From: a phage
Length of the DNA: 64,000 nt
Direction: 5' to 3' (one strand)
Sequence record: PZ445442.1
Shown here: in pieces, positions 1-64,000 of the stretch
Layout: every line of letters starts with the position of its first letter
Numbering within the stretch: position 1 is the first letter of the stretch
Program-made: the position numbers and the translations under genes
The notes under the pieces: model-generated
The model's database searches: none
Told to the model about the DNA's origin: nothing
The model's input: the letters and a program-made list of their open reading frames with translations, nothing else

Positions 1-1118
1 TTTACATAGACCCACCATTCAATACTGGAAGGGCTTTTGAGCACTACGATGATAGCCTTGAGCATTCCATTTGGCTGGGCTTAATGAGGGATAGGTTAGA
101 AATAATTCGTAATCTTCTAAGTGATGATGGGGTAATATTCGTTCACTTAGATGATTGCGAAATGGCGTATTTAAAAGTTTTGATGGACGAGATTTTTGGT
201 CGTGCAAATCAGTTAAATACCATATCGATGACCACAAATTCCCCTTCGGGATTTAAGGCAACAGGAGCCACAGTTTTCTCCACAGCAAACTTTTTGCTTG
301 TATATGCAAAAGATCACACCCAGAAACCGCTTAACAAAATCTATATACCTAAAGGGTACGATACAGGATATAACAAATACCTATTAAACCCGGATGACCA
401 TTATAAAAATTGGACGTGGTGCAGTATTGCCGATGCGTTTGCAAAGGCCAATGGCTATAAGGATGCAAAAGAAGCCAAGAAAAAACTACCTGACACATTC
501 GATGATGAATTAGCACAATTCGCAATTGATAATGCAGAACGTGTATTTCAATCTGTTGCAATTGGTGGTGGTGCTAAAATAAAGAGAAAAGAAACTATCG
601 AGAAGTCAAAGAAAGATAGGGATAAGGTTTATGTACATCCAAATGAGGATGTTGAAGGATTTTATATCGCAAATGGTAGGCAAATGGTCTTTTACTCCAA
701 TAGGCTTTTGGAAATTGACGGTGAGATGCAACCTGCGGAACTAATAACTGATGTTTGGACAGACATTGGTTGGAATGGAATAGCAAATGAAGGCGGCGTT
801 AGTTTCAAAAATGGGAAAAAACCAGAAGCGCTTTTGAAGCGGATTTTCGAAATGTGCACGCGAGAAGGCGATTTGGTATTGGATTCATTCGGTGGTTCGG
901 GAACTACTGCTGCTGTAGCTCATAAGATGAAAAGACGCTGGATCTCAATCGAGCTAGGTGATCATTGTCATACCCATATTATTCCGCGCTTGGAAAAAGT
1001 GATCGATGGCGAAGATCAAGGTGGTATTTCTAAGTCTGTAAACTGGCAAGGTGGTGGTGGCTTCCGTTATTACAAACTTGCCCCGGCCTTAGTTGCGAAA
1101 GATAAGTCTGATCAATAA
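1..1118 (+). CDS. DNA methyltransferase, beta-class (N6-adenine or N4-cytosine), 5'-partial
   Basis: Reading frame is open from the window edge (frame of track ORF 84..1118); motif IV DPPF at nt 3-30 (YIDPPFNTG) precedes motif I FGGSGTT near the C-terminus, the order typical of beta-class amino-MTases. Confidence 0.7.
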   Translation, partial: YIDPPFNTGRAFEHYDDSLEHSIWLGLMRDRLEIIRNLLSDDGVIFVHLDDCEMAYLKVLMDEIFGRANQLNTISMTTNSPSGFKATGATVFSTANFLLVYAKDHTQKPLNKIYIPKGYDTGYNKYLLNPDDHYKNWTWCSIADAFAKANGYKDAKEAKKKLPDTFDDELAQFAIDNAERVFQSVAIGGGAKIKRKETIEKSKKDRDKVYVHPNEDVEGFYIANGRQMVFYSNRLLEIDGEMQPAELITDVWTDIGWNGIANEGGVSFKNGKKPEALLKRIFEMCTREGDLVLDSFGGSGTTAAVAHKMKRRWISIELGDHCHTHIIPRLEKVIDGEDQGGISKSVNWQGGGGFRYYKLAPALVAKDKSDQ

Positions 1119-1131
1119 AGAGTACAATCAA

Positions 1132-1437
1132 ATGATGAAACGTTATAAACCATACACTTTTGAAATCGATTTTGAACTTGACGATATGTTCACTGTGGAA
1201 GCTCAGGCAGTTGTCCAGTTGCCAGACCCAGAGTGTCGTGATTCTGATGTTGACTATTATGGATTTAGACAGATCACTGATGTGCATGTTTACCACAACG
1301 GTGAAGAGGTGGACTTCCACAAACTGCCAAACGATATGCGCCACTCAATTTACAAACGTGCAGCCCGTGAACTAGAGTCCTATCTTGATGCAGCGACGAC
1401 AGCAGCTGCATTTGCCGAAGAAGTGGGAGGTTTCTGA
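1132..1437 (+). CDS. hypothetical protein
   Basis: Track ORF 1093..1437 trimmed to first ATG (MMKRYKP...); start uncertain. Confidence 0.45.
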   Translation: MMKRYKPYTFEIDFELDDMFTVEAQAVVQLPDPECRDSDVDYYGFRQITDVHVYHNGEEVDFHKLPNDMRHSIYKRAARELESYLDAATTAAAFAEEVGGF

Positions 1438-1832
1438 TGATTACAGATGTGAAGATTGTCCAATACCACTTAACCAAGTTGGAAGATGCTGAGAAAGAGC
1501 TTGCAGAAGTTCTGAATAGTGGATATACTTTGCTATCATGCGCCTGCTCAGACACCTACGCTGTGTGGACACTTATCAGGAAGGAAGAGCCTGCAGGGAT
1601 CTTGGTGCCAAACCCTAAGATTATTAGTGAGGTGGATGACTACCCCCAGGACGGCCTGCCAGAAGGCTGGGAAGTATGGGAAGGTGGTGAAAACCCTGCA
1701 CCAGGTAAGTGGGTAAAATACAAACTACGTAGTGGTGCACAGTACGCTGACTACTCTGATGACCTAGACTGGAGTCATTCTTCACCAGGATCATCTGCAA
1801 GTTCATATGATATCGTTGCTTTTCAGGAATAA
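1437..1832 (+). CDS. hypothetical protein
   Basis: Track ORF; ATG overlaps upstream stop (TGATGA), suggesting translational coupling. Confidence 0.5.
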   Translation: MITDVKIVQYHLTKLEDAEKELAEVLNSGYTLLSCACSDTYAVWTLIRKEEPAGILVPNPKIISEVDDYPQDGLPEGWEVWEGGENPAPGKWVKYKLRSGAQYADYSDDLDWSHSSPGSSASSYDIVAFQE

Positions 1833-1844
1833 GGAGAGGGTGTT

Positions 1845-2327
1845 ATGTCAGATTTTATGTGGAAAGTAGGCTATGCCACTCCTGAAATGTGCGAGGCTTG
1901 CTTTGTGAAAATAGGCCGCGAGGATATCGACAAAGTGATCCTTAAGTTTCGTGATGTGGCTGTGATCGGCAACCGAGTGCTTAAGCACTTAAAGAATCTG
2001 AAGCTCACCAAAAAGAAGTTCTTCGGGCTTTTCGAAGAGAAAGTTGATGCTTGGACCCATTGCATTCAGGAAGCTAAATCTCACTACAGTGCTATCGTTA
2101 CTCCAGAACGGGTAGCTAAGATGGAAGGATTCATTAACAGCACAGAATTTGAGTGTCTGAAAGCTGCACTCGATAGTTATCCGAAATGCCTTAAGCACTT
2201 GGACAAGTATGCAGAAAAGGATGGGGAAATGTATCTAACCCTGGACGCATATTATGAGATGCAAGAAATTTTAAATTTAGATTTGACATTGGTATCCACC
2301 GAGTATACAATAGGTATCCGGGTTTAA
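1845..2327 (+). CDS. hypothetical protein
   Basis: Track ORF; AAGGAGAGGG Shine-Dalgarno about 6 nt upstream of ATG. Confidence 0.6.
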   Translation: MSDFMWKVGYATPEMCEACFVKIGREDIDKVILKFRDVAVIGNRVLKHLKNLKLTKKKFFGLFEEKVDAWTHCIQEAKSHYSAIVTPERVAKMEGFINSTEFECLKAALDSYPKCLKHLDKYAEKDGEMYLTLDAYYEMQEILNLDLTLVSTEYTIGIRV

Positions 2328-2333
2328 CACTAG

Positions 2334-2360
2334 GCCCTGCCCGAAAGGGTGGGGCTTTTT
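2334..2360 (+). terminator. rho-independent terminator (GAAA-tetraloop hairpin + T5)
   Basis: GCCCTGCCC-GAAA-GGGTGGGGC stem (with G-U pairs) followed by TTTTT; identical hairpin recurs at about 14611. Confidence 0.6.
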
Positions 2361-2378
2361 GCATTAGGAGACAGCAAA

Positions 2379-3140
2379 TTGAAATTTATCTACAAAGAAC
2401 ACTACCACAAAGGTGTTGTGTGGAGTCTATTTGACGGGTCTGGTGGTGCAGTCATTGACTGGGCAAAAGCTGGGTACCTGTGCCTGTGCTTTAATGCAGA
2501 AGGCGCTGATCACGGCAGTTATGCAGAGGTGATCACCGATCATCCCAACATTCACTATGTGGACTATTGGATTGACCCGTGGTTCCCTCAGGAAACTTTT
2601 TGCATGTATCCGGCTCCAGATTTTATTCTTGCATTTCCTCCGTGCACGCATTTAGCGGTATCAGGTGCTGCACATTTTAAGAAAAAGCTGGCTAAGGACC
2701 CCATGATCCAAATTAATGCTGTAAAGGATGCTCGGGTTGCGGAAGAGCTGGGAGAGATTTACGATTGCCCGTGGCATGTAGAGAATCCTGTGGGTGTTAT
2801 GTCCACACTGTGGCGCAAACCTGATTACCGTTTTCACCCTTCGGATTATGGCGGGTATTTACCGGAAGATGATGTAAACCCATGGTTTCCTGAATTTATA
2901 GCTCCACGTGATGCCTATCCAAAAATAACTTGCGGCTGGATAGGTAATGGATTTATAATCCCAGCCACAAAACCTGTCCCGCAAATAGTTGACGCGGTTA
3001 GTGGGTACTCCATGCAACACGCTAAGCTGGGTGGAAAGAGTGCAAGAACGAAGATGATCCGAAGCCTCACACCACGTGGCTGGGCAAAAGCTGTATTCTT
3101 AGCAAACGAGCCTGTAGTAAGGAGAAGGGCCAATGGTTGA
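2379..3140 (+). CDS. putative DNA (cytosine-5)-methyltransferase-like protein
   Basis: Track ORF 2349..3140 re-started at TTG 2379 (AGGAG SD at 2365-2369; the GTG at 2349 lies inside the terminator hairpin). Motifs resembling C5-MTase I (LFDGSGGA), IV (FPPCTHLAVSG) and VI (HVENPVG) in the right order; protein is short for this family. Confidence 0.4.
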   Translation: MKFIYKEHYHKGVVWSLFDGSGGAVIDWAKAGYLCLCFNAEGADHGSYAEVITDHPNIHYVDYWIDPWFPQETFCMYPAPDFILAFPPCTHLAVSGAAHFKKKLAKDPMIQINAVKDARVAEELGEIYDCPWHVENPVGVMSTLWRKPDYRFHPSDYGGYLPEDDVNPWFPEFIAPRDAYPKITCGWIGNGFIIPATKPVPQIVDAVSGYSMQHAKLGGKSARTKMIRSLTPRGWAKAVFLANEPVVRRRANG

Positions 3141-3804
3141 CTGGAGCAAGTATTTCACCTACAGTGACGGCAAACTGTTCTGGGCGTACACTGCAAAAGC
3201 CGGAAGGGGCAGGGTTATACATTACGCAGGTGAGGAGGCCACAGGCACAGATAAAAATGGCTATAGAGTGATATATGTGTCAGGTGTTGGGAGTGTTCGT
3301 AGGCATAGAATAGTTTGGGAGATGCATTACGGGGAGATACCTGAGGGACTTGTTGTGCGGCACAAGAACGACATAGCGGGCGATGATAGGGTAGAGAACT
3401 TAGTCCTAGGTACACAGGGCGATAATGCACGAGACATGATCTACAGTGACAAACTGAGCATTAACAATACCTCAGGGTGTAGAGGTGTACGCTACCATAG
3501 AGGCATAAAAAGATGGATTGCATCTGTTGGAGATATATACTTAGGGTGTTTTAAGACAAAAGAGGCTGCAATTGAATGCAGAAAGTTATGGGAGAAGGGA
3601 AAATTCGTCCCGCAAGAGTTGGATGTTAGAAACACTAGCGGTGTAACAGGGGTGTTCTATGTGCCGAGCTCTGGAAGGTGGAGAGTCAGAGTGCAAAGCG
3701 GCAAAAAGAGAAAGAGCTATGGCACTTACAATACTTTAGAAGAAGCAAAAACTGTAAGGGATAGAGTGATGAAAGAGATTGAGGAGTTTAAAGATGGGGA
3801 ATAA
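3133..3804 (+). CDS. HNH homing endonuclease (HNH + AP2-like DNA-binding domain), free-standing
   Basis: HRIVWEMHYGEIP...VVRHKNDIAGDDRVENL HNH signature and GVRYH..WIASV...LGCFKTKEEA AP2-like motif; sits between the MTase-like gene and primase-helicase. Confidence 0.7.
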   Translation: MVDWSKYFTYSDGKLFWAYTAKAGRGRVIHYAGEEATGTDKNGYRVIYVSGVGSVRRHRIVWEMHYGEIPEGLVVRHKNDIAGDDRVENLVLGTQGDNARDMIYSDKLSINNTSGCRGVRYHRGIKRWIASVGDIYLGCFKTKEAAIECRKLWEKGKFVPQELDVRNTSGVTGVFYVPSSGRWRVRVQSGKKRKSYGTYNTLEEAKTVRDRVMKEIEEFKDGE

Positions 3805-5872
3805 GTTTATATCCTCTGCATATAGCCGCTATGGAGAACCTAACCCAGTTGCAACAAGATACAAAAGTGGGGGTAGTATGAAACGAGACTATCGTGATGA
3901 AAAAGAGGTTGAAACTGTAGAGACTGTTTTAGAAAATACTAAAATTGTCCCTGTCCCACAACAAAATATCGGTCTGATGGCTGCACAATATTTTGGTGTG
4001 CGATCAGCATTGTCCCAAGAAGACGGTGTGACAGTCACTGCAACATATTTCCCATATTACGACCGATACGGAAATCTGTCCGGTTTCAAAAAGCGTGACT
4101 GGTCTAAGCCGAAAGAGCAGAAAGGGCACTGGTCTGTAGTAGGCATCGTAAAGGCCAACTCCCAGATGTTTGGTCAAAAGCTGTGTGCATCTTCCAACAA
4201 CCGTAAGCAGATCAACGTTTGTGAGGGAGAAGGTGATGTTATTGCAGCATGGCAGGCTGCATATCAGATACAAGTAAAAGGGATTCTCACCAATGCTAAA
4301 GCCCCGGCAAAGGTGAAGCAGTGGGCTAAAGAGGTCCAGGACGGGATCGATGCAGTTATCAACGGCGGTGATCTGGCAGGAAAACCCTGCCTGCCTTTTG
4401 TTGGAATTAACTGTGGATGTGCAAACGCAGTAGATACTTTTGCAAACAATGAGAAGTTTATCCGTAGCTATGGAACAGTTGTGCTGGCAATGGATAACGA
4501 TGCAGCTAACGAGGTAGAGAAGCAAAAACACGTCATTAAAGGTGTTGAGGCCACGCACAATATCGCAGCATTTTTAATGGCTGATAACGTTTACCACGTA
4601 GAATACCCTGGTGAAGTAAACGACCCTGACGGTGTAAAAGATATCCGAGACATGCTGAAGGCTAAAAAGCTGGAAGATATTGTCAACATGTTCCGGCATC
4701 CTGTTAAATATGTGCCTGATGCTGTGTCGGATTTAGAAGACTTCTCTATCGAGTCTTTGCGGAAAAAGACTTCCAACGGGGTAGATATCAGTGCAGAGTT
4801 CCCAAAACTGCAAAAAATGCTAAAAGGCTTGCACAAAGGGACACTCGTAATGCTTACAGGTCCATCAGGCGGCGGTAAAACAACCGTGGCTAAAAAACTG
4901 GAACACTGTATTGCAAGATACCTAATGGATCCGACATGCCAGAAGGCTGATGACTATGAAGAGGATGATCGTCTATGTATGATCCATCTTGAGGAGGACC
5001 CAGAGGAAGCAATTAACTCCTTGTATGCAAACCAGTTAGGGTTTGATGTTAAAGAGTTTGTTGAAGATCCTAGCCAGTTTTTAACTGATCAAGAACACGC
5101 AGAGATTCACCAATCATGGGCAAAAGCTGGAAAAATCAAAGTGTTCAAACATTTCGGGTCTATTCCGGTGGACGAGTTGATTACCAAGCTTAAGCAAATG
5201 GTTTGCCTGTACCATTGTCGTTATATTGTGCTGGATCACCTATCCATGGTAATTTCAGGGCTTAATGTTAAGGATGAGCGAAAAGAACTGGACATAGCTA
5301 TGACTCAGCTGGCTGCGTTTTGTAAGCAGTTTAATGTGTTTATCTTGGTGATCGCTCACCTCAAACGTACAGAGATTGTGCCTCCTAAGGACAAGGATGG
5401 TAACCCGTTACCTTTCTGGTATCCTGTGCGAAAAGAGAATTTGCGAGGATCGGCTGGGCTTGAGCAGTTGAGTTGGGTAGTCATAGGTGTCGAGGCCGAA
5501 GAAATGGTGGATCGTTCTCGTGGGCGTGTCCGTCTGGTAGGTCTTAAAAACCGTCCAGCAAAAACTTTAGGTATTGCTGACACTTTAGTTATGGACCCAC
5601 ACACAGGTAAGTTCCATGATGCCAGTAATTGGTACTGGGACAAAGAAATGCAAATGTTTACAGACGGAGAAGGTGGGGAGGTTGTTTGGAGACCTCAGGC
5701 TATGTTTGAGGATCAGGAGCATGCAGTTGTAGAAACACCTATGGGCAAGGTTGTGGCTGATAAGGTTGTAACTCCTACTGTTAAGTCTGTTGACACGCAG
5801 GAAGACCTCCAGTACGATGATCCATCCTCTGACCCGGTCCCCGGTTTTGAGGATGATGAAACGCCTTTTTAA
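3794..5872 (+). CDS. DNA primase-helicase (Toprim + DnaB-like helicase, T7 gp4-like)
   Basis: Toprim motifs CEGEGDV and LAMDNDAANE; Walker A GPSGGGKTT; Walker B/H2 IVLDHLS. Start moved to ATG 3794 with GAGGAG SD 7 nt upstream (track start 3779 is TTG). Confidence 0.85.
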   Translation: MGNKFISSAYSRYGEPNPVATRYKSGGSMKRDYRDEKEVETVETVLENTKIVPVPQQNIGLMAAQYFGVRSALSQEDGVTVTATYFPYYDRYGNLSGFKKRDWSKPKEQKGHWSVVGIVKANSQMFGQKLCASSNNRKQINVCEGEGDVIAAWQAAYQIQVKGILTNAKAPAKVKQWAKEVQDGIDAVINGGDLAGKPCLPFVGINCGCANAVDTFANNEKFIRSYGTVVLAMDNDAANEVEKQKHVIKGVEATHNIAAFLMADNVYHVEYPGEVNDPDGVKDIRDMLKAKKLEDIVNMFRHPVKYVPDAVSDLEDFSIESLRKKTSNGVDISAEFPKLQKMLKGLHKGTLVMLTGPSGGGKTTVAKKLEHCIARYLMDPTCQKADDYEEDDRLCMIHLEEDPEEAINSLYANQLGFDVKEFVEDPSQFLTDQEHAEIHQSWAKAGKIKVFKHFGSIPVDELITKLKQMVCLYHCRYIVLDHLSMVISGLNVKDERKELDIAMTQLAAFCKQFNVFILVIAHLKRTEIVPPKDKDGNPLPFWYPVRKENLRGSAGLEQLSWVVIGVEAEEMVDRSRGRVRLVGLKNRPAKTLGIADTLVMDPHTGKFHDASNWYWDKEMQMFTDGEGGEVVWRPQAMFEDQEHAVVETPMGKVVADKVVTPTVKSVDTQEDLQYDDPSSDPVPGFEDDETPF

Positions 5873-5930
5873 TGTTTAACAAAGAGTGGGAGGGGTAGTA
5901 CAACCGCCTCCCCTTTAAGGAGAACTGTAT

Positions 5931-8354
5931 ATGAGTATGTGGTCGTTCGATTTTGAGTCATCCGGTTTGCTGGAAGACCCAGATCTTTATTATCACTGCG
6001 GTCTGTTTAAAGAGCTGAATAAGAACCGTTTTATGCTGTTCCTTCCTCTAAATGACCGCACACACTACTCCGAGGAGGATATAGAAAAGGCTAAGAACTT
6101 CATTCTGGCAAAGAAAACTCTTTATAAAGATTTTGAAGTTCGCATAGCAGATTTTTCGGAGTTGGAAGGTTGGCTTACAGGCAATTCTGACTGGTCACCA
6201 ACAGCTTTGAACTGCCATAACTGCTACAGTTATGACTTTATGCTGATGGAAAGATTATCCGGTATTCATTTTGATATGTTCCGTGATCCTAAATGCATGG
6301 GGACTATCAACGATCACCAGGTTAACCTGTTTGATACGTTGGCGATGAGCCGAATCTTGTGGCCTGATCGCCCTTTACCAAAAGGTTGTCCGGACTCTGT
6401 ATTCAACCCGGTTACTAAGAAAATGCAGCCTGTTGGTCCCCACGGCCTTATGGCATGGGGCTACGCCCTTGGTAACCAGAAAGTTCAAATTGATGACTGG
6501 CGCGATCTTCCGTTGTGGAAGTATGTGGATCGTGTATTCGAGGACGTTATCATCCAGGAGCTGCTCTGGAAAGAGCTGGTAGCGGAATCAAAAGGTGTAT
6601 TCTACGGCAAATCTGACATGCAGAACTTTATGTACGATCCTGCCAAAGAGAAGCCGAAAGGGTTCAAGAAGATCACCTGGAAGAACGCATTACGCCGAGG
6701 CATGCTGCAGCACTTCCTGATGGAGCTGCAGGCCCGTCAGGGTGTGTATTTTGACATAGATGGAGCTATTGCTTTACGTGACCGTTGCGATGCGTGGATG
6801 AAAGAAATCGCTGATCGTGTTGAACCACAACTACCTTTAAAAGAGTTGTCAATGTCTCAGCGGCCCAAGTTCCCTGAAAAGCCGTTTAACCAAGATGGGA
6901 CAATCTCCAATAATGGTTGGAAATGGTTAAAAGATAAGCTTGGCTATCCTGTAGATATGAGCGCTTTAGAGTTCAAAGCCCCGCCTAAGCGAGCATTTAC
7001 CTCCACAGGGGATGTCAGCAAGATGGGGATAAAATGGTGTGAAGAGATGGGCTGCAAAGACCCTGATAAGATGGCTGATTTCTTGAGAGGCTATATTAAG
7101 GGCACTTCCACACCACAACCTTTACCTAAAGAGCTGATGGATCAGGCAATAAGTGATCTGCAGCAGAAGCGAATGCCTGACTGCAAGATACCTATGAAAA
7201 TCAGCAATCAGGACGACATTAAGCGGTATCTGATCAGTGCTGGCTGGCTCCCGACGATGTGGAGAACTAAGGATGTAACTAAAGACAGCAAGAAGAAAGC
7301 CCTACCTGATGCAGATGTTGATGCACGAGTATATGCATATATGGACGAGCTTTTAGAGTCAGAGTATTGTGATCTGATTATCAACTTCTGGAACAAAACT
7401 GATGCTAAGTTCCAGACAACCGTGCACAAGTTCCGAAGCTTTCCTAACTCCGAAAGGATTAAAAAGGAAGTATTCGGGAAAATACGTAGAAAAGCTAGGG
7501 CACTTATTACTTCTCCGCAACTGAAAGATACGTTTGGACACCTATGCCCGAATCTTGAAAAATTGAACGGAGAGATGGCTAAAGATATCGTCTTGTGGTT
7601 ATCTTTGCGAAACCGCAGATCGGTACTTGATCCAATCAAGGAGGATAAGGTTGATACTGGTCTTCTTAATCACCCACGTTTGAAGATTGACCATAAGCTT
7701 CCTGCTAAAAGCTCTGGATTAACAAACACTTCCAGACAGAAACACAGTATTTGTGCAAACATGCCTAAACCATCTCCTAAAGTGGTCATGGGTAAAGAGA
7801 TGCGTAGTCTGTGGGGTGTTCCTCCAGGATACTTTGAGATCGGTATTGACGGGTCCAACTTAGAGCAGCTTATCGGGGCTTGGGGTGCCTTTGAGTTCGA
7901 CAACGGATTGTATTATGATGTTGTAAGTAACGGGGACGCACACCAAAACAATGCTGAAGCATATACAAAAGTGGCAGGCAGAGAGGTGTCTCGTAACGAC
8001 GGTAAACCTATCACGTATGGGGTTATGTATGGGGCACAAAAAGATAAAGTTGCAGATATGCTGGACATCTCTCCAGAACTGGGGCAGAGAGTAATTGATG
8101 CTCTCTGGGATGCCAACCCAGGTCTTAAGGGGCGCAAAGAGGATCTGGAGAAATTCTGGGAAGCAACAGGTAAGAAATTTATCTACTCTTTTGACGGGCA
8201 TGCCATTTGGACCCGCTCTAAACACTCTTTGCTTAATGCATATCAGCAAAATGGCGGTGCATCGTTGTGCGACTTGGTCGGAATCCTCATGCACCACCAA
8301 ATGGTGAAGCGTGGATGGTATGATGAAGGTGTTCGTCGTATTATTTATTACCAT
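5931..8354 (+). CDS. DNA polymerase, family A, exon 1 (3'-5' exo + pol motifs A and B)
   Basis: Exo I FDFESSG at N-terminus; motif A-like GIDGSNLEQL; motif B KPITYGVMYGAQ; ORF halts at ...RRIIYYH just before motif C. Exon ends on T8354 (group I 5' splice-site U). Confidence 0.85.
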
Positions 8355-9196
8355 AAATAACATTGTGGCTTCGTGCAGTGATGCACGTCGAAAACCTCTT
8401 TAATTGACGGGAAGGCTAAGTTGACTTTTACACCTAAACATGGTAAAAGCTCAATATGCTAATCCGCAGCGAAGACTAAAGGGGTGTAGTTAAAATGGCT
8501 AGATCAGTTGATTATCACGGATATACCGTGTTTGATGATGGAACAATACCTTTATCGAAACGTGATCATACAACAATGTTCTGTTTTGATAATGGTCGAG
8601 GTTACCTTTGCGTAACCATGTTCATCGAGGGGAAGCAGTGCACAAAAGGTGTCCACCACTTGGTTGCTGAATGCTTTGTATCAAACCCTGATCCTGAAAG
8701 GCTCACATGGGTGAACCATAAGGACGGAAACAAATACAACAATGCATACTGGAACCTTGAATGGACCACCCCTGGTGGAAATATCAAACACGCTTATGAT
8801 AATGACCTCAGAGTAAGGCCAGTCGGTGAGTATAATGCCAACGCTGTACTGACCGAGGATGAGGTAACGGAGATTTGCGAACTGTTACAAAGTGGTTTAC
8901 GACAATGCGAGATTAGGGATCTTGGGTATCCTTATGAGACGGTCAGAGCCATAAAGCAAAGAAGACAGTGGAAACATATCTCTAAAAACTACACCTGGTA
9001 GTAACGTTCAGAGACTATCGAAAGCATAGCGCCAACATAAATTGGTGCGAAGAAGCGAGTAGAGTAGGCCAGCAAGTGCGGTCGAAATGGGAGGTGCCTT
9101 GGTAACAAGGTAGTGAGATAGTCCGATCCATACAGGAAACTGTATGGCTGTGCACGTAATGGTGCGGGGTAGCTTAACGACCTACCTGAACTATTG
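8355..9196 (+). mobile_element. group I self-splicing intron in DNA polymerase gene (contains HNH ORF)
   Basis: P1: exon CCAT (8351-8354) pairs with intron GTGG (8365-8368) giving the U-G splice-site wobble; P7 strands CAGAGACTA (about 9009-9017) and GAGATAGTCCG (about 9115-9125); intron ends in G9196; splicing restores motif C (...YYH|DEYQLQV). Confidence 0.7.
8495..9001 (+). CDS. intron-encoded HNH homing endonuclease
   Basis: Track ORF; HLVAECFVSNPDPERLTWVNHKDGNKYNNAYWNLEW HNH_3-like signature; located between P6-region and P7 of the intron. Confidence 0.75.
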   Translation: MARSVDYHGYTVFDDGTIPLSKRDHTTMFCFDNGRGYLCVTMFIEGKQCTKGVHHLVAECFVSNPDPERLTWVNHKDGNKYNNAYWNLEWTTPGGNIKHAYDNDLRVRPVGEYNANAVLTEDEVTEICELLQSGLRQCEIRDLGYPYETVRAIKQRRQWKHISKNYTW

Positions 9197-9550
9197 GATG
9201 AGTACCAACTTCAAGTGCCTGACACACCTAAGTATAAAACCGTATACACCTTCGACACAATTGAAGAGCTGGAAACATTTAAGGCCAAGCAGGAGGCTAA
9301 ACTTCATGTGTTCGACGGTCATAAGTACAAAAAGGCACGCAAGGATGAGGATGGAAACGAAGTGGTTGACAAGGACGGAAATACGGTGTACGATCCTATC
9401 CTGAACGATGACGGAAAGCTTGAACTTATCTGGAGCCCTGTGGGTGAAATGGTGGTGCATTGCTTCTGGCAAGCTTCTAAAATGATGGGAGTCCCGTTCC
9501 AGATCACAGGTGAATACTTGTGTGGTCGTAATTGGGGTGATTGTCACTAA
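9197..9550 (+). CDS. DNA polymerase, family A, exon 2 (motif C and C-terminus)
   Basis: Begins DEYQLQV (motif C HDE after splicing) and ends ...GRNWGDCH, resembling the C-terminal tail of family-A polymerases. Confidence 0.75.
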   Translation, partial: DEYQLQVPDTPKYKTVYTFDTIEELETFKAKQEAKLHVFDGHKYKKARKDEDGNEVVDKDGNTVYDPILNDDGKLELIWSPVGEMVVHCFWQASKMMGVPFQITGEYLCGRNWGDCH

Positions 9551-9599
9551 TGTAAACTATCAACACATGGAAGTGTTGTTGAGCAAAGAGGAGACTTTT

Positions 9600-9884
9600 A
9601 TGGTAGTAGAACCAACAAAAACATTTACATCCATGACTATCCCTGTTATTATGCAGGTGGAGTGTGTTCAGGTATCTCAAGTGTGGCCTGGCACCAAAAT
9701 CCCAACAGGGCCTGATTTCTTTCAGGTTGGGAAAGTGTACAATGTCTGGAAGGCACCAGATTGTTACCCTTTCATTAAAGATGACCGTGGGATGCTGTGG
9801 TACCTTGGAAATGACTTGACACTGCACCTTGGGAATACTATTATTGCAGTATTCAGACTTAACAAGAAGGAGACCGATCAATGA
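9600..9884 (+). CDS. hypothetical protein
   Basis: Track ORF 9510..9884 trimmed to ATG 9600 with AAAGAGGAG SD. Confidence 0.5.
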   Translation: MVVEPTKTFTSMTIPVIMQVECVQVSQVWPGTKIPTGPDFFQVGKVYNVWKAPDCYPFIKDDRGMLWYLGNDLTLHLGNTIIAVFRLNKKETDQ

Positions 9885-10108
9885 CGACTTTGGTTAAAGC
9901 TACCTTTGTAGAAGAAAAGATGACAGACCTGTCATTCTTTAAAGAAGGAAAGACCTACGAGGTTTATTACGATAAAGCTCGTGCAAACAAAATGATTAAA
10001 GACGAGGAAGGGGTTGCCTGGTATATCTCTCACCTGGCAAACGGTGAGTATCATATCTACGGAACCACTTTGCTTGCCAAGTTTGTAGTTGTTGAAGAGG
10101 ACCTATGA
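9881..10108 (+). CDS. hypothetical protein
   Basis: Track ORF; ATGA overlap with upstream gene. Confidence 0.5.
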   Translation: MTTLVKATFVEEKMTDLSFFKEGKTYEVYYDKARANKMIKDEEGVAWYISHLANGEYHIYGTTLLAKFVVVEEDL

Positions 10109-10299
10109 AAGTAAAGTATCTTGCTGAAGGTATGAATAGGTATTTTACCCTTGGTGAAGAATATTGGCCCTTTACAAACAACGGCGATGTCTACGTGAAA
10201 GATAATTTCGGCACGCCGTGGTTTCTGCACTCTAATGGGCTGGGATACTCCATTTACTGCGGTGCAGTGAACAACACAACTCTTGCAGAGTTCGTTTAG
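10105..10299 (+). CDS. hypothetical protein
   Basis: Track ORF; ATGA overlap with upstream gene. Confidence 0.45.
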   Translation: MKVKYLAEGMNRYFTLGEEYWPFTNNGDVYVKDNFGTPWFLHSNGLGYSIYCGAVNNTTLAEFV

Positions 10300-10309
10300 A
10301 GGAGGTAGG

Positions 10310-10681
10310 ATGTTAGTAAAAGGTACCCACACAGTCAAACAACGTATTGAAGTTGAGATTGATGATTGTGAGCTGAAGCATATTTTACGGTCATGCTCCA
10401 ACGTTTTGCTCCTTAGTATTCTTCAGGAGCGAGCGGAGAAAGAGTTCTTAAATGCATTGGCAGGCCGTCCCGGTGACTTCTGTGTGCGTAAGCGTGGTGA
10501 CAACAAGTCGTGGTTGTGGGAGATCGATGCCGACTGGGATTACCACAAAAATGAGGGTATAGATGAGCCTATTCGTGAACTGACGGACAAAGAGATTCAG
10601 ATGTACAATGAAGTTTGTCATTGGGCAACACGCCAACAAATTTACCTAGACCCTGTGTGGCTGATTGAAAATAGTCGTTGA
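10310..10681 (+). CDS. hypothetical protein
   Basis: Track ORF 10283..10681 trimmed to ATG 10310 after GGAGG SD. Confidence 0.5.
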   Translation: MLVKGTHTVKQRIEVEIDDCELKHILRSCSNVLLLSILQERAEKEFLNALAGRPGDFCVRKRGDNKSWLWEIDADWDYHKNEGIDEPIRELTDKEIQMYNEVCHWATRQQIYLDPVWLIENSR

Positions 10682-10757
10682 CAAGAAGTAAGGCTAGATG
10701 TAAGATACTCCCCACAAACAGAGTATTGATTGTTAAATAATTAAGGAGACCTCTAAG

Positions 10758-11012
10758 ATGAAAATCATGTTGAAACCAGAATGCGTTGCAAACGACCGAG
10801 CTTTTAAAGATTGCACACTTGGCGCTACTTATGAAGCAGAGTTTTGTGAGAACCCTTTGGTAAAAGCCCTTTTGGAAGAAGGGGCCCCTCTATCACAAGA
10901 AGAGCTTGATGAGCTGGAAAACTCAGCACAGTGCCTTACCTTTAAAGATGATGAAGGAGACTCTGTCTGGTGCACTGTTAATGAAGTAGTTTTTGTAAAA
11001 CCTGAACATTAA
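10758..11012 (+). CDS. hypothetical acidic protein
   Basis: Track ORF; AAGGAGACC SD; upstream TTGACA-N17-TAAGAT promoter-like element at about 10682-10710. Confidence 0.55.
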   Translation: MKIMLKPECVANDRAFKDCTLGATYEAEFCENPLVKALLEEGAPLSQEELDELENSAQCLTFKDDEGDSVWCTVNEVVFVKPEH

Positions 11013-11015
11013 TAC

Positions 11016-11044
11016 TTGACAACAGTGATGGGGCCTAATATAAT
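11016..11044 (+). promoter_or_regulatory. sigma70-type promoter (TTGACA-N17-TATAAT)
   Basis: Exact consensus -35 and -10 hexamers with 17-nt spacer read directly from sequence. Confidence 0.55.
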
Positions 11045-11075
11045 GGCCCTATCAAAACGAAAGGGGACCACAGCA

Positions 11076-11336
11076 ATGACCAAACAATATCAACGAATTA
11101 AAGCCAAGGTTAAGCCAGACTATCTGGAGAAAGACTCTGCTTTTCGGGACTGCACAGCCGACAAAGTTTACACAGGGGCTGTCCTGTTGAACGATAAACT
11201 TGAAGTAGATGTGCTGGGTAAAGAGGCCGTTATCGAGGATGACAACGGTGACTGTGTTTTCTGCACCACACGAGAGCTAGAAGTCTTAGAATATTTCGGT
11301 GAAATCTTCAACTCCTTAGACGACGAGGAAGCGTGA
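11076..11336 (+). CDS. hypothetical protein
   Basis: Track ORF 11016..11336 trimmed to ATG 11076, downstream of the consensus promoter (the track start is the TTG of the -35 hexamer). Confidence 0.5.
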   Translation: MTKQYQRIKAKVKPDYLEKDSAFRDCTADKVYTGAVLLNDKLEVDVLGKEAVIEDDNGDCVFCTTRELEVLEYFGEIFNSLDDEEA

Positions 11337-11725
11337 TGAAAAATATTTGGGATATCGATATCTTTGAAGCCTCTAAGCTTGACGGTGCTGATGGAGTGAT
11401 TATGGTGTCTGATGGCAAGGCAACACTAACTTCCGGAGATATCATCTATGCCTTGGACGAGCTGGCGCTTCTGAAATCTACCGGTAACACTTTGGAGGAG
11501 CGTCTTCAAGGATTCTCTTTCAAAGAAGGTACAAATACAGCCATGATGTGCACCACACGGACAGTTCAGGTTGGTAACGGTGTCTATATGATTATTGCTG
11601 TGTGTCCTAAATTCAGCAACGTCAACAAAGATGATGCTGACGCGGTCAACGATGTGGTTGTTCTCTTCGTGGGTGACGCTATGGCAGATCTGATGAATGC
11701 AGGAGAAGCAGCAAATGAAGACTGA
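11333..11725 (+). CDS. hypothetical protein
   Basis: Track ORF; ATGA overlap with upstream stop. Confidence 0.5.
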   Translation: MMKNIWDIDIFEASKLDGADGVIMVSDGKATLTSGDIIYALDELALLKSTGNTLEERLQGFSFKEGTNTAMMCTTRTVQVGNGVYMIIAVCPKFSNVNKDDADAVNDVVVLFVGDAMADLMNAGEAANED

Positions 11726-12017
11726 AAACATCACCCCAGCAGGGTTCTTAAAAGTATACCGTGAACTGCTATATACTACAGAGGACAGTGTTCTAGAGTA
11801 TCCAGAATATCTTTTGCTGTATAAGTATCTGCAGGAGGCTGGTGAAAATCTGCCAGTTAGTGCAGAAGGTGGTCCAAACTGGATATACAGCGCATGGAGA
11901 AAGGTTGACATTCTCCCAGACCCAGGTAAAGATATGGTAGTTTGGCAGCTTATCAACAACATCGGGATTCCAATCTTTGATGAAGCTGTTAAAATCTATT
12001 TTGAACTTGACGATTAA
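11715..12017 (+). CDS. hypothetical protein
   Basis: Track ORF 11697..12017; ATG 11715 preferred because of AGGAGAAG SD (alternative ATG at 11697). Confidence 0.45.
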   Translation: MKTENITPAGFLKVYRELLYTTEDSVLEYPEYLLLYKYLQEAGENLPVSAEGGPNWIYSAWRKVDILPDPGKDMVVWQLINNIGIPIFDEAVKIYFELDD

Positions 12018-12034
12018 TATCAGGAGACCTTAAG

Positions 12035-12280
12035 ATGACTGAAGCAGTTGCTCGCGCAGGACAGAAAGTACGTTGTGTTGAAGTAGGTTTTGGTGGCAAA
12101 GGGTGTCAAAACTTGACTCAAGGTAAGGAATACGCTGTTATCTCTGGGGGTGGAGACGAAAGTATTGTGTTCGAGGGCCACATCCTGGGTGCTGAAAACT
12201 TTGAAATCTTTGACGACGATGGGGACCCGATCACCTGCCTGCTGGACGGGAATTGGGGAACTTTCGAAGTGATTGGCTAA
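12035..12280 (+). CDS. hypothetical protein
   Basis: Track ORF; CAGGAGACC SD. Confidence 0.55.
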   Translation: MTEAVARAGQKVRCVEVGFGGKGCQNLTQGKEYAVISGGGDESIVFEGHILGAENFEIFDDDGDPITCLLDGNWGTFEVIG

Positions 12281-12363
12281 CAAATACCTATTGTAATTTA
12301 CAGAAGGGGATGCTAAAATAGTGTCTCCTTCTATGTTGTTCAAATAAAATCGGAGATTCCATA

Positions 12364-12729
12364 ATGGAACAAATGAACGATCAAGCGTCGGTTGCGATGA
12401 ACGAGCAAGAACAACCTCAAGAATTTTTCTTAGGGTTAAGTAAAGATCAAGTGTCTCTTCTGCTAGTGCTTTCTTCTTTCATGGGAAGACTTCAGGAGCT
12501 TACACAACAGCCAGAGGCTGAACAATTATTCCAGGCTCTGCGTGAAGAAGAAAAATATCGTCGTTTGGACTATGCCTTAGGTTGGGTAGCTCAACAACGA
12601 GATATGCTGATGGCCCTCTCTGGGACCACAAGTTTTGCAATGGGCCTGTTGGCTCAAGTTCAGGACAAATTAATTCAAGCAGGGTTTGCACACACGGCAA
12701 ACACTAACGAAGAACAAGGAGATAAATAA
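12364..12729 (+). CDS. hypothetical protein
   Basis: Track ORF; Q/E-rich helical protein. Confidence 0.5.
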   Translation: MEQMNDQASVAMNEQEQPQEFFLGLSKDQVSLLLVLSSFMGRLQELTQQPEAEQLFQALREEEKYRRLDYALGWVAQQRDMLMALSGTTSFAMGLLAQVQDKLIQAGFAHTANTNEEQGDK

Positions 12730-14000
12730 TGAGCGTTATTCAACAATTCGCTAACCCGATGAATCCGCGTGAAACTGTTTTACTAGCTCACGGCATGATT
12801 AAACGTGTCAGCATCAAGCCTATCAAAGGTGCTGATCCTACAACAGGTATTAAAACCACTGTGTGGCAAGGTAAGAAAATTGAATCCAGCCACACCATCT
12901 CTTTACTGATTTCTGAACTGGATTCCTCTGATAACCTACTTCAAGGTGGTGAAGAAGTTTGGATCAGTATGGGCGATAAGCTGCTTAAACCAGGTCATCA
13001 AGACTCTGTCTCTGTTAAAATTGATGACAAGTGGGAAACCGTAACGCCAGGATGGATCGTAAATATCCCTTTGAAGGCAAACGAGCATAACGGTAAGACC
13101 TACTACAAAGGCTCACTGGCTAAGATGGTTAAGCTGGGTGCAGGAGAGGCTCCAGCAGCGACTCAGCAGCAAAAACAGCAACAAGGTGCACAATCACAAG
13201 GCCAGAAGCAGAAACCTCAGCAGAATGCCAATCAGGGCGTTTTACGCATCTATGGTGATGTGACTCAGATTGTTGGCAACGTGGTTACTGTTAATGACCA
13301 CAAGATTGGCGAAGGTGCTATGGTTGTAACTGATGAGCAGCTTAAAGACCTAGTGGTAGGTGGTCGTGTTGCAGCCATTGTTGACAAAGACACCGGAAAC
13401 ATTATCAGTGGTTTCAAGGCCTATCCTCCTAAGGCAGAGAACGGTACTCAAGGCTCCGGTGGCAAGCGTAAATCCTCTTACGACCCTATTGGTGTGGAGA
13501 CGGGGCATAGCATCAATGCGTTGCAGATCATCCTGGATCGCGGGTTTAAGGTGGACGACCCACTAGGTGTGGCTAAAACACTGCACGTAGTCACCATTGA
13601 GCTTAAGAAAGAGTATGCTCAAGCCACCAACCGAACTGAAGATGAAGTAGGTGCCAGTGTCGGTAATGCGGTGTTGAACGCTTGTCGCCGTATTGACAAG
13701 AAAACGAAAGTTGATGATTTTGCAGCGGCAATTACTGCAGAAGCAAAAGATGTCTTGACTAATCTGGCTGAGCCGTTGTACGATTGGATCAAGAACGGTG
13801 CTGAGTCCACTGACCATCAAGAACCTCAAGCTGCCAAACAGGAAGCCGCTCCACAGCAAAACACTGTAGACGCACCTCCTGTAAATGATGAGGAAGATGA
13901 CCCGATGGGTCAGAATCCGGCGCAGTATGACTTCTGTGATGACATACCTTTCGCTCCGGTAGGTTTGCAATATGGCAAAAGTAGAATCCACGCATTGTAA
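12729..14000 (+). CDS. putative single-stranded DNA-binding (SSB-like) protein with C-terminal extension
   Basis: Inference only: Q-rich flexible linker ([20 protein letters not shown]) and acidic tail ending ...[17 protein letters not shown], resembling the bacterial SSB C-terminal DDDIPF tip, followed by 16 extra residues that overlap the next gene. Confidence 0.3.
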
Positions 14001-14595
14001 GAGGTGCATCAAGTGCGGAGAGGTGAAAGACATCTCCGAGTTCTACAAACACCCAAAGATGTCTGACGGTCATCTTAATAAGTGCAAAGAGTGTTGCAAG
14101 AAGGCCAGCAGGGAGGCTGACCAATTTTCCCACGACTCTTCAGAAAAAGGTGTAATACGCGTGCTGTACAAGGCTCAAAAGTGCAACAGCAAGCAAAGAG
14201 GTCACCCGCCTCCGACTTACACCAAAAAAGAGTTTAAGGAGTGGCTATACCTAAACGGTTACAAAGAGTTGTATGATCAGTGGGTAGCCAGCGGATACGA
14301 CAAAAGGAAAAAGCCTTCTTGTGACAGGATAGATGATTTCAAAGGGTACTCTTTTGATAATATCCGTTTAACGACTTGGGGAGAAAATAAAGACAAGCAG
14401 ACAGAGGATATTCTGTTGCATAGAAGCACCAGCGGTAGACGGTGTAAAAATGTAAGGAGGCTGGACATGAATGGCAACGTTCTTAAAGAATGGGTATCCC
14501 ACAATTCTTGTAGAAGAGAAACCGGAATATGTGTTGATTACTACATTCATGAAAAAATTCCAGCCCCAGATGGATACCTCTACGAATACTTTTAG
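13972..14595 (+). CDS. putative homing endonuclease (zinc-finger + HNH_3-like)
   Basis: N-terminal CxxC...CxxC cluster; [28 protein letters not shown] resembles the HNH_3 core (DHID..N...NLR..T..EN) with D in place of H; start overlaps 3' end of the SSB-like gene. Confidence 0.45.
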
Positions 14596-14610
14596 CACCT
14601 AACTAACATA

Positions 14611-14638
14611 GCCCTGCCCGAAAGGGTGGGGCATTTTT
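14611..14638 (+). terminator. rho-independent terminator (duplicate of the 2334 hairpin)
   Basis: Same GCCCTGCCC-GAAA-GGGTGGGGC stem followed by ATTTTT. Confidence 0.6.
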
Positions 14639-14657
14639 GTATAAGGAGATCTGAAAA

Positions 14658-15074
14658 ATGACATTAGAAGATATCATTGTTAAACCTGAGAACTATGACC
14701 AATACAACCTGTCAACTCAATCTGTAGACCTTGGATGCGCCACAGTTAGTGCGTGGCTGGTTAACGGAAAAGAGCTGGACAAGTGCTTAGAAGCTCACAT
14801 GTCTGTTAACAAGTTTCTGGATGAAAATACTCACTGGCTGGAAGGTGCAGGCGTATATGCTTCATGGTTGGAGAGCATGGGCTTTGACTATCAATCTGAT
14901 GAAGGGTGGTGGAGCTATCTAGCTATCTGTCCAGAAACACTGCAATGCTTCATGAAATACTCTGAAGATCTTGAGTACCGAGCGGTGGTTGATAGTGCTA
15001 TTGCCCGTTATAGCCGTAAACCTTTTTCCCACGACATTAAAACTGTGGAAGAGTTTGTTGAAGTTTTCTGTTGA
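14658..15074 (+). CDS. hypothetical protein
   Basis: Track ORF; AAGGAGATC SD. Confidence 0.55.
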   Translation: MTLEDIIVKPENYDQYNLSTQSVDLGCATVSAWLVNGKELDKCLEAHMSVNKFLDENTHWLEGAGVYASWLESMGFDYQSDEGWWSYLAICPETLQCFMKYSEDLEYRAVVDSAIARYSRKPFSHDIKTVEEFVEVFC

Positions 15075-15169
15075 CACAGGTTGAAAGGTGTGCAATTATA
15101 ACTTCATAGACGGGAGGACGTGATGAACGAAGAAAACTGGGATGTATAACTAACAGGAGGCCACTGCCC

Positions 15170-15367
15170 ATGATTTATCGAATCCGTGTAAGAGAAGATG
15201 CACCAGGCTGTTACTTTGACTGGCGTGGGTGGTGGTTTCTCCACCCAATGGATGGACTCACAGATAGAATGCTGGATGCTGCCCTTTATACAGATACCGA
15301 TATAGAATATAATCTCTATCTGAAGGACGGTATAGATAACGGCCTGTTTGAAGCAATTCCTGTGTAA
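15170..15367 (+). CDS. hypothetical protein
   Basis: Track ORF; CAGGAGGCC SD; upstream TTGACA..AATTAT promoter-like element near 15074-15105. Confidence 0.45.
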   Translation: MIYRIRVREDAPGCYFDWRGWWFLHPMDGLTDRMLDAALYTDTDIEYNLYLKDGIDNGLFEAIPV

Positions 15368-15435
15368 GAGGCTGTGATAGCTATGTTTTATGATCTTCCT
15401 GTAGCACCACCACCTGTTGAACCCGGAGAACTAAG

Positions 15436-15861
15436 ATGATCTATGAAATGCCAAAACTGATTCGCGACGATGCCCAAAACGCTCACACCATTATTATGGG
15501 CAAACGCATGGATATTATTTGTCATAGAGATTTCTGGGAAGGAAGTTACTTCACAGAGTATTTTGGTAAACTGGACAATGGTCTGCTGATCCAGTTCTAC
15601 ACCGATGCGGAAAACAACATTCCCTGGGAGTTCGAAACTGAAGATGTCCATAAACTTTTCACCTTCCTCGGTATTAAGGTTAAGGCCAAGTTTGAAGAAG
15701 GTGAGTGCGACGATTGTGGATTTTATGAGGTAACAGATTTCTACCTTCCTAGCGGTAAGAACCTTTACTATGAAAGCCACTTCGGTAACTCCAATATGCC
15801 ACAGTGCTGGACTGAGTTTTTTGAAATTGCGGAAGAGGAGCTGGCTTACCGTGATTATTGA
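15436..15861 (+). CDS. hypothetical protein (co-transcribed with macro-domain gene)
   Basis: Track ORF; 3' end overlaps start of the next gene. Confidence 0.5.
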   Translation: MIYEMPKLIRDDAQNAHTIIMGKRMDIICHRDFWEGSYFTEYFGKLDNGLLIQFYTDAENNIPWEFETEDVHKLFTFLGIKVKAKFEEGECDDCGFYEVTDFYLPSGKNLYYESHFGNSNMPQCWTEFFEIAEEELAYRDY

Positions 15862-16309
15862 TACTGTAGAGGGAGATTTAATCTCCCTTTTTAAGGGCGG
15901 TGCTGGTCACCTGATCCACGGTTGTAACTGCTTCCACACAATGGGCAAGGGTATAGCAAAACAGATTGCCCGTGAGTTTCCTCAAGCACTGTCAGCCGAC
16001 AAAGAGACTAGATACGGTTGCCTAAGTAAACTGGGTGCGTTCTCCCGATGGGAGCACTTATCTCCGATAGGTATTGTCTACGGAATCAATCTATATACCC
16101 AGTTCTACCCAGGACCTAATGCTGAGTATTTCTCAATCCTGAAAGGCTTTGAGCTAGTCAATGAAGTATTCAGCGGATCGACTTTACCATTCTACATCCC
16201 TAAGATCGGGTGCGGCATAGGCGGTTTGAAGTGGGAACACGTAGAGGACGTTATTAACCTTGCCACTTTCGACATAGATATTGTCGTGGTGGAGTACAAA
16301 AAGTGTTGA
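15851..16309 (+). CDS. putative macro-domain (ADP-ribose binding/hydrolase) protein
   Basis: Track ORF 15770..16309 re-started at GTG 15851 (GAGGAG SD 9 nt upstream). VEGDLIS...GAGHLIHGCNCFHTMGKGIAKQIAREFP and PKIGCGIGGL resemble the macro-domain GDIT...NAAN..GGGVAGAI and ISTGIYG motifs; call is from remembered motifs only. Confidence 0.45.
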   Translation: MIIDTVEGDLISLFKGGAGHLIHGCNCFHTMGKGIAKQIAREFPQALSADKETRYGCLSKLGAFSRWEHLSPIGIVYGINLYTQFYPGPNAEYFSILKGFELVNEVFSGSTLPFYIPKIGCGIGGLKWEHVEDVINLATFDIDIVVVEYKKC

Positions 16310-16560
16310 CGACCATCTTCTGAGGTGATATAGTTTCCACGACAACTAAGAGAGGAGAGCACTGTGGAGACTAAAATCTTAATTCTTGCTGTGGTAGATA
16401 CAACCGAAGGAGCTATATTCGAATCTGCAGGAGGGTATTTCTACCTACCATACGGAAAAAGAACTTCCGAGCCAAGTAAAGATTCAATCCTCAAAGTGTT
16501 CCCGTGTGCTTTCTGGCTGGAGATTTTGGTATAAGATTGCAGAGGATTTGGGAGAGAATT

Positions 16561-16755
16561 ATGAGAAACAAGAAAGAACTTTACTCCGGTGAGTGGATCA
16601 ACGATCAACAGGTGGGAGAGGTAACCTGCTTCCGATGTTTTACCAGGTACAATCTTAAAACTGCACCAAAAAGTGTTCCAAAGACTGACGGTTACTACAT
16701 AAAAGAACCTCATTGCCCAAAATGTAAATGCCGATTGTACTGGAGCAATCTGTAA
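16561..16755 (+). CDS. hypothetical zinc-ribbon protein
   Basis: Track ORF 16504..16755 trimmed to ATG 16561; CFRCF...CPKCKC cysteine pairs. Confidence 0.45.
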   Translation: MRNKKELYSGEWINDQQVGEVTCFRCFTRYNLKTAPKSVPKTDGYYIKEPHCPKCKCRLYWSNL

Positions 16756-16759
16756 GAGG

Positions 16760-16787
16760 TTGACATCTGAAAACTGCAGTGTATAAT
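16760..16787 (+). promoter_or_regulatory. sigma70-type promoter (TTGACA-N16-TATAAT)
   Basis: Consensus hexamers read from sequence upstream of gene 16819. Confidence 0.55.
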
Positions 16788-16818
16788 ATACGCATAAACT
16801 AACAGAGGGTGATGTATT

Positions 16819-17010
16819 ATGGTAATTTTTAACCGGGATGGTATCATAGTTAGACAGCACCCGTTCCTTGAATACTATCAAATTGAGCAATGGTGCTACG
16901 GGGATTGCAGTCACTCCTATGGGCAAAGTTGGGGATATCGTACAGTTTTTGAATCCACAGACCTTGACAAAGTAAAACAGAAAGTTTTAGAACTTCTTAA
17001 CAACAAGTGA
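16819..17010 (+). CDS. hypothetical protein
   Basis: Track ORF downstream of the consensus promoter. Confidence 0.5.
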   Translation: MVIFNRDGIIVRQHPFLEYYQIEQWCYGDCSHSYGQSWGYRTVFESTDLDKVKQKVLELLNNK

Positions 17011-17020
17011 GTATCGTGCC

Positions 17021-17353
17021 ATGGTAACATTGGAAAGACGTAAAGCTATTGCCGCCACACTGGCAGACATCTTTTGGGATTGTAATTTAAAATCTACCCG
17101 AAATTGTGGTGCATCTGTAGATGTATTATTCCCACGGCCTACTATTGTTGCAATGGGCAACCTGCTCGATGTGGTATATGGAGCATGGGACAAGGAAGGT
17201 GGATTCTATATCTGGCAACCTGACTACGGGACTTGGAAAGAGGTTAGTGGTTCTTCGGACTTCACTCCTGCAGTGGCTAAAATGGATGGCTGGAAAATCT
17301 ATGTCGGTAACGACATGGAACTGAAAGGCGAAATTGTTTACTGGTTACCTTAA
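17021..17353 (+). CDS. hypothetical protein
   Basis: Track ORF; weak SD. Confidence 0.45.
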   Translation: MVTLERRKAIAATLADIFWDCNLKSTRNCGASVDVLFPRPTIVAMGNLLDVVYGAWDKEGGFYIWQPDYGTWKEVSGSSDFTPAVAKMDGWKIYVGNDMELKGEIVYWLP

Positions 17354-17374
17354 GAAAGTCCAGGAGATAAAGTT

Positions 17375-17620
17375 ATGAACAAAGGGTGGACATTTGTAGA
17401 CGGCGTTAAAAACATGCCTCTAGGAAAGTATATTGTAGCCATGGCAGATGAGAATGGCAAGGTTGATTTCGGAGTTTGCGAGGTTGTTCTTGCAGGATCT
17501 GGTGACTATGCTCACAAAACTGGGATAATTAACGGTCATTTCTACTTTGATTACAACCCTGTTGTGGCGTATATGGCTATGCCAGAGTTCGAGCTCCCAA
17601 AGGAAGGTGCAGATGTTTAA
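17375..17620 (+). CDS. hypothetical protein
   Basis: Track ORF; CAGGAGATAA SD. Confidence 0.55.
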   Translation: MNKGWTFVDGVKNMPLGKYIVAMADENGKVDFGVCEVVLAGSGDYAHKTGIINGHFYFDYNPVVAYMAMPEFELPKEGADV

Positions 17621-17810
17621 GCTTAAATCTGCATGGAACATCGCTGTGGGGGACGAGATCCGTATCCCAGGTGGAAAGACCATTATGAAAATATCTCGTA
17701 TCGAGTACGAAGGTGATCGTGTATTTCATATCTTTGCAGAAGATGGTCGAGAAATTTATATACAGGCAGGCTCTCACATCTATATTCGTAAGAAAGGGGA
17801 GGACAAATGA
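17613..17810 (+). CDS. hypothetical protein
   Basis: Track ORF 17547..17810 trimmed to ATG 17613 (AAGGAAGG SD); overlaps upstream stop. Confidence 0.45.
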   Translation: MFKLKSAWNIAVGDEIRIPGGKTIMKISRIEYEGDRVFHIFAEDGREIYIQAGSHIYIRKKGEDK

Positions 17811-18136
17811 CAGAGATCATCATTTCAACTGCAGGGTATGTATTCCTGACAATCATTGCGCTGACTATTCTGGTGGCGGTGTATGGATTTGTTATCCTTC
17901 CTATTCTTGAGACATTTAGTTTGTGTCGGTGTTGGAGAAAAGCTTACGGTCCACAACCATGGAAGGACTGGCCCCACCTGGTGCGCTTAGCGTTCTCTTA
18001 TGCTTACGATCACTCCAGTAGTGCATGCATAACCGGATACCACGCCCACAACTGGAGCTGGGAAGGGTTGAGGAAATGGAATGTTACAAAGACCATACCT
18101 CTGCGCATGTACAAACCTAAAAACAAAGACAACTGA
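17807..18136 (+). CDS. hypothetical membrane protein
   Basis: Track ORF; N-terminal hydrophobic helix (IISTAGYVFLTIIALTILVAVYGFVILPIL). Confidence 0.5.
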   Translation: MTEIIISTAGYVFLTIIALTILVAVYGFVILPILETFSLCRCWRKAYGPQPWKDWPHLVRLAFSYAYDHSSSACITGYHAHNWSWEGLRKWNVTKTIPLRMYKPKNKDN

Positions 18137-18740
18137 TACTTGAAAATTCCTGGCATATCAAGTATAAGGGGGATTTCTAAAATGGATTTCCTCCTTTTGA
18201 TATTTCACCGGGCTGGATATTTTAAAATTCTTAGAAAATCAGAAAATGGATCGAAAACTAAAATGGATTTTTCAGAGTAGGCGCGACAAGCTGAATAGCT
18301 CATCCTATCGTTTGCACCATATTCCAGACCACCATTATAGATTTCCCACACATGCTAACCTCCCTCTACTAGAACTTCCTCCACTTACCCTTGACCTTCT
18401 ATGGTAACAATCTAACCACTATCTTGAAGTTGCGGTGCAGCTTTCCAGGTACTCGATCTACTTTTCATTTCAGGGCTTGGATTTTCTGAAAATTTTTCTC
18501 GATAAATTTCTCAGTACTCGATCTGTTTTTCGTTTTCTGAATCGGATTTTCTGGAAATCGTTCCGGATCTCGACCTGAAATTTTTGGGGACGAAATCTAT
18601 TTTTCGTTTTCAGAAATGGATTTTTAAAATTTCTATATGGGAATATTTTATGGGGCACTGTTTTATAGGAAATTGTTACGGAGGGTAATTAGCATGCTAA
18701 TTAAATTTATTAAATGCGAGGGATTCTTATTTAGAATTTT
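18137..18740. repeat. non-coding region with iteron-like direct repeats and palindromes
   Basis: Repeated AAATGGAT boxes (about 18181, 18244, 18260, 18612); degenerate 65-75 bp direct repeats starting GTACTCGATCT (about 18449 and 18514) containing GATTTTCTG(A/G)AAAT and TTTTCGTTTTC; 18-bp perfect palindrome TAATTAGCATGCTAATTA (about 18687-18704); inverted repeat ATACTTGA/TCAAGTAT near 18136-18165. Confidence 0.5.
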
Positions 18741-18769
18741 GAATGATAATTATTCTCGTTTGCAGAATA

Positions 18770-18960
18770 ACGGGCAGGCCCGGTGATTGTCTCCCGGCCC
18801 CTGCTGCCCCGGCTTGTTATTATAGTATCACACAGGACAAAGAAGGCAAGGATTTTTTGCATAAATTTTTAAATGATAATGATAACCGTTCTCATTTTAT
18901 GAAGCGCCCATCCCCGGTGGTTGTCTCCCCCGTCACCGGTGCCTGCCGTCCTTTCGATAG
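18770..18960 (+). repeat. two copies of a GC-rich stem-loop element (core GGTG(A/G)TTGTCTCC); third inverted copy at about 28343-28392
   Basis: GGCAGGCCCGGTGATTGTCTCC at about 18776 and CCGGTGGTTGTCTCCC...GGTGCCTGCCGT at about 18916; the reverse complement of both halves occurs at about 28343-28392. CCTGGCGGGG boxes at about 18973, 19040, 19227. Confidence 0.45.
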
Positions 18961-19358
18961 GTATATTATGCCGCCTGGCGGGGCCGCTGTCAACACTTTT
19001 CAAAAAATTTTTCTAACCTGATGCGCTAACCGTTGCAACCTGGCGGGGCCAGCCTGGCAGGTCCGCACTATAAAGTAAACAGCTACAGAAGAGGTACAAA
19101 AATGAAAGGTAATGCTACTCGCCTGGGAAATGTAGTGATTAATGATACGGAAGCTATCGCCCTGGTTGAAAAGGTTATGGCGGGAGCGTTGGAACATAAA
19201 GAAGAGTACGAAAAAAATGGTGGTTAACCTGGCGGGGGGCGGCAGGTGGATTCTATCATAAAAATAATTTAAAATAGTCGTTGACAACAAGGTTAATCAT
19301 GGTATTATTACCCTACAAGGTGAACAACACCGCACTAACCAGTAAAGAGGATAAATTT

Positions 19359-19556
19359 ATGAACGCATACGGGATCAAAGTACGTCGCAACACTCGCCAG
19401 GTGGTCACCAATCAAGTGATTTGCCGGGTGGATGTAACCATCAACAACGGGCAAGGCCTTTATAAATTTCGTCGCGGCCATAGCTATACCCTGCAACAGC
19501 TTAATCGTTGCGCCCTGACAAAAGGTCAGATCAACCACTGGTTTAATAAAAAATAA
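19359..19556 (+). CDS. hypothetical protein
   Basis: Track ORF 19281..19556 trimmed to ATG after AAAGAGGA SD; the track start is the TTG of an upstream TTGACA promoter hexamer. Confidence 0.5.
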   Translation: MNAYGIKVRRNTRQVVTNQVICRVDVTINNGQGLYKFRRGHSYTLQQLNRCALTKGQINHWFNKK

Positions 19557-19620
19557 GTATTGACATACAGTCCGACACCAAATACACTAAAAGCACAAAA
19601 GACACTAAGAGGATAAAATC

Positions 19621-20019
19621 ATGAAAACCACTACCTTTAATTTTGATAATGCAGACTTTTCTTTTTCTGATGTCAAGAACTGCCGCCGTGATCGTGGATT
19701 TTACAAGGCTTATAATCTGGTGGGCCTGGACGATGACAATAATTTGCACGAAGTAGCTGAGATCCGGTATTATGCCGCCGCCAGCGGGAACACTCACTAC
19801 TGCGTGTTTTGGATTCACGACAACAAGAACAATAAGTACGGTTATACTGGCGGCAAGGCGAGCGGTCACGGTTACGATAAAGCTAACGCAGCACTTGAGA
19901 GCGCATTAAATGCTATGGGGATCACTGCCGACGGCTGGATCTACGAAGAAGAGTTTTTGTCGGCACTTGCTGACCACCTGGGCTATAAAAAACACATTGT
20001 AACATGCGCCCACGAATAA
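19621..20019 (+). CDS. hypothetical protein
   Basis: Track ORF; AAGAGGATAA SD; upstream TTGACA-N17-TACACT promoter-like element. Confidence 0.55.
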   Translation: MKTTTFNFDNADFSFSDVKNCRRDRGFYKAYNLVGLDDDNNLHEVAEIRYYAAASGNTHYCVFWIHDNKNNKYGYTGGKASGHGYDKANAALESALNAMGITADGWIYEEEFLSALADHLGYKKHIVTCAHE

Positions 20020-20101
20020 AAATCATTGACACGCTGCAAAATTTAAGTAAACTAGACACAAAAGGCGGGAATGTTTCCCGCCAGCACAAAGGAAAAAGAT
20101 C

Positions 20102-20497
20102 ATGAATAAGAACGTACGCCGCATCATGAACGAACTGGCAAACGATGAAAAAATTATTGATATGCATTTGGTCAACATTTGCCGCCGTTGTGTAACATAT
20201 AACAACCGCGCCGCAAAAGCGCGTGAGATGAACGCAAAAGGCACCTTAAAGCCCTTTCAGGTGGTTGTAAAATCTATAACTAGCGCAGCAGGCCAGGCGC
20301 AGGACCACAACAACGAGAGCGCTAATATTGATCCGTCTTACGTAATGAAACGGATCCGGACTTGCAAGAATAAAGAGCAGGTATATAACGTCATAGATTG
20401 GCTGGACTCCCTGGGCGATGTGGTTTACAATAGGTTTTCTGCAGCTATCGAGATCCAGCTTGACAGATTGGACGGGAAAGTACTAAAAACTTATTGA
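20102..20497 (+). CDS. hypothetical protein
   Basis: Track ORF; upstream TTGACA..TAAACT promoter-like element and GGCGGGAATGTTTCCCGCC leader hairpin. Confidence 0.55.
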   Translation: MNKNVRRIMNELANDEKIIDMHLVNICRRCVTYNNRAAKAREMNAKGTLKPFQVVVKSITSAAGQAQDHNNESANIDPSYVMKRIRTCKNKEQVYNVIDWLDSLGDVVYNRFSAAIEIQLDRLDGKVLKTY

Positions 20498-20498
20498 G

Positions 20499-20545
20499 TT
20501 TATTTTTAGATGGCCTTGACACCAGGGCCATCAATAAAGTAAACT
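20499..20545 (+). promoter_or_regulatory. repeated 47-bp promoter cassette with palindrome over the -35 (copy 1)
   Basis: TTTATTTTTAGATGGCCTTGACACCAGGGCCATCAATAAAGTAAACT; GATGGCC/GGCCATC inverted repeat flanks TTGACA; TAAACT 18 nt downstream. Confidence 0.5.
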
Positions 20546-20576
20546 AACCACAGTTGAGCGGAAAGGGGGCTTAAAG

Positions 20577-20696
20577 ATGAGCACTACACGCCAGCACACA
20601 AAGGTAACCATCATCGTTTGCATCATTGGGTACATCCTGGCGCAAATGTTGATGGGTAGCGCCAACGGTGTCGCAAAATTTTTCTTAAACTTTTAA
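20577..20696 (+). CDS. small hydrophobic peptide (39 aa)
   Basis: ATG after AAAGGGGG SD; MSTTRQHTKVTIIVCIIGYILAQMLMGSANGVAKFFLNF; below track size cutoff. Confidence 0.35.
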   Translation: MSTTRQHTKVTIIVCIIGYILAQMLMGSANGVAKFFLNF

Positions 20697-20724
20697 TTGA
20701 CAAGCTAACTTAAATCGATATAAT
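20697..20724 (+). promoter_or_regulatory. sigma70-type promoter (TTGACA-N16-TATAAT)
   Basis: Perfect consensus hexamers; followed by leader hairpin and AAGGAG SD before gene 20776. Confidence 0.6.
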
Positions 20725-20775
20725 AAGCACATAAACGGGAAAACTTCCCAGAACACACAAAAGGAGAAAAACACC

Positions 20776-21117
20776 ATGACTACTATGACCGCCTCAGAAA
20801 AAGCTATGCAGATCGCTGAACTGAAAAAACAGATCGCAGACCTTGAGAATAAGATCGATAACTTTGAAATCGACGAGGACAAGTACGACGAAAACTATGA
20901 TGAATGGTTAGACGAGATCTACGGCGAAATTATGATCGGAAACATTTCTTTTCTTCCGTCGCGTATCCTCAAGGAGCTAGATCCTATCGCTTACCGCTGC
21001 GGATTTAGCGACTACATCGACAGCCTGGATATTGAGGACGATGAAGAATACCAGGAATTACAGACAGAGTTAGAAGAAGCAAAAGAAGAGCTTGCGGAGC
21101 TGGAAGAAAACGAGTAA
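20776..21117 (+). CDS. hypothetical highly acidic coiled-coil protein
   Basis: Track ORF; Asp/Glu-rich throughout (EDKYDENYDEWLDEIYGEI...DIEDDEEYQELQTELEEAKEELAELEENE). Confidence 0.55.
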   Translation: MTTMTASEKAMQIAELKKQIADLENKIDNFEIDEDKYDENYDEWLDEIYGEIMIGNISFLPSRILKELDPIAYRCGFSDYIDSLDIEDDEEYQELQTELEEAKEELAELEENE

Positions 21118-21118
21118 G

Positions 21119-21165
21119 CTTATTTTTAGATGGCCTTGACACCAGGGCCATCAATAAAGTAAACT
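21119..21165 (+). promoter_or_regulatory. repeated 47-bp promoter cassette (copy 2)
   Basis: Identical to the 20499 copy by eye; degenerate relative at about 21455-21502. Confidence 0.5.
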
Positions 21166-21206
21166 TTATACTGTTAACACTGAACTAATGCATAGGAGTT
21201 AAAACC

Positions 21207-21452
21207 ATGGCAGCACTAATCACCAAATATTATGCCCCTACCAACACCAAAAGCGCCCGTATCATGGTAAAAGGCTTCGGACGTAAAAAGGTGTACACCT
21301 GGGATTATGCCTTAGACACGGAAGACAACTACACCAACGCAATGACCGATTTTATTAATGAACTAAATAAGCAGATCTTGACAAGTTATAAAGTGACCGA
21401 TATTGCTTATATAGGTGAAGGCGGGATCTGTTTTGTAGGCATTGTGAAATAG
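21207..21452 (+). CDS. hypothetical protein
   Basis: Track ORF; ATAGGAGTT SD. Confidence 0.55.
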   Translation: MAALITKYYAPTNTKSARIMVKGFGRKKVYTWDYALDTEDNYTNAMTDFINELNKQILTSYKVTDIAYIGEGGICFVGIVK

Positions 21453-21526
21453 TTATTTTTTCGGTGGTCCTGGTTGCAGGGCCATCTATAAAGATAATTT
21501 ATTAACACCATGAAAGGAGAAAGTAC

Positions 21527-22066
21527 ATGATCAGCGGGGCAAGTTTTATTATTGGCGCTATTGCTACGGCTTTAATTGTAAATAAGATCCAGGATAAAAA
21601 GGAAAGAGGAAGTACCGCCCTTGCAGAATATCCATTTTGGGCATTCAACGATAACGAAGATTATATTATAAAGTATAAAAATAAAGAAGGTGACCAAGTA
21701 ACACCGCGACCGATCCCGGCTTACAAAATGCAGGAAACACTATACCGCCTGGAGGCGGGAGGCGCAAAAATTGTAGACTTTTGGGGATACGACCACACAG
21801 ATCAGGAAGTTATAAAGCGCCGTATCCGGGCTATTCAGGCCAATATTGAAGTTAGCAAGGGGGAATATATGAAAATTAATTTCGAGAAAATTGTAAAGCG
21901 CCCTCATGATTCCGAAGAGCTGCCAGAACGCCGCCAGCGTAACAATAAACTGAATAAGCCAAAAAGGTTTGGGAAGATCTGGCGTAATCATTATGATCGT
22001 AAATTGCCCGGCCTACTTTTGGAACGTGAACGACAGGCAGAACGATACCGCCATAAAGACAAATAA
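21527..22066 (+). CDS. hypothetical membrane-anchored protein
   Basis: Track ORF; N-terminal hydrophobic helix, basic C-terminus; GAAAGGAGAAAG SD. Confidence 0.55.
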   Translation: MISGASFIIGAIATALIVNKIQDKKERGSTALAEYPFWAFNDNEDYIIKYKNKEGDQVTPRPIPAYKMQETLYRLEAGGAKIVDFWGYDHTDQEVIKRRIRAIQANIEVSKGEYMKINFEKIVKRPHDSEELPERRQRNNKLNKPKRFGKIWRNHYDRKLPGLLLERERQAERYRHKDK

Positions 22067-22074
22067 CAACCAAC

Positions 22075-22103
22075 GCCCCGCCATTGTGCGGGGCTTTTTA
22101 TTT
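22075..22103 (+). terminator. rho-independent terminator
   Basis: GCCCCGC-CATTGT-GCGGGGC stem followed by TTTTTATTT. Confidence 0.6.
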
Positions 22104-22307
22104 CTATCCTACGAATAGCGCCCCTGGTTGGCCCCACAAACGCCACAAAAGCCCCTACCTATGCAATCCCCTTTCTTGACCTGAAAACAACGTCTAGGGC
22201 CGTTTTATGGCGTTAAAAATATTATTGACAGTGATTTTATTCAAAGCTTGACACCTTGGAATAGTCCGGATATACTAACCACATCAAAGCAAGAAGGAGT
22301 AAACGCC

Positions 22308-22568
22308 ATGCGTAAATTAAAAAATTTTGATAAAGTAGATGTTGTCCTGAATAATTTTTACTACTGCAATAATAAAGCCGTTTGGTGGCGTGATAGCTCC
22401 ACCGATAAAGTTAAAGCGCGCTTTCTCCAGGGGCACTGGCAAGGCCGCCCAGTGATTAAAATCTTAGGGCAATTGGTAGCGTTTAAAAATTGCCACCGTG
22501 TTGACGACGTTGAAGATATTTTGAACATTTTACGCCACAATAATTTAAAAAATAGTGTTGACAAGTAA
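22308..22568 (+). CDS. hypothetical protein
   Basis: Track ORF 22248..22568 trimmed to ATG 22308 after AAGGAGT SD; TTGACA-N17-TATACT promoter-like element upstream (about 22248-22276). Confidence 0.5.
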   Translation: MRKLKNFDKVDVVLNNFYYCNNKAVWWRDSSTDKVKARFLQGHWQGRPVIKILGQLVAFKNCHRVDDVEDILNILRHNNLKNSVDK

Positions 22569-22585
22569 GCCTCAATAAGTATACT
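22558..22585 (+). promoter_or_regulatory. sigma70-type promoter (TTGACA-N16-TATACT) with GC leader hairpin
   Basis: Hexamers read from sequence; followed by GGCGGG-AAAACTT-CCCGCC hairpin and AGGAG SD before ATG 22643. Confidence 0.55.
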
Positions 22586-22642
22586 TAAACACACAGGCGG
22601 GAAAACTTCCCGCCACTAACAAAGAAAATAGGAGAAAATATC

Positions 22643-23266
22643 ATGACCACCGTTAACATTACTACAGGTTACAATTTATCTTTCGACGTGCTGACCGACG
22701 AACAAAAAGAAAAAGCCGTTGAAATGGTCCGCGAAAGAGAAGAACACAGCGGGGATAATTTTTTTGCAGAAAGTGTAATTGAATACTATAAAGAATATGT
22801 TTTTCCAGAGTATGGCCTTGAAGATACCGAAGTACATTGGTCAGGCTTTTGGTGCCAGGGTGACGGCGCGTCAATCAGTGCGGAAAACGTGGATTTAGAA
22901 AAATTCTTGCGTAAAGTAAAGGCCCTGACCAAGTTCCGATCAATTCGTCACTTGTTCGGCACAATGCACGATGGCGAGCTATCCGCAAGTGTTGAGCGTG
23001 ATCCATATAGCCGCTATAGTCACGAAAACACTGTAAGCGGGTACATCGATACTACATGGCTAGACCTGACCGCCAAACAAGAAAATAAAGTGGAAGATCT
23101 GGAAGAGCTGATCACCGAGACGGTACGGGAGCTATCCCGCAAGGTTTACGTAGACCTGGAGGAGGCCTATCTTGAGCAATTTACCGCCGAAAACTTGATC
23201 GGCCTTATCGAGGCAAATGATTGGCGGTTTGATGTGGATGAGCATGGCGAGATGAGTTTTTCATAA
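22643..23266 (+). CDS. hypothetical protein
   Basis: Track ORF with promoter, leader hairpin and SD upstream. Confidence 0.55.
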   Translation: MTTVNITTGYNLSFDVLTDEQKEKAVEMVREREEHSGDNFFAESVIEYYKEYVFPEYGLEDTEVHWSGFWCQGDGASISAENVDLEKFLRKVKALTKFRSIRHLFGTMHDGELSASVERDPYSRYSHENTVSGYIDTTWLDLTAKQENKVEDLEELITETVRELSRKVYVDLEEAYLEQFTAENLIGLIEANDWRFDVDEHGEMSFS

Positions 23267-23355
23267 ATAAAGTGTTGCAATAATCTAAAAACCTGCTATA
23301 TTAAAACTCAAGGGGCAAGACGTTTGCCCCCACACAAAACAAAGAGGAAAACATC

Positions 23356-23736
23356 ATGAAAAACACTACTAAAGCTATTGACACCGTCATGTTTAACCTG
23401 GTTACATTCCGTGAAGATATGAAAGATCTTCCTCGTGAAACAGTGTGCGACCATATCGAAAACTATCGCAAACTAATCAAAGAGTTGCCTTTAAAACGTG
23501 ATCAATATGCGGCTAACGCCATGCTTAATGCCATGATCAAAAAGATGATCCAGTGTGATTTAACCCTGGCCTATGATTATGCAGGCGGTCGTTTTGCAGT
23601 ATACAATCAGCCCGTGCCCGGTATGAGCACCACCGAAGAATTGCACGCGCTCAATCTAAAACAAGACGTGTGGGATAGTATGCCTCGCGTGGTGGTATGG
23701 GTAGAAAGCGGAAAGATTTACGGCGATAATTTTTAA
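23356..23736 (+). CDS. hypothetical protein
   Basis: Track ORF; AAAGAGGAAAA SD; GGGGCAAGACGTTTGCCCC leader hairpin. Confidence 0.55.
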   Translation: MKNTTKAIDTVMFNLVTFREDMKDLPRETVCDHIENYRKLIKELPLKRDQYAANAMLNAMIKKMIQCDLTLAYDYAGGRFAVYNQPVPGMSTTEELHALNLKQDVWDSMPRVVVWVESGKIYGDNF

Positions 23737-23800
23737 TCAGGTAGCAGGCGGCATATTTGCCGCCTTATTGTTAATCAGAACTGTAAAAGAGGTACATAGA

Positions 23801-24172
23801 ATGGAATTTATTATTTTGGCTGTATTTGTTGCCTTGTTCAACGCCTGGATCGCTGGCAAGATGGGTAGATCCGCCTTTTTATGGTTTATTATATCTATTT
23901 TCCTGGGGGTGGTTGCAACTATTGTACTTGTTATCCTTGCAATTGTTGACAAGGGGAATAATAGAAAGGGTAAAGTATTTTCAGACCTGTACGACGCTCA
24001 AACGTTTGTCAACGCCTATTATAGTGATCTTCCAGTCTCCCTACGCTGCAGCCTGGCACAACAAGTTTTCGATGAGGCTAAAACCAGAGATCAAGCCCAT
24101 GAGATATGTTTAACTGAGGCGGATCGCCTATTTGAGAGGAATAGAAAATATGTGGGCCAACCGTTTAAATAA
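23801..24172 (+). CDS. hypothetical membrane protein
   Basis: Track ORF 23768..24172 trimmed to ATG 23801; two predicted TM helices in first 55 aa. Confidence 0.5.
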   Translation: MEFIILAVFVALFNAWIAGKMGRSAFLWFIISIFLGVVATIVLVILAIVDKGNNRKGKVFSDLYDAQTFVNAYYSDLPVSLRCSLAQQVFDEAKTRDQAHEICLTEADRLFERNRKYVGQPFK

Positions 24173-24371
24173 TGCCACATTAATTAATCCCTTTAGTGAA
24201 GATTTGAAGCCAGCCGCCTGGCGTGATGGATTCAATAACGAACGCTTTATTTTCAAGCCTGATCTTGAGGAATTTTATAACAATGGATCGAACAACGACA
24301 GAGATAATTTTTCTTGTGGTGTGCGTAGTGATGGTACTCCTGGGGGCCATTGTAAACCACGTCACTACTAA
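24150..24371 (+). CDS. hypothetical protein
   Basis: Track ORF 24132..24371 trimmed to ATG after GAGAGG SD; an alternative overlapping small TM ORF (in track ORF 24223..24408) cannot be excluded. Confidence 0.4.
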   Translation: MWANRLNNATLINPFSEDLKPAAWRDGFNNERFIFKPDLEEFYNNGSNNDRDNFSCGVRSDGTPGGHCKPRHY

Positions 24372-24391
24372 CAGGGGGAAAGGGGGAGACG

Positions 24392-24511
24392 ATGACACCC
24401 AAGGATAAGCCCCGCACCGATAAGGCGCGCCGTGTTATGGTATGGCTTGAGATCATCGCCCTTGAAATATTGTTAGGGGTAGGGATGTACTTTATCGCTG
24501 TAAGTAACTAA
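24392..24511 (+). CDS. small hydrophobic peptide (39 aa)
   Basis: ATG after GGGGGAGACG SD; MTPKDKPRTDKARRVMVWLEIIALEILLGVGMYFIAVSN; below track cutoff. Confidence 0.35.
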   Translation: MTPKDKPRTDKARRVMVWLEIIALEILLGVGMYFIAVSN

Positions 24512-24515
24512 GAAC

Positions 24516-24544
24516 GGCCCCCCGATCATGGGGGCCTATCTTTT
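24516..24544 (+). terminator. rho-independent terminator
   Basis: GGCCCCCC-GATCAT-GGGGGCC stem followed by TATCTTTT. Confidence 0.5.
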
Positions 24545-24648
24545 AAAAAAATTCTTCCGGGGTGTTGCAATCCGGTCCGGAATGTGGATAATAACAATCA
24601 ACGGGGAGCTAATCCCCACCACCACAAAAACCAGAAAGGAGAAACAAA

Positions 24649-24849
24649 ATGAGCAACAATATCCGCGTTATTAACTTCAAAAAAGAAGAAAAAATTGCCG
24701 TGCTGATTGACGGTCAAGAAATCTTCAAGGGCGACTATGAAGATCATCAAACGGCGATTAGTATCACTCGCGTGATTGGTTACCATAATTTTTACCCCCA
24801 AGGCGCTGAGGCAGCGGTTAAACGAATCAAAGAGATTGTAGGCCTGTAA
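24649..24849 (+). CDS. hypothetical protein
   Basis: Track ORF; AAAGGAGAAAC SD. Confidence 0.55.
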   Translation: MSNNIRVINFKKEEKIAVLIDGQEIFKGDYEDHQTAISITRVIGYHNFYPQGAEAAVKRIKEIVGL

Positions 24850-24851
24850 AA

Positions 24852-24898
24852 TTTATTTTTAGATGGCCTTGACTCCAGGGCCATCAATAAAGTAAATT
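24852..24898 (+). promoter_or_regulatory. repeated 47-bp promoter cassette (copy 3, TTGACT variant)
   Basis: ATTTATTTTTAGATGGCCTTGACTCCAGGGCCATCAATAAAGTAAATT. Confidence 0.5.
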
Positions 24899-24943
24899 TA
24901 AACCCTGTTAAAAATACCACGCAGTTAACAAGGAGTGATAGAC

Positions 24944-25243
24944 ATGTTTATCCAGGCTAATAATCTTTATTTCTTTGATGGTCAGATCGTAGACGGCGTG
25001 GAGGTGGAAATCACCGGGTGCCCTAGCGGTCAGGTTATGACTTTTCGGAATAATGCCTTTGATGATTCTCATATCGTTATGAGAATGGAAGTTAGTAAGC
25101 TGGATGACAAGAAAACACTTATCGACTATTCCGTCAAAGATCATCCAGACTACCACATGATCTATGGTGATTTGTGCATTGTTGACCGTGACAAGGTTGG
25201 CGGCATTGTGATCGCTATTGTGAACGATGTTTTCTCAAACTAA
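24944..25243 (+). CDS. hypothetical protein
   Basis: Track ORF 24935..25243 trimmed to ATG 24944 after AAGGAGTG SD. Confidence 0.5.
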   Translation: MFIQANNLYFFDGQIVDGVEVEITGCPSGQVMTFRNNAFDDSHIVMRMEVSKLDDKKTLIDYSVKDHPDYHMIYGDLCIVDRDKVGGIVIAIVNDVFSN

Positions 25244-25260
25244 TTTCAGCAGGTAATTTT

Positions 25261-25611
25261 ATGAAAGTAAAACTATATTACCTTAATGAGCTTAACCCCC
25301 TTGCCCAGGTCCGCGCCCTGGCTAATACCTTGATTTGTGAGAAATCTGTATATTGTGTTGAGCTTAACGCCATGCGTGAACGTCTCAAAGGTGGTTACTT
25401 TGACATCCATGCTGCAATCAACGGCCTGAATATAGAATTTATCCGCTTACGTAACAGCCGCCAGAATCTGGCAAGAATGGAACAAGATCCGGCCCACCTT
25501 CGTAAGCTGGTTATTGAAAATCATCTGATGTTTAATGCCGATGGTGATTATTACCATTTTCACCGTAAACGCTGGTACCGTAGCGGCAATATAGGAAAGA
25601 ATGCAAAATAA
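25261..25611 (+). CDS. hypothetical protein
   Basis: Track ORF. Confidence 0.55.
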   Translation: MKVKLYYLNELNPLAQVRALANTLICEKSVYCVELNAMRERLKGGYFDIHAAINGLNIEFIRLRNSRQNLARMEQDPAHLRKLVIENHLMFNADGDYYHFHRKRWYRSGNIGKNAK

Positions 25612-25646
25612 GGCCCCTGGCAGGGCCTGCAGCGATATAATCACAT

Positions 25647-25680
25647 AAAGGCTATGCGGTTGCATAGCCTTTATTATTTT
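25647..25680 (+). terminator. rho-independent terminator
   Basis: AAAGGCTATGC-GGTT-GCATAGCCTTT stem followed by ATTATTTT; a second hairpin GGCCCCTGGCAGGGCC lies just upstream. Confidence 0.55.
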
Positions 25681-25820
25681 GGCGTTACAGCGGCCCCCAA
25701 GGCGCTTAAAAAATTTTTAAAGAAGTACTTGCATCAAGTCCTACAATATGGATAATAAAGGGTGTCGGGGGGGGGCGGTGAGGCCTCCAATCATTAACCG
25801 GATAGATAGGAGTTAAAACC

Positions 25821-26105
25821 ATGGCTATTGTTACCGTTGGCGATGTAGTGGAAATGGAAGCAAAATACTTAAAAGCGGGTATGCATATCCTACGCAACGA
25901 TCTTGAACTAGTCCTGACAATGGTTGACTATAACCCAGGGCAAGATTATCCAAGCATCGACTACTTTTTTGAGTATGTTGATGAAGAGTTGAAAGAGGAT
26001 GAGGCCTATTGCGGTGAGTTCTGCAATTTCTTTTGTCCTGATGAGGTTGTAAAGGTTATCTATCAACCTGGCGTACCTTTCCCGCTGCACGCTATCAATA
26101 AATAA
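25821..26105 (+). CDS. hypothetical protein
   Basis: Track ORF; ATAGGAGTT SD. Confidence 0.55.
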   Translation: MAIVTVGDVVEMEAKYLKAGMHILRNDLELVLTMVDYNPGQDYPSIDYFFEYVDEELKEDEAYCGEFCNFFCPDEVVKVIYQPGVPFPLHAINK

Positions 26106-26168
26106 ACCTGGTGGGGCCGAAAAGGCCCCCTCCTGAAACTATGAAAAAATAAAGAGAGGTAAATCATC

Positions 26169-26402
26169 ATGATGGAACAAATTAAACGCGCTGAGTCTAT
26201 TAATGGCAATGTGATCTATTTTGTCAGCAAAAACGAAAAAGGCGTACCATATGCGGCGGTAATAGTACAACCTGACGGCGATTATTGGTTTACTGTATAC
26301 GGATCTTATTCTTTCGGGCGTCCGGTTCATGATAGAATTTTGAAAGTAGCAAATCCGACCGGGAAAAATATCACAGCAGAAAAATTTTTTGAAAATAGTT
26401 GA
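26169..26402 (+). CDS. hypothetical protein
   Basis: Track ORF; AAGAGAGG SD. Confidence 0.55.
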   Translation: MMEQIKRAESINGNVIYFVSKNEKGVPYAAVIVQPDGDYWFTVYGSYSFGRPVHDRILKVANPTGKNITAEKFFENS

Positions 26403-26478
26403 CATGACCATATAAGACTGTAATATATAAATCAAAGGGGGGCAACAAGCCCCACCAACCACAAAGAGGATAAAAATC

Positions 26479-26658
26479 ATGGCTATTATTGCAAAGACTG
26501 AGATCGTAGGCTTAGATTCTATTCTCCTCGCATATGAGGAAGCTATAGAAATGTATGTGGTTTCCTATGGTGAGTATATTCGTGAATATAAATCTATTGA
26601 TCTGGCTTTTGAATGTTATATTCGCCAGGTAAATAAAGCATATGATGATTATCGTTAA
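26479..26658 (+). CDS. hypothetical small protein (59 aa)
   Basis: ATG after AAGAGGATAA SD, preceded by TTGACA-N16-TAATAT promoter-like element (26399-26426) and GC leader hairpin; just below track cutoff. Confidence 0.45.
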   Translation: MAIIAKTEIVGLDSILLAYEEAIEMYVVSYGEYIREYKSIDLAFECYIRQVNKAYDDYR

Positions 26659-26743
26659 AATAGTTTGACAACAATTACAAATCGGGTAGAATGTATTTCG
26701 TAGGGCGGCAATGATGCCGCTCACAACTAAAAGAGAGATCATC

Positions 26744-26938
26744 ATGGCGCTTAAAAAACTAACAAGCAATACTCGTTGGGATGAAATCGACGGGGAAGTT
26801 TACATTTTTGCCCGTAAACCAGGGGATCAAAAATGGTCAAAGGCTTTTACTTGCCATCCTGCAACAATAGATCTGATAAAAAGTCAAGGACTACGTGAAG
26901 CAGTAGCAAGAAGTTTACTGATCCCTTGTAAAAATTAG
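26744..26938 (+). CDS. hypothetical protein
   Basis: Track ORF 26711..26938 trimmed to ATG 26744; TTGACA-N16-TAGAAT promoter-like element (26665-26692) and GCGGCAATGATGCCGC leader hairpin. Confidence 0.5.
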   Translation: MALKKLTSNTRWDEIDGEVYIFARKPGDQKWSKAFTCHPATIDLIKSQGLREAVARSLLIPCKN

Positions 26939-27015
26939 TTTGACAACAGTCAACAATCTGGTAAAGTGTACTACATAGCGCGGGAATACTTCCCGCCATT
27001 AATGAGGGTAATTTA

Positions 27016-27153
27016 ATGAAAACTTTCAACGCAACAGCCTCGACAATTGGTTATATTATTACAGTACAAGCCGTGGATCTGGTAGCAGCAGCAAACAAGA
27101 TTAAAAAGATGATTCCGCCAGGTAGTGAATTTTCCGTTTGGGAAGTAAAATAA
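27016..27153 (+). CDS. hypothetical small protein (45 aa)
   Basis: ATG after GAGGG SD; TTGACA-N16-TAAAGT promoter-like element (26940-26967) and GCGGG-AATACTT-CCCGC leader hairpin. Confidence 0.4.
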   Translation: MKTFNATASTIGYIITVQAVDLVAAANKIKKMIPPGSEFSVWEVK

Positions 27154-27236
27154 ATCTTGACAATAGTTTATTACTTGATAGACTGTATTTCGTAGGGCGG
27201 GGCAATAAGGCAACGCCCATTAATGAGGGTAGAATC

Positions 27237-27341
27237 ATGTTAGAGAAAATTTTCACGGTTGTAGTAGTTGGCCTGGCATTATCGGTTGGAGTGGTTGCAA
27301 CTATGGCTAACATGATCCTATCTTCCCACGGTATCGGTTAA
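27237..27341 (+). CDS. small hydrophobic peptide (34 aa)
   Basis: ATG after GAGGGTAG SD; TTGACA-N16-TAGACT promoter-like element (27157-27184); MLEKIFTVVVVGLALSVGVVATMANMILSSHGIG. Confidence 0.4.
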   Translation: MLEKIFTVVVVGLALSVGVVATMANMILSSHGIG

Positions 27342-27351
27342 GGTGAATCAA

Positions 27352-27567
27352 ATGATCACGAATAAGACAGGTAAAACAGAATTTTTACGCGGCTTGCAAA
27401 TAGGTAAGCCTGAGATCTGGCATTGCACTAAAACACCACGTGACGAAATGAAAGACTTCACCGCCACGCTGCAACGGGTAAAGATATCCATCACGCAGAA
27501 AAAGGCCTTGATAGTGGTGGAAGGTGAGATCCCTCAAACCGTTGTTATAGTTGAGCGTACAGCATAG
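27352..27567 (+). CDS. hypothetical protein
   Basis: Track ORF 27343..27567; ATG 27352 preferred (AAGGTG SD), GTG 27343 possible. Confidence 0.45.
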   Translation: MITNKTGKTEFLRGLQIGKPEIWHCTKTPRDEMKDFTATLQRVKISITQKKALIVVEGEIPQTVVIVERTA

Positions 27568-27658
27568 TTTAATTTATAGCGATACCTGAAAATTAACCAA
27601 TAAATCATAAACAGGCGGTTACCGCCGCCTTAAACGTAGCAGAAAGAGGCTAGACACA

Positions 27659-27943
27659 ATGAAAAAGATGATCGCAGTAGTTGCCCTGGTTGTTGGACTT
27701 AATGCGCCTGTAATGGCTAAAGAGCTGGCAAAAGAGGTTAATCTAACGGATATCCATGCCGTCAATCAAATCGGGGTTACTTATCGCTTATGCCTTGCCG
27801 CTAAAACTTTTAATGACGGCACAACAGAGTACTACGGATTCGAGGGTATCCGGTGCGGTAAGCTTGCTCGCGACCTTAAGGAAGATCCAGACCTGGAAGA
27901 TCTGCCCATCACCGTAAACGGTAAAGCTTACGTAAACCGTTAA
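27659..27943 (+). CDS. hypothetical secreted/periplasmic protein
   Basis: Track ORF; N-terminal signal-peptide-like segment MKKMIAVVALVVGLNAPVMA|KE. Confidence 0.5.
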   Translation: MKKMIAVVALVVGLNAPVMAKELAKEVNLTDIHAVNQIGVTYRLCLAAKTFNDGTTEYYGFEGIRCGKLARDLKEDPDLEDLPITVNGKAYVNR

Positions 27944-27945
27944 CC

Positions 27946-28080
27946 ATGAGAAAGATAATCATCACCTTGGGGATTGTGGCTGGATCGCTGGCGCTCTTTC
28001 CCCTTATGGTTAGGTATGTGCTGATCAGTATTGTCCTGGTAGTCAGTGATCTATTGGGAACGGTTGGCACCTTGTTTTAA
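27946..28080 (+). CDS. small hydrophobic peptide (44 aa)
   Basis: ATG immediately after upstream stop; MRKIIITLGIVAGSLALFPLMVRYVLISIVLVVSDLLGTVGTLF; weak SD. Confidence 0.3.
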   Translation: MRKIIITLGIVAGSLALFPLMVRYVLISIVLVVSDLLGTVGTLF

Positions 28081-28092
28081 AGAGCGATAAAA

Positions 28093-28284
28093 ATGAATAT
28101 CGAACAAGTTAGAAAGGTATTGGCGGTACTGCGTTATCATAATCATAGAAAGGTTATAGACGATCCTGATTATGTTGATTCAAGTCTGGAAGGGGATACA
28201 CTGCAAGCCATAAGCAACATGCAAGAATTGCTCAAGCGCATGACAGAGAAAAACCGACCGGACTACATAGGCGAAAAAATATAA
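28093..28284 (+). CDS. hypothetical protein
   Basis: Track ORF. Confidence 0.5.
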   Translation: MNIEQVRKVLAVLRYHNHRKVIDDPDYVDSSLEGDTLQAISNMQELLKRMTEKNRPDYIGEKI

Positions 28285-28300
28285 TCCTTATAAACTACAA

Positions 28301-28329
28301 AACAGGGCTTGCAATGGTCCTGTTTTTTG
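28301..28329 (+). terminator. rho-independent terminator
   Basis: AACAGG-GCTTGCAATGGT-CCTGTT stem followed by TTTTG. Confidence 0.5.
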
Positions 28330-28495
28330 TTATACTTGTTTCACGGCAGGCACCTGGCGACGGGTGGAGACAATCACCGGGCCTGCCTGTCATATAAGAA
28401 CTATAAAAACCGTTGACATCTGCCAGGTGGTGGGGTAACATTTATCTTGAAGGGGCAAAAGTGCCCACACAACAACCAGAAGAGAGGAAAACATT

Positions 28496-28768
28496 ATGTC
28501 AAGCTGGATTAATCAAGAAGTCGAATCACGTTTTAATGCTATTTGGGATCTCATCGAAAAAGAGGACGGAACATCAAGCCCTTATCTCAATAATCTTGAA
28601 TTCCATTTCGTGGAAGCGATGAACGCAGAACATGATCACGAAGGTGGTGCGGATGAGTTCGCTAAAGGGTATGGCTTCAACAATGCCAACGAAATGATCG
28701 AGGCGGTTGTACTCCAGGCTGAGGAAGATTATCAATTAAAAACGCTTGAATTCTGCCGCCGTAAGTAA
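28496..28768 (+). CDS. hypothetical protein
   Basis: Track ORF; TTGACA..TAACAT promoter-like element, GGGGCAAAAGTGCCC leader hairpin, AGAGAGGAAAA SD. Confidence 0.55.
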   Translation: MSSWINQEVESRFNAIWDLIEKEDGTSSPYLNNLEFHFVEAMNAEHDHEGGADEFAKGYGFNNANEMIEAVVLQAEEDYQLKTLEFCRRK

Positions 28769-28828
28769 TAAGATAATGACACGGGCCAAAAGGCCCACTA
28801 ATCAGAACCACACAAAGAGAGAAAGAAA

Positions 28829-29047
28829 ATGACAACCCGTAAAATTAAAGTTGTTTGCATTGAATCGACTGGGGGCGCTTTTGTAGTTGGTCAGGAATAT
28901 AATGCGGTTTTAATGGGTACGGATTGGAAGGTTAAAGGCCTTAATGGTTACGAGTACGGCACTACTTGCGGCTTGCGTGGTCGAATCGGATACGTGAGTT
29001 TAGACAACAAAGAAAAATTTGTTTTCGACACCGTTGTGAGTAAATAG
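28829..29047 (+). CDS. hypothetical protein
   Basis: Track ORF; GGCCCAAAAGGCCC leader hairpin and AAAGAGAGAAAG SD. Confidence 0.55.
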   Translation: MTTRKIKVVCIESTGGAFVVGQEYNAVLMGTDWKVKGLNGYEYGTTCGLRGRIGYVSLDNKEKFVFDTVVSK

Positions 29048-29125
29048 CATGAATTGCTAAAGACTGATCTGCGAACTGCTGTATTATCAACTAATCAAAA
29101 CGAACCGCATAAAGAGGAAAACATC

Positions 29126-29389
29126 ATGAAACGTCTGGATCAGCTTAAATTAGTTCAGTACATGGCCTACAGAATTCTTGAAGTCCAAAAAGGTAGCAAA
29201 AAAGAGGTTTGCGAGAAAGCTTATAAGATCTTTACTCGCAAAAAAGATGACTGGATGCTACGCCAGACCAAAAAATCCGATATCCTGGGGTACCTGGAAG
29301 AAGAGATCCGGCTTGAAGAACAAGAAGAGATCCGCCGCAGTGAGGCAGATTATCAGGCAGCTTGGGAAAACTGGATGAGCAACAAATAA
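29126..29389 (+). CDS. hypothetical protein
   Basis: Track ORF 29054..29389 trimmed to ATG 29126 after AAAGAGGAAAA SD. Confidence 0.5.
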   Translation: MKRLDQLKLVQYMAYRILEVQKGSKKEVCEKAYKIFTRKKDDWMLRQTKKSDILGYLEEEIRLEEQEEIRRSEADYQAAWENWMSNK

Positions 29390-29455
29390 TACAACAAGTT
29401 ACGGTCAGGGGGGTAATAAAGCCCCTTGATCACATAAAAATTATGCTATCCCTGG

Positions 29456-29484
29456 TTGACAGGGATCGGCAGTTTTGCTATATT
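29456..29484 (+). promoter_or_regulatory. sigma70-type promoter (TTGACA-N17-TATATT)
   Basis: Hexamers read from sequence upstream of gene 29534. Confidence 0.5.
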
Positions 29485-29533
29485 CTTTTTTGAAGGGGAG
29501 TTGTAAGAAAATTAACTAAGAGGTAAAAACACC

Positions 29534-29953
29534 ATGAACATTAAATCTAATAATCCGGCATATAGCTTTGATAACGCTTTTTGTCACGGTCCGGCGGCGA
29601 AAGGATTCGAAATCGATGGTAAACTAATTATTGTCAATGTTGACGGGGAAGAGGTTGCAGTATATCCGGTGGCAGACGTTAAAAGCCGTCTACAATGCCG
29701 CATGGATGTTACCGCCTATCAGCTTGATCCGGTCCGCATAGTTGCCCTGGTCCTGGAAGAAGAAATTAAAGCCATGCACCATAGCAACAGATTTATTGGT
29801 GACGCGCAGGATAATATGAAAGTATGCCGCCATAAAGTTAATGAAGTGCTTAAAGAGTACGGCTATAAAGATCTTATGATCAAACGCGAGGAAAAATTCC
29901 GCTACCGTAACGACCTGGCAAATCGGATTTTTGAAATATACGAATCATTATAA
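29534..29953 (+). CDS. hypothetical protein
   Basis: Track ORF; AAGAGGTAAAAA SD. Confidence 0.55.
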   Translation: MNIKSNNPAYSFDNAFCHGPAAKGFEIDGKLIIVNVDGEEVAVYPVADVKSRLQCRMDVTAYQLDPVRIVALVLEEEIKAMHHSNRFIGDAQDNMKVCRHKVNEVLKEYGYKDLMIKREEKFRYRNDLANRIFEIYESL

Positions 29954-29971
29954 TTTTTTAACTGAATTATC

Positions 29972-29997
29972 AAGGGGCTTAGGCCCCTTTCTTTTTG
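29972..29997 (+). terminator. rho-independent terminator ending the rightward block
   Basis: AAGGGGC-TTAG-GCCCCTT stem followed by TCTTTTTG. Confidence 0.55.
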
Positions 29998-30599
29998 TCT
30001 GCTCTTCCCCCTACCATAAACGGCCCTACCTGGCAAGTGGAATAATTGACGAGCCATCAATCCCACACACTGTACAAACATACATATAAAATAACTATTG
30101 CATAATTTTTCATTGTGTGGTAGCAGGGCCATTTTTACACATTTTTCCTTCCAAAATTGCACGTAATGCAGCATTTGCACAAAATTTAACCTGATGCATA
30201 TATTCAATAGCTTGTCAACAACTAAAAATCTTTATAAGTCATACACTTACATAACTACAAAAGCGTTTTCTACGTGAAAAATCGAGTATAACTATAGCCG
30301 CCAGATCTCAGAATTTACGTACGCTCGCCATTCTATAGCCTGCTAAGCATTTATTCCAACCATAGAATAACGGAATAGTCAATACCTGCATAAAATAATT
30401 ATTCGTGTAAACTGCATAACATAAATCGGCCCAGGTGTCAACATTTTTCGTAAACAGTCTGGAATTGTCACGTTAGGTTACCATAAGCAGAGAAATCTTT
30501 AGTCGTCTAATGTTTACTGTACGTTACTATATTAACTGAAATCATTAGATGACTAATAGAAAGATAAGAAATAATTAACAATACAATTATTTTATCTGT

Positions 30600-30960
30600 A
30601 ACAATAAGGCAACTATGCAAACGAATGGCATGGCGCGACGGAGTCGCGACATAATATAAAAGCAGTAACCATCACCCCCGTGATAGTTTGTCTGCAAACT
30701 ATTAATCAGATCATAGTTGCCTTGTATTTAGTTAATCATGACATAACAAGCAAGGCAACTATAGATCTTCTAATAGTTGCCCTGCTTTTATATTATGTCA
30801 TAAATTATTAACATGCAAACGAATGGCATGGCTTATAATTTTTGAGAAAATAGTCTATACGTGAACAGTAAGGCATGCAATAGTAACAATTGTTATTGTA
30901 TCCAGTGTGTTGAGTATGCCCAGTATGTCACCATTGTGTCCAGTATGTCAGACAAGTTTT
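30600..30960. repeat. cluster of inverted and direct repeats in the convergent non-coding region
   Basis: 9-bp site GGCAACTAT at about 30608 and 30754, its complement ATAGTTGCC at about 30713 and 30773; 19-bp direct repeat TGCAAACGAATGGCATGGC at about 30616 and 30814; 18-bp inverted pair GACATAATATAAAAGCAG (about 30648) / CTGCTTTTATATTATGTC (about 30782); CCAGTATGTCA x2 at about 30920-30950. Confidence 0.5.
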
Positions 30961-32399
30961 CCTCCTCTTTGTCAAGTGCTGCATGAAAAATTTACAAACT
31001 GGTATGGTAGCATTTTTGCGGCCCTGTTTACATTCAGTAATGTATGTATAATCCTTGTTGTGTGGGCGTTTAGACGTCTAGACGGTTGGAAGTCTACAGG
31101 TCAATATCTAATCTATTGGCTGCTAACTATATCCCACACAAATAGTAAGAAATATGATTGTTATATGCGTAAACTGTAACTCATGTTATCAATCCCTGTA
31201 TGTATCACCAGTGGTGCGCATAATGGGTATTATGTTAAATTGCCCGTAATGATAACTATTCTCACAATGATAGGTATTCTCATTCACCCCAACAAAATAG
31301 GTTGCAAATGTTGTGCCACTGTGTGAACGGCCTCACCTATTAATTTGCCTCACTGCCTCGATATTTGAGAATTATTATAAAAATGAGAAGTATTCCCATT
31401 CCGTCCGCCTGGCAGCACTCCAGTCGCTACGGCTCCTGACAGGGCAGCACTCCTGTAGGTCAGGTCAAAATCGGGGTAGAACTGGACCTGTTCAGATATT
31501 TCTGGCTGACTCTTCAGGTCTGTGTGGGAAAAGCCAACCTCTCCGGCGGGGCAGGGGAGGTAAATTAAAAAATTTACGTGGTGTATGAAGAGCCCTTCAG
31601 GTAAGGCATGTATTATAGGATGAAACCCTCTTCAGGCATGATATTTGTGGGTGTGATATTTGCTGGAAAGCCAGATATGACGGGACTCCCGGCGGGGCAG
31701 GGGTAGTACAGACGGGGAAATATGGGGATGTAGTTGGGGAAATTGATCAGGCAGGTGGGGTATAGGATATGTTACAAGTATGTTAAATATGGAGGTTGAA
31801 TATCTGTAGGATTTGTGTGTAAAATCAAAGACTTAAGTGGTGTTGTGGTATTTTCTATAAATAATTCAAGTTTAATAGGTAATATTTGCCTCTATCCACT
31901 TTGTGTGGTAAACAGATTCAGATGAGATTAGTTTACAAGTGTATACATAATATACAAATTAAAGATACAGGAAACCCCCCTCCCCCTTCGGCTACCATTC
32001 ACCTTTTCCTCTGACTGGTACTTAAACACTTATTCAGACTCTTCAGGTTATCACCCATATATCATATGGCAGTGACTGGTGTCCTCCGGCCCCTCTTTCG
32101 TCACCCGTCCGCTTCGCCATGCTAATGCCATAGCCAAAGGTTCGGTTGTTCACCCTGTTCACTCAGGTGTATCTCCATACCCCTTCAAACCGAAGAGAAC
32201 AGAAAACCCGAATTACTCGGTAAAAGAAAAGAGAAGAACTTAATTTTATCAGGATAGGCAAGAATGTCAAGGCATGACTGCTCACTAAACAAGCAAACAG
32301 TCATGTGTGGGAGGTAAGTGATTGTGGTGGTGGGAAATTTAGTTGAAAGATGTGTTATAGGTGCGCTTCCAGCACTTTAGCCGGGCAGCTAATTGTGTG

Positions 32400-32615
32400 T
32401 CAGTCCAGCGGTTCATCCTCTACTTCACTGAAATCAATGTTCATGGTCTCTTCCCAACCATCGATCTCAGCACAAGAGTGGAGTTCTTTAGGGTTTACTC
32501 CCAAAGCCTCAGCAACAGAGTCTATATTTAACACCTCTGGCAGGTATGATTCATCGAATTCAAGGTAAATCAGGCCACGAGTGTTGTCAGCTCCACCAAA
32601 TATTTCTATCTTCAT
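32400..32615 (-). CDS. hypothetical small acidic protein
   Basis: Track ORF; last gene of the leftward block. Confidence 0.5.
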   Translation of the reverse strand: MKIEIFGGADNTRGLIYLEFDESYLPEVLNIDSVAEALGVNPKELHSCAEIDGWEETMNIDFSEVEDEPLD

Positions 32616-32736
32616 GAAATCTCCTCTGGAAATGAGAGTGTGAACAGGGTTTTATACGTTCCAATACGCTGGAATTATGCTCGTTTTCCTCTTCAGGCCA
32701 TGCTTTAGCATGAGGAACCTGTGTGGGCTCGGTGCT

Positions 32737-33150
32737 TCATAGTCTACCACCTCTGAACTCTTCGTGCTCAGGCATAATAGAGAACCAGATATCTACGATG
32801 TCCTCCCACGTCAGGTCATTAGCCTCAGGATCTGTCTGGGGCGAAGATGAAGAATCTTCAGAATCGAAGTTTTCCTCTTTCACTGGCTCAGTCAATGGAC
32901 ATATGGTCACTCCTTCAGATGTTTCTTCAGATGCATGTGTGTTGATCATGTTCCACCCGTGAGTATTCCGGCAACAGCCGCTATGGACGTAATGATCATC
33001 AGGATCACCACTAAAACTTCGGACAATGTTCTCATTGTGTATCCCATATTCTCCAAACGATGTGTGGATACTATCACGAGAGCGGTAATGTGTCAACAGA
33101 AACGCCGCGAGGGTTTGGTTAAAATCCGAGCGTATGGTGATTTGGGTCAA
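32737..33150 (-). CDS. hypothetical protein
   Basis: Track ORF. Confidence 0.5.
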   Translation of the reverse strand: MTQITIRSDFNQTLAAFLLTHYRSRDSIHTSFGEYGIHNENIVRSFSGDPDDHYVHSGCCRNTHGWNMINTHASEETSEGVTICPLTEPVKEENFDSEDSSSSPQTDPEANDLTWEDIVDIWFSIMPEHEEFRGGRL

Positions 33151-33309
33151 AACGGACGTGCGTTCTCGCTACGCTCGAAAGAGAGATTTGTTTGTAGGAA
33201 GCTCTTAAACGCTCTGTAATTAGATTATCTGTCTAAGGTAGGCAATCGTGCACCAGATAAAGAAAAGGACGCCACAGAGCGTCCTAGGTGTCTTAAATTT
33301 GATATTTTG

Positions 33310-33621
33310 CTATACCCATGAGGGCTTATCAAGGTTGGAGTAGCTGAAAGGTGTCAAAAGGTGACTGTCAAAATCTCTCAAACTATCCAAATCTTTTTCC
33401 TCGTCCTGACACCATCTGTGCCTACACTTATTGTTGTAGTGCATAGAATGCATAGCGTTCTGCAACTTAACAGGCACAAGTGATTCAGGAGTAGATAGTA
33501 TTGTCGGGTATGCCAGAACCACCTCAAACAGTGGAAACACATCGAAACTAAAGTCTACCTCTGCAGAGGTTGATGGCATGTAAGAGTATTTAGCCGCCTT
33601 TGTAGACATAATCCACCTCAC
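33310..33621 (-). CDS. hypothetical protein
   Basis: Track ORF. Confidence 0.5.
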   Translation of the reverse strand: MRWIMSTKAAKYSYMPSTSAEVDFSFDVFPLFEVVLAYPTILSTPESLVPVKLQNAMHSMHYNNKCRHRWCQDEEKDLDSLRDFDSHLLTPFSYSNLDKPSWV

Positions 33622-33944
33622 ACAGGTTTGATAATACCTTTACCGAATAACTCTTCGTATCTAATCTTATCCGGATCCCACTCCTGGATAATTTCGAAGA
33701 CAATATCCAACCCAGGGATAATCACTTCTCCAGTGTCAAGTTTGGCAAGAACAAAACCAGAAGGCTGAATGGTTTCCCAGTTGCGACGATTGGAATAGAA
33801 GACCTCGAAAATATCACCGACCTTGATCTGTTGATCAAGATGTTCAAGATTCTCTTTCATATAGACGCAGCGTATTTTTCGTGCAGGCCATAGACCGCCT
33901 GCATCACGTTCATTCAATTCTTTTACAGTAATCGGTATACCCAT
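33618..33944 (-). CDS. hypothetical protein
   Basis: Track ORF; 4-nt overlap with downstream gene. Confidence 0.5.
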   Translation of the reverse strand: MGIPITVKELNERDAGGLWPARKIRCVYMKENLEHLDQQIKVGDIFEVFYSNRRNWETIQPSGFVLAKLDTGEVIIPGLDIVFEIIQEWDPDKIRYEELFGKGIIKPV

Positions 33945-33965
33945 CTCAAATCTCCTTCATAGATA

Positions 33966-33991
33966 GTAAAAAGAGGGGCCCAAGCCCCTCT
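33966..33991 (-). terminator. rho-independent terminator (minus strand)
   Basis: On the minus strand: GAGGGGC-TTGG-GCCCCTC stem followed by TTTTTAC. Confidence 0.5.
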
Positions 33992-33999
33992 CTTTGTCA

Positions 34000-34305
34000 T
34001 TATTCTACAGAGCGTTTGAACAGAATGTCTGCCTCAGACATGTGCTCAACCTCTTCTTCGATTTTAGCTCGACGTTTTTCAGCCTCATAGCGAATATCGA
34101 ACTCGGTAGCCACCAGGGATTTGATGAATTTAGGAGAATACAGGTGATCCTGCTTCTCTACGAGAATGATATCCTTAATGGCATCTTTCAGATCTTTAAT
34201 CTGAAGTTGGAGTTCTACCAGTTCTTCGATTGTTTTGCGAAGGCGATCACGCTCTGCAGTGTCAGAAGGAAGAGAGGTGAACAGTTCAACTTTAGATTTA
34301 GCCAT
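34000..34305 (-). CDS. hypothetical coiled-coil protein
   Basis: Track ORF; heptad-like charged sequence. Confidence 0.5.
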   Translation of the reverse strand: MAKSKVELFTSLPSDTAERDRLRKTIEELVELQLQIKDLKDAIKDIILVEKQDHLYSPKFIKSLVATEFDIRYEAEKRRAKIEEEVEHMSEADILFKRSVE

Positions 34306-34333
34306 AGTAAGAGTCTCCTTATGTTGTTTTAAA

Positions 34334-34651
34334 TTAACGTTCTACAAAAATACCGTTCAGTTCAATAACCAGGAATTTCTGGTCTTCGCTATCGTCTCGT
34401 GCCAGCACCTCACAGACGTATCGGTCATCCCCATCATCATCGCAGTCAAATACAAGACTGAGGACTTTATCATGATAAACCTTCGCCACTACCGCCTCGT
34501 AAGTATTGCCGATTGTGAATCCAAGATAATCTCCAATGCATTTGACAACAACATGATCGCCAGCATTTAAGTCAATCTTCGTCATTACTGCGCTCCTTGG
34601 GTAATAATACTGTATGTAAAACTTTAACCAGAGATGTGAATAACGCCCCAA
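34334..34651 (-). CDS. hypothetical protein
   Basis: Track ORF. Confidence 0.5.
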   Translation of the reverse strand: MGRYSHLWLKFYIQYYYPRSAVMTKIDLNAGDHVVVKCIGDYLGFTIGNTYEAVVAKVYHDKVLSLVFDCDDDGDDRYVCEVLARDDSEDQKFLVIELNGIFVER

Positions 34652-34740
34652 AACACACCGATAGCGCTAAAACAGACAAGGCCATCATTAAAGCTTCAGT
34701 AAAATCAGTCATTCCTCACCTCTTGTTAGTCACTATACTA

Positions 34741-35004
34741 TCATTTATCCTTGTCGTCAAGAACTTTTTTAAATCTTTCAGGGATATCTCCCGTTCTTAG
34801 ATAGTTCATGACCTCGCAAGGTTCCCACTTGAATTTCTTACAGAGTAGGGCGGCTGAGATTGTTTCATTGCGAAAAGAAAGGATATTAATATCCCACTCT
34901 GAGAACCCCAACTTCCGAAGGGTAGCTACAGAAATCCTTACCGCAACCCAGCAGCAAAAACATGCAACAAACGCCACTGCTACAACCCACATCAGGATGT
35001 TCAT
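34741..35004 (-). CDS. hypothetical membrane-anchored protein
   Basis: Track ORF; N-terminal hydrophobic helix MNILMWVVAVAFVACFCCWVAV. Confidence 0.45.
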   Translation of the reverse strand: MNILMWVVAVAFVACFCCWVAVRISVATLRKLGFSEWDINILSFRNETISAALLCKKFKWEPCEVMNYLRTGDIPERFKKVLDDKDK

Positions 35005-35093
35005 ATAAGCACCTTACTGAAATACAAGACACAGTGTTAAGGTTACTGACCAGCAAATAATTAACAGTGCCGTTGCAACCTTGGCAAGATTTA

Positions 35094-35381
35094 TCATAGT
35101 GCCTCTAAGATTTCATATCCTTCGGGTCGGAATACAAGCCACTCCGTGGCTCCGTTTGGTCGATACGCTTTATACAGAACAACCTGGTCTCGGCACATGC
35201 ACATGGCTACATAGTTTTCATCCACACCTGCAGCCTGCATTGCATCTTCTTCTCCGGCAACTGCTTTGCTTACAACTTCCTTGGTAGGCAAGTGTGCGAT
35301 CAGCTCGTCACCATCATTAATTCCAAAATGGCTGAGTTCGCCGTTGGTATCTTTAATCTTAATCTTAACCAGATCTTTCAT
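35094..35381 (-). CDS. hypothetical protein
   Basis: Track ORF. Confidence 0.5.
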   Translation of the reverse strand: MKDLVKIKIKDTNGELSHFGINDGDELIAHLPTKEVVSKAVAGEEDAMQAAGVDENYVAMCMCRDQVVLYKAYRPNGATEWLVFRPEGYEILEAL

Positions 35382-35710
35382 TAGTCTTCCCCCAGGTTCA
35401 AAGGTCCTAAGATTTCATATGCCAGATTAGAAGTTACAAGAGGGTCTTCTGCGTCTTTAGTATTATACCACCCGTGAATAACCAGAGTCCCACTTTGTTT
35501 CATGTCCAACTGGAACTCTTCTGCCGTTTCCTCATCCAGCTCCAAGATTTCCATAAGGTATTTGATGTTAGGGAGGTATGCAGCTGTTACAGTCCCCTCT
35601 ACCAGACCTTCAGGCCAACCTACATCTGGATGACAAGTAGGAACCAGGTTGGTCAGCTTAATGGTGTACGCTTTTTCTGCACGAGCCTTCAGTAACGGGT
35701 CAATCTTCAT
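35381..35710 (-). CDS. hypothetical protein
   Basis: Track ORF; abuts neighbours. Confidence 0.5.
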   Translation of the reverse strand: MKIDPLLKARAEKAYTIKLTNLVPTCHPDVGWPEGLVEGTVTAAYLPNIKYLMEILELDEETAEEFQLDMKQSGTLVIHGWYNTKDAEDPLVTSNLAYEILGPLNLGED

Positions 35711-36060
35711 TATTCGTCCTCCTCTTCGGTACCTGCTTCCAGTAATAAGTTAAGAATATCTTCTGCACAAGGCTCATAGAACTCTTGGCCTTCATTATCG
35801 ATGATTTTATAGTCATCTCCACGAATAATCAGGGGATCACTCTCAAAATTATCGAGACCTTTAACAACGACAACACGATCGATTGCCATCATTGTAAGAA
35901 CTTTATCGACATCTTCCTCTGCTACACCATACTGCAGCAGAATGTCTTTGGTAGGAGGAACAGCATCCACCACAACACCGTTACCAAAACCTTCCGGGAG
36001 TTTAGCTAAAATATCTTCCGGAACCACATTCACATCAAAACCAGTAATTTCTACTTTCAT
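35710..36060 (-). CDS. hypothetical acidic protein
   Basis: Track ORF. Confidence 0.5.
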   Translation of the reverse strand: MKVEITGFDVNVVPEDILAKLPEGFGNGVVVDAVPPTKDILLQYGVAEEDVDKVLTMMAIDRVVVVKGLDNFESDPLIIRGDDYKIIDNEGQEFYEPCAEDILNLLLEAGTEEEDE

Positions 36061-36321
36061 TTACAGCACCTCTTCGTCAACTACTTCATAAAAATGGCTT
36101 GGGATTGCAATAGCGTTCTCACCTTCACCCAAGAACACTGTCCCACTAACGATTAACATTAGAAGAACGTCTGCGATACCTTCCTCGGGGACGTTGCCAA
36201 AACCTTTGATCAGCTCGTAGGTTGGAATATTTACCTCTAAGATGTCACCATCTTTAGAACGGAAATCAACACCGTCCTGAATCTCTGCCGTTTCAAGGTT
36301 TTTCAATTTAATCTTCATCAA
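36061..36321 (-). CDS. hypothetical protein
   Basis: Track ORF. Confidence 0.5.
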   Translation of the reverse strand: MMKIKLKNLETAEIQDGVDFRSKDGDILEVNIPTYELIKGFGNVPEEGIADVLLMLIVSGTVFLGEGENAIAIPSHFYEVVDEEVL

Positions 36322-36397
36322 TCGGTCTCCTGTCTTGTTAAGATGAAGGTATTATTTCACACAGGGTTGGCGTTGTCAACACCTGTGTGCAAGAAAA

Positions 36398-36793
36398 TTA
36401 CTGAAACAGTGCAGATAAATTACCTTCTGGTGGGAACTTATCTGCCAAAAACGGTGTTAGCACAGTAGCCTTCTGAAGATCTGGGGTCCACTCGTTGTTC
36501 AGAACATCCCAGTAGTACGCAATATTGCTGTGTGGGTGCCGCATTACGAACTTTTTCCCTTCGTAGTCATCTGAAACCTCTACAGAAGAAATAACAACAG
36601 AATCTTCAAGGGTTTCTTCATAGAAAGATCCACCTTCAAATTTCCAACGAGATGCAAGAGCCCCTGCCTTGAACGCTGCAGATAACGGACTGTCGGCAAG
36701 AACATACATTTCTTGCACTCTGTCGCTGCGATCTTTGCTTCTTACGTTGTATACAGTATCTGAACTATACTCAACACGGTATAGGCTTACCAT
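36398..36793 (-). CDS. hypothetical protein, paralog family A
   Basis: Track ORF; shares a ..HP.S...YW.....W.TP....AT.L.. pattern with ORF 38600..38998. Confidence 0.55.
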   Translation of the reverse strand: MVSLYRVEYSSDTVYNVRSKDRSDRVQEMYVLADSPLSAAFKAGALASRWKFEGGSFYEETLEDSVVISSVEVSDDYEGKKFVMRHPHSNIAYYWDVLNNEWTPDLQKATVLTPFLADKFPPEGNLSALFQ

Positions 36794-37152
36794 TACCGCA
36801 CCTCCTCAATAACTTCCACATCTGAACCTACCACAAATGCAAAAGGGCAGGTTTCATGAAAGACATCCGGATCGCCGCCAAGCTTGCTAACAATCTCTCC
36901 ACCACTAATAAACACAAGCTCACCGATATTCATCAAATTGCTGAAATAGTACCCATAATGATTAAAGAATGCAGCAGGGTCAGGTAGACTGGTAGCCTCA
37001 AGCACTACATCGGTTAAGGTTACTTTCTTATCATAACCTCTCGCCTTTTGAGATGCAAGATCTGCAGAATCCTCAGGCGACCGGAGATGCACAGGGATTG
37101 TTTCACCAATAAAGCGTACTTTCATATTATCACCCAACAACCATAGCTTCAA
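36793..37152 (-). CDS. hypothetical protein
   Basis: Track ORF. Confidence 0.5.
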   Translation of the reverse strand: MKLWLLGDNMKVRFIGETIPVHLRSPEDSADLASQKARGYDKKVTLTDVVLEATSLPDPAAFFNHYGYYFSNLMNIGELVFISGGEIVSKLGGDPDVFHETCPFAFVVGSDVEVIEEVR

Positions 37153-37393
37153 AAGGAGTCATGAACGAATAAACGGCATCATCATCAGCTTCAGGGAATG
37201 CTCCCAAAGACTTCATGTCTGAGCCCTTGACAAATACAAGGTTTTGATCAAAAGCTTCTTGGGGATCAATCCGATACATATTACGTAGAATATCGCTTAC
37301 CTCCTCATCAAGAGGTGAGTATGCTGTGCACGTTTTTCCGATCAAGCTTTGAGAATCAGGGTATCCACCTGAAGTTTTAAAATAAACAATCAT
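37130..37393 (-). CDS. hypothetical protein
   Basis: Track ORF. Confidence 0.5.
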   Translation of the reverse strand: MIVYFKTSGGYPDSQSLIGKTCTAYSPLDEEVSDILRNMYRIDPQEAFDQNLVFVKGSDMKSLGAFPEADDDAVYSFMTPFEAMVVG

Positions 37394-37484
37394 ATAGTAT
37401 CACCTCTGGCAAGAGATTGGGATTCCTTTCCCACAAATAATTACAAACCTTCCTTATCGAGGAAGTATGCTAATCTAAGCAGGA

Positions 37485-37754
37485 TTATTCCTCTACAATC
37501 TCATACACATCAGGAGTTACAATCAACTCTTCTCCGTTACCAGGTGCAACAAACACCACCAAACCTTCAGGTGTGTGCTTTTTAGCCATCTCGATAACAT
37601 CTTCCCGCAGAGCTGGCTCCATCAGATCAAAACCTTCACCCAGGGCATCACGAACCACCTTCATATAGTCCACTGGTTGTGCTTCAACAATCATGCCTTC
37701 AACCAGACCACAATTTTTGTCTGCCAGCTCAGTTTTGAATAATTTAATTTTCAT
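37485..37754 (-). CDS. hypothetical protein
   Basis: Track ORF. Confidence 0.5.
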   Translation of the reverse strand: MKIKLFKTELADKNCGLVEGMIVEAQPVDYMKVVRDALGEGFDLMEPALREDVIEMAKKHTPEGLVVFVAPGNGEELIVTPDVYEIVEE

Positions 37755-37780
37755 TTGGAGGTCTCCTCAATTATTTGATA

Positions 37781-37882
37781 TTAATAGCCGTAACCTAACA
37801 CATTAACTACAACTGCGATTGCAAACATAATTTCAAAGCATGCAATCTCTACATTTGGGACTAATTTCTTAATCACACCCAT
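37781..37882 (-). CDS. small hydrophobic peptide (33 aa)
   Basis: Minus-strand ATG after GAGGTG SD; MGVIKKLVPNVEIACFEIMFAIAVVVNVLGYGY; below track cutoff. Confidence 0.3.
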   Translation of the reverse strand: MGVIKKLVPNVEIACFEIMFAIAVVVNVLGYGY

Positions 37883-37891
37883 TGTAGCACC

Positions 37892-38209
37892 TCATTCTCC
37901 AAAGTCAATCTTTACTTTGCCTTTCCCCTTACCTTTCTTTCCACCGCATTTAGCCAGCTGACGTGCTGCAACATCTACCATACGGTCAGTTGCCTCGTAA
38001 GCATCACTGCCTTTAGCCTTGGCAATAACTTCTTTTCCAGAATTGTCAAAAATGAACGCCATAACTTCCTGGTGATCATTTTCAACTTTTACACTCACAC
38101 GTGCATAGTTGGCAGAGGGGTGCAAACGCTCCAGCTTAGACATTTTGTGGGAAATGAAAGACACCATACCTTCAGTGATTTCTACGTTGCCAGTGATTTC
38201 AATTTGCAT
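37892..38209 (-). CDS. hpf: ribosome hibernation promoting factor (HPF/RaiA/YfiA family) homolog
   Basis: MQIEITGNVEITEGM...KLERL...VSVKVE...AKAKGSDAYEATDRMVDVAARQLAK aligns by eye along its length with E. coli HPF/YfiA (MQLNITGNNVEITEALREFV..KLEQ...VVLKVE...AEGQDMYAAIDGLIDKLARQLTK); Lys/Gly-rich tail is extra. Confidence 0.75.
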   Translation of the reverse strand: MQIEITGNVEITEGMVSFISHKMSKLERLHPSANYARVSVKVENDHQEVMAFIFDNSGKEVIAKAKGSDAYEATDRMVDVAARQLAKCGGKKGKGKGKVKIDFGE

Positions 38210-38291
38210 AACGTGTTCCTTTTAAAGAAGAGGGAACCAAACCCTCTTTGAAAACAATGATACTAAATCTGAAGCGTTGTGTCAACAGTTT

Positions 38292-38582
38292 TTACAGCTT
38301 GTTGTCGATAGTTCTTAAAATATCTACAGCAAGATCTGCCATTTTTCGAACATACTCTGCAAACTCAACAGGATCCTTGATCGAAGAATTCACAGGGTCG
38401 TACCCTAGAGCGTTCAAAATGGCTGCAGCATCTACAACCTTCTCATCATTTGCGAAGATCTCTCCGTCAAACTTGTAGGTCCATTTTGAGTCAACCTTAG
38501 CAGAGCAGGGTTTGTCCATGCTTGTTACACCATCGTCTTTAAACTCTCCTGCGTTATCAATATTTAGAATTAAATCCATCAT
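38292..38582 (-). CDS. hypothetical protein
   Basis: Track ORF. Confidence 0.5.
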   Translation of the reverse strand: MMDLILNIDNAGEFKDDGVTSMDKPCSAKVDSKWTYKFDGEIFANDEKVVDAAAILNALGYDPVNSSIKDPVEFAEYVRKMADLAVDILRTIDNKL

Positions 38583-38599
38583 AGTGACACCTCACTGTT

Positions 38600-38998
38600 T
38601 CAGTTTAGCTTTTCTTCAACAACCCCATAGCTCGGGGCAGAGTCAAGAGCTTTTTGGTTTAAAAGTGGTGTAGCAGAATCTGCAAACGGTGTCCAAGTTT
38701 TTGTTCTGGCATTCCAGTAATGCTTCACTCTGGAATCTGGATGCACTATAACAAAAACTTTTTCACTTGTCAACACATTAATTTCTTCTACACCCTTGCT
38801 GATAATTTCTCCGTCATAGCCTCCAGTCTGGTATCCTTCGTACCAGGTTCTTGCATAGGCATAGCCAGCCTGCCAGCATGCAGCCTCCTCCGAGGTGGAG
38901 ACTACGTAGAAGTCTTTCTCAAATTCCGGAATACGCCCTTGCTTTACGCTCCAAGCTCCGCGAATTTTCATTGTAACTTTGAATAGTTTATTTTTCAC
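38600..38998 (-). CDS. hypothetical protein, paralog family A
   Basis: Track ORF; paralog of 36398..36793. Confidence 0.55.
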   Translation of the reverse strand: MKNKLFKVTMKIRGAWSVKQGRIPEFEKDFYVVSTSEEAACWQAGYAYARTWYEGYQTGGYDGEIISKGVEEINVLTSEKVFVIVHPDSRVKHYWNARTKTWTPFADSATPLLNQKALDSAPSYGVVEEKLN

Positions 38999-39010
38999 AA
39001 CGGTTACCCA

Positions 39011-39295
39011 TCACAGCTCTACAATATCTGCATCTGACCCTGCCCCAAAGGCATAATAGGACTCTTCCCCGAAATAATATTCCGGTGCACCAGCAGCGAT
39101 CAGGTCTGATCCCAAAATAAACACCACGTTGTGGCCTACATAGCTGTGATGTTGCCGCACAGGATCATCCCACGGCAACCCTTCAAAGTATACCGCAGGA
39201 ACGACCTTTCCTTTCAGGAAGGATTGCCCCAAGTAGACGTTAGAATCAAGAATTTTAACCTTCATGATCGTCCTCCACGATCTCCACATCCTCAC
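39011..39295 (-). CDS. hypothetical protein, paralog family B
   Basis: Track ORF; MKVK(I/V/F)LD...GKV......DLIAAGA core shared with 39255..39482 and 43009..43242. Confidence 0.5.
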   Translation of the reverse strand: MRMWRSWRTIMKVKILDSNVYLGQSFLKGKVVPAVYFEGLPWDDPVRQHHSYVGHNVVFILGSDLIAAGAPEYYFGEESYYAFGAGSDADIVEL

Positions 39296-39482
39296 CTAGG
39301 GCAAAGTTGTAGGTCCACTGACTGTCAAAGCAGTCCTGAGATGCACCAGCGGCAATAAGATCTGCCCCTTTTATTTTTAAAAGGTCAGGGTAATCTTCGT
39401 TAGGTACAGCAGTAAACACTTTCCCTACTAAAGGCTCCTGACCAATATAGAAGCTTGAATCTAAAACTTTAACTTTCATCAA
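39255..39482 (-). CDS. hypothetical protein, paralog family B
   Basis: Track ORF; see family B motif. Confidence 0.5.
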   Translation of the reverse strand: MMKVKVLDSSFYIGQEPLVGKVFTAVPNEDYPDLLKIKGADLIAAGASQDCFDSQWTYNFALGEDVEIVEDDHEG

Positions 39483-39766
39483 CGGTCTCCATCAGGTGGT
39501 TGTGGGACGTAAACACTGTTACGAATATCGTCCGCAGTATAGTAATAAGTGTCTCCAACCCTATCTCTGGCTGCAATGTACTCTGCTATACCAATAAGTG
39601 CCATTGATTTGGTGGCGTATCTTCCCAACTCGTTAGCTCCCCAGTAGAATTTAGACCAGTAGGGAATAAGACCGAACAAATATACCTTTTGACGAACTTC
39701 CCAGTAAGTGCCTTTTCCGACAAGTTTAAACTCGACTTCACTACTGTTAATCTTTTTCATTATCAA
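39479..39766 (-). CDS. hypothetical protein
   Basis: Track ORF. Confidence 0.5.
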   Translation of the reverse strand: MIMKKINSSEVEFKLVGKGTYWEVRQKVYLFGLIPYWSKFYWGANELGRYATKSMALIGIAEYIAARDRVGDTYYYTADDIRNSVYVPQPPDGDR

Positions 39767-40059
39767 TCTCCCTCTACCGTGGTCGGATTGTCAGTAAGAA
39801 ATTGAGCATTGGCTGGAGGCACGCCTGACATTTTCCACACAACCATAAGTTTGTAACCCGGCACCCTGTTAAGTGCAGATCGAGTAGAGTTTGTGCACGT
39901 ATACTTTCGCTTTCCAAACCCGTTCTCCATCATAATCCAGTACCCAGTATCTTTGTCACCAGGTATCGGTAGACCACCTTCATCAACCCACTGAATGGAC
40001 CACGGCACGATGGCTACAGCTTTATATTTAAACTTTTTAAACCACTCAAAAAGTTTCAT
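39763..40059 (-). CDS. hypothetical protein
   Basis: Track ORF; the tandem repeat lies immediately upstream. Confidence 0.5.
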   Translation of the reverse strand: MKLFEWFKKFKYKAVAIVPWSIQWVDEGGLPIPGDKDTGYWIMMENGFGKRKYTCTNSTRSALNRVPGYKLMVVWKMSGVPPANAQFLTDNPTTVEGD

Positions 40060-40063
40060 AATT

Positions 40064-40255
40064 CAGCCTCGCATAGACATAATCACTATAAACAGGCAAA
40101 CAATGAATCCGAATGCCACGCCACCCATAAACGTTAATATTGATGCAATCATAGTCAATCAGCCTCGCATAGACATAATCACTATAAACAGGCAAACAAT
40201 GAATCCGAATGCCACGCCACCCATAAACGTTAATATTGATGCAATCATAGTCAAT
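40064..40255. repeat. perfect tandem direct repeat, 2 x 96 bp (plus 9-bp start of a third unit)
   Basis: Unit CAGCCTCGCATAGACATAATCACTATAAACAGGCAAACAATGAATCCGAATGCCACGCCACCCATAAACGTTAATATTGATGCAATCATAGTCAAT appears twice back-to-back; intergenic on the minus strand. Confidence 0.8.
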
Positions 40256-40436
40256 CAGCCTCGCTTGGCAACTCTTCTACCTTAACATGCCGAAAAGTGT
40301 TACCGTAATGGTTGATCCATGACATCAGCTCGCTTTCTTGCTCTTCCTCTGGGATGAACTCTCGAATGCTGACAAGTTTTAAGAAAACCCAATCACAATC
40401 TGCACCCATTCTACCAGACAGGCAATAGTGCTTCAT
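40251..40436 (-). CDS. hypothetical protein
   Basis: Track ORF. Confidence 0.45.
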   Translation of the reverse strand: MKHYCLSGRMGADCDWVFLKLVSIREFIPEEEQESELMSWINHYGNTFRHVKVEELPSEAD

Positions 40437-40454
40437 AAAACCCTCCCGCCTGGT

Positions 40455-40649
40455 TTAGAATATTGCTTCTTCCATTGCGCCTGAGAGCAACAAAGAGGTG
40501 ATCTGGCTAACATTCATCTCAGACTCTACTTCCTCCCCTTTGAAAGGTTCGCGGCAGAATAGGACTGTTTCAGGACTTTTACTTCGAACAATATAATACA
40601 AATCATTCAATGTGTTGTAGTAATAAGTGTTAAAATGTAAGTTTTTCAT
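40455..40649 (-). CDS. hypothetical protein
   Basis: Track ORF. Confidence 0.45.
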   Translation of the reverse strand: MKNLHFNTYYYNTLNDLYYIVRSKSPETVLFCREPFKGEEVESEMNVSQITSLLLSGAMEEAIF

Positions 40650-40933
40650 TTTCTAGTCCTCTTCTTAGATTTTTGTGCAGAAACGCTTTCTGCAATACGA
40701 GACAGGCGTTCTTCTGAAGCTTTACCTATCCCAGGTTTCTTGAGCGGGTTATCTTTATGACCGCAATCCAATTGGATATTGGATACCTCCCCAACCTTGT
40801 AAGTCAATTCTAGCAAAAGGTTGTCGTCCTTGTCAAATGTTCTTACGATAAATTTTTTATCGTTCTCCTGAACTTCATATCTGGTACCTGCAGTATACAA
40901 CATGGTACCATCAGCATAGGATATCCAGATCAT
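40646..40933 (-). CDS. hypothetical protein
   Basis: Track ORF. Confidence 0.5.
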   Translation of the reverse strand: MIWISYADGTMLYTAGTRYEVQENDKKFIVRTFDKDDNLLLELTYKVGEVSNIQLDCGHKDNPLKKPGIGKASEERLSRIAESVSAQKSKKRTRK

Positions 40934-41277
40934 TGAGCCTCCTTCTGCTGCAACAGCATTAACTCTTTGTTAGAGATCTTTACTGCTGTTTTTATTGTTC
41001 CATCTTTACGGAACCACGACCAGAACTCTACAGTGTCCCCACTATCAAGCAAAGCATACCCGTGGTAGAAGTCTTTGTCCTTAGACAGTTTCTCATCTAT
41101 GTCTGCATCGACACATTCATGATCCATAGCATTTTGCCTGAATGCATCGGTTATGCCAATGCACGCCTTGCTCTCAAGACTGGTATATCCGATATCTTTT
41201 AATTCAGTTTCCCAAGTCCAGTACCCTATAAAAGCTAAAACAGCTACCCACAGTAATAACGTTTTAATCTTTGGCAT
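40930..41277 (-). CDS. hypothetical secreted or membrane-anchored protein
   Basis: Track ORF; N-terminal MPKIKTLLLWVAVLAFIGYWTW hydrophobic segment. Confidence 0.5.
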   Translation of the reverse strand: MPKIKTLLLWVAVLAFIGYWTWETELKDIGYTSLESKACIGITDAFRQNAMDHECVDADIDEKLSKDKDFYHGYALLDSGDTVEFWSWFRKDGTIKTAVKISNKELMLLQQKEAQ

Positions 41278-41339
41278 TCTCTCTACCTCTTTCTTAGTTT
41301 ATTTCACTATGGCACATCCTTTGTGCCATATCTCAACTA

Positions 41340-41810
41340 CTACTTAAATAGTAGTTCAAAATAGTGCAAAATTAACAGAAGTTGAACTACACCTAGTGCA
41401 ACGGCAAGTATGTTAATCTTAGAATCGAAAAACTTCTTAACTTTTACTCTAAAAGGTTCCTTAATGTCCTTTACGATCCTATCTATAGATGACCTCATAT
41501 CTCTGATTACCATCCTGAACATTAAAGACGGATGCTCCCCCATCTCTGTAACGGAATCGAAAACATACTCTCTTCGGTCATAAGGGCCGCCAGCTCTGCG
41601 TATTAACCTCTCCACAGAGACCTCGAACGTCACACCTGTAACGTAATCATCTATAACAAGTCGTGACGGGTCTTTACCTTTACTATCAAGAGGTATCAAA
41701 GTTATCTTTCCAGATTTTGTTAAAATTTCCCCTTTTTCAAGCAAGGTGTACCAATGCTCTCTGCCAAGACTGTTGAGGCACGTTTTTACATATTTAACAA
41801 ACATCGTCAC
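41340..41810 (-). CDS. hypothetical protein
   Basis: Track ORF; C-terminal hydrophobic helix. Confidence 0.5.
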   Translation of the reverse strand: MTMFVKYVKTCLNSLGREHWYTLLEKGEILTKSGKITLIPLDSKGKDPSRLVIDDYVTGVTFEVSVERLIRRAGGPYDRREYVFDSVTEMGEHPSLMFRMVIRDMRSSIDRIVKDIKEPFRVKVKKFFDSKINILAVALGVVQLLLILHYFELLFK

Positions 41811-42010
41811 CCCTCATCGCACGTCTGATATAACCACTCTATAAAATCTTGATACCATTCTCCCTCTGAGCGCTCCGTAGGCCAATAATCTTCACCCTCT
41901 CGTGCATTAAAATCTGAGTATTCAACTTTCCACTCCTTTACCAGCTCGTGGAGAAGGTTTTCAGCCTGCTCTAAAGATTTATTTTTTACCATTGCTGTCT
42001 CCTTTTTCAA
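41807..42010 (-). CDS. hypothetical protein
   Basis: Track ORF; start uncertain. Confidence 0.45.
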   Translation of the reverse strand: MKKETAMVKNKSLEQAENLLHELVKEWKVEYSDFNAREGEDYWPTERSEGEWYQDFIEWLYQTCDEG

Positions 42011-42211
42011 GATAGTTATACATCAGAACTGCACCACCTAAGATGGCTACCAGTAACAATACCCCAGATAGCATCTCAATAAACATGGCTTGAAACACTG
42101 GAAGGCCTCCCTAAATTAACGCACCATTTTAAATACATGCTCTTTTCCCATAAAGGTGCCTGGCTAAGATCTGCGTAGAACGCAATCTCTTTAAGAACAG
42201 TATAAACAGTT

Positions 42212-42448
42212 TTAGGTGCGGTCTCCATCCCTACCCTCCTTTTTCTCCTTACGGATATTCTTGTAGTAATCAACCAGGCACATTATCACGATGAAGATAA
42301 CAACAGGCCAAAAAGGTGCAGCAGTGATGATGGTGATAAAATCATCAAACTTCACCCTTCGTCTGGACACGATGCATACACCTGTCAAGAATACCGCTGT
42401 TATAACGGACATTACCAGGTAACCTATTAGCACAACATTTATACTCAT
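42212..42448 (-). CDS. hypothetical membrane protein
   Basis: Track ORF; two hydrophobic helices. Confidence 0.45.
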   Translation of the reverse strand: MSINVVLIGYLVMSVITAVFLTGVCIVSRRRVKFDDFITIITAAPFWPVVIFIVIMCLVDYYKNIRKEKKEGRDGDRT

Positions 42449-42478
42449 TGGTCCTCCCTTTGTAGGTTAAATTGTATA

Positions 42479-43012
42479 CTACGGATGGTTGCTGATGGTG
42501 TTAAGAAAATTATCCCGTTCTTTCTCAGAGTTTTCACGAGTGTAGCTGAAAAACATGTCTAGAATAACCTTATTGATATATTCCAGCTCCTCTGTGTTCA
42601 GGTACTTAGCAGGATCTGCAATGACATCCCAAGTCTCATACAGACCGCACTCATGATACCCCCAACGCTGCTCAATTGTCAAGCTGAGTGGCAAATCTTT
42701 ACCGTCACAAACAACCTTCCATCTACAAATGCTGGTATCTGGGCGTATCTGTGCACGGTATATCTGTACAAAATCCAATTTGAATTTGAGGTACTCGTCA
42801 TACAATTTAAGCACAAAGCTCTCGATTTGTGGAGACACTTTTGCAGCAAACTGTGCGTATTTGTACTTGCACTGGATGATCTTTCTGCGTTTTGCAGTTA
42901 AATTTTTTGCCGCCAGTTGTTCTTCAGTGTATCTCCACCTACGATCAACAAACGCAACAGGGTCTTTGTCCCCATAGAGGTCTTCCCAGTTAATCAGAAG
43001 CATACCTGTCAC
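42479..43012 (-). CDS. hypothetical protein
   Basis: Track ORF. Confidence 0.5.
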   Translation of the reverse strand: MTGMLLINWEDLYGDKDPVAFVDRRWRYTEEQLAAKNLTAKRRKIIQCKYKYAQFAAKVSPQIESFVLKLYDEYLKFKLDFVQIYRAQIRPDTSICRWKVVCDGKDLPLSLTIEQRWGYHECGLYETWDVIADPAKYLNTEELEYINKVILDMFFSYTRENSEKERDNFLNTISNHP

Positions 43013-43242
43013 TCCTCCACAACTTCAAGGCCTTTACCGCCTCGCTCTGGCAGATTACTTAAAGATAGGTAATACATATAATCAGGAGAGATCCTGCCAG
43101 ACTCTGCACCTGCAGCTAGTAAATCCTTCCCTTTAACCAGGACAACATTCTCGTTTGCAGATAGCCGTTTTGCTTCCACAATTTTACCAACACAGTCAAC
43201 CAAGGAAGGGTACCCTAAATCTGTAAGAAATTTAACTTTCAT
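43009..43242 (-). CDS. hypothetical protein, paralog family B
   Basis: Track ORF; MKVKFLTD...VGKIVEA...GKDLLAAGAE. Confidence 0.5.
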   Translation of the reverse strand: MKVKFLTDLGYPSLVDCVGKIVEAKRLSANENVVLVKGKDLLAAGAESGRISPDYMYYLSLSNLPERGGKGLEVVEE

Positions 43243-43281
43243 GCTACCTCCTGCTTCTACCGTCCCTGGTAAGATAAATTA

Positions 43282-43680
43282 TTACTGAACAGAGCGCGGG
43301 GCTGGGAAGGATAACTCTTCTAAAGAGAAGATTTCATTTCCTACCACCCAAGTTGCTGGATCATCTGGGTTGACGGGATAGATAATCATCACCTCGTCAG
43401 TGTTACATACCCGCTTTTTACCTGTGGAGTCATCAGCAACCAGCATGCGCGGTTCTTCAGAAATGCACAGGTAGCCTCCTCGGCCCACTGTTCCTTCCAC
43501 AGGGTCTTGCCCTTTGATCACGATGATTATCTTCTCTCCTGAGGCGATATTACCTTGCACACTCACCGTTTGACCAACCTTGGATGTGCCAATCTTAGTG
43601 ACTTCGAACATTACATCCCGAATTACTGTTGCATAATCGCCAGACACTTTCTTACCTTCTTTAGTGATCTCAATCTTCAT
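43282..43680 (-). CDS. hypothetical protein
   Basis: Track ORF. Confidence 0.5.
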   Translation of the reverse strand: MKIEITKEGKKVSGDYATVIRDVMFEVTKIGTSKVGQTVSVQGNIASGEKIIIVIKGQDPVEGTVGRGGYLCISEEPRMLVADDSTGKKRVCNTDEVMIIYPVNPDDPATWVVGNEIFSLEELSFPAPRSVQ

Positions 43681-43943
43681 ACACTGGGCTCCTTAAATGA
43701 ATCTATGTAATCAATTAAATCCCAAGCATCGCGATGGGCTGTCAGAGGGTATACTTCCCCAAGAGGGATCATGGCAATAAGTCTATCAAAAACCCAATCT
43801 GGACGCAACATTTTATGGTGATATTCCCACTCACCTTCTACAGATTTTTTCTGAGTAATCAGGATCTCTGTGTAGTGTTTCGCCTGTCTTGAGTAAATTG
43901 AGAATGACTTGTACATAAATGACCCCCTTGTTGAGAACAACAA
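43677..43943 (-). CDS. hypothetical protein
   Basis: Track ORF. Confidence 0.5.
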   Translation of the reverse strand: MLFSTRGSFMYKSFSIYSRQAKHYTEILITQKKSVEGEWEYHHKMLRPDWVFDRLIAMIPLGEVYPLTAHRDAWDLIDYIDSFKEPSV

Positions 43944-43950
43944 TACACAA

Positions 43951-44265
43951 CTACCAGGTTACTGTCAAGTAGGCAACCGTGTTATTTTTCTCTGGAGAGA
44001 TGCCGACAACATCTACCTGCAAACCTCCTGCCCTTAAATCTCCAACAATGTGCGGGAAGTAATCTGAGAGATGCGACGGTAGATTTATCGAAAATCCGCA
44101 TCCCAGAAAGCCTGCTAACGCTTTATTTTGTATCTCCCCTACAATCGCATCATAAATGGAGTTAAGCTCGTCAGGGAGCGTTACAGGACGTTTTAGCGCT
44201 AACTGGTGTAATTTGTCCTTAGCACTCATTTTCATTTCAGGTCTACCTCTGGGGGTGCCAACCAC
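43951..44265 (-). CDS. hypothetical protein
   Basis: Track ORF. Confidence 0.5.
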   Translation of the reverse strand: MVGTPRGRPEMKMSAKDKLHQLALKRPVTLPDELNSIYDAIVGEIQNKALAGFLGCGFSINLPSHLSDYFPHIVGDLRAGGLQVDVVGISPEKNNTVAYLTVTW

Positions 44266-44765
44266 ATAAATGGCGGCAAGTCTAAACGGTTTTTCTTATC
44301 CCACACAAAATATGCATATGCTTGCCCGTCAGTTCTACCATTTGATTGAAATGATGGACGCTTAGATATTGTGATCACAGTAGTAGGTGCATTATCAAGC
44401 CACCATTCAAATCTGGCTTTGCTTTCCAGAAAATTAAGACGCAAAAGCATAATAACTACGTCAGCATCTTTCAACGCCTTGTCTACGAACTCACGGGCCA
44501 GACTGTATGGTGGGTTGGTGATAATACAGTCAACATGGTTGTATTCTGTATTCAGATAGTCAACACCTTCTTGGATTTCTCCCCATGCAGATCCTAACGG
44601 CATACGGGAGTAGAACACACCTGAGGCACTATTCCTGCAAGGCTCTAAGTAGGTCCAGTCTTCTGGGAACGGAATAAGGTCATACAGCCCTTCTGCACAC
44701 CACTCCGGTGTCACATACTCATCGTAGGCGTTACGTTGTTCATCAGGTTTTCTAGCACAAGTCAT
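44232..44765 (-). CDS. DNA N6-adenine methyltransferase (small NPPY-type)
   Basis: Catalytic motif IV IITNPPY; compact 177-aa protein. Confidence 0.65.
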   Translation of the reverse strand: MTCARKPDEQRNAYDEYVTPEWCAEGLYDLIPFPEDWTYLEPCRNSASGVFYSRMPLGSAWGEIQEGVDYLNTEYNHVDCIITNPPYSLAREFVDKALKDADVVIMLLRLNFLESKARFEWWLDNAPTTVITISKRPSFQSNGRTDGQAYAYFVWDKKNRLDLPPFMWLAPPEVDLK

Positions 44766-44783
44766 GCAAATCTCCAGATCATA

Positions 44784-44805
44784 AAAGCCCTCCGAAGAGG
44801 GCTTT
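44784..44805 (-). terminator. terminator-like hairpin downstream of ClpP-like gene
   Basis: AAAGCCCTC-CGAA-GAGGGCTTT palindrome with flanking A/T runs. Confidence 0.45.
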
Positions 44806-44816
44806 AGAATTAATGT

Positions 44817-45866
44817 TTAAGCTTCTTCGACAATTCCTGCACCCAGGATTTTTTCATTGAGCTCTTTTGCTGTTTTAATAATATTGTCCACCAGGCGCTT
44901 GCGAGTCTTATCTTTCACCTTAACCTCTTCACCGCCGTTCAGAGTAGTCTTCAATTGAGACAGAATATCCTGAAGTTCAACGACAGAGAATCTCTGCAGA
45001 TCTTCTGAAGTAATCTCACCCAGGGCAATTCTGATGGTCTCGCCACTTTCCATCTGCAGATTCAGGAACACAGTGTGAACATCACCTTTCGAACCACCCG
45101 CTTTTGCAGATTCAACAGCATGAACTAACTCATCTAAAGATGTGCACTGGTGAATCTCCGGGAGACCTGCTTCACCTAACACGCCTTCTTCATCACCTTT
45201 TGCCAGAAGCTTTTTCGGTTTTTGTCCGTTCTGGATGCGTTGTATGTTGCCTTCATCCAGAATAATAGCTCCAGTGCGTGCTGCCAGCTCTTCTCCGTCC
45301 AACCACACTTCGCCACCAGCTGTGATGGATGCGATCTCATCTTCTGTCAGCACCCCACCGTAGTATTTTTCAATCAGGCGTTCAAAACGTTTTTTCCAGT
45401 AGCTGACCTGAGTATTCATGTTCACACCGTTACCATAAGTGCCACCTTGATAGTAGTGGAACATAAACTCTGTGTCCGGAGCCACAGTGCGTTCTTTGCA
45501 ACCCAGCCATAAGATTGTTCCCGCAGAGCAGCACATTCCTTCAGCATGTGCAACAACGCTTGCCTGAGACTCGCGGAATGCCTGCAGATAAGCCATCGCA
45601 ATGTGCACGCAACCACCAGGGCTGTTAATGATCACTCGAATGCTTTCTTCAGGCTGAGCCATACGGATCGTCTGCAGGCGAGACATATGATCCTGCAGGT
45701 CTTCCAAATCGTCGATATAAAGAACGTGGTCAACAACAGGTGTTGGGTAGCTGTATGTTTCCATGATACCGCCCGGCATACCAAACATTTTATTACTCAT
45801 AGGTTCGAAACCGTTCTGTTTCTCTTTCATGCCGTGTACCATGGTGCTGCGAGGTGTTAAATTCAT
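44817..45866 (-). CDS. ClpP-family (S14) serine protease-like protein with long C-terminal extension
   Basis: VIINSPGG, GMCCSAGT and MFHYYQGG match ClpP signature blocks (INSPGG, GQAASMG, MIHQPLGG); about 150 extra charged C-terminal residues. Confidence 0.65.
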   Translation of the reverse strand: MNLTPRSTMVHGMKEKQNGFEPMSNKMFGMPGGIMETYSYPTPVVDHVLYIDDLEDLQDHMSRLQTIRMAQPEESIRVIINSPGGCVHIAMAYLQAFRESQASVVAHAEGMCCSAGTILWLGCKERTVAPDTEFMFHYYQGGTYGNGVNMNTQVSYWKKRFERLIEKYYGGVLTEDEIASITAGGEVWLDGEELAARTGAIILDEGNIQRIQNGQKPKKLLAKGDEEGVLGEAGLPEIHQCTSLDELVHAVESAKAGGSKGDVHTVFLNLQMESGETIRIALGEITSEDLQRFSVVELQDILSQLKTTLNGGEEVKVKDKTRKRLVDNIIKTAKELNEKILGAGIVEEA

Positions 45867-45926
45867 GAGAAATCCTTAATATTGGAAGTTGAAAGCTATT
45901 TATTTAAACCTGATTCACATTTACCT

Positions 45927-46238
45927 TTATTTAGCAATCACTATGGAATACTTACGATTGTCAGAAGCATCACAACTCAATGATTGCCAGTCTACCACAT
46001 ACCACGTATCATTGTCAACAATTACTTTATCGCCTGTTCTGTAGCAAGTGCTGCTTTCAATAATTCGAGACTCGATAAAGAATCTGTGTCGGCGCTCACG
46101 TAGCAACGCTAAGTTAATTATATTACCACCGCTGTCCTTGGTCCACACATTCTTGGATCCTTTATTTGCCAAAATTGTCTCGCCGTTATAGACAAACAGG
46201 CAGTATATTTTATTCAGTTTCTCTTGTATTGTAGCCAT
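45927..46238 (-). CDS. hypothetical protein
   Basis: Track ORF. Confidence 0.5.
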   Translation of the reverse strand: MATIQEKLNKIYCLFVYNGETILANKGSKNVWTKDSGGNIINLALLRERRHRFFIESRIIESSTCYRTGDKVIVDNDTWYVVDWQSLSCDASDNRKYSIVIAK

Positions 46239-46267
46239 ACTGTCCTTCTCTCTGTTTTGTCCGATAA

Positions 46268-46296
46268 TAATATCTAAAGCTTACCTATTTGTCAAC
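46268..46296 (-). promoter_or_regulatory. sigma70-type promoter on minus strand (TTGACA-N17-TATTAT)
   Basis: Seen on the plus strand as ATAATA...TGTCAA; sits between phoH and the next leftward gene. Confidence 0.5.
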
Positions 46297-46339
46297 AACT
46301 GTTTTAGATATTTAAGGGTGGAATAACCACCCTTCTGTA

Positions 46340-47128
46340 TTACTCGGAAACAGGGGTCCAAATATGATTTGCACGATCCTCAATAAGATTGAGTGCGATC
46401 TGACGGCCCAACCCGGAACGAACGACATCGTCTGGACTATCAAAGCTGATCATTCCAACCTCAGGATCTGGATGACGAGTAAAGAAATCCGTCACCCACG
46501 CAAGGCCAGATTTACCAGGGATGTCACGTTGGCTATTATCACCCATAATTACAAGGGTGGCTTGATCAGAGATCCTTGTGATAATTGACAACATTTCTTC
46601 AGGGTTAGTTTGCTGTGCCTCGTCAATCAGGACAAAGCATCGCTCATCGAAACTACGACCACGAATGCTTTCAACCTCACAAATCTCGATACGACTGTTC
46701 TGACCGTCTCCCAGCATTGCGGCAAAAGCACCTTTGCCAACACGACGACAAATCGTGTCCATCATGCTTCGAAGATAGGGCCACAGTTTCTGCATTGCAT
46801 TTCCGGGTTTAAATCCTGAAGTCTTTCCTGTCTGGACGTAAGGACGTGCAACAATGATCTTATCAATCTCGTTCTTACGCAGAAGATCACCTGCATATGC
46901 AGATGCCATAAATGTCTTACCGGATCCAAACACACCGTTTACAATAATAATCTTACGTGACCCTAGATAATCAAGATACTTTTGCTGCTTCTTATTCATT
47001 GGTCGGAGAGCTGGAGCGGTGTGCTCTCTTTCGTCAGCAAATTTCTCAGCAGCCTTACGCAAGCGATCAGATTTGCGAGCCTCTCTAGCTTCATCACGCA
47101 TGCGTTTTGTTTCTTTAGCTCGACCCAT
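46340..47128 (-). CDS. phoH: PhoH-like ATPase
   Basis: Walker A GVFGSGKTF, Walker B FVLIDEAQ, and overall PhoH-like block order. Confidence 0.85.
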   Translation of the reverse strand: MGRAKETKRMRDEAREARKSDRLRKAAEKFADEREHTAPALRPMNKKQQKYLDYLGSRKIIIVNGVFGSGKTFMASAYAGDLLRKNEIDKIIVARPYVQTGKTSGFKPGNAMQKLWPYLRSMMDTICRRVGKGAFAAMLGDGQNSRIEICEVESIRGRSFDERCFVLIDEAQQTNPEEMLSIITRISDQATLVIMGDNSQRDIPGKSGLAWVTDFFTRHPDPEVGMISFDSPDDVVRSGLGRQIALNLIEDRANHIWTPVSE

Positions 47129-47166
47129 GTTGGGACTCCTTTCAGATTGAGATGTGCCAAGTACTT

Positions 47167-47517
47167 TTACTGCAACAGTTTTTCAATAGCCGCTTCCATG
47201 CTGCTTGCAACAGCCTGAACTCGGATATTCATCTCTTCTTGGTGGATCAGCTCCTTAAGCTCTTTAATGGTAAATTCTTTAGAGAAACCTTCCACCATAA
47301 TCTTGTGCAAGGCTTCTTGCGTGTCTACTTGCAAGAACTTTTCCAGTTTGTTGGCAGAGGCTTCTAAATCAGCCCGAATACGAGGGTCATCTGTGCGATT
47401 CAGCATTAGGCGTAAGCCATCAAGATTAGTAGAAATAGCATCTGCATGTTGAGTAACTAACCGTGGCAAAATGAGATCTACAAACTTATTAGCCAAATCG
47501 ATACGTTCTTGTGTCAC
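47167..47517 (-). CDS. hypothetical protein
   Basis: Track ORF; GTG start overlapping upstream stop. Confidence 0.5.
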   Translation of the reverse strand: MTQERIDLANKFVDLILPRLVTQHADAISTNLDGLRLMLNRTDDPRIRADLEASANKLEKFLQVDTQEALHKIMVEGFSKEFTIKELKELIHQEEMNIRVQAVASSMEAAIEKLLQ

Positions 47518-47627
47518 TGTTGCACCCCCTCTTCATCTCCATGATGTTTCTTTTCACGCTTGTGTTTTTTCTTAAGCTCAAGCGCAATCTCTTTCTTGTA
47601 CGCCTTCTTCAAGGCTTTTTTAGCCAT
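47514..47627 (-). CDS. small lysine-rich basic protein (37 aa)
   Basis: ATG after GGAGGTG SD; MAKKALKKAYKKEIALELKKKHKREKKHHGDEEGVQQ; below track cutoff. Confidence 0.4.
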   Translation of the reverse strand: MAKKALKKAYKKEIALELKKKHKREKKHHGDEEGVQQ

Positions 47628-47691
47628 TTGGCACCTCCTCTGCTTTCATTTTACGATAATTATACCTATCTAAACAAAGCTTTGTCAACAA

Positions 47692-48165
47692 CTAGTCTAC
47701 CTGAACCCAACCGCCTGATACTTTTTTAAACATTCTTTGGTTATCACTGCCTCGGAACGGTTTCTTGGTTGGTAAATCTTTTACATACTTACCGTCAATG
47801 ATGATATCAGCCAGTTTAAGAACATCACTAGAGATATGGTCAAATGTGAACCCAGTATATACAAGAATAGTTTTCTTGTCACCAAATTTTTCCTTAATTT
47901 TCTCCATCAGGCTAATAATATCTGGCTCATTATAGTATGCTAAGGGTTCTCCACCCAGCAGAGAGATACCGCACACAGACGGGTTATCTAAATCTGACAA
48001 GATTTTTTGCAAGTCTTCTTCAGTGAACTCCCTCCCCTTATCTTTTGACCAAAATGCCTGATTAAAGCAACCAGGGCAAGCGTGTGGGCACCCAGATACC
48101 CACAAGGCAGTTCTAATACCTGGCCCTTCGGTGTAAGATATTTCTGTGTATCCGACAATGTTCAT
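47692..48165 (-). CDS. nrdG: anaerobic ribonucleotide reductase activating protein (radical SAM)
   Basis: CxxxCxxC radical-SAM cluster (GCPHACPGC) in a roughly 157-aa protein immediately downstream of nrdD. Confidence 0.8.
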   Translation of the reverse strand: MNIVGYTEISYTEGPGIRTALWVSGCPHACPGCFNQAFWSKDKGREFTEEDLQKILSDLDNPSVCGISLLGGEPLAYYNEPDIISLMEKIKEKFGDKKTILVYTGFTFDHISSDVLKLADIIIDGKYVKDLPTKKPFRGSDNQRMFKKVSGGWVQVD

Positions 48166-48278
48166 AGATACTCCGCATCACATTTAGGGCAATGCCAAAT
48201 AAAATCGTCTAGTGCCTTGCACCAACGAAGATTGCAACTACAGCCGCACTTGCAAATTTTATAAATACCTGATGACAT
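48162..48278 (-). CDS. small zinc-ribbon protein (38 aa), translationally coupled to nrdG
   Basis: GGAGG SD; MSSGIYKICKCGCSCNLRWCKALDDFIWHCPKCDAEYL; stop overlaps nrdG ATG (ATGA). Confidence 0.45.
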   Translation of the reverse strand: MSSGIYKICKCGCSCNLRWCKALDDFIWHCPKCDAEYL

Positions 48279-48341
48279 ACTGCACCTCCTAGCTCACTGT
48301 GTGTCAATAATATGCCACATCCTTGTGGCTTTTGTCAAGAA

Positions 48342-49604
48342 TCAGCAACCACAACTTCCGTAGTGCTTAACTCGCTCGATAACTTCCGCTTGCTTACCTT
48401 TATTGTAAGGACGGGAGTTAGGACTGGAAAGATATCCAGACACTCTTCGGATCACTGAGATATATTGTTCATCGTGGCATCCGCACGCAGGGCAGCAGAA
48501 CCCTTTAGCTGTTGCACTGAACTCACCAGAGAAACCACACTTGAGACATTTATCCACAGGTTGGTTAATACCAAAATACATAATGTGTTTATACCCGAAG
48601 TCAACAAGAGCCTCTAAAGCATCCAGGTTGTTTTTCAGGTTAGGTGTCTCTACGTATCCGATGTTGCCACCAGAGGAGATCATAGCAAAACCTTCCTCAT
48701 ACTCCCACTTATCAAAAGGAGAGCTATTTATCCATACTGGCTGATGGAAACTGTTGGTGAGATATTCATGCTCGTGCTTCAACACTTCCGGATATTCACG
48801 ATCCAGACAGGTTGCAGCTTTATAGCATAGACTCTCAGAAGGAGTGCCGTACAAGCTAAATGCTAGTCTACTTTCCTTCTTGTATCGCTCACAAGCATCT
48901 CTCATGTGCTGAAGGATTCTAAGAGCTAAAGCCTTGTCACCCTCTCTACCCAAAATCTGACAGGTTTCATACACACCAATATACCCAATACTGATGGAAG
49001 CGTACCCGTCATAGAAGAGTTTATCAATACTCTCTTCAGGACCCAGGCGAGCAAGAGCGCCTTCACACCACATGATAGGGTTCTGCCCTGCCTTGGTGCC
49101 TTTCAGACGGTTAACCCTTACAAGGTGAGCTTCATATGCCAAATCCAGATACTCGTCAAGAACGGCAAAGAAATCAACACCTTCCGTCTTAGCTTTTGCC
49201 GCAATCATTGGTAGGTTAAGGCTAACAACACCCAAGTTGAATCTGCCGAGGTATTTCTCCTCACCTGTTTCCAAGTCATTGTATTTGCTAAGAAAACTCC
49301 GGCAACCCATGCTCGTTACTTTGCCATCTGTCGATCCTGTTACTTTACGATTTAGTGGAACAGAAACAAAGTCAGGATAAATCCGCTCTGCAGAGCATTC
49401 CAGAGCTAATCGTTTCAAATCATAGTTAGGATCTCCAGGGTTCATGTTGACACCCTCTTCTAGGAAGAACAACACTTTAGGGAACACAGGTGTGATACGT
49501 TCTTCACCAAGACCCATTTTGTGGACTTTCAAGTAGTTTTTGGTAATCATTCTACCAAAGACTGAGGTGTCCAGACCTAAACTTAATGTGATGAATGGAG
49601 TCTG
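48342..49604 (-). CDS. nrdD: anaerobic ribonucleoside-triphosphate reductase, exon 2
   Basis: Begins QTPFITLSLGLDTS... (E. coli NrdD: QTPFVTFGFGLGTS); contains GCRSFL and the C-terminal Cys cluster plus glycyl-radical-like RRVSGYL. Confidence 0.8.
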   Translation of the reverse strand, partial: QTPFITLSLGLDTSVFGRMITKNYLKVHKMGLGEERITPVFPKVLFFLEEGVNMNPGDPNYDLKRLALECSAERIYPDFVSVPLNRKVTGSTDGKVTSMGCRSFLSKYNDLETGEEKYLGRFNLGVVSLNLPMIAAKAKTEGVDFFAVLDEYLDLAYEAHLVRVNRLKGTKAGQNPIMWCEGALARLGPEESIDKLFYDGYASISIGYIGVYETCQILGREGDKALALRILQHMRDACERYKKESRLAFSLYGTPSESLCYKAATCLDREYPEVLKHEHEYLTNSFHQPVWINSSPFDKWEYEEGFAMISSGGNIGYVETPNLKNNLDALEALVDFGYKHIMYFGINQPVDKCLKCGFSGEFSATAKGFCCPACGCHDEQYISVIRRVSGYLSSPNSRPYNKGKQAEVIERVKHYGSCGC

Positions 49605-50401
49605 CTGTCTCCTCCCTGTGTTTCCACAGGGCCAGACTATCTCTTACTCTACTTCAATAAGATAATAACCCTTTATTGTGAGATGCTTACCTTCGGCATT
49701 TCCTTCGATAGCCCTATGAACGTTACCTACGTTCAAGTTTAAGGCTTTTGCACAGGCATAGAGTGAAGGATATTCACCCACCAAGGTTTTCCCTTTGTAT
49801 GCCTGCACTTTCCTATAGCACTTACCTGGACAAAGTCCTGTTCGGAAAGCATGTCTCTTATTATCTTCCGGCAAAACCCACTCTAGGTTAGACGGATGAT
49901 CATTCAATGTATTGCCATCTTTATGATTCACTTCCCAGTTTTCAGGGTCTTCTGGGACATCCGGCAAACAATACAAGGCAACAACCCTTGAGGTTTGGAT
50001 TCGAATCTTTTTACCTTTGTGGTTGAAAGAGTACATATAACGGCGTTTAACATGCTTGTTACCTTTTCCATAACCTCCCCACAATATTGGGTGTAGCATT
50101 CCACGTTTCCCGTATACGTTTCCAACCTCATCAATCACATAGTTTGATTCTTCACCATTAAGAATGATCTTTTTCATAGAGCCTCTCCATTTCGAAGTTA
50201 GTATTTCAACTAACCCCTACACTACTTGGTTCAGAAATGTTTGTCAAGCATCTCTGCCTTTCGTTAGTCGTTACAACCGTTCCAACTCCTGTAAGAACTA
50301 GTCACGGGATTGGCATAGCTTTCGCCTTAGCGTTCCCCGTTAGCCGGATTTACCGACCCCTCTTATGAGGTTAGGAGAGTTTTACAACGGCCAGTTTGTT
50401 A
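49605..50401 (-). mobile_element. group I self-splicing intron in nrdD (contains HNH ORF)
   Basis: Exon 1 ends ...AACGGU; intron GCCGUU pairs with it (P1, U-G at splice site, 10-nt loop as in the pol intron); P7 strands GACUA-ACGAAAGG and GAGAUAGUC; GAAA-tetraloop hairpin CCCTGTGGAAACACAGGG; intron ends in G; splicing gives ...SVNG|QTPF.... Confidence 0.7.
49644..50177 (-). CDS. intron-encoded HNH homing endonuclease
   Basis: WEVNHKDGNTLNDHPSNLEWV HNH signature; located between P7 5' strand and P7' 3' strand of the intron. Confidence 0.75.
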   Translation of the reverse strand: MKKIILNGEESNYVIDEVGNVYGKRGMLHPILWGGYGKGNKHVKRRYMYSFNHKGKKIRIQTSRVVALYCLPDVPEDPENWEVNHKDGNTLNDHPSNLEWVLPEDNKRHAFRTGLCPGKCYRKVQAYKGKTLVGEYPSLYACAKALNLNVGNVHRAIEGNAEGKHLTIKGYYLIEVE

Positions 50402-51262
50402 ACCGTTGACAGAGGTTAACGTATTGATTTGATAGAGCAAAGTCTGCATGCTGTCAAATACATCTTTATCTGTCATTTGCATTGCAACAGTTTCAGCATC
50501 CGGCAACCAATGTTCCTGGCAAAATTTAAGGTTCTTCTCATAGGTCGCTCCAGCATACTGTGCCAGATAATGATCAATATGGCTCATAGTCTGACCTCCA
50601 TATTGAGCACTAGCTACAGCACTAGAGATTTGGCTAAGGATTGTTGTTGCAACCCCTATTGACTTCGGCTTACTGACATGGGCGTTACCAATGTTGAATC
50701 CGTTTTCCAACATATCTGGATAATTTACCAAACAACAGTTTGTTAACGGACTGATCAAGTAGTCAAGATCATGCACATGGATGAAGCCTTTATTGTGCTC
50801 TTCTGAAACACGGTCTGGCAGGATCTGTGTTGATGCAAGGTGTTTGCTAAGGATGCCTGCAAGCAGGTCACGATGAGTGTGTACATGATTAGTAGGCTTA
50901 TTTGCGTTTTCTTTTGTAAATTCATCACAAGTTCGATCCAAGAAGCCACTAATATCTGCAAGCAGTTTTCCACCTGCCTCTCTGTTATTATCTCTTGTCT
51001 GTCTATACTGGATGTATTCTCTGGCTGCACATTTTAAACCCATATCCATAAGAGCATCTTCAACAAGGATATGGATATTTTTTACAGAGATCGTGCACTG
51101 GTCGGTTGGTAGATTGTTAGCCACAACTTCATTAACCGCGCAGGCGATCCGGTAAGCTTCTTCTTCAGTATGTCCAGACTCAAGTAAGGCGGACTCTGCC
51201 GCCTTGATCACCTTAATTCCGTTATAGAACTCTTCTCTACCGTCCCGTTTTACAACTTTCAC
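50402..51262 (-). CDS. nrdD: anaerobic ribonucleoside-triphosphate reductase, exon 1 (ATP-cone + N-terminal catalytic region)
   Basis: VVKRDGREEF ATP-cone start; NENANK...RDLLAGI, IHVHDLDY and GNAHVSKPKSIGVATT blocks match E. coli NrdD from memory. Confidence 0.8.
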
Positions 51263-51537
51263 TTTTTCTCTCCAAAACCATTCTTAACAAAAGAGATGAA
51301 ATCGTCGGCACCGCCTATATGGACACTGTCAAGATCGCTTTCTAAGAAGATCTGCGGCAACGTTCTGGGGACAATTGGACTGCACTTCTCAATAAGCTCT
51401 TCTTTTGTGTAGCCCTCGCCAAGTGTCTTATATACAAAAGGCAGACCTTTGCTGATTGCAAATTCTTTTGCTCTGACACAATGTGGGCAGTTATCCTTAC
51501 CGTAAATGATGATGAAAAAAGATTTTTCGCAGCTCAT
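51259..51537 (-). CDS. glutaredoxin
   Basis: CPHC active site and TLPQIFL....HIGGADD glutaredoxin fold signature. Confidence 0.75.
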   Translation of the reverse strand: MSCEKSFFIIIYGKDNCPHCVRAKEFAISKGLPFVYKTLGEGYTKEELIEKCSPIVPRTLPQIFLESDLDSVHIGGADDFISFVKNGFGEKK

Positions 51538-51540
51538 ATA

Positions 51541-52629
51541 TTAAAACTCCCAAATTTCTTCTTCAGCGTCGTTAACAGTTGTGTTGACGCGGTAGTCAGT
51601 GTTCGACATTTCTTGGTTCGCCGTCTGTTGTAATGAAGGTTTCATCCACACCTGCATAAACGGTAGCGGGTCCTTTGTTGGCGGCACAAAGTCTTTGTCG
51701 ATGTCGTAGTAATCATAAATCGGTGAGCAGTTATAGTCAACCCACTCTTTAAGCAACGGTGAGTTAAGACCTATAATCGCTCTTCCTTCGCTGAAAATAT
51801 AGTCACTCCAACCGTACTCTTTGGTTCGTACTTCATCAAGAATCTCTTTTAACTCCCCCTTTATCTCAAGGAAGCTTTTCTCCCATGCGGGATCATTAAG
51901 CAAGATATCAATGATGGCAAAATCACCTTTCGAATGTAGCATTTCGTCAAGCATGATTTTTTGAACAAGCTGCGCCACCTGAACAAAGATACCCTGTTCA
52001 GCTACTGCGAAAGTGCATGCAAAACTTGCAATAAACTCAATACTTTCCAGAGCTAAAAGTGCAAAAAGCGCTCTAAGAATGCATTTCCGCACAACATCTT
52101 CTTCAACACTAGAAGGATCCAGGCGGTATTTTGCACCAATAACCTCAAGCTCTTGCATGTATTTGACAATAACGCCGGATCTGCTCAGAACGTTTTGGTT
52201 TTCCTGAATCTCTTCTATAATCTCACGGGCATTGGGGAGGCATTGTCTAACAATCTCTGAGTAAGTTAGTGCGTGAAGAACTTCAATCTCTGACTGTTTC
52301 ATCAATAGAGTGAAAAGCTCACTATTAGTGATGAATGGTGAAAAGAGGCAGATGATCGATCTTGCCGCAACGCTATCAGCCTCCCATTGCCACATCAAGG
52401 TCTGCACCATCACGTCATAAGTTGACTTTGAGCATGTTACAAAATCTGAAATAGATTGCGACAAATCCACTTCATCCTCTGCCCAATCTTGCTCTTTTTG
52501 TTTTTTGTATAGTTCAAACAGTTGTGGATATTTTTTGTTGATAGAGTCGTACATACCCATTTGCTGTCCCAGAAACAGCGGATAGTCACCAGTTTTATGA
52601 GCGGTGTTCTCAGCATTAAATACAGCCAT
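51541..52629 (-). CDS. nrdB: ribonucleotide reductase class Ia beta subunit
   Basis: Track ORF 51541..52689 trimmed to ATG 52629 (GAGG SD); iron-ligand region ALESIEFIASFACTFAVAEQG resembles R2. Confidence 0.85.
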   Translation of the reverse strand: MAVFNAENTAHKTGDYPLFLGQQMGMYDSINKKYPQLFELYKKQKEQDWAEDEVDLSQSISDFVTCSKSTYDVMVQTLMWQWEADSVAARSIICLFSPFITNSELFTLLMKQSEIEVLHALTYSEIVRQCLPNAREIIEEIQENQNVLSRSGVIVKYMQELEVIGAKYRLDPSSVEEDVVRKCILRALFALLALESIEFIASFACTFAVAEQGIFVQVAQLVQKIMLDEMLHSKGDFAIIDILLNDPAWEKSFLEIKGELKEILDEVRTKEYGWSDYIFSEGRAIIGLNSPLLKEWVDYNCSPIYDYYDIDKDFVPPTKDPLPFMQVWMKPSLQQTANQEMSNTDYRVNTTVNDAEEEIWEF

Positions 52630-52646
52630 TATTCTACCTCTAAAAT

Positions 52647-52660
52647 GGGGCCGAAGCCCC
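52647..52660 (-). promoter_or_regulatory. stem-loop in 38-nt nrdA-nrdB intergenic spacer
   Basis: GGGGC-CGAA-GCCCC hairpin between nrdA stop and nrdB SD. Confidence 0.4.
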
Positions 52661-52667
52661 TTTAAAA

Positions 52668-54983
52668 TTATAGTGCACAGCTTTCGCAATACGGATCTTC
52701 AACTGAACTATCTGCAATCAAAGGATAGTTCTTTCTGGTTTCATCTTCAGCCTGTTTCTTGGCATGAAGTTCCTCTGCCAAGGAGTCACCAGCACCAACC
52801 CTAGAGTTTAAATAATACCATGTCTTCATCCCGAATTTAGTGGCACGGATAAGGTACCCTAACTGCTCCTTCATTGAAATTTTACCATCTTTCAACTTGG
52901 TGTAGTCTATGTATAAATCCGCGCTGATTGCCTGACCTGTGAATTTTTGAATCACGGCATACATATCGATCATGTCGTTAGTATCAACGTCCCAAGCCGA
53001 GGTGTAATACTCTTTCAACTCATCATAGTCAGGAACGATAAACAGCACCTGCCCTTGTGGCGACTTTTTAAAGATAATGTGCTCACGGACAGGATAAACC
53101 CCGTTAGTGGTGTTTGTTGCCAGCGAAGAGCTTTCATTAGGCATATATGCTTCAAGAACGCTATTACGTAGCCCACCATTCTCAATGATTTCTTTACGTA
53201 ACCCTTCCCAATCCTGTTTAAGAGAAGGATCTTTCACCACGCTATCGACCTCTTTGTTATAGGTGTCGATTGGTAACCAACCTTCTGGATATTTTGTTTT
53301 ATGCATCCACTCGCAGACACCACGCTCTTTTGCCAACCGTAAACTTGCCTTATGCAAGCTGTAGCTGTGAAGTTCTGCAAGATCGTGAACGAGCTGTTTA
53401 CTTTCAGGAGACCCGTAAGTAACCTTGTGGCTGGCAATAAAATGTGCAACATTGGTAAGGCCAACCCCGATGGATCTGCGTTTTTTAACTGTGCTTTCCA
53501 TATTTTCATACGGATATGTCATGATTTCCATAACATTGTCAATCATAAGCACCGTATAGTATGCAACATCCTCATACTCCTCTGGAGTAACCCTCCCAGC
53601 TACAAGAGATGACAGGAAGCACAATGCAACCTCTCCATCATCAGCATCGTACTTGAAGATATTACGCATATCTGAATAGCCTTTTGTCGGGAGGGCTATT
53701 TCTGCACACAGGTTGCTTGAATAGATCACATCTTTAAAAGGTGTATGTCTATTCATCTCATCTGTCCAGTATACGTACAGCCTTCCCACCTCAGTGCGCT
53801 GCGTGATCAGTTCAACAGCAAGATCTCTGGCTCGGATCCATGTTTTAGGAATACTGTCATCTTTAGCAATACGATCAACCTCTGCATCAAACTCCTCCAT
53901 AGACATGGTGAAGATACCCTCATGCAGTTGAGGCGCGTGCTTATAAGAAACAAGCATCCAATCTAAATTCTTAGCCACACGGTTGATAAACGACCTATTA
54001 ATACCGATGGAGTAGTCCATGGTGTTGATTCTTTTTGAAGCAACAGTCATAGGGTTTCTCAAACGGATTAGCTCATCAATCTGCGGGTCCAGTGCAAGGA
54101 ATGATACTGTTGCAGAACCACCACGTGATTGTTGTCTGTTCTCCTTAACCCCAGCATCAATACCTCGATAATATGGAATCTTACCCATATGTTTAATAGT
54201 GTTACCACGAACACCATCGCCTGCAGATCTTGAGGATAAGTAGTAGCCGATACCTGCTTGATTAACCGTCATTGTGTACGCAACTTCACGTGCCACACCA
54301 ATAGATTTTGCTGTATCGTCAGCTTTTATTACACAACAAGATGCATATCCTGTCTTACCTGTGCGCAGCCCGTTTAAGTACGGTGTCGGGGCATTGATCT
54401 TTAAGTCGGACAGATAAGTGTATAATTTTACAACATCGTTGATACGACGTTCTTTCGGCATATTCTTCATGACAGCCATTGCTATCCCCATAAACATCAT
54501 CTGGGGAGATTCAAACAAGGTGTCTTTAAGAGTATCCTTGATCCCATATTTGTCGCGAAACTGTTTAAGGACTGCATAGCCATAACCGAGATCTTTACTG
54601 TGGTCAATAACAGCGTCTAAAGTGTTTAGCTCGGTAAAGCTATAACCCATATCCTCCCAATAACCTTTCTCAACCATGTCATTGTAAAATGATGGTAAGG
54701 AAGGGATCTTTGTAAACCCTCCAAAAGCCTCTTTATAGATCTGACCAATAAGAACACGACCAGCCATACAGGAATGTGCTTCGTCTTTACGGCTAACACA
54801 AGAGTCTATAATAGCTTGGTTAACTTCTTTGGTTGTACATCCATCATACAACCGCTTGTAGGCATCCAGTGCAATATGTGACCAATTGCCGTTACCATCG
54901 TCACCGAAAATAGCTGCCTTATTTAAACGTTCTGGATCGAATGCCACTTCACATCCGTTGCTTTTAATTACCTTGGTGATCAA
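52668..54983 (-). CDS. nrdA: ribonucleotide reductase class Ia alpha subunit
   Basis: N-terminal ATP-cone (VIKSNGCEVAFD), active-site SNLCAEI block, PNESSSLATNTTNG, C-terminal Cys pair. Confidence 0.9.
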   Translation of the reverse strand: MITKVIKSNGCEVAFDPERLNKAAIFGDDGNGNWSHIALDAYKRLYDGCTTKEVNQAIIDSCVSRKDEAHSCMAGRVLIGQIYKEAFGGFTKIPSLPSFYNDMVEKGYWEDMGYSFTELNTLDAVIDHSKDLGYGYAVLKQFRDKYGIKDTLKDTLFESPQMMFMGIAMAVMKNMPKERRINDVVKLYTYLSDLKINAPTPYLNGLRTGKTGYASCCVIKADDTAKSIGVAREVAYTMTVNQAGIGYYLSSRSAGDGVRGNTIKHMGKIPYYRGIDAGVKENRQQSRGGSATVSFLALDPQIDELIRLRNPMTVASKRINTMDYSIGINRSFINRVAKNLDWMLVSYKHAPQLHEGIFTMSMEEFDAEVDRIAKDDSIPKTWIRARDLAVELITQRTEVGRLYVYWTDEMNRHTPFKDVIYSSNLCAEIALPTKGYSDMRNIFKYDADDGEVALCFLSSLVAGRVTPEEYEDVAYYTVLMIDNVMEIMTYPYENMESTVKKRRSIGVGLTNVAHFIASHKVTYGSPESKQLVHDLAELHSYSLHKASLRLAKERGVCEWMHKTKYPEGWLPIDTYNKEVDSVVKDPSLKQDWEGLRKEIIENGGLRNSVLEAYMPNESSSLATNTTNGVYPVREHIIFKKSPQGQVLFIVPDYDELKEYYTSAWDVDTNDMIDMYAVIQKFTGQAISADLYIDYTKLKDGKISMKEQLGYLIRATKFGMKTWYYLNSRVGAGDSLAEELHAKKQAEDETRKNYPLIADSSVEDPYCESCAL

Positions 54984-55288
54984 TTTGCTTCCTCCACTTC
55001 ACTAACGTATTTATCAAGGCAGGTATCAGTATCTTGCTGGATAAAAGTATCCTCTTCTACAGAGATATTTATAATTTTACCTGTATACTCGTCATAATAG
55101 ACATCATCATACATTTTAATATCGTTTGTCAGGCCATTGAACCAAAGCCAACCAACATACTCTGCCCGACTTGCAAAACCAAGATCCTTCCACTTGGAGT
55201 TATGACTCATCTTCACCACCTTAGCTTTCAATACCGAATAATTTTTCCAGGCGATGCAGATCTTCAAAATTGAAAGGTTCATCAACAA
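54980..55288 (-). CDS. hypothetical protein
   Basis: Track ORF. Confidence 0.5.
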   Translation of the reverse strand: MLMNLSILKICIAWKNYSVLKAKVVKMSHNSKWKDLGFASRAEYVGWLWFNGLTNDIKMYDDVYYDEYTGKIINISVEEDTFIQQDTDTCLDKYVSEVEEAN

Positions 55289-55721
55289 TATGAATATCTT
55301 CAGCCTTTTCAGATTGTTTTGTATACTTTCTTACATTAACACGATCCTCTACAGGGATATCATACGGGAGATCTTGAACAAGCATTGCCTCACCAGGTGC
55401 TTTATCTACATCTAAAATATCTACACCGTTATACATTTGTGGGTATCTAAAGTCTGCACGCATGACACCAGCAAATACATCTGCCTTTCGATAATGTGTT
55501 GGCTTATTTTTGCATCGAACGTTTTTTCCACGAAGAACATCAATACTTTTTAAATCAAACCCTACGGCAAAGAGTGCAGCTCGGAGACCGTTTCGTGTGC
55601 GAACGTTAAACCCGGGGACGGTAGATAGAAAATCTAAAGTAACTGAAATAAATGTCTTTTTAGGAATCATAACATTACTCATATCTGTCTCCATTTCTGG
55701 CTCACCAACAAAGTGAGCCAT
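55221..55721 (-). CDS. hypothetical protein
   Basis: Track ORF; start uncertain. Confidence 0.45.
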   Translation of the reverse strand: MAHFVGEPEMETDMSNVMIPKKTFISVTLDFLSTVPGFNVRTRNGLRAALFAVGFDLKSIDVLRGKNVRCKNKPTHYRKADVFAGVMRADFRYPQMYNGVDILDVDKAPGEAMLVQDLPYDIPVEDRVNVRKYTKQSEKAEDIHIVDEPFNFEDLHRLEKLFGIES

Positions 55722-55780
55722 TATTATAGATTATCTAATACTATTAGTCAACACAAAAGTTACCTATCGCTGTGATAGGA

Positions 55781-56764
55781 TTAACCTTTCACGAAGTGGT
55801 TATTAAGCAGTTGTCTGTGCTGAACCCACCCACAAAAGTTGGCAGACCAGAATTTACCATCACGGTCTTGATGGGTTACACCTTCCTGCCAAGTACTGAT
55901 GTCTTGTGTGATTTCACATGAAGACAGGTAGTAGTTTAAACGTTCCATTGCGTTATCGTGATCCATAGGTGTTGCCTGGTGCTCGTAAGGGCTTGCATGA
56001 ATACGATCCCCACCAATCAATTTTTTAGCCACACTATCTGCCTTTTCAAACGTGCTGTCAATATTTCGATAAGATACTTGTGCACAGCAACTAGCACTGA
56101 TAGACAGAGCTTCTTTAGTATCGAGAATGCAGAGCTTTCCTTCTGTGTCACGTACAGCGTAGTTAAACTCTCCGTCCAAATAAACGTGCTCTACATATGG
56201 GGTGTGCCATTGACCCGGTTTAAGGATTTCAGGAGTGCTATTCTCAAGAGCCTCCCACATACAATTAGCTAACATCTGAATCGTAGGATCCGCATCGTGC
56301 CAGCAACGGAGGTGGAAAAAATTATTCCACTCGGTGCTTGTTACAACTGTTTTCATGCGCTGGAACGGCTCCACTAAGCGGTTACATACTTGCTTATGGT
56401 AACCAGCAAGGGCGAACTTCTCTGCATGCCAAGCGGCGTTTTTTGCAGCTTCTTTCCAAAACTCTTCAGGAGTTAGCTCCATGTCAGTGTACTCTACACG
56501 GATCTTTTGATCGTGTTCCCCACCATCTTCCATTCCTCGCTTATTTACACCGAAGCGAACTGGCATTGCCGGATTCTCCACAATCTGTTGCAGCATCTTG
56601 CCGACAGGTACTGCACGGGAAGACATGGCGTTTCGGCTGAACACTCGGTGCGTCATAAGCTCTGAGTGAATAATTCGAGGATACTCTAGTTCAAAAGTGG
56701 TGATACGCTTACCTTTCTCGGAAATGCTGTCAGCAATAATCTTTGCAGTGCACAGTTTTAGCAT
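55781..56764 (-). CDS. thyX: flavin-dependent thymidylate synthase (ThyX-like), long form
   Basis: ThyX-like RHR-S...S.R signature region (ELMTHRVFSRNAMSSRA); 327 aa, longer than typical ThyX. Confidence 0.7.
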   Translation of the reverse strand: MLKLCTAKIIADSISEKGKRITTFELEYPRIIHSELMTHRVFSRNAMSSRAVPVGKMLQQIVENPAMPVRFGVNKRGMEDGGEHDQKIRVEYTDMELTPEEFWKEAAKNAAWHAEKFALAGYHKQVCNRLVEPFQRMKTVVTSTEWNNFFHLRCWHDADPTIQMLANCMWEALENSTPEILKPGQWHTPYVEHVYLDGEFNYAVRDTEGKLCILDTKEALSISASCCAQVSYRNIDSTFEKADSVAKKLIGGDRIHASPYEHQATPMDHDNAMERLNYYLSSCEITQDISTWQEGVTHQDRDGKFWSANFCGWVQHRQLLNNHFVKG

Positions 56765-56964
56765 TATTTAGCTCTCCTTGTTTTAATTTTGGAAATTTCG
56801 TCTGGGTTTATGTTGGCCTTAAATGCAAGGTATCTGTTGAACATGTCAGAGCACATATCTTGGGTGATCCTAGAGGCATACACTAGCTTACCTCCTAGAT
56901 CATACACCTCTAGCCAGTCACCGTATCTGACTACAGGATCGCCACCTTTAGAACATCTGCCCAT
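56764..56964 (-). CDS. hypothetical protein
   Basis: Track ORF. Confidence 0.5.
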   Translation of the reverse strand: MGRCSKGGDPVVRYGDWLEVYDLGGKLVYASRITQDMCSDMFNRYLAFKANINPDEISKIKTRRAK

Positions 56965-56965
56965 T

Positions 56966-57559
56966 TCAAATACCTTCTAAAAATTTTCCTATTTTATACC
57001 AGCTATTAGCGGTATAGTCAACACTGACCTTTAACTCCTCGAATTGCTCATAAGGCGTATCTTTTAGGATTTTAATAACTTCAGGTCGTGAAGCGAATTG
57101 GTTCAGGTATTCATGCCTGTCGTCAATTATAACATCTACAGCCACATTCCCTTTGAAATGTGTGGCGTAGAAGCCGTGGCCCTGGGTGTGATCGTCCAGA
57201 TCCATAAAATCACTGGTCCAACGCTTTAAGAACCTTGATTTAGATGCAAGGTGACCTTTCTTGCATACCGAGATAAATGCAAGCTTGTGACCACGAGCCA
57301 CCAAATCTTTCATAACCTCAATAGCCCCCTCTTCAGGCTTAAGGAAGTCGTAGAGGAACGGATCACTCCAGAAATCAAAAGGTCCTATGATGTTTTCTTT
57401 GGGACGATCAGGCCAATACTTTGACAGATCGTAATACATTAGCCCATTAGATGGTTTAGCCACTGTCTTACTGGCTGGACCATACAAACGCTCCAACCAC
57501 TCCCACCATGCTGTTCCTGAATCTACCAGTGTCAGATCTACATCAATTCCGATTAACAT
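56966..57559 (-). CDS. HAD-superfamily phosphatase (putative 5'-deoxynucleotidase)
   Basis: HAD motif I IGIDVDLTLVD (DxDxT) at N-terminus; sits among nucleotide-metabolism genes. Confidence 0.55.
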   Translation of the reverse strand: MLIGIDVDLTLVDSGTAWWEWLERLYGPASKTVAKPSNGLMYYDLSKYWPDRPKENIIGPFDFWSDPFLYDFLKPEEGAIEVMKDLVARGHKLAFISVCKKGHLASKSRFLKRWTSDFMDLDDHTQGHGFYATHFKGNVAVDVIIDDRHEYLNQFASRPEVIKILKDTPYEQFEELKVSVDYTANSWYKIGKFLEGI

Positions 57560-58167
57560 TCTTCTTGGGCCTCTTTAGCATCAATATACTTGCACACAAT
57601 CTCCGATGCACACTCCCAAGGTGCACCTTCAGGGTTTACAACATCAAACTCAACCCCTTTTATTCCGTTCTTTTCCAGACTTAGATAGGTTCTGGAATCA
57701 TTTCCCCAGTCATATCCTACACGGTGAATACGGAACAACAACAGATCTCCACCTGTGCTGTATGCGTACTCGCTAAGGCATGCCAGCTCCTCTTTGAATC
57801 CCCCATCGGAGTAAACAATAACCCCTTTACCTTCAGGGAAATCTTTCTTCAAAGATGCGACTGCGGCTTTACCGAAAGCATCTTCACCAAAGATAGGTTT
57901 AATCAGATTTTCACTACAATGGATCATCCATTCTCGCGGAGAAACATGCTTGCCGTCTATCATTAAGAAAGGGCAAGGCTCTTCTTTGTAGTGGCGGTCA
58001 TAAAGTGCATTCCAGAGTTGAGGAGTTACACCAGCTGCCTTAATTGCCACACTGAAGAGCATTTCCTTAACCTCACGGTGGTGTGAGTTAGGAATAGCTT
58101 CCAACAAGAGATCTGCAATGTGATCCTTACCACTGCTGGGTGGGGCGTTAAGAACAATAATATCCAT
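57553..58167 (-). CDS. deoxynucleoside monophosphate kinase-like P-loop kinase
   Basis: P-loop LNAPPSSGKDHIADLL resembles T4 gp1 dNMP kinase (GVKRSGKDTTADFI). Confidence 0.6.
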   Translation of the reverse strand: MDIIVLNAPPSSGKDHIADLLLEAIPNSHHREVKEMLFSVAIKAAGVTPQLWNALYDRHYKEEPCPFLMIDGKHVSPREWMIHCSENLIKPIFGEDAFGKAAVASLKKDFPEGKGVIVYSDGGFKEELACLSEYAYSTGGDLLLFRIHRVGYDWGNDSRTYLSLEKNGIKGVEFDVVNPEGAPWECASEIVCKYIDAKEAQEEC

Positions 58168-58370
58168 TAAAAACCTCCGTGGTATTCTTCAACTGCATCA
58201 ATAATACTTTTACACTTATCTACCAGCTCGTTAGCCACTACAGCATCGTCTTCCCAAACAGCTTCCTCGATCTGATCAAGCAATGATCGCATCTTACCCA
58301 TCATTTCTGGGATAAAGTCTTCTGAAAAGCTGTCTGGAATTGTTAACTTTAGTGTCATTGCGTTCTCCAA
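58167..58370 (-). CDS. hypothetical protein
   Basis: Track ORF. Confidence 0.5.
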   Translation of the reverse strand: MENAMTLKLTIPDSFSEDFIPEMMGKMRSLLDQIEEAVWEDDAVVANELVDKCKSIIDAVEEYHGGF

Positions 58371-58385
58371 TCATACTATGCGTTA

Positions 58386-58844
58386 TTAGAAGTTTGTTTT
58401 TACACGTCCCTTTTCATCAACCTCGTTGTTGGCTAGAAGCGTTACAAAGTCTGTGAAACGGACATGAAGAACTCTTTTCTTATCAAGGTATCCTAAAGCC
58501 ACCCCTGAGAAATTTAGCATCAAAGGGGCTAAAGAAGCTCTGGCACTGAAATGCTGTTGTTCTACCCTTCCAACACCCTTAGTGTAGGATGGGTTAAGAT
58601 TGTAAGTTCTGAATCCCAGTTTTGTTGGAGCTTTAGAATTAAAAACAACTTTATAGCGTTTCTTACTCAACTTATGCTCCAGGATAAGCATTCCCTTATC
58701 ACCCTTGATAAGTTGAAAATCTGTAAAGTGCTCTTTTAATACGAAAGGTAGTGCCAGTCCCATCGCCTGCCCCCTTTGTACCGCTGTCTCACCAAAAGCT
58801 TTTGCATCAGTAAGTTCTTTGGTCAAGTCTATGCTTTTGATCAT
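58386..58844 (-). CDS. hypothetical protein
   Basis: Track ORF. Confidence 0.5.
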   Translation of the reverse strand: MIKSIDLTKELTDAKAFGETAVQRGQAMGLALPFVLKEHFTDFQLIKGDKGMLILEHKLSKKRYKVVFNSKAPTKLGFRTYNLNPSYTKGVGRVEQQHFSARASLAPLMLNFSGVALGYLDKKRVLHVRFTDFVTLLANNEVDEKGRVKTNF

Positions 58845-59625
58845 ACCTAGTCTCCAAAATGTATTGTAGTTCTTTCTTACCTATACTCTTCATTCCGGCA
58901 GTCTTACCTGCTTCTTCTTGAAAAGAAGAATAGCATTCAGCAAACACTCTGTCAACACCGTCAACTAAAGATTTTATGAAATATGTTGATTCTTCAGATT
59001 TTGGGTCATCCTCCCCCAATACTTTTCCAGCATTATACCCAACACGTCTTACACAGAAGTCGTAGTCATCTGGAGTGCTAAAAGAAAATAACTTATTCTC
59101 CCCAATCTCTACAGGATCCCTGTTGCACGCCTTTTTCTCCCAAATTTGGAAAACACACGGCACGTCATAAGGTTTGCCATTAAGTAGAAACGAGTTCTTA
59201 GGGCACCTTTCACTGTAGACAAGGTGCATCGACATGTCCAGTTTGTTTGCAAAAAATATTTTTTCAAATGTCCGTGGCAAGATGAAGGCTATAGCCCCTC
59301 CAAGCTCTAGCAATGATGCACAATGGTTAAAGAATTTGCAAGCTAAAGATGAATTCTTGCCAAATGGTGGGTTACCTATGAAGACATCTGCCTTGGGATG
59401 CACCTCCAAGAAGTTTGCCTGAATGCACGGTGTTGGTCCTTCAAATTCAGGATCTGGTACTAGATCGTAAGACAGTATCTCTGAAAATAGTTTTGAAAAA
59501 GAACCCCTTCCAGCAGAAGGCTCAACGTATGCACAATTTCCATACTTATCTTTTACTTTACCAACAAGATATTCTGCATACTCAGGGTTTGTGTAATATT
59601 TGTCGTTGGACTCTTTCTTGCTCAA
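58807..59625 (-). CDS. DNA N6-adenine methyltransferase, gamma-class-like
   Basis: YYTNPEYAEYLV, motif I VEPSAGRGSF and motif IV FIGNPPFG; track ORF 58807..59655 starts inside a terminator hairpin, so the start is tentatively moved to in-frame TTG 59625 after GGAGG. Confidence 0.6.
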   Translation of the reverse strand: MSKKESNDKYYTNPEYAEYLVGKVKDKYGNCAYVEPSAGRGSFSKLFSEILSYDLVPDPEFEGPTPCIQANFLEVHPKADVFIGNPPFGKNSSLACKFFNHCASLLELGGAIAFILPRTFEKIFFANKLDMSMHLVYSERCPKNSFLLNGKPYDVPCVFQIWEKKACNRDPVEIGENKLFSFSTPDDYDFCVRRVGYNAGKVLGEDDPKSEESTYFIKSLVDGVDRVFAECYSSFQEEAGKTAGMKSIGKKELQYILETRYDQKHRLDQRTY

Positions 59626-59644
59626 AGTGCCTCCAAAAGGAAAA

Positions 59645-59662
59645 GGGAGGCGCAAGCCTCCC
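59645..59662 (-). terminator. rho-independent terminator (minus strand)
   Basis: GGGAGGC-TTGC-GCCTCCC stem followed on the minus strand by TTTTCCTTTT. Confidence 0.55.
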
Positions 59663-59671
59663 TATACTTGA

Positions 59672-60661
59672 TTAGATTATCTGAATCAGGGTGTTTTTCA
59701 TTTCTTCTCTGGTACGGATGTTGTTACGGTCACGAACAACAGATCCACAACCTTCGCAGCGATATGTTTTAAATGCACTCAGTTGAGTATACGCCAAAGC
59801 TTCTTCCTCGTGAAGGTGTTCTCCACCGCAGCGTGGGCAACGAACTTTTGGCTCCTCATCCTGGTAGTACAATGACATGTTGGGGTGCTGCTTAGCAAAC
59901 GGGCGTGCCAGCAAATACAGGCCTTCCAGAGATAGGATATCACCAACATTGTACTCCCGCATCTGTTTAAACGCCTCAAGATCACCATGAACACACTTGA
60001 TCCACATTTCAAATGTGTGGTCAATCAGTTTCTGTCGGGCAAGTTGGAAGTATTTGCAGGCATACTCCAAAGTGTTTGCATTCAAACGGAATGCCTTCTT
60101 GATCATTTTAAGGGTGTCAACCTCTTTGTATGGGCTTGTTGGAGGCAACCCGTGAAATGCAAATCGTTGGTTTGCCCACCCACAGTCAAAACCTGAATTG
60201 TGGGCTACTGCGACATCACATTTATCCAGATAATACCACAAGTCCTGAATCAATTCGAGGTCATTGTGAATATCCTCATCCCACATTTTGCAATCGGGAA
60301 GAGCGCAGTCAACCACACTAGGACTGTCTAACCACTTACCTGCGAAAGTTAGCATATAGGGCATAATTTCAATACCGCAGGTTTGAATGTTGGTCTTATA
60401 GTGCCCAAAGAACCAGCCGTTTGTTGGTGATGTTTCTGTATCATACACCCAAACTTTAGCTCCTTTGTGTTCTTCAAGGAAGCGCTCCGTTGCTTCTCCT
60501 ACAATCTCTGACATATTCTCTTGTGCACGTTTAAGCTGTAGTCGGATCCAACTCTCACGTGACTCACGGCCTAAAAATTCACGAGCAATTTGTCTATTAG
60601 TGTATCCCTGCTGCTTTAGTGTTAAAATTTGCTCAAGAGTTAACTTTGTCATCATCGTCAA
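59672..60661 (-). CDS. DEDD-family 3'-5' exonuclease (DnaQ-like) with N-terminal HTH and C-terminal zinc ribbon
   Basis: Exo I VYDTETS, Exo II VAHNSGFD, Exo III H..D; C-terminal CPRCGG...CEGCG. Confidence 0.65.
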   Translation of the reverse strand: MTMMTKLTLEQILTLKQQGYTNRQIAREFLGRESRESWIRLQLKRAQENMSEIVGEATERFLEEHKGAKVWVYDTETSPTNGWFFGHYKTNIQTCGIEIMPYMLTFAGKWLDSPSVVDCALPDCKMWDEDIHNDLELIQDLWYYLDKCDVAVAHNSGFDCGWANQRFAFHGLPPTSPYKEVDTLKMIKKAFRLNANTLEYACKYFQLARQKLIDHTFEMWIKCVHGDLEAFKQMREYNVGDILSLEGLYLLARPFAKQHPNMSLYYQDEEPKVRCPRCGGEHLHEEEALAYTQLSAFKTYRCEGCGSVVRDRNNIRTREEMKNTLIQII

Positions 60662-60667
60662 AATTCC

Positions 60668-60889
60668 TTAGTAAAACTGAAGAATGTCTTTTAAAGCGAA
60701 GTCACGATATTCGCCCTTGTCTACATCAAAGGCATGCATCAACCACTGCTCTTCTTTATGATACTCTGTAGAGCCAAACCATAAATTAGGCTCAGTAACG
60801 CAGCGATCTGCAACAACACCTTTCCAGTTACGGTATTTCATCCTGATCAGGACTGAGTCGCAAGGATTGAATACCTTTTTCATCCCCAT
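60668..60889 (-). CDS. hypothetical protein
   Basis: Track ORF; overlaps start of next ORF, boundaries uncertain. Confidence 0.4.
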   Translation of the reverse strand: MGMKKVFNPCDSVLIRMKYRNWKGVVADRCVTEPNLWFGSTEYHKEEQWLMHAFDVDKGEYRDFALKDILQFY

Positions 60890-61433
60890 AGAAATCTCTC
60901 TCCTCAGTTTTCTTTATAAACTCCTGCATGTAGGACTCAATAGCCTCATGCTTGGTGCACTCTGGATTAATGACAAGATTGAGATCTGATTCTGCTCGTG
61001 CAATAATCGTAGCTTTAGAGCATCTCCTCAAGAACTTTGTCATATCATCTCTGTAGTTTTTGTGGAGCGGGAAGTCGCTGTAGTCTTTCTCCAGATAGTC
61101 AGCCATCCGGCGCAACGCCTCTGATAAACTGCAATCTGTATACTCGTTACAGTATTTCATCCAGTATTTAAGCACATACCCCTCAAAGGTATTAGTGCAC
61201 TGAGACAAAACACCCCTGCAACGACCAGTCAGATGATCATGATCTAAACAAGGCTTACGAAGTGGCTCGCACAAGATCGGATCAAGACCATCCTGCTCCT
61301 CTGACAATTCTTTTCGAAAGTTGGCTATGTCCTTAGAATCTTTTAGCCACCCGCTATGAACGGGGGCTTTGACAGCTTTCTTTCTTATTTTACGCTTTGC
61401 GATAACCCCTCCAGATGCGCCCTGCCTATCCAA
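60828..61433 (-). CDS. endonuclease VII-like (T4 gp49-type) junction-resolving nuclease
   Basis: PCLDHDHLTGRCRGVLSQCTNTFEG matches the T4 endo VII zinc/HNH core (NHLDHDHELNG...RGLLCNLCNAAEG). Confidence 0.65.
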   Translation of the reverse strand: MDRQGASGGVIAKRKIRKKAVKAPVHSGWLKDSKDIANFRKELSEEQDGLDPILCEPLRKPCLDHDHLTGRCRGVLSQCTNTFEGYVLKYWMKYCNEYTDCSLSEALRRMADYLEKDYSDFPLHKNYRDDMTKFLRRCSKATIIARAESDLNLVINPECTKHEAIESYMQEFIKKTEERDFYGDEKGIQSLRLSPDQDEIP

Positions 61434-62014
61434 TAAGCATCTGCGAGATCGGCCTTACCTTGTACCAAATTGATCCCATCTAGGAACCCTGGTTCAGATA
61501 CTTCGCAGGCCTTAACCATCAACTTTTTATCCATCGTAACAGGTTTCTTCACAGTATGCTCTTTACCTGTCTTTTTGTCAAGCTTTTTCTTCTCCTCGAA
61601 AGCAAGTTCCTCAGGAAGATGACTACGAGCAAACTTTTTGGCAGTTGTTGGTGTCACTGTGTGGACCTTAAACAGGCCGTCATTTTCACAATCAGCTAAG
61701 GCATCCCAAAGCATAACTTCAAGACCGTAAAACAACCCAGCCAGTTCACGTGTGGCATCCCCGCGTGATCCAAAGGAAAGCCCTTCCATAACTACGGTGT
61801 CAACGCCGTGCGTGTGGATATAATATCTGACCTGTTTGCAGATCCAGTCAATACGCTCAGCAGCTGTTGCAAAAGAAACCGTCCCTGGTTTCTTCTCTTT
61901 TGCAGATGAGCTTTGAGTTCGTAACACAACCTTATGAACAGGCTTTCCATCGTCCCATACAACGCAAGCTGTGTGTGTCAACGACTGGTCTATGGATAAT
62001 AGACGCTCTCTCAT
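61385..62014 (-). CDS. RuvC-like Holliday junction resolvase
   Basis: N-terminal LSIDQSLTHTACVVW resembles the RuvC catalytic start (GIDPG...G.AV); C-terminal LADAYWIGRA acidic-residue motif. Confidence 0.5.
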   Translation of the reverse strand: MRERLLSIDQSLTHTACVVWDDGKPVHKVVLRTQSSSAKEKKPGTVSFATAAERIDWICKQVRYYIHTHGVDTVVMEGLSFGSRGDATRELAGLFYGLEVMLWDALADCENDGLFKVHTVTPTTAKKFARSHLPEELAFEEKKKLDKKTGKEHTVKKPVTMDKKLMVKACEVSEPGFLDGINLVQGKADLADAYWIGRAHLEGLSQSVK

Positions 62015-62346
62015 GCTTCCTCATCCTCCTCTCCTTCATCAGGAGCATAAGCCTTATCTTTGAACAATACGAGAGAGCAAAGCTTAACATCTGTTTCCAC
62101 ACTGGTGAACATGCATAACCGCTCGCCCTCAATCAGCTCACAATCCTCTTTTAAAACAGCAGACCATACACGGTCATCTGCGTAATCATCCGTGTACAGG
62201 ATGTATGAAATGGTGTCATCTTCATACAACCGCCACATACCTGTGGCAACAACGAATGTATTTTTTGTTTTAAGTGTCCCTGTTGTGTGATCATCCTCAA
62301 AAACAGCTTCCATAATTGCGTTATCTACAGAATTTTTAGTCATCAA
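62011..62346 (-). CDS. hypothetical protein
   Basis: Track ORF. Confidence 0.5.
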   Translation of the reverse strand: MMTKNSVDNAIMEAVFEDDHTTGTLKTKNTFVVATGMWRLYEDDTISYILYTDDYADDRVWSAVLKEDCELIEGERLCMFTSVETDVKLCSLVLFKDKAYAPDEGEEDEEA

Positions 62347-63482
62347 ATTGCTCCAACATTTCTAAGAACGTTAACAAGTTTTGTTTGATCATTGAATGTT
62401 CGCTTCATATACAAACAGTCAAAAATTATACTCATCCATTGACCTACGGAAATTCTACGATCAATACCATTGAAGTCAGTATACTTAACAACACCTTTCG
62501 GGAACCACTTCTTGTACTGATCAATAATAGCCATCCACATCTCCTTTGGAGTGCTGCACTGAGACAGTAGGTAGAATGCTGAGGCATCTCCGAACTTACC
62601 CTTACCGATAAGTCCCTGATACGGCTTGATGTTGTCAGCAGAGTCACCACACAGCATTTGGTATCCGAAGAACAGCATTCCGTAACCACCAACCTCTCCA
62701 TTAGGCTTCATGAAGATGTTCCCCATACCGTTATCGATCAGCATAGGGGTTTCTCTTACAAAATCTCCCTTATCGTTCCGCATGGGATCGAACACAAGCC
62801 CCGGTAGTGTTCTTTGGTCCTTATCAATAGAGATAATAAACTTGTTGAACTTACCTGTTTTTTGGTAGTGGTTCCAACCTTCAAATTGCTGGATAGCTAA
62901 CCAGTCGTCAGCCTCGATACCGTTGATCACTTGAGCATTATACTGCTTTTGGAGATACTGTCTTGCATCTCCAAGCAGCAGTGGTCGAAGAGTATTGTTA
63001 CGGTTGGCTTTATATCTTTCCGGCATGGGAAGATCTAGTCTGAAATTACCTGTGCCTCCAAGTACCCCCACGCACCGATCTTCCGGAATACCGAGATAAT
63101 TAAGGACTGCATTAGCTTTACACTTAATTGTGTGCAAGCAGTTCTCTACAGGATCAGGGGTTTGGATATCCAAGACATCGAAATCTTCTCGTGTCCACGG
63201 AATAAACTCCTTGCCAGCCTTTTTACATGCAGCTTCACGGTTGGTATTCTCAGCTTTTAACCAACCTCCAACGGTGTTCTTCTGCCGCCCCCAGAACTCT
63301 GTTCGTGTTTTAAACATCTTCTTACGTCCGGAGGCTTTGTGTGTTACCTCAATTGTCCTTTTTTCACAACTTGCTGCAGCTTGATATGCAACCTGATCGA
63401 AGTCATAATAAACTATAGCGTCAGGTTCAAGAAGATCAGCCAGACAATCTATGGACTCAATAAGTGGATATTCTCTACTCAA
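62343..63482 (-). CDS. 5'-3' exonuclease / flap endonuclease (T5 D15-like)
   Basis: GIEADDWLA and LCGDSADNIKP (H3TH) motifs of FEN-family nucleases. Confidence 0.8.
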   Translation of the reverse strand: MSREYPLIESIDCLADLLEPDAIVYYDFDQVAYQAAASCEKRTIEVTHKASGRKKMFKTRTEFWGRQKNTVGGWLKAENTNREAACKKAGKEFIPWTREDFDVLDIQTPDPVENCLHTIKCKANAVLNYLGIPEDRCVGVLGGTGNFRLDLPMPERYKANRNNTLRPLLLGDARQYLQKQYNAQVINGIEADDWLAIQQFEGWNHYQKTGKFNKFIISIDKDQRTLPGLVFDPMRNDKGDFVRETPMLIDNGMGNIFMKPNGEVGGYGMLFFGYQMLCGDSADNIKPYQGLIGKGKFGDASAFYLLSQCSTPKEMWMAIIDQYKKWFPKGVVKYTDFNGIDRRISVGQWMSIIFDCLYMKRTFNDQTKLVNVLRNVGAI

Positions 63483-63783
63483 AGACCCTCCTGTTAGTTA
63501 TTCTGCAAGATGGTTGGATGCTGTAATGGAATGCATCATCACTCTCTGCAATAAGTGACTCAACATCCCAATACTTTTCAAAAAGGAACGGATTAGACCC
63601 CCAGTGGTGGGTTATTTTCATCAAGGAGTCTGGTATCATATAACCACAGATCTTAATTACATCGCCAGGTTGAATTGTGTTTTCATGAAGGTTGCTTGCC
63701 TTCTTCAGAATCATACCTTTATGATTCTCGTTTGCATACAACTGGACAATATCTTTATCTTCAACAATAAAAATTTTAAGCAT
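63475..63783 (-). CDS. hypothetical protein
   Basis: Track ORF. Confidence 0.5.
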   Translation of the reverse strand: MLKIFIVEDKDIVQLYANENHKGMILKKASNLHENTIQPGDVIKICGYMIPDSLMKITHHWGSNPFLFEKYWDVESLIAESDDAFHYSIQPSCRITNRRVFE

Positions 63784-64000
63784 ATCTAGTTCTCCTAGTT
63801 TATAGATATCTGACCGATAATATCAGATTAATAACACTTTTGTCAAGACTTTTTAGTCTTTCTTGGAGAGCTTTTTGTTGATCTTTTCCTTTTGTGGTAG
63901 ATTCCAAGTGCAGCGTTTTCTTGGGCGCACGTTTTAACAGTTCTCAGAGAAGAACTTTCAGCTTTAGGCAGGTTTAACTCCCACCAACCGAGCCAGTAAA

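Follow-up and report, generated by a model that had tools for sequence, protein, structure and literature searches.

A conserved non-coding cassette in Escherichia phage EmilHeitz and its relatives: predicted transcription boundary and candidate replication origin

The gap and its genomic setting

The DNA analysed here (the window) is 64,000 nucleotides long and matches Escherichia phage EmilHeitz (BASEL Bas49, MZ501062.1), an rV5-like Vequintavirus, at 100% identity. Window positions equal positions in MZ501062.1 minus 64682; relative to rV5 numbering, the window is reverse-complemented. The locus lies within a long rightward arm that begins at record position 54.9 kb and carries rIIA/B, a helicase, two DNA methyltransferases, a T7-type primase-helicase and a DNA polymerase. 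The replisome genes lie on the same arm, 8.6-14 kb upstream, where the end of the DNA polymerase gene is the nearest point (8.6 kb). Small hypothetical genes border the locus on both sides. Its counterpart in rV5 is found at ~116.6-117.7 kb, flanked by ORF200 and promoter P195B; the rV5 authors' annotation has ORF199 and ORF198 there.

The earlier note described a 600-bp non-coding region at 18137-18740. The region is indeed non-coding, but its right end was placed too far left. The gap extends over 965 bp (18137-19101), and the described feature makes up the left two-thirds of what we call the cassette. Coding and conservation tests were based on an alignment of 11 Vequintavirus genomes (86-100% identity). 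In these genomes, none of seven candidate open reading frames (ORFs) on both strands of 18137-19021 shows codon-position bias. A coding explanation was rejected, since there is no third-position bias and all candidate ORFs in the gap except bas49_0103 contain frame-breaking indels. A 48-aa ORF on the minus strand with a GGAGG motif is not conserved, and the coding reading of it was dropped. Annotators of related records placed differing small ORFs over the gap, or none. The small ORFs annotated across it (rV5 ORF198/199, bas49_0102-0104 and others) are probably spurious.

Parts of the gap are four to six times less variable than the flanking genes. Only 8-12% of alignment columns vary at 18225-18274 (8%), 18500-18549 (overlapping repeat unit R2, 12%), 18575-18624 and 18725-18950, compared to about 50% in the flanking genes. 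The spacer at 18275-18449 is variable, with changes in 56-92% of columns and indels of 1-2 nt. A sensitive BLAST search finds the whole gap in 114 Vequintavirus records. In other genera, BLAST recognises only ~18700-18836 (73-89% identity), nearly always in unannotated DNA. There are no host homologues in 5,426 E. coli genomes, and the sole real match among plasmids is a Vequintavirus genome deposited as a plasmid. The literature we searched contains nothing on this region, nor on origins or small RNAs of Vequintavirinae. Judged from the alignments, it is reasonably shown that the gap is a non-coding, cis-acting cassette under selection, and purifying selection on the cassette is stronger than on the surrounding genes.

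Table 1. Features of the cassette and related elements, in window positions. Promoters, terminator and operators are predicted from sequence throughout.
Feature	Position	Strand	Description
Imperfect inverted repeat	18133-18143 / 18158-18168		11-nt arms, 10/11 pairs, 14-nt loop; overlaps bas49_0101 stop codon
Left box array	18135-18275	+	two degenerate ~81-bp direct repeats and boxes
Variable spacer	18275-18445	+	C 33%, G 11%
Repeat unit R1	18449-18513	+	GTACTCGATCT...TTTTC...GGATTTT...TCGATAAATT
Repeat unit R2	18514-18587	+	GTACTCGATCTGTTTTTCGTTTTCTGAATCGGATTTT...
Repeat unit R3, diverged	18578-18630	+	16-bp hairpin 18580-18617, then GGAUUUUUAA
Least-stable duplex	18570-18760		candidate DNA unwinding element (nearest-neighbour energy)
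Perfect 18-bp palindrome	18686-18703		TAATTAGCATGCTAATTA
Degenerate palindromic operator	18712-18732
Weak promoter	18739-18768	+	TTGAAT-18-CAGAAT; by eye, 8/12, below scan threshold
Fur-box-like operator	18742-18760		AATGATAATTATTCTCGTT; overlaps weak plus-strand promoter
GC-rich box M6, copy 1	18768-18822		core CGGTGATTGTCTCC; conserved
Putative promoter	18819-18849	-	TTGCCT-19-TATAAT; by eye, suboptimal spacer, weaker
Second operator pair	18872-18896		GATAATGATAACCGTTCTC; 16/19 match to E. coli Fur consensus
GC-rich box M6, copy 2	18900-18955		core CGGTGGTTGTCTCC
Early-type promoter	18965-19014 (18993->18965)	-	TTGACA-17-CATAAT, 11/12; A/T-rich UP-like element 18994-19014
Promoter	19281-19308	+	TTGACA-16-TATTAT; restarts rightward transcription; rV5 P195B
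GC-rich box M6, copy 3	about 28309-28392 (box 28343-28392)		behind its own promoter

Repeats, boxes and duplex stability

In the left box array, GATA(C/T)TT boxes lie at 18135, 18199 and 18216. The two ~81-bp direct repeats, which the earlier note had missed, pair 18135-18160 with 18216-18241 and 18174-18189 with 18255-18270. Boxes repeated four to five times had been reported, and we find four exact copies of AAATGGAT (18180, 18245, 18261 and 18614) as well as three variants (TTGGAT at 18477, TCGGAT at 18542 and CCGGAT at 18565). The 10-mer AAATGGATTT occurs three times in the 64-kb window, each time inside this region. Other genera carry counterpart arrays of GATATTTG and GAAATGGTTTT. The idea that the AAAUGGAU boxes are tRNA-like or a CsrA sponge was abandoned, as Seunavirus (GAAATGGTTTT) does not retain the GGA.

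An 8-bp inverted repeat had been noted around 18140. It is present, but its arms are longer, as given in Table 1. It is kept only in Vequintaviruses with the same upstream gene, and as minus-strand RNA it folds no better than shuffled sequences (z = +0.68).

The direct repeats to the right of the spacer form a 47-nt family. Two to three degenerate copies at 65-75 bp had been described; they exist, at intervals of 65 and 74 bp. GTACTCGATCT occurs without mismatch at 18449 and 18514, but the degenerate third unit starts at 18588 with GACGAAATCTA and not with GTACTCGATCT. The best self-diagonal score is 20 at offset 65, compared to 10.2 +/- 1.1 (maximum 13.5) in dinucleotide shuffles. Five distinct 8-mers recur at least three times (mean 0.27, maximum 3, in 200 dinucleotide shuffles). 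All features listed in the earlier note are confirmed to be present, and together they lie far above chance.

The reported 18-bp palindrome TAATTAGCATGCTAATTA is perfect. Taken alone it is within chance expectation for 64 kb; it is kept in 11 Vequintavirus genomes, where it shows single changes without compensation. It is specific to Vequintavirus, and Seunavirus and Mydovirus have a leftward promoter at the equivalent place.

Classic iterons are 17-22 bp long, and their cognate initiator is usually encoded nearby. In the cassette, direct repeats in the same orientation occur at regular spacing (the three units and the two ~81-bp units), and an A+T-rich, easily unwound segment (18570-18760) lies next to them. 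The units measure 63-81 bp and are not helix-phased repeats of 17-22 bp. Their internal boxes of 8-11 bp are irregularly spaced (16, 65, 65, 73 and 215 bp). The unit cores are short palindromes centred on TCGA, and RNA folding of R1, R2 and the units of PVP-SE1 and CR3 is no better than that of shuffles. Therefore a role at the DNA level, as sites for a binding protein, is favoured.

The segment 18570-18760 belongs to the least stable 0.07-0.24% of the window. Elsewhere, stability is similar or lower only at 30-32 kb, in another non-coding region, and at a few scattered sites. The density of A/T tracts reaches 25 in the 600-bp segments starting at 18101 and 18201, the highest in the window (mean 8.2), and the tracts are biased on the plus strand (13 T-tracts versus 2 A-tracts). 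The second non-coding region (29960-32400) is more AT-rich, has two motif types in common with the cassette and also contains two exact TGATATTTG boxes. As an origin candidate, it is equally good. GATC (Dam) sites are not enriched in the EmilHeitz cassette (6.6 versus 5.4 per kb). By eye, GATC looks enriched in Certrevirus only.

Two clusters of repeats on either side of a variable stretch are also reminiscent of a pac site, where two clusters of boxes for the small terminase flank a variable cleavage zone, as in P1 or SPP1. The clusters at 18135-18275 and 18449-18655 enclose a variable spacer of 170 bp, the DNA is rich in bend-prone A/T tracts, and related GenBank records have arbitrary start points, consistent with permuted genomes packaged by the headful. 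Known pac sites, however, lie in or beside the small-terminase gene. Small early genes surround the cassette, with the DNA polymerase gene 8.6 kb upstream; there is no terminase gene within ~33 kb upstream or 6 kb downstream, and none is annotated at record 50.0-89.9 kb. The leftward promoters and operators described below would also be left without a role. Mainly because of its location, we consider it highly improbable that the cassette is a pac site.

Transcription signals, operators and GC-rich boxes

R3 contains a hairpin (18580-18630) with 16 pairs and a folding energy of -15.9 kcal/mol (z = -4.19); none of 200 shuffles folds as well. Across five distinct sequences, 80 of 80 cells remain paired, and both substitutions pair via wobble. 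The stem has only three G-C pairs. It includes four or five G.U pairs, which are C.A mismatches on the other strand, and hence the hairpin is specific to the plus strand. A U-run follows directly, as in Rho-independent terminators. The hairpin and U-run are probably an intrinsic terminator of the upstream unit.

The early-type promoter 18993->18965, of the sigma70 type and close to consensus, points leftward, against both flanking gene blocks. Its UP element and -35 box are nearly identical to those of a promoter at 26378-26404, and it fits the early-promoter class listed for rV5 and Certrevirus. The weaker promoter 18849->18819 has equivalents in other genera (TTGCAA-17-TATATT in CR3 and TTGATC-16-TATTAT in PVP-SE1). 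One to three leftward sigma70 promoters occur at equivalent positions in 10 of 10 genomes, at least two of them in 9 of 10. The scan itself finds one in EmilHeitz, one in PcCB7V and at least two in eight of the nine other genomes. They adjoin M8 (see below) and M6 on the right; Seunavirus and Mydovirus also have them directly next to the repeat units. In the rightward direction, clear promoters lie mostly at the right edge of the gap, where every genome has them. AT-rich gaps such as that of ukendt also contain several weak matches to plus-strand promoters (9/12).

The leftward promoters lie 50-400 nt upstream of 18570-18760. The predicted succession of promoter, untranslated transcript and A+T-rich element is that of transcript-primed origins. 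On these predictions it is reasonably shown that the cassette parts two rightward transcription units, with early-type promoters firing backwards into easily melted, repeat-filled DNA.

The cassette also carries palindromic operators. The stretch that contains the first two (18712-18760) is the part of the gap that is best conserved between genera. The operators cover the -35 box and spacer of the weak rightward promoter, which faces the leftward promoter across M6. We scored the palindromes against GATAATGATAATCATTATC, the E. coli Fur consensus, and they match at 14-16 of 19 positions. No other site in the window equals the 16/19 match at 18875-18893 (0.02 expected). Matches of at least 14/19 cluster at the same relative place in 10 of 10 genomes, from phages of E. 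coli, Salmonella, Cronobacter, Klebsiella, Pectobacterium, Proteus and Serratia. A palindrome derived from the phage sequences has six matches in the window (0.21 expected), three in the gap and three at 31248-31400, inside the second non-coding region.

Like enterobacterial Fur boxes, the operators are palindromic, clustered and overlap the -35 box and spacer of a predicted promoter with a 19-bp consensus match, although the overlapped promoter is weak. Unlike Fur boxes, many copies read symmetrical GAGAAT instead of GATAAT. From their sequence, it is equally possible that the operators bind Fur or a phage-encoded regulator. In the literature searched, Fur boxes are not described for strictly lytic phages.

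These signals raise the possibility that the cassette is purely a boundary or switch of transcription. Rho-dependent termination on the C-rich spacer together with the hairpin would end upstream transcription, convergent leftward promoters would block read-through, and a regulator on the repeats and operators would time expression of the downstream block. Several observations are as expected: a plus-strand-specific hairpin with a U-run, promoters face to face around GC-rich boxes, operators on the weak plus-strand promoter, and, in every genome, fresh plus-strand promoters where the gap ends on the right. In the spacer (18270-18470), just behind the end of translation, GC skew reaches its most negative value in the whole plus-transcribed arm, and the composition is rut-like. 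Yet this C-rich bias is strong in just 3 of 10 genomes (EmilHeitz, ChuuTotoro and W70), weak in six and absent in Mydo. Similarly, the hairpin is restricted to Vequintavirus, and the units of PVP-SE1 and CR3 have no significant fold. No regulator was identified either. Terminators and rut sites normally do not need three regularly spaced, conserved units of 65-78 bp plus box arrays that recur across genera. A pure boundary accounts for the terminator, spacer, operators and opposing promoters, but not for these units. It is the main rival to an origin, and we regard it as somewhat unlikely.

The GC-rich boxes are a further part of the cassette. M6 has three copies in the window, two of them in the gap. 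Most other genera have a different, extremely conserved GC-rich element of ~100 bp, M8, in the place of the second M6 copy of Vequintavirus. M8 is absent from the 64-kb window. Its sequence is near-invariant, and covariation amounts to a single compensatory pair. Read from the sequence and not computed, the leftward RNA would be G-rich over the GC-rich boxes, a hint at R-loops.

Strong leftward promoters that have no ORF to express could indicate a locus for non-coding RNA. An antisense RNA of ~0.7-0.85 kb would run leftward, whole or in processed pieces, and act as a sponge, decoy or mRNA regulator. GC-rich boxes do lie directly downstream of promoters, the third M6 copy lies behind its own promoter and folds at z = -2.7 (28340-28395), and the highly conserved M8 sits at the same position in other genera. 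At the level of structure the case is different. Neither strand of M6 shows a consensus RNA structure or covariation, the repeat units fold no better than shuffles, and the only significant hairpin belongs to the opposite (plus) strand. Rfam returns no match at E <= 1 for window 17000-20000 and three related loci, M6 and M8 included. No minus-strand terminator was found.

Type III antitoxins of the ToxI type are tandem repeats of ~36-45 nt beside an endoribonuclease toxin gene. The cassette shows no similarity to them: there is no match at up to 11 substitutions in any locus, the units measure 63-81 bp, and no coding gene adjoins them; this candidate was rejected. An RNA-based function is without structural support, and we consider it very unlikely.

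Conservation of the layout and a candidate origin

We compared the cassette to syntenic gaps of ~0.8-1.3 kb in nine further phages: PVP-SE1 and GAP31 (Seunavirus), CR3, KaOmega and PcCB7V (Certrevirus), Mydo, ChuuTotoro, W70 and ukendt, a Phapecoctavirus and hence a member of a different subfamily. The order of modules is identical in all nine. Right after the upstream stop codon come GATATTTG boxes (GATATTT type), followed by an array of GAAAT(G)G-type boxes, a variable spacer and three, rarely four, direct units. Palindromic operators with the pattern AATGA(G/T)AATNATTCTCATT come next, two or three in number, then a GC-rich M6 box with the core CGGTGNTTGTCTC, either a second M6 copy (Vequintavirus) or M8 (most other genera), and finally a promoter that serves the following genes in the rightward direction. 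This layout is common to Vequintavirus, Seunavirus, Certrevirus, Mydovirus, two unclassified Vequintavirinae and one Phapecoctavirus. As far as sequence comparison can tell, the same layout is present in at least seven lineages of Vequintavirinae and in a Phapecoctavirus.

Seven genomes contain exactly three direct units centred on CTCGATC at a spacing of 63-78 bp, and within the 4-5-kb loci of these genomes CTCGATC hardly occurs outside the gap. W70 has CTTGAGRGG in every unit core. In ukendt, there are three units of ~69 bp with a different sequence. Spacing is kept while cores change in concert, as one would expect if the sites and a phage-encoded binding protein evolve together. The concerted change in W70 suggests a phage-encoded DNA-binding partner.

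A search for an initiator led to a gene of ~280 aa next to the gap in other genera (phrog_12959/12463), for which neither Pfam nor PHROG gives a function; tblastn and HMM searches detect no homologue of it in the window. The upstream gene of YP-6 is a homing endonuclease. A scan of the collection for three spaced CTCGATC sites was swamped by chance matches.

We propose that the cassette is a replication origin of the T4 oriE/oriF or T7 type, insulated inside a boundary between transcription units, and assign this reading a probability of roughly 0.4. Rightward transcripts from the upstream block would run into the C-rich untranslated spacer and end at the hairpin with its U-run. Leftward promoters would transcribe through the GC-rich boxes and operators into the melt-prone, T-tract-rich DNA at 18570-18760. 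The repeat units and AAATGGAT boxes would be iterons for a phage-encoded protein. The leftward transcripts may open the DNA or provide an R-loop primer for the T7-type primase-helicase and the DNA polymerase. At the Fur-box-like operators, either Fur or a regulator made by the phage would modulate transcription across the cassette. We favour an origin because it joins the deep conservation, the concerted change of the cores and antisense promoters that otherwise lack a purpose.

The comparison to known origins shows both likeness and difference. The primary origin of T7 consists of tandem promoters (phi1.1A/B) followed by an AT-rich region. Likewise, EmilHeitz has tandem promoters upstream of AT-rich DNA in the early region, and a primase-helicase of the T7 type. 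Unlike those of T7, its promoters are of the host sigma70 type and oppose the flanking genes, and its iteron-like units and palindromic operators are absent from the T7 origin.

In T4 oriE, an early promoter is joined to iterons at even spacing, and the design of oriF/oriG and oriE is a promoter, an untranslated transcript and an A+T-rich unwinding element with iterons (PMC3016281). In the cassette, early sigma70 promoters similarly fire into the least stable, repeat-bearing DNA. Differences are the length of the repeats (12-nt iterons in T4 oriE, here units of 63-81 bp with sub-boxes), the lack of sequence similarity, and the operators and GC-rich boxes that lie between promoter and AT-rich DNA. 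We identified no RepEB-like or other initiator.

Iteron origins offer another comparison, for example that of PLE, a non-coding region with semi-palindromic repeats (PMC7145576). Here too, direct repeats in the same orientation lie beside AT-rich non-coding DNA; they are semi-palindromic with A/T tracts, and their concerted change suggests a cognate binding protein. In contrast to such origins, no cognate initiator gene was found, and neither the length nor the spacing of the units resembles that of the usual 17-22-bp iterons.

Skew offers no help in locating an origin. The rV5 genome paper used skew analysis to look for one and found only transcription switches, with skew following the direction of transcription. 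In agreement with the rV5 authors, the GC skew profile of our window tracks transcription and carries no origin signal. Counting against an origin are this lack of a skew signal, the unit length of 65-81 bp, the failure to find an initiator and the rival region at 29960-32400. It also counts against an origin that the hairpin, C-rich spacer, operators and opposing promoters can be explained by transcription control alone.

The earlier note had proposed an alternative origin or a regulatory switch region. The switch, or boundary, half of that proposal is borne out by sequence evidence: hairpin and U-run at 18580-18630, C-rich spacer, opposing early-type promoters, operators and the promoter at 19281. 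The origin half, which we infer, agrees with iteron-like units whose cores changed together in one lineage, with the very low duplex stability and with promoters that point into AT-rich DNA.

The rV5-like phages (Vequintavirinae) and their relatives are widely used candidates for therapy and biocontrol. Among them, no other proposed origin or master regulatory site is as concrete or as directly open to testing as the cassette. A bolder and distinctly unlikely version is a hub shared by two phage subfamilies that senses the host and controls replication and early transcription. Fur would report iron status and gate the face-to-face promoters, antisense transcripts would activate an iteron origin, and M6 and M8 would be cis elements or small RNAs of this circuit that have not been described before. 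Should the Fur-box-like operators prove genuine, they would offer a rare example of a metal regulator of the host being read by a strictly lytic phage.

Boundaries of the cassette

The left boundary of the cassette (the 965-bp repeat-rich non-coding gap) seems to be a hot spot for insertion. Homing-endonuclease genes have inserted right at this edge in phages YP-6 and PVP-SE1 (gp204), which belong to two different genera, and the two genes are related (27% identity, E = 4e-18). In YP-6, the insertion has replaced the first box repeat of the cassette.

On the right, the small ORF at 19102-19227 encodes 41 aa in EmilHeitz, where the record carries no annotation for it. Its counterparts in FV3, RudolfGeigy, YP-6 and PMBT16 are annotated as 58 aa (177 nt). 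Around 19211-19217, an A-run in the EmilHeitz ORF differs from theirs by one base, and there are indels close to the ORF start; either a sequencing error or a true frameshift may be the cause.

Within the cassette, repeat unit R1 contains TCGATAAATT at 18499-18508, invariant in the 11 aligned Vequintavirus genomes. This sequence is identical to the H-NS high-affinity motif, an identity that may be coincidental.

Database records carrying the region

Sixteen or 17 GenBank records of the MG0656xx series (for example, MG065646.1 and MG065672.1) are named 'Campylobacter phage', with C. jejuni as the stated host. They are 93-96% identical to the E. coli Vequintavirus region of EmilHeitz; probably the host is wrongly assigned or the sequences are contaminants. 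PLSDB entry CP057073.1, which is 137,565 bp long and comes from E. coli in cattle faeces, was deposited as a non-mobilizable plasmid. It contains the entire cassette at 92.5% identity and its size matches a Vequintavirus genome. It is probably a phage genome that was co-assembled with its E. coli host.

Related elements outside the cassette

The GC-rich box (M6) occurs a third time in the window, bracketed by two predicted tandem rightward promoters within 28309-28441. The RNA of this copy is predicted to fold stably into a hairpin of -23.9 kcal/mol (z = -2.7). Most other genera carry M8, a different GC-rich element of about 100 bp containing ...ACCGGCGATCCACCTTCC...GTTAGCCCCGCCTTTTCGCCGTGGGGTGGCG..., where Vequintavirus has the second M6 copy of the cassette. 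M8 is nearly invariant across Seunavirus, Certrevirus, Mydovirus, Phapecoctavirus and two unclassified Vequintavirinae, and a predicted leftward sigma70 promoter adjoins it. It has no match in Rfam and was not found in the 64-kb EmilHeitz window.

Another non-coding region of about 2.4 kb (29960-32400), which the rV5 paper shows as a 'non-coding' box, lies where the two transcription arms converge. Two of its motif types, operator-like palindromes and TGATATTTG boxes, also occur in the cassette, and the window's least stable DNA lies in this region. It is as plausible a candidate for an origin or regulatory region as the cassette.

Coordinates of elements in the EmilHeitz window and in related phage loci (L005, PVP-SE1; L020, YP-6)
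Feature	Position	Strand	Remark
Homing-endonuclease gene, YP-6	L020 1-605		
Homing-endonuclease gene gp204, PVP-SE1	L005 1393-1980		
M8	L005 2640-2750; L006 2638-2750		equivalents in L004, L007-L010, L012
Predicted promoter	28309-28336	+	TTGCAA-16-TATACT
M6 copy 3, core	28366-28378	+	GGAGACAATCACC
Predicted promoter	28413-28441	+	TTGACA-17-TAACAT
Operator-like palindromes	31248-31400		n = 3
TGATATTTG boxes	31639, 31654

Follow-up and report, generated by a model that had tools for sequence, protein, structure and literature searches.

A question raised by the genome of Escherichia phage EmilHeitz (Bas49; Vequintavirus, rV5-like, E. coli host), to which the 64,000-nt window analysed here (PZ445442.1) is 100% identical, is how a long run of small genes is expressed and how it came to be assembled. 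A sequence-only reading of positions 18743-29997 had described about 30 small genes, each with its own consensus promoter, GC hairpin and CA-rich leader; such an array does exist, but its extent was overstated, both promoters and hairpins being fewer than claimed. The explanation that we regard, taken as a whole, as probable is that this is a hyperplastic accessory-gene region of a Vequintavirus, comprising ~28 small ORFs to which functions are not assignable and which are all read rightward, that it is transcribed early by host sigma-70 RNA polymerase, that its promoter-hairpin-leader repeats are PeSL-type (promoter-early stem-loop) cassettes, and that its gene content is shuffled. Cassettes resembling PeSLs, which have hitherto been defined, with subclasses, only in T4-like phages, would then also mark the seams of gene swaps between phages.

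Coding-like evolution is found in ~28 ORFs (34-207 aa) on the plus strand between 19359 and 29953, where an excess at third codon positions is seen in 24 ORFs (chi2 p < 0.05) and is ambiguous in five more, and it is not found in four annotated ORFs, three in the region and one just upstream. Substitutions are uniform over codon positions in ORFs 18435-18578, 18584-18688, 18743-19021 and 19102-19227, with frameshifting indels in three of the four. Three annotated ORFs, 18743-19021 (the first 'gene' of the array as described earlier), 20004-20105 and 28327-28416 (29 aa), are probably not genes: they lack codon-position bias, and their relatives differ by indels that shift the frame. The left border (18435-19300) is non-coding and carries three tandem 65-74-nt repeats (18439-18650; repeats D4/D7), a minus-strand consensus promoter (TTGACA at 18993-18988) and, also on the minus strand, two copies of a GC-rich ~45-nt element (18757-18830 and 18895-18965; repeats I1/I2, from folds and alignment). 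All ORFs searched belong to PHROGs of unknown function. ORF 21527-22066 gives the sole Pfam match, Phage_1_1 (T7 gp1.1), the Pfam description of which states no function. None of the array ORFs resembles a structural protein in PHROGs or Pfam, and for the largest protein a confident predicted model was obtained and a structural relative was not found.

Exact TTGACA-N16-18-TAnnnT sites number 14 on the plus strand and zero on the minus strand of 18743-29997, while 300 dinucleotide shuffles average 0.15 and never exceed 2. All of the near-consensus elements named previously (20697, 22558, 26399, 26665, 26940, 27157 and 29456) are found at the stated coordinates, and with weaker sites at 23275, 24565, 24869, 25729 and 28309 the count reaches ~19. 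This is too few to provide each of ~28-30 ORFs with its own promoter, and several ORFs abut or overlap a neighbour. The promoters conform to the sigma-70 consensus and have A/T-rich upstream regions, so that they should be readable by host RNA polymerase in its unmodified form, as had been proposed; the late-type motifs proposed for rV5 were not found within the array. Orthologous promoters had already been predicted and listed for rV5 in 2013, without a description of hairpin cassettes.

The array begins on the plus strand, where all features that follow lie, with an 11/12, TG-extended promoter having at most a weak 4-bp hairpin (19281-19308; drives ORF 19359-19556) and a hairpin-less promoter with a short CA-rich leader (19560-19588; rV5 P195; ORF 19621-20019). 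The class A cassette at 20026-20101 (rV5 P194) has its promoter at 20026-20053, a hairpin at 20064-20082 (GGCGGGAATGTTTCCCGCC; -14.6 kcal/mol, z -4.45) and the leader AGCACAAAGGAAAAAGATC, and drives ORF 20102-20497. It is followed by a 49-nt class B cassette (20497-20545; family D1, copy 1; ORF 20577-20696), in which the -35 TTGACA lies within the loop of GATGGCC...GGCCATC, by a class A cassette with a 12/12 promoter (20697-20775; rV5 P192; hairpin GGGAAAACTTCCC at 20737-20749, leader AGAACACACAAAAGGAG; ORF 20776-21117), by class B copy 2 (21117-21165; 98% identical to copy 1; ORF 21207-21452) and by a degenerate class B cassette that is 71% identical and has lost its -35 (21451-21499; upstream of ORF 21527-22066). 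An orphan TTGACA at 22226 precedes the promoter at 22248-22276 (rV5 P186; ORF 22308-22568). Two further class A cassettes, at 22558-22642 (rV5 P185; hairpin GGCGGGAAAACTTCCCGCC at 22596-22614, z -5.63, leader ACTAACAAAGAAAATAGGAG) and at 23275-23355 (TTGCAA-N16-TATATT, TG-extended; hairpin 23312-23330, leader CACACAAAACAAAGAGG), drive ORFs 22643-23266 (207 aa) and 23356-23736. Directly past a stop codon is a promoterless G-first hairpin with a weak T-rich tail (23746-23765), which precedes ORFs 23801-24172, 24150-24371 and 24392-24511 and could be either an attenuator or half of a cassette.

Farther right are a class A cassette with TTGCAA-N16-GATAAT (24565-24648; hairpin GGGGAGCTAATCCCC at 24603-24617, leader ACCACCACAAAAACCAGAAAGGAG; ORF 24649-24849), class B copy 4 (24850-24898; 94% identical, TTGACT; ORFs 24944-25243 and 25261-25611), the promoter TTGCAT-N16-GATAAT (25729-25820; ORF 25821-26105), followed by a G-rich hairpin that includes a G9 run (about 25768-25789), and a promoterless hairpin, GGGGCCGAAAAGGCCCC, past a stop codon and upstream of ORF 26169-26402 (26113-26129). 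Another class A cassette (26399-26478; rV5 P174; hairpin 26439-26453, leader ACCAACCACAAAGAGG; ORF 26479-26658) leads into three class A copies of family D2: copy 1 (26657-26743; promoter 26665) has the hairpin GGGCGGCAATGATGCCGCTC with one G.U pair (26703-26722) and drives the unannotated ORF 26744-26938, copy 2 (26932-27015; promoter 26940, hairpin 26980-26996) drives ORF 27016-27153, and copy 3 (27149-27236; promoter 27157, hairpin 27196-27219) drives ORF 27237-27341, encoding a 34-aa membrane peptide, and ORF 27352-27567. Beyond these come a promoterless hairpin (27613-27630) upstream of ORFs 27659-27943, 27946-28080 and 28093-28284, a TTGCAA-N16-TATACT promoter with the third copy of the GC-rich ~45-nt element (28309-28400; I1), a class A cassette (28413-28495; rV5 P168; hairpin 28453-28466, leader ACACAACAACCAGAAGAGAGG; ORF 28496-28768), a segment (28783-29125) with a promoterless hairpin (28783-28796) and ORF 28829-29047, flanked by the 17-nt leader repeats GAACCACACAAAGAGAG (28806-28822) and GAACCGCATAAAGAGGA (29094-29110), and lastly 29440-29533, in which the promoter 29456-29484 (rV5 P164; ORF 29534-29953) has its -35 box within the loop of ATCCCTGG..CAGGGAT (29448-29466).

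Contrary to the picture of a hairpin behind every promoter, a Gn-loop-Cn hairpin lies downstream of only ~10 of the ~19; four others have the -35 box within a hairpin loop, and four hairpins, each after a stop codon, have no promoter. Those quoted earlier, at 22596-22614, 23312-23330 and 26705-26720, are real folds (-12 to -15 kcal/mol, z -2.3 to -5.6), and the downstream fold falls below the region's 5th percentile at 7 of the 14 exact promoters (p = 2e-6). The hairpin always starts 10-13 nt past the -10 box in the array and does so in 28 of 29 unique leaders from seven genomes, all 29 lying within 10-15 nt. The next element, an A/C-rich unpaired leader ahead of the SD and ATG, bears out the CA-rich spacer proposed before, the hairpin-to-SD stretch being 79% A+C against a background of 52% (p = 6.5e-14). 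A complete cassette reads A/T-rich UP region, TTGACA, N16-18, -10 box, ~10 nt, Gn-loop-Cn hairpin, A/C-rich leader, SD and ATG, and could serve as a self-contained expression module.

Transcription from the ~19 promoters by unmodified host sigma-70 polymerase would mean early expression. This timing and a part for the 5' hairpin in mRNA stability are inferred, and the ORFs may have host-takeover or anti-defence roles. The predicted UTR consists of a free 5' tail, the hairpin and a fully unpaired leader. With the hairpin 10-13 nt after the -10 box, ~3-6 nt would separate it from the predicted RNA 5' end, making it a 5'-terminal stem-loop that could hinder 5'-end-dependent decay by RppH and RNase E; the leader is poor in G and U and does not self-pair, which would leave the SD open, and a ribosome bound there would sit directly against the hairpin. 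Such a stabilising role is plausible, with a spacing that is borderline for the known rule. The usual limit for protection by a 5' stem-loop, associated with the 1992 work of Emory et al., is reportedly roughly 2-4 unpaired 5' nt, and the predicted 3-6 nt are at or past it, which counts against protection. So does the finding that only about half of the promoters have a downstream hairpin, while strong hairpin-less ones extend beyond the array on both arms of the window, and class B and promoterless hairpins are not placed to act at the 5' end of a transcript of their own.

The role that the PeSL authors proposed for their stem-loops was that of attenuator, terminator or 3'-end barrier for upstream transcripts, in which case it would be incidental that they lie in the 5' UTR of the next gene; such elements would curb the accumulation of read-through along the array and give upstream messages stable 3' ends. 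In RB49/phi1 the drop in lacZ expression caused by a PeSL stem-loop was about as large as that caused by rrnB T1, the promoterless hairpins at 23746, 26113, 27613 and 28783 follow stop codons, class B hairpins precede the start site of their own promoter, and of 114 IMG/VR occurrences of the exact hairpin GGCGGGAA-N3-TTCCCGCC, 76 have a T-run behind them. That this is their main function here is nevertheless unlikely, given that all ten promoter-proximal hairpins have CA-rich sequence and no U-tract behind them, that a pure attenuator has no need of a fixed distance from the -10 box, and that the interspersed intrinsic terminators noted earlier are separate and canonical, five in number on the plus strand: 22075-22094 (GCCCCGCC..GGCGGGGC then TTTTTATTT), 24516-24536, 25645-25674 (13-bp stem then TATTTT), 28299-28326 and 29972-29989, the last of which closes the array before a 2.4-kb non-coding gap.

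Quite improbable, in our judgement, is that the palindromes act as DNA, either as operators, centred near +13, through which a dimeric phage repressor silences early promoters or as targets for cruciform or site-specific recombination, RNA folding being irrelevant. Half-site spacing is variable (loops of 3-7 nt) and the stems of a single genome are quite diverse (GGGGCAA.., GGGGAG.., GGGCA.., GGCGGCA..), neither of which suits a single DNA-binding protein, and most breakpoints among relatives are at the -35 box or leader/SD rather than the hairpin; yet one does fall inside a hairpin (26709-26712), the PeSL authors located one crossover in the loop of a stem-loop, and the half-site GGCGGGAA/TTCCCGCC turns up repeatedly in different phage families. 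Mismatches (G.T 16, A.C 7) have no significant bias to selection on the sense-strand RNA (p = 0.09, from non-independent counts), A.C being not much rarer. The position, +4 to +22, resembles that of lacO. Less credible still is that the hairpins are decaying, now functionless remnants of old terminators brought in by recombination at terminator-promoter junctions. Elsewhere the same stem forms an ordinary terminator, and degenerate or half cassettes exist, such as 21451-21499 and a half-hairpin in the relative MiataMamis, but placement is strict, the feature persists in four phage lineages, and Watson-Crick pairs make up 94% across 58 unique hairpins although stem sequence varies. In eight of ten pairs both partners change, and the covariation score is 0.43, compared with 0.16 after shuffling and at most 0.16 in slid controls, in an alignment of hairpins chosen beforehand for pairing.

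The conserved blocks of the cassettes (UP/-35, hairpin and leader/SD/ATG) would supply short homologies at which recombination could insert, delete or swap ORF modules together with their expression signals, also across phage families. The cassettes are multi-copy (repeat families D1, D2, D5 and D9, plus identical SD-ATG blocks), and 17 of 22 unique breakpoints against eight relatives fall in intergenic cassettes, against an expectation of 27%, an enrichment that purifying selection on its own would in part produce. Both ends of indels and gene replacements that distinguish relatives lie within cassettes, and junctions occur at TTGACA and at leader repeats. In the relative L008 exact excision between the 49-nt class B copies 1 and 2 has removed a 620-bp two-gene module and left a single copy; in MiataMamis a 540-bp three-ORF insert is delimited by the two TTGACA boxes at 22226-22276; and CM1, isim, JLBYU08 and MiataMamis lack ORF 28829-29047 and have a single hybrid leader in its place. 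Breakpoint 26674, in the cassette of D2 copy 1, is common to five of six relatives, and one locus holds from zero to three different cassette-plus-ORF modules depending on the phage. These repeated composite cassettes as recombination seams for gene shuffling had been overlooked in the sequence-only reading.

The same architecture is present in three other coliphage lineages, namely Stephanstirmvirinae, Asteriusvirus jumbo phages and RB49, and ESCO13, PBECO4, VEcB and C3 have it. Matches to the cassette at 26655-26746 are found in 185 phage records, with a maximum of eight copies in a record, and the PeSLs of RB49 are built from the same parts as the EmilHeitz cassettes, one of them being similar in sequence to the cassette at 29456.

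The array, the block of small ORFs at 18743-29997, is 100% identical to the corresponding region of Escherichia phage EmilHeitz (Bas49, MZ501062.1), an rV5-like Vequintavirus, and 255 phage records match it at 80% identity or more. Over this region the EmilHeitz record lists 32 CDS (bas49_0104 to bas49_0135), all on the + strand, 31 of them annotated as hypothetical protein and one as putative holin. The array ends with the terminator at 29972, ahead of a 2.4-kb gene-free gap that faces the arm of - strand genes and corresponds to the 'non-coding' box as drawn in the rV5 genome paper, and the GC skew changes sign near 31-32 kb. The gap between the convergent arms (30000-32400) yielded no tRNA and no Rfam match; it contains an exact 20-nt direct repeat at 30615 and 30813, perfect 18-nt inverted repeats at 30648 and 30782, and, on the minus strand, a promoter at 32270.

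Coding capacity was assessed for 36 ORFs by comparing substitutions by codon position with up to 11 related loci. A strong third-position excess was found in 24 of them, for example in 19621-20019 (70 of 87 substitutions) and 22643-23266 (111 of 160), while no third-position bias was seen with this test in 18435-18578, 18584-18688, 18743-19021, 19102-19227, 20004-20105 or 28327-28416, all of which except 18584-18688 also contain frameshifting indels. The sequence-only reading had taken 18743-19021 as the first gene of the array, and this has to be withdrawn: its substitutions are even over codon positions, it has frameshifting indels and it is non-coding, so that the array proper begins at promoter 19281. 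The annotated 33-aa ORF bas49_0107 (20004-20105) overlies promoter 20026 and a hairpin at 20064-20082; its substitutions are likewise even, relatives have four frameshifting indels, and by these comparisons it is probably a spurious call. ORF 26744-26938 (64 aa), which has its own cassette, a match to phrog_20168 (E = 9e-44) and 8 of 12 substitutions at third codon positions, is real but unannotated. The annotation is thereby corrected, in that at least four of its ORFs are regulatory DNA and a real ORF has to be added.

All 30 ORFs searched against PHROGs fall in families of unknown function, and a Pfam search of 30 ORFs gave a single above-threshold match, Phage_1_1 (T7 gp1.1), to residues 116-149 of ORF 21527-22066; sub-threshold matches (GvpG, NEMP, DUF4116 and others) were discarded. 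The same ORF 21527-22066 (179 aa) joins two PHROGs, phrog_12734 and phrog_8176, the latter with Pfam Phage_1_1, is annotated as two overlapping ORFs in rV5 and in the relative MiataMamis, and shows nine frameshifting indels in alignments; it is either a frameshift-fused gene or two genes. Three larger ORFs, including one of 207 aa, had no match among PDB sequences. This 207-aa protein, the largest, has relatives in rV5-like phages and further relatives, at ~60% identity, on contigs of ~350 kb. None of the array ORFs resembles a virion protein, and a role in host takeover or anti-defence is thus a reasonable guess, and only a guess.

The array is real, with overwhelming statistical support, although small early genes behind host-type promoters are in themselves a textbook arrangement. 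A loose consensus scan returned 57 promoter-like sites (34.8 +/- 6.1 in shuffles) and 32 terminator-like sites (14.1 +/- 4.0), and a stricter count of exact TTGACA-N16-18-TAnnnT elements in 18743-29997 gave 14 on the + strand and none on the - strand, against a mean of 0.15 and at most 2 per shuffle over 300 dinucleotide shuffles. Counting the weaker promoters at 23275, 24565, 24869, 25729 and 28309, the array has ~19, and AAAATAG/TTTTTAG tracts are found upstream of the array promoters. All of the promoter coordinates named in the sequence-only reading are correct by the consensus scan, and the interspersed intrinsic terminators that it described were recovered in canonical form (hairpin then T-run) at 22075, 24516, 25645, 28299 and 29972, but its claim that each gene has its own promoter fails, as there are ~19 promoters for ~28-30 ORFs. 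The array promoters are already predicted in rV5, the paper on which lists the orthologous P164, P168, P174, P185, P186, P192, P194 and P195; its promoter entries end 7 nt after the -10 box and hairpins are not mentioned. Neither the T4 late box nor any of the late-promoter motifs put forward for rV5 occurs in the array, and a literature search found no transcriptome of any Vequintavirus. The array would be transcribed by the host sigma-70 holoenzyme, which would make its timing early.

In the class A cassette, a promoter is followed by a hairpin 3' of the -10 box, a leader, an SD and an ATG. Ten promoters have such a GC hairpin downstream, so that the hairpin said to stand behind each promoter is present at only about half of the ~19. 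At 7 of the 14 exact promoters, the folding energy of the 28-nt stretch that begins 8 nt past the -10 box lies under the 5th percentile of the region (p = 2e-6). In the predicted UTRs a short unpaired tail precedes a hairpin of -12 to -15 kcal/mol (z -2.3 to -5.6), behind which the leader has no predicted pairs. The spacing is fixed: of 29 unique leaders with a hairpin, taken from seven Vequintavirus genomes, 28 have the start of the hairpin 10-13 nt past the -10 box and one has it 15 nt past, and the G-rich arm comes first in every promoter-proximal hairpin. Elsewhere in the window, on either arm, the leaders behind strong promoters are mostly short and hairpin-free. The CA-rich leader of the sequence-only reading was confirmed, the spacer between hairpin and SD being 79% A+C vs 52% in the background (p = 6.5e-14), with CA-rich, G/U-poor tracts of 6-19 nt directly 5' of the SD. 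In this position they resemble the C/A-rich translational enhancers upstream of the SD that were reportedly described in enterobacterial mRNAs by Sharma et al. in 2007 and by Martin-Farmer and Janssen in 1999, and the leader composition could equally reflect avoidance of pairing with the hairpin arms.

A consensus built with MAFFT/RNAalifold on these hairpins of unequal length mis-aligned the 3' arms and recovered only four pairs. For 31 hairpins an apex-centred alignment took its place, and there both sides have changed in 8 of 10 pairs. The covariation score of 0.43 compares with 0.16 after shuffling (0 of 500 shuffles reach 0.43) and with at most 0.16 for slid partners. The pairs in 58 unique hairpins from 13 loci comprise 412 Watson-Crick, 16 G.T, 7 A.C and 5 other, a paired percentage that is biased upward because the hairpins were chosen for pairing. 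Across the aligned hairpins, base pairing is kept while the stem sequence varies. Rfam 15 at the gathering score and a tRNA scan gave no Rfam match and no tRNA in the whole window. The hairpin in the 5' leader of ORF 25821-26105 contains nine consecutive G (25768-25778), a tract whose length and sequence vary among relatives (G5, G6, interrupted) and which is possibly slippage-prone.

Five cassettes have the hairpin over the -35 box, namely the four 49-nt repeats (class B) at 20497, 21117, 21451 and 24850 and, built in the same way, the promoter P29456, and four hairpins (23746, 26113, 27613, 28783) are promoterless. The 49-nt repeats form family D1; family D2 has three 56-nt copies spanning promoter and hairpin, and families D5 and D9 are copies of hairpins. 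Unrelated genes share, at 100% identity, 20-21-nt blocks of SD, spacer, ATG and first codon (23341-23361 = 29111-29131; 21192-21211 = 25806-25825), and these blocks could be further short homology that mediates module exchange. Between EmilHeitz and eight relatives the breakpoints reduce to 22 unique positions, 17 of which are in intergenic cassettes or gene edges that make up 27% of the sequence (p = 1e-6); purifying selection adds to this enrichment, and the junction sequences are more telling.

Recombination at cassettes can be read from these junctions. In one relative (L008) the missing stretch is exactly the 620-bp two-gene module that separates the D1 copies at 20497 and 21117, and one 49-nt copy is kept. 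In five of six genomes divergence sets in at 26674, directly after the -35 box of promoter P26665. ORF 28829-29047 lies between 17-nt leader repeats and is missing in four relatives, each of which has one hybrid leader, while MiataMamis has a 540-bp insert between two TTGACA boxes, one of which is kept in EmilHeitz as an orphan at 22226. Depending on the phage, from none to three different promoter-hairpin-ORF modules occur between the orthologue of ORF 26479 and the gene for a 34-aa membrane peptide. Module 26655-26938 is 94-95% identical to Justusliebigvirus phages and is lacking in most Vequintaviruses, which suggests a recent exchange between subfamilies.

The closest known system to the array cassettes is that of the PeSLs, the promoter-early stem-loop cassettes of the T4-like phages RB49/phi1, PST/T4 and nt-1/KVP40 (Arbiol et al. 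2010 PMC2839356; Comeau et al. 2014 PMC4122927). A PeSL combines a near-perfect sigma-70 promoter and an AT-rich upstream region with a Gn-loop-Cn stem-loop, in which G-T pairs are allowed and which can take five possible positions, one of them on top of the -35 box and another 3' of the -10 box, followed by SD and ATG; PeSLs occur in many copies among small ORFans in hyperplastic regions, are tied to indels and replacements between close relatives, and have demonstrated promoter activity, terminator-like activity and mini-circle formation (PMC2839356, PMC4122927). The array cassettes likewise have a strong sigma-70-consensus promoter with AT-rich sequence upstream, a G-first hairpin (10 downstream of the -10 box and 5 over the -35 box), and an SD and start codon of small ORF(an)s clustered in a hyperplastic region, and they bound indels and replacements (17/22 breakpoints; exact excision between 49-nt copies). 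The position downstream of the -10 box, fixed at 10-13 nt, dominates in the array, whereas RB49 most often has the stem-loop between the two boxes or on top of the -10 box. The RB49 sequence contains cassettes with the same parts and CA-rich leaders, including a hairpin 10 nt after the TATAAT box upstream of rIIB, and one of its PeSLs, TTGACAGGGGATCGGCGATCCCCTATACT, is similar in sequence to P29456 of EmilHeitz and to the ESCO13 counterpart. Several array ORFs were noted as similar to RB49 proteins in the rV5 annotation. Unlike the known PeSL phages the array phage is a Vequintavirus and not a member of the Straboviridae, a difference of taxonomic scope and not of mechanism. On structural and comparative grounds the array cassettes are of PeSL type. 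A literature search found no report of PeSLs outside T4-like phages; what is new is that PeSL-type mobile regulatory cassettes, with a strict promoter-hairpin spacing, are recognisable there.

The protein route through IMG/VR gave only two close relatives, and GenBank phage records were therefore used. ESCO13 (Phapecoctavirus) has the same design before nearly every small gene of a 10-kb stretch, in the order TTGACA-N16-17-TAnnnT, GTATCACATAG, then GGCGGCAATGGTGCCGCC or GGCGGGAATAGTTCCCGCC, a short leader and SD, and the jumbo phage PBECO4 (Asteriusvirus) has it after TTGCAA-N17-TATAAT. Many more copies are present in Justusliebigvirus genomes, and cassette 26655-26746 has matches in 185 phage records, at up to 8 places per record. 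The cassettes are common to at least four coliphage lineages. The stem sequence alone is not a unique signature, since exact copies of the hairpin GGCGGGAA-N3-TTCCCGCC on diverse viral contigs in IMG/VR (L021-L133) are mostly ordinary terminators, 76 of the 114 having a T-run behind them; the U-less, promoter-plus-SD context of this hairpin was found only on contigs of ~137-155 kb that are rV5-like or phAPEC8-like. More than 20 GenBank records (MG0656xx, for example L019) are titled 'Campylobacter phage', with C3 flagged UNVERIFIED; at 93-100% identity they match rV5-like or phi92-like phages of E. coli, and their Campylobacter host labels are probably wrong.

Stabilising stem-loops at the 5' terminus of a transcript are found in the ompA and papA 5' UTRs and in the T7 phi10 leader. 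The array leaders share with them a stable hairpin near the predicted 5' end and then an unstructured ribosome-binding region, and differ in that the hairpins sit in a repeated, mobile cassette. References on such stem-loops are listed in PMC3997798, and the criteria used here were a hairpin start within ~0-4 nt of the transcript 5' end and a gain in mRNA half-life that depends on RNase E/RppH; a literature search for experimental data on the latter found none. A start site predicted 6-8 nt after the -10 box would leave 3-6 free nt before the hairpin, which would then act as a 5'-terminal stem-loop hindering 5'-end-dependent decay while the G/U-poor leader keeps the SD open. The hairpin ends 18-31 nt before the ATG, so that an initiating ribosome would abut it. 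This 5'-stabiliser reading has weak points. The free tail that it predicts is borderline for protection, hairpins are missing behind half of the promoters, and an action at the 5' end of the transcript they belong to is impossible for hairpins of class B and for those without a promoter. These last two groups in particular may instead be attenuators or 3' barriers, the main rival and the role proposed by the PeSL authors; the tails behind the promoter-proximal hairpins (AGCACAAA, ACTAACAA, CACACAAA and similar) have no U-tract, which argues against classical intrinsic termination, and the canonical terminators are separate from these hairpins. The two roles are not exclusive. Minus-strand termination was rejected, with T-rich tails on that strand in only 3-4 hairpins and in none of the ESCO13-type copies.

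The strand asymmetry by which an RNA-level role would differ from a DNA-level one (16 G.T vs 7 A.C) reaches p = 0.09 and does not tell the two apart; a function as DNA operators is unlikely, since half-site spacing and sequences are variable. Promoter-proximal antitermination elements are known from the lambda nut sites (boxA plus boxB hairpin) and the HK022 put RNAs, and the array cassettes are like them in having a small hairpin soon after an early-type promoter in a region that also contains terminators. They are unlike them in lacking boxA and any Rfam match and in their loops of 3-7 nt, which vary in sequence and are not GNRA-like pentaloops; N-like proteins are not known from this phage group, and a nut-like reading was rejected on account of the variable loops and the missing boxA. 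A G-first hairpin is found in four coliphage lineages (Vequintavirinae, Stephanstirmvirinae, Asteriusvirus and Krischvirus), and it is conceivable, if improbable, that, at a fixed distance of a few nucleotides from the 5' ends of early transcripts, it serves as a shared 'self' mark, a cis element for a specific host or phage factor. The rV5 paper reports a putative Srd homologue encoded by rV5, and a candidate setting for such a mark would be phage-stimulated RNase E decay of host mRNA. If true, the mark would spare or preferentially translate the messages of phage accessory genes during host shut-off and, with mobile cassettes as its carriers, would give genes that are newly acquired a portable immunity tag.

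These cassettes occur in rV5-like phages, and copies related to them in phAPEC8/phi92-like and 121Q-like phages, which suggests that large coliphages share a plug-and-play format by which accessory genes are acquired and expressed. They explain how genes move together with their own expression signals, flag the sites of fast-evolving genes that are likely host-takeover or anti-defence candidates, and provide compact natural expression parts in which a 5' hairpin and then an unstructured leader follow a strong promoter.

At the left border, the small ORFs bas49_0102-0104 are annotated in the ~850 nt of 18435-19300, with a coding signature in none. The block has 65-74-nt repeats, three in tandem, at 18439-18650, and on its minus strand a consensus promoter (TTGACA at 18993..18988) and a GC-rich element of ~45 nt in two copies, with GGAGACAAYCACCGGG as the core. 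This block could encode a small RNA, be a protein-binding site or be origin-related. A third copy of the element is on the + strand within 28309-28416, directly behind promoter 28309, where its fold z-score is only -2.2 and the overlying 29-aa ORF bas49_0131 is not coding-like by the codon-position test. The copies at 18767-18794 and 28366-28393 form a 28-nt inverted repeat, 93% complementary and 9.6 kb apart.

Follow-up and report, generated by a model that had tools for sequence, protein, structure and literature searches.

The GC-rich islands carried by Escherichia phage EmilHeitz, an rV5-like coliphage of the genus Vequintavirus, are tentatively read here, at a little under even confidence, as paralogous promoter-leader cassettes, that is, as the 5' ends of short regulatory transcripts. 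The window (the whole 64-kb stretch of DNA that was analysed) contains three copies, termed A, B and C, which all lie just downstream of bacterial-type promoters and are therefore most likely to mark short-transcript 5' ends. Small structured RNAs had been one of the options named in the initial annotation. The short-transcript part of that proposal is now the best supported of the options, because nearly all instances have a promoter a short, fixed distance upstream, whereas the structural part stands for copy C only. Promoter activity, action through RNA and not DNA, and the roles proposed below are inferred from the sequence.

A 12-nt core is present in three copies

The core had been described as GGTG(A/G)TTGTCTCC, and exact copies are indeed located at 18782-18794 (+), 18916-18928 (+) and 28366-28378 (-). 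No further exact copy is present within the 64-kb window, and by our own arithmetic an exact 13-mer would be expected by chance ∼0.004 times in 2 x 64 kb. A search profile for the core, built from 32 instances, returned exactly three matches in the whole 139,980-bp genome (E values of 1e-9, 5e-9 and 5e-6), with the next match at E 3.4. The conserved feature is this 12-nt primary-sequence core, the motif GAGACAAnCACC(G)G, which lies on the + strand in copy C and on the - strand in copies A and B. It is partly dyad-symmetric, reading CCGGTGAT-T-GTCTCCGG, and the EC152 and Mydovirus copies carry a 2-nt insertion within it (GAGTACAAAACACC). As first noted, the copies are related by halves: the reverse complement of C consists of A's left half, with 22 nt identical, joined to the right half of B. 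The setting was also correctly described, with A and B in a non-coding gap that heads the small-gene block and C at a terminator/promoter junction. The minus-strand orientation of A and B, the flanking promoters and the adjoining Fur-box-like and iteron context had been left out of that earlier reading.

A host element, or a mimic of one, was considered and rejected. The core 17-mer gave 48 matches in 185,579 species-representative genomes, scattered over unrelated taxa and roughly equal to the ∼70 expected by chance in 596 Gb (own arithmetic), and the exact 17-mer was absent from the Enterobacterales in that set; E. coli genomes matched the Fur-box part only, and weakly. A protein-coding reading of A and B was likewise set aside, since the overlying ORF (bas49_0104) varies from 7 to 194 aa across genera, and a 29-aa ORF over C is similarly implausible as coding. 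A literature search for the motif strings returned only a paper on the Xanthomonas Fur box; other searches concerning the region were uninformative, and nothing relevant was retrieved on transcripts of this phage group.

The element lies at a constant position relative to predicted promoters

Promoters were identified as consensus matches, taking for each distinct instance of the element the best sigma70-like match within 60 nt upstream on the GGAGACAA strand. A score of at least 9 of 12 was reached in 20/27 instances, compared with 4.8% of random 60-nt windows, a proportion that overstates independence because the instances are related by descent. The mean best score over the 27 was 9.15 of 12, the end of the -10 hexamer lies 23-37 nt upstream of the core, and the orientation relative to the nearest promoter is the same in 27/27. 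In addition, independent scans flagged TTGACA-17-CATAAT at 18993..18965 and TTGCAA-16-TATACT with TG at 28309..28336. Given this promoter adjacency on the motif strand, the element is predicted to form the first ∼50 nt of a transcript. Each island would represent the first ∼45-50 nt to be transcribed in a unit served by host RNA polymerase (sigma70-type), and the invariant GAGACAAnCACC(G)G would fall at about +17 to +31 of each predicted transcript.

Copies A and B lie in a putative non-coding control region

Three iteron-like direct repeats of 65-74 nt, found by repeat search, occupy 18439..18650 (GTACTCGATCT...TTTTC..GGATTTTCTGAAAATTTTT), and similar repeats (CTCGATC plus A/T tracts) precede the element in phiTE, SSE121, EC152 and Kashira. 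Beyond them, consensus matching located a weaker Fur-box-like copy at 18713-18731 and a Fur-box-like 9-1-9 palindrome, AATGATAATTATTCTCGTT, at 18742..18760. No other stretch is as well conserved between genera as the latter (81-88% identity in other genera), which has exactly the form of the Fur box consensus of Xanthomonas, AATGAgAATcATTctCATT, a 19-bp sequence of the 9-1-9 type (PMC1790865). A scan with the Fur consensus at no more than three mismatches gave 6 matches where 0.21 were expected, and these are confined to two non-coding regions of the genome. As the reader of such sites, a phage-encoded repressor would be an equal candidate, on a par with Fur itself.

Copy A (18771..18812, core 18782-18794, - strand) reads GGGGCAGCAGGGGCCGGGAGACAATCACCGGGCCTGCCCG and is the ancestral copy, the one with orthologues. 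Its minus-strand promoter has a perfect TATAAT at 18819..18824, 25 nt upstream of the core, and a weak -35 (TTGCCT at 19 nt), with a predicted start at ∼18812. A candidate rightward promoter, P(+), was identified on the opposite strand at 18739..18768 (TTGAAT at 18739-18744, an 18-nt spacer, CAGAAT at 18763-18768; score 8/12). The P(+) spacer contains the Fur box, and its predicted start at ∼18773-18775 coincides with the left base of element A. P(+) is nevertheless doubtful, because the A at position 2 of its -10 is lost in K45, phiTE and FKP3.

Copy B (18905..18949, core 18916-18928, - strand) reads ACGGCAGGCACCGGTGACGGGGGAGACAACCACCGGGGATGGGCG and belongs to a diverged unit of ∼134 bp that duplicates unit A in tandem and comprises promoter, element and Fur box; the Fur-box-like palindrome of unit B, AATGATAACCGTTCTCATT, lies at 18878..18896. 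This duplication is Vequintavirus-specific. The associated minus-strand promoter, TTGACA-17-CATAAT at 18965..18993, is near-consensus for sigma70 (11/12) and has its predicted start at ∼18958, 9 nt before element B. It is kept in Gotham and at loci L016 and L027, and the same design is seen in W70. In other genera, a second promoter is present on the minus strand, and behind it comes an ∼85-nt block in which compensatory pairs occur (GC:6/AU:5); annotated minus-strand genes are present at these loci; leftward transcription of the control region is plausible on these independent grounds. A conserved adjoining minus-strand regulator gene was looked for and discounted, since the ORFs on the minus strand that adjoin the region on its right are not homologous across genera. 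Features of the oriC type (DnaA box, IHF site, GATC enrichment) were not found in this region of EmilHeitz, and GC skew shifts only with gene orientation. In the rV5 genome paper, an origin was sought by skew analysis and only strand switches were found (PMC3606486).

Copy C follows a terminator and a predicted promoter on the gene strand

Copy C (28343..28391, core 28366-28378, + strand) is an inverted chimera in which a 5' half from B is joined to a 3' half from A, and it begins at a predicted transcription start. Immediately upstream, an intrinsic terminator and a promoter are interleaved on the + strand (28299..28336): the terminator occupies 28299-28326 and the -35 hexamer TTGCAA is situated in its loop (28309-28314). 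The promoter, at 28309..28336, continues with a 16-nt spacer and TG-T-TATACT (-10 at 28331-28336), giving a predicted start at A28343. Downstream of the element is an early promoter, TTGACA-17-TAACAT (28413..28441, + strand), annotated as P168 in rV5, and the start codon of the next gene is at 28496. Murica, CM1 and Klebsiella phage FKP3 have a different terminator, again with a -35 (TTGACT) in its loop, then a -10 and then the element; in Murica, both the gene and the terminator upstream of an otherwise homologous C are different.

Only copy C has a robust hairpin

It had been claimed that each copy could fold into an extended hairpin. This proved correct for copy C (z -2.4 to -3.5) but not for A (z -0.7 to -1.7) or B (z 0 to -1.3), neither of which beats shuffled sequence. 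Eight further Vequintavirus variants of C gave folding z scores of -1.5 to -4.7. The EmilHeitz helix is short and interrupted (8+3+4 bp). Taken together, C and its variants form interrupted helices of 15-19 bp, with up to ∼17-19 bp in WalterGehring. An alignment of C-type sequences (14 pairs) contains 0 double compensatory changes, 10 one-sided changes that keep pairs and 3 broken cells. A hairpin conserved across genera was rejected, as RNAalifold returned no consensus structure and single-sequence z scores were ∼0.

Several known classes of RNA or signal were also examined. The window had no Rfam match at the gathering score; nothing relevant was returned for 18300-19400 at E<=10 or for three orthologous loci at E<=1. 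One Klebsiella phage record (OY978796.1) annotates a tRNA-Met over the orthologue, an annotation that ARAGORN does not reproduce; the idea of a tRNA remnant was dropped, and the ARAGORN search found no tRNA in the window or in loci L040-L043. An intrinsic terminator scan reported 28299-28326 and none of A, B, C or the boxes described below. The sequences that follow the elements are CATATAAG, GTTATTCT and CTTCATAA, with no T-run after the hairpin. A pseudo-ToxI of the phage phiTE type, suggested by GGTGATTTGCTACC-like repeats, was discarded because the orthologous phiTE locus has no ToxI-like repeats. Finally, a sigma54 promoter, an ops/RfaH site, a sigma70-dependent pause, a G-quadruplex and a CsrA site, each compared visually with its published consensus, showed no consistent fit across the copies.

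The element is conserved in related phages and recurs in an unrelated lineage

Conservation in related phage genomes had been proposed as a check on the element, and it is strong for both C and A. At least 120 Vequintavirus records contain copy C, at 83-100% identity. Copy A, together with its surroundings, is kept in at least eight genera of two subfamilies, Vequintavirinae and Stephanstirmvirinae; orthologues were found in Seuna-, Mydo-, Certre- and Henunavirus, in W70 and Kashira, and in two Stephanstirmvirinae. They always lie between the iteron-like repeats and Fur-box-like palindromes on one side and leftward promoters on the other.

Many copies also occur among small ORFan genes of an unrelated metagenomic phage lineage, where the layout is terminator, TGnTATAAT, ∼23 nt, core and T-run. 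Sequences of this lineage gave no blastn match to the phage collection and no PHROG match, and Pfam returned only SprT-like and weak M78 matches. No protein shared between the lineage and the window was detected.

The boxes belong to two different contexts

The three CCTGGCGGGG boxes are exact and were correctly placed, at 18974, 19039 and 19228. With one mismatch allowed, 6 matches were obtained against 1.39 expected, and none of 100 shuffles reached 6. Box 1 (18974-18983) is the GC-rich spacer of the TTGACA-17-CATAAT promoter. Box 2 sits in a module at 19033..19074 (TTGCAA at 19033-19038, CCTGGCGGGG at 19039-19048, TATAAA at 19069-19074), which includes a 14-nt tandem repeat (19034-19050 / 19048-19064) and has a 30-nt spacer, too long for a normal promoter. 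Box 3, with its dyad CCTG...CAGG (19228..19247), is directly after a stop codon and is coding in relatives. It had been listed as the equal of boxes 1 and 2, a status that it loses on comparison with Gotham, where the equivalent reads CCTAGCGGGGG inside a 57-aa ORF and from which the window differs here by +1 A and +1 G. The corresponding small conserved ORF in the window (19102..19227, + strand) encodes 41 aa and is absent from the EmilHeitz annotation. On the cassette reading, boxes 1 and 2 are the GC-rich spacer, or the adjoining part, of a TTGACA/TTGCAA promoter family, and box 3, which is not conserved as a box, is unrelated. The box region is the densest CCWGG cluster of the window (6 sites in 300 nt vs a mean of 0.6), and a Dcm-like methyltransferase is encoded by the phage.

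Discussion

If the islands are promoter-leader cassettes, copy A would be transcribed leftward, antisense to the flanking genes, through the Fur-box-like operators and towards the iteron-like repeats. The candidate rightward promoter overlapped by the Fur box would face the copy A promoter, with starts ∼40 nt apart, so that the two convergent transcripts would overlap in element A. A tandem duplication of the A unit would have given copy B, and C would be an inverted recombinant placed on the gene strand, where its stable hairpin coincides with the 5' end predicted for a short transcript. For A and B, the role might be transcriptional interference or antisense control, or else activation or priming at a possible origin; C might act as a 5' stabiliser or attenuator. 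A bolder proposal, which is speculative and distinctly unlikely, is that GAGACAAnCACC(G)G is a previously unrecognised promoter-proximal signal for the host transcription or RNA machinery (for example RNA-polymerase modification for antitermination/pausing, or RNA stability/processing), gained independently or exchanged by unrelated lineages. In rV5-like and phAPEC8-like phages it would then be the core of a Fur-gated iron switch by which leftward transcription is coupled to the iterons, possibly the replication origin, and as a side effect the amplified Fur-box arrays might titrate host Fur during replication.

Conservation of a core with variable flanks suits a protein-binding DNA site as well as it suits an RNA signal. 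The core, with its CCGG..CCGG pseudo-dyad, could then be a DNA operator just downstream of promoters, recognised by a DNA-binding protein of the phage or the host, serving as a roadblock or switch and sitting at locus A between two facing promoters. A further kind of operator, possibly methylation-sensitive, would be represented by boxes 1 and 2 (CCTGGCGGGGCC). This alternative is doubtful but deserves serious consideration. It is primary sequence that is conserved and not pairing, the partial dyad occurs in both orientations relative to genes, the adjoining Fur-box-like palindromes reveal a region assembled from protein sites, the boxes lie in the CCWGG cluster, and the phage has a Dcm-like methyltransferase. 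However, the 2-nt core insertion in EC152 and Mydovirus would be poorly borne by a dimer operator and readily by a loop, and a symmetric operator does not need the constant promoter orientation of all 27 instances. Moreover, a cognate regulator was not identified, and the metagenomic lineage has no detectable protein in common with the window. Mobile cassettes resembling the PeSLs of T4-like phages, acting chiefly as recombination linkers and terminator/attenuator hairpins in a plastic early region, with the core as a hitch-hiking homology patch that regulates nothing by itself, are rather unlikely. The layout at C, in which a stop codon and terminator precede a GC hairpin, an AT-rich stretch and a sigma70 promoter, is that of PeSLs (PMC2839356, PMC4122927), C is a chimera of A and B and B a tandem duplicate, numerous copies in the metagenomic lineage lie among small ORFan genes, and the gene and terminator upstream of C differ in Murica. 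Yet there are three copies in 140 kb, whereas PeSLs are reported to be dense in hyperplastic regions (PMC2839356); copy A is fixed in a non-plastic control region across two subfamilies, the hairpin is not followed by a T-run, and the conservation of the 12-nt core goes far beyond what a homology patch needs.

The hairpin at C, perhaps with long-range pairing of a B 5' arm and an A 3' arm in a leftward transcript, could alternatively be a site for RNase III or another nuclease that separates or stabilises early mRNAs, as in T7. Here the 15-19 bp interrupted helices and strong z-scores of C and its variants are in favour, as is the intergenic position of C on the gene strand, so that read-through transcripts would contain it. 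This explanation is nonetheless very improbable: the helix in EmilHeitz is short and interrupted, A, B and the other-genus orthologues have no helix, the site is the only one in a block of ∼40 small genes and, as C stands behind a canonical terminator, little read-through is expected. Decay after duplication, leaving copies that now have no function, is hardly credible. Copy B and box 3 do look degenerate, and the 14-nt repeat disrupts the box 2 spacer, but the core is invariant over two subfamilies and a separate lineage, and C is kept in its 120 or more genomes with folding preserved.

Vequintavirinae and their sister subfamily are widely used as candidates for therapy and biocontrol. The non-coding module that extends over both subfamilies brings together iteron-like repeats, Fur-box-like operators and candidate facing promoters, in most genera with the structured ∼85-nt RNA candidate as well, and it is a concrete place in which the control region or origin of these phages may lie. 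Its composition suggests an unexpected link to host iron status, and several of the 'hypothetical protein' genes annotated over the region are probably spurious. The sharing of a 12-nt motif, in the same promoter-proximal position, with an unrelated uncultivated lineage points to a common reader.

Comparison with known systems

In a PeSL (promoter-early stem-loop) cassette, the stem-loop serves as a terminator and the cassette as a site of recombination or mini-circle formation. The PeSL cassettes of T4-like phages combine a small intergenic G/C-rich stem-loop with a sigma70-like promoter, in a block of early genes that are small and non-essential; one genome has several, divergent phages have them in common, and they bear signs of recombination between copies (Arbiol et al. 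2010, PMC2839356; Comeau et al. 2014, PMC4122927). Copy C, in which a terminator and hairpin are followed by an AT-rich stretch and TTGACA-17-TAACAT, and the metagenomic lineage both fit this layout. EmilHeitz, however, has three copies and not dozens, high copy number being found only in the metagenomic lineage. The element here also follows a promoter, in the position of a leader, and does not just precede one in the manner of a terminator; it lacks a T-run, and copy A reads antisense in a conserved control region where it is fixed. The likeness to PeSLs rests on layout, not on sequence.

Locus A may be compared with face-to-face promoter and cis-antisense modules, such as coliphage 186 pR-pL, ColE1 RNA I/RNA II and R1 CopA/CopT. 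Like these, it has candidate facing promoters whose transcripts would overlap at a GC-rich segment able to form a stem with an exposed loop and, as in replicon control regions, it adjoins iteron-like repeats. In contrast to these systems, the promoters at locus A are predicted, the rightward one being poorly conserved, and the stem-loop is without covariation support. The palindromes that flank A and B match the 9-1-9 Fur box consensus at 16-18 of 18 specified positions and, as is often the case for Fur sites, occur in arrays; they differ from classical Fur boxes in being located in a virulent phage genome, and they belong to the context of the element and not to the element itself. The put sites of phage HK022 are processive antitermination RNAs whose function depends on two conserved stem-loops. 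The element described here resembles put in being a short, putatively cis-acting sequence that starts no more than some tens of nucleotides beyond a promoter, among phage genes separated by terminators, but it is a linear 12-nt motif that is conserved here, and not a structure.

Core copies and their genomic setting

The window belongs to Escherichia phage EmilHeitz (Bas49, MZ501062.1), an rV5-like Vequintavirus, and window positions were obtained by subtracting 64,682 from those of the record. Exact matches to the core GGTG(A/G)TTGTCTCC, for which the initial annotation had claimed three copies, lie at 18782 (+), 18916 (+) and 28366 (-), far in excess of chance, within elements A (18771-18812, minus strand), B (18905-18949, minus strand) and C (28343-28391, plus strand). 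In the complete genome, pieced together from the record, exactly three copies were returned both by a regex search and by a profile HMM trained on 32 instances. The reverse complement of C corresponds to the left half of A (22 identical nt) and the right half of B, again as first described, and the three CCTGGCGGGG boxes were likewise recovered as exact matches (box 1, 18974; box 2, 19039; box 3, 19228), far above chance. The exact core was not found among Enterobacterales genomes, so the element was not copied from a host site.

Comparison with related phages, which had been put forward as a check, bears out conservation: at least 120 Vequintavirus records carry C, with identities of 83-100%. 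Copy A is considerably older than C. Distant blastn searches matched 18730-18797 in Seunavirus, Mydovirus, Certrevirus, Henunavirus and W70, with identities of 81-88%, and a search with C as the query adds Serratia phage Kashira and, from Stephanstirmvirinae, FKP3 and phiWec181. Separately, 16 or 17 'Campylobacter phage' GenBank records (MG065635-MG065672) match this E. coli Vequintavirus stretch at 83-98% identity and look mislabelled or derived from contaminating coliphages. The tRNA-Met, tRNA-Ile and tRNA-Lys annotated over and beside the orthologous element (OY978796.1, 10891-11044; locus L041, 1487-1640) are not reproduced by ARAGORN.

Genes lie on the plus strand up to ~30 kb and on the minus strand from ~32.4 kb of the window. 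Elements A and B, with boxes 1 and 2, fall within a ~700-bp stretch without a credible gene (18408-19101), flanked on one side by replication and other genes (primase/helicase, DNA polymerase) and on the other by a ~11-kb block of small early genes, each with a consensus sigma70 promoter. The hypothetical proteins bas49_0102 (18435-18578), bas49_0103 (18584-18688), bas49_0104 (18743-19021) and bas49_0131 (28327-28416) overlap repeats, operators and elements; the bas49_0104 frame is not kept across genera (7-194 aa), and all four are probably spurious gene calls. The DNA polymerase gene (5931-9550) is annotated as two joined pieces with a homing endonuclease ORF inside (8495-9001), which points to an insertion of intron or intein type. 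The annotation has more putative homing endonucleases, three inside the window and one just past its end in the record.

Where the plus- and minus-strand gene blocks converge, ~2.4 kb without annotated genes (29954-32399) is probably the 'non-coding' box of the rV5 map. Besides Fur-box-like sites, it has direct repeats, among them two CCGGCGGGGCAGGGG copies (31543, 31689) and a 20-nt sequence repeated exactly (30615, 30813); Rfam gave no match. The rV5 paper (PMC3606486) gives the 'non-coding' box, 33 predicted promoters and an origin sought by skew without success, and nothing more; for the region around the elements, neither a description nor transcript data were found in the literature searched.

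Orientation and promoters

It proved decisive to read every copy on the strand showing GGAGACAAYCACCGG, plus for C and minus for A and B. Upstream of C lies TTGCAA-16-TG-T-TATACT, with its -35 hexamer within the loop of the preceding terminator, and the predicted start, A28343, is the first base of the hairpin. Element B is preceded by TTGACA-17-CATAAT (an 11/12 match) and A by a perfect TATAAT, 25 nt from the core, with a weak -35. When 27 distinct instances from the window and related genomes are compared, the best upstream sigma70-like match on the element strand scores 9.15/12 on average and at least 9 in 20 of them, against 4.8% of random windows, with the -10 ending 23-37 nt before the core; these instances share descent and so are not 27 independent trials.

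In Murica and CM1 (copy C) and in Klebsiella phage FKP3 (copy A) the terminator is a different one, yet its loop holds a -35 hexamer, TTGACT; TATTCT or TATCCT comes next, with the element after it. The promoter-element design survives where the sequence has been replaced. Terminator hairpin loops holding the -35 hexamer (TTGCAA or TTGACT), with the -10 past the T-run, are seen at 28299-28336 and in loci L103 and L108 from other phages. Because the -35 is in the terminator loop and the -10 follows the T-run, signals for termination and re-initiation are superimposed, and such an arrangement is seen again with terminators that are not homologous.

The last Fur-box-like palindrome lies across TTGAAT-18-CAGAAT, which may be a rightward promoter. 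The start predicted for that promoter (~18773) faces the leftward one (~18812); the two transcripts would converge and share ~40 nt, namely element A. The rightward -10 lacks its key A in K45, phiTE and FKP3, phages with copy A orthologues, which makes this promoter doubtful.

Folding

The initial annotation had taken each copy to fold into an extended hairpin. This is upheld for C only, whereas A and B fold no better than shuffled sequence. For C, the two strands gave z of -2.4 and -3.5 and the trimmed RNA -2.8, and all nine distinct C variants fold well (z -1.5 to -4.7). RNAalifold gave 14 pairs for the C type; ten changes were one-sided and kept the pair, three cells were broken, and double compensatory changes were absent. 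Across genera, RNAalifold did not find a consensus structure of the element, and element sequences folded singly gave z near zero. The 5' half is free to vary across genera, and the invariant part is GAGACAA-n-CACC followed by gGg..TGcc.Gtta. Together, the variable 5' half, the lack of a cross-genus structure and the invariant GAGACAA-n-CACC show that the conserved feature is a linear motif, often in the apical part of whatever hairpin the flanks permit; a conserved stem-loop is rejected. The original observation is real and not an artefact, and its stem-loop description is true of one copy in three.

The boxes and a small ORF

The leftward promoter of unit B (promoter, element and palindrome) has box 1 as its spacer. 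W70 has the same design, TTGACA-(A/G)CGGCCCCGCCAGG-CATAAT, and other genera have GC-rich promoter spacers of related sequence. Box 2 lies directly 3' of a TTGCAA hexamer, and a 14-nt internal repeat, present in all Vequintavirus relatives examined, widens the gap to TATAAA to 30 nt. Box 3 is spurious as a conserved box, being unconserved and coding in relatives: in Gotham its bases (CCTAGCGGGGG) lie inside a 57-aa ORF, which in the window is truncated to 41 aa by one additional A and one additional G (A7 versus A6, G6 versus G5). These homopolymer differences could be real indels or sequencing errors. The conserved small ORF (MKGNATRLGNVVINDTEAIALVEKVMAGALEHKEEYEKNGG, 19102-19227) is not annotated in the EmilHeitz record.

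All boxes contain CCTGG and coincide with the densest CCWGG (Dcm) cluster of the 64-kb window, 18951-19250 (6 sites per 300 nt, where the mean is 0.6). A Dcm-like C5 methyltransferase is among the products of the phage (gene 2379-3140); cluster and enzyme together are a lead, not a result.

The surrounding module

On the element strand, a six-part order is identical in every genus examined: a promoter (TTGACA, TTGACG or TTGCAA, a 17-18-nt GC-rich spacer, CATAAT or TATATT); a GC-rich block of ~85 nt with a U-rich end; a second promoter (TTGCAA or TTGATC, 16 or 17 nt, TATATT or TATTAT); the element; two to five palindromes of the form AATGA(G/T)AAT-n-ATTC(T/G)CATT; and at least three direct repeats of ~65-70 nt with CTCGATC and A/T tracts. 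The ~85-nt block, CGCCACCCCACGGCGAAAAGGCGGGGCUAAC...GGAAGGUGGAUCGCCGG (minus strand of L040:400-500, L041:1600-1700, L042:1620-1720 and L043:1620-1720; further loci L109:255-350 and L110:225-320), has a consensus structure with compensatory pairs, one of them GC in six and AU in five sequences. The block, which has an upstream promoter of its own and a U-rich tail, is conserved across genera and has no match in Rfam; it is a candidate new phage small RNA and independently supports leftward transcription of the region. It is absent from Vequintavirus, the window included, where its place belongs to unit B, a ~134-bp tandem duplicate of promoter, element and palindrome that has diverged.

The tandem GTAAA-N5-GTAAA (e.g. 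TTTGTAAAGAATTGTAAAGACGC) that stands just upstream of the -35 before the element in L041, L042, L043, L046, L048, L049 and L110 fits the CpxR box consensus; it is not present in the window.

The palindromes (AATGAKAATnATTCKCATT arrays, 18713-18896 and 31248-31400) are confined to two large non-coding regions of this genome, and Fur-box-like palindromes, two to five per locus, also occur in other Vequintavirinae and Stephanstirmvirinae. They are identical in form to the Fur-box consensus AATGAgAATcATTctCATT derived by experiment for Xanthomonas, and also to the Shewanella and Bacillus Fur boxes of the 9-1-9 type (PMC1790865). Such arrays in a virulent phage suggest iron/Fur-dependent control, Fur titration or a phage repressor of Fur-like specificity. 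Three iteron-like direct repeats of 65-74 nt occupy 18439-18650, and repeats of the same type (CTCGATC with GTATTTTTTCT and GAAAAAATTTTT) are conserved beside the element in Kashira and in Seuna-, Certre- and Mydovirus; the array is a candidate for an origin or for a set of protein-binding sites.

The core in uncultivated phages

When IMG/VR and JGI metagenomes were scanned for the pattern, the core turned up, with 6-7 more matching flanking bases, in low-GC uncultivated phage contigs (Ga0255090_1000022, Ga0255098_1000234, Ga0255088_1000120/376 and Ga0228700_1000372; loci L111-L119, also L022 and L033), for which neither nucleotide nor protein similarity to the window was found. These contigs carry many copies, three or four per 13 kb, each consisting of a terminator, TGnTATAAT, ~23 nt, GGGGGAGACAAWCACCGG, a T-run and the next small gene's promoter. 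The promoter-proximal position of the core is thus repeated in an unrelated background. Within this lineage, a highly repeated intergenic cassette of ~70 nt (TGnTATAAT..CAATACCTGAGAACGGGGGAGACAATCACCGGGGCAGCGTGTTTTTCAAATGTAAC) lies between small ORFan genes, and the gene leaders have ATCAAGAC..GGAG..CACC-ATG in common.

Interpretation

Judged from sequence, the likeliest reading is that the copies are a small family of promoter-leader cassettes, a transcribed-leader reading to which we give a little less than even odds. The element would be the first ~50 nt of transcripts made by host polymerase from the predicted promoters. Transcripts from A and B would run antisense, through the Fur-box-like sites toward the repeats, with transcriptional interference or antisense control against rightward transcription as plausible roles or, alternatively, activation or priming at what may be the unmapped replication origin. 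In C, the hairpin would begin right at the 5' end of a short transcript, with a terminator before it and the next early promoter after it, a placement that fits a 5' stabiliser, an attenuator or a processing site.

A DNA operator is an unlikely alternative. It is improbable that the element is a linker for recombination, or a terminator, of the promoter-early stem-loop (PeSL) type and itself has no role. An RNase III site is very improbable, and decay is slightly less likely still.

The element is a variation on known kinds of phage regulatory cassette, and the conserved control region around it is undescribed in the literature searched. It would matter more if confirmation came for the Fur link, for a role as origin or for one shared reader of the 12-nt motif. 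Together, the EmilHeitz and metagenome cassettes are similar to what T4-like phages have as PeSL 'mobile regulatory cassettes' (PMC2839356, PMC4122927).
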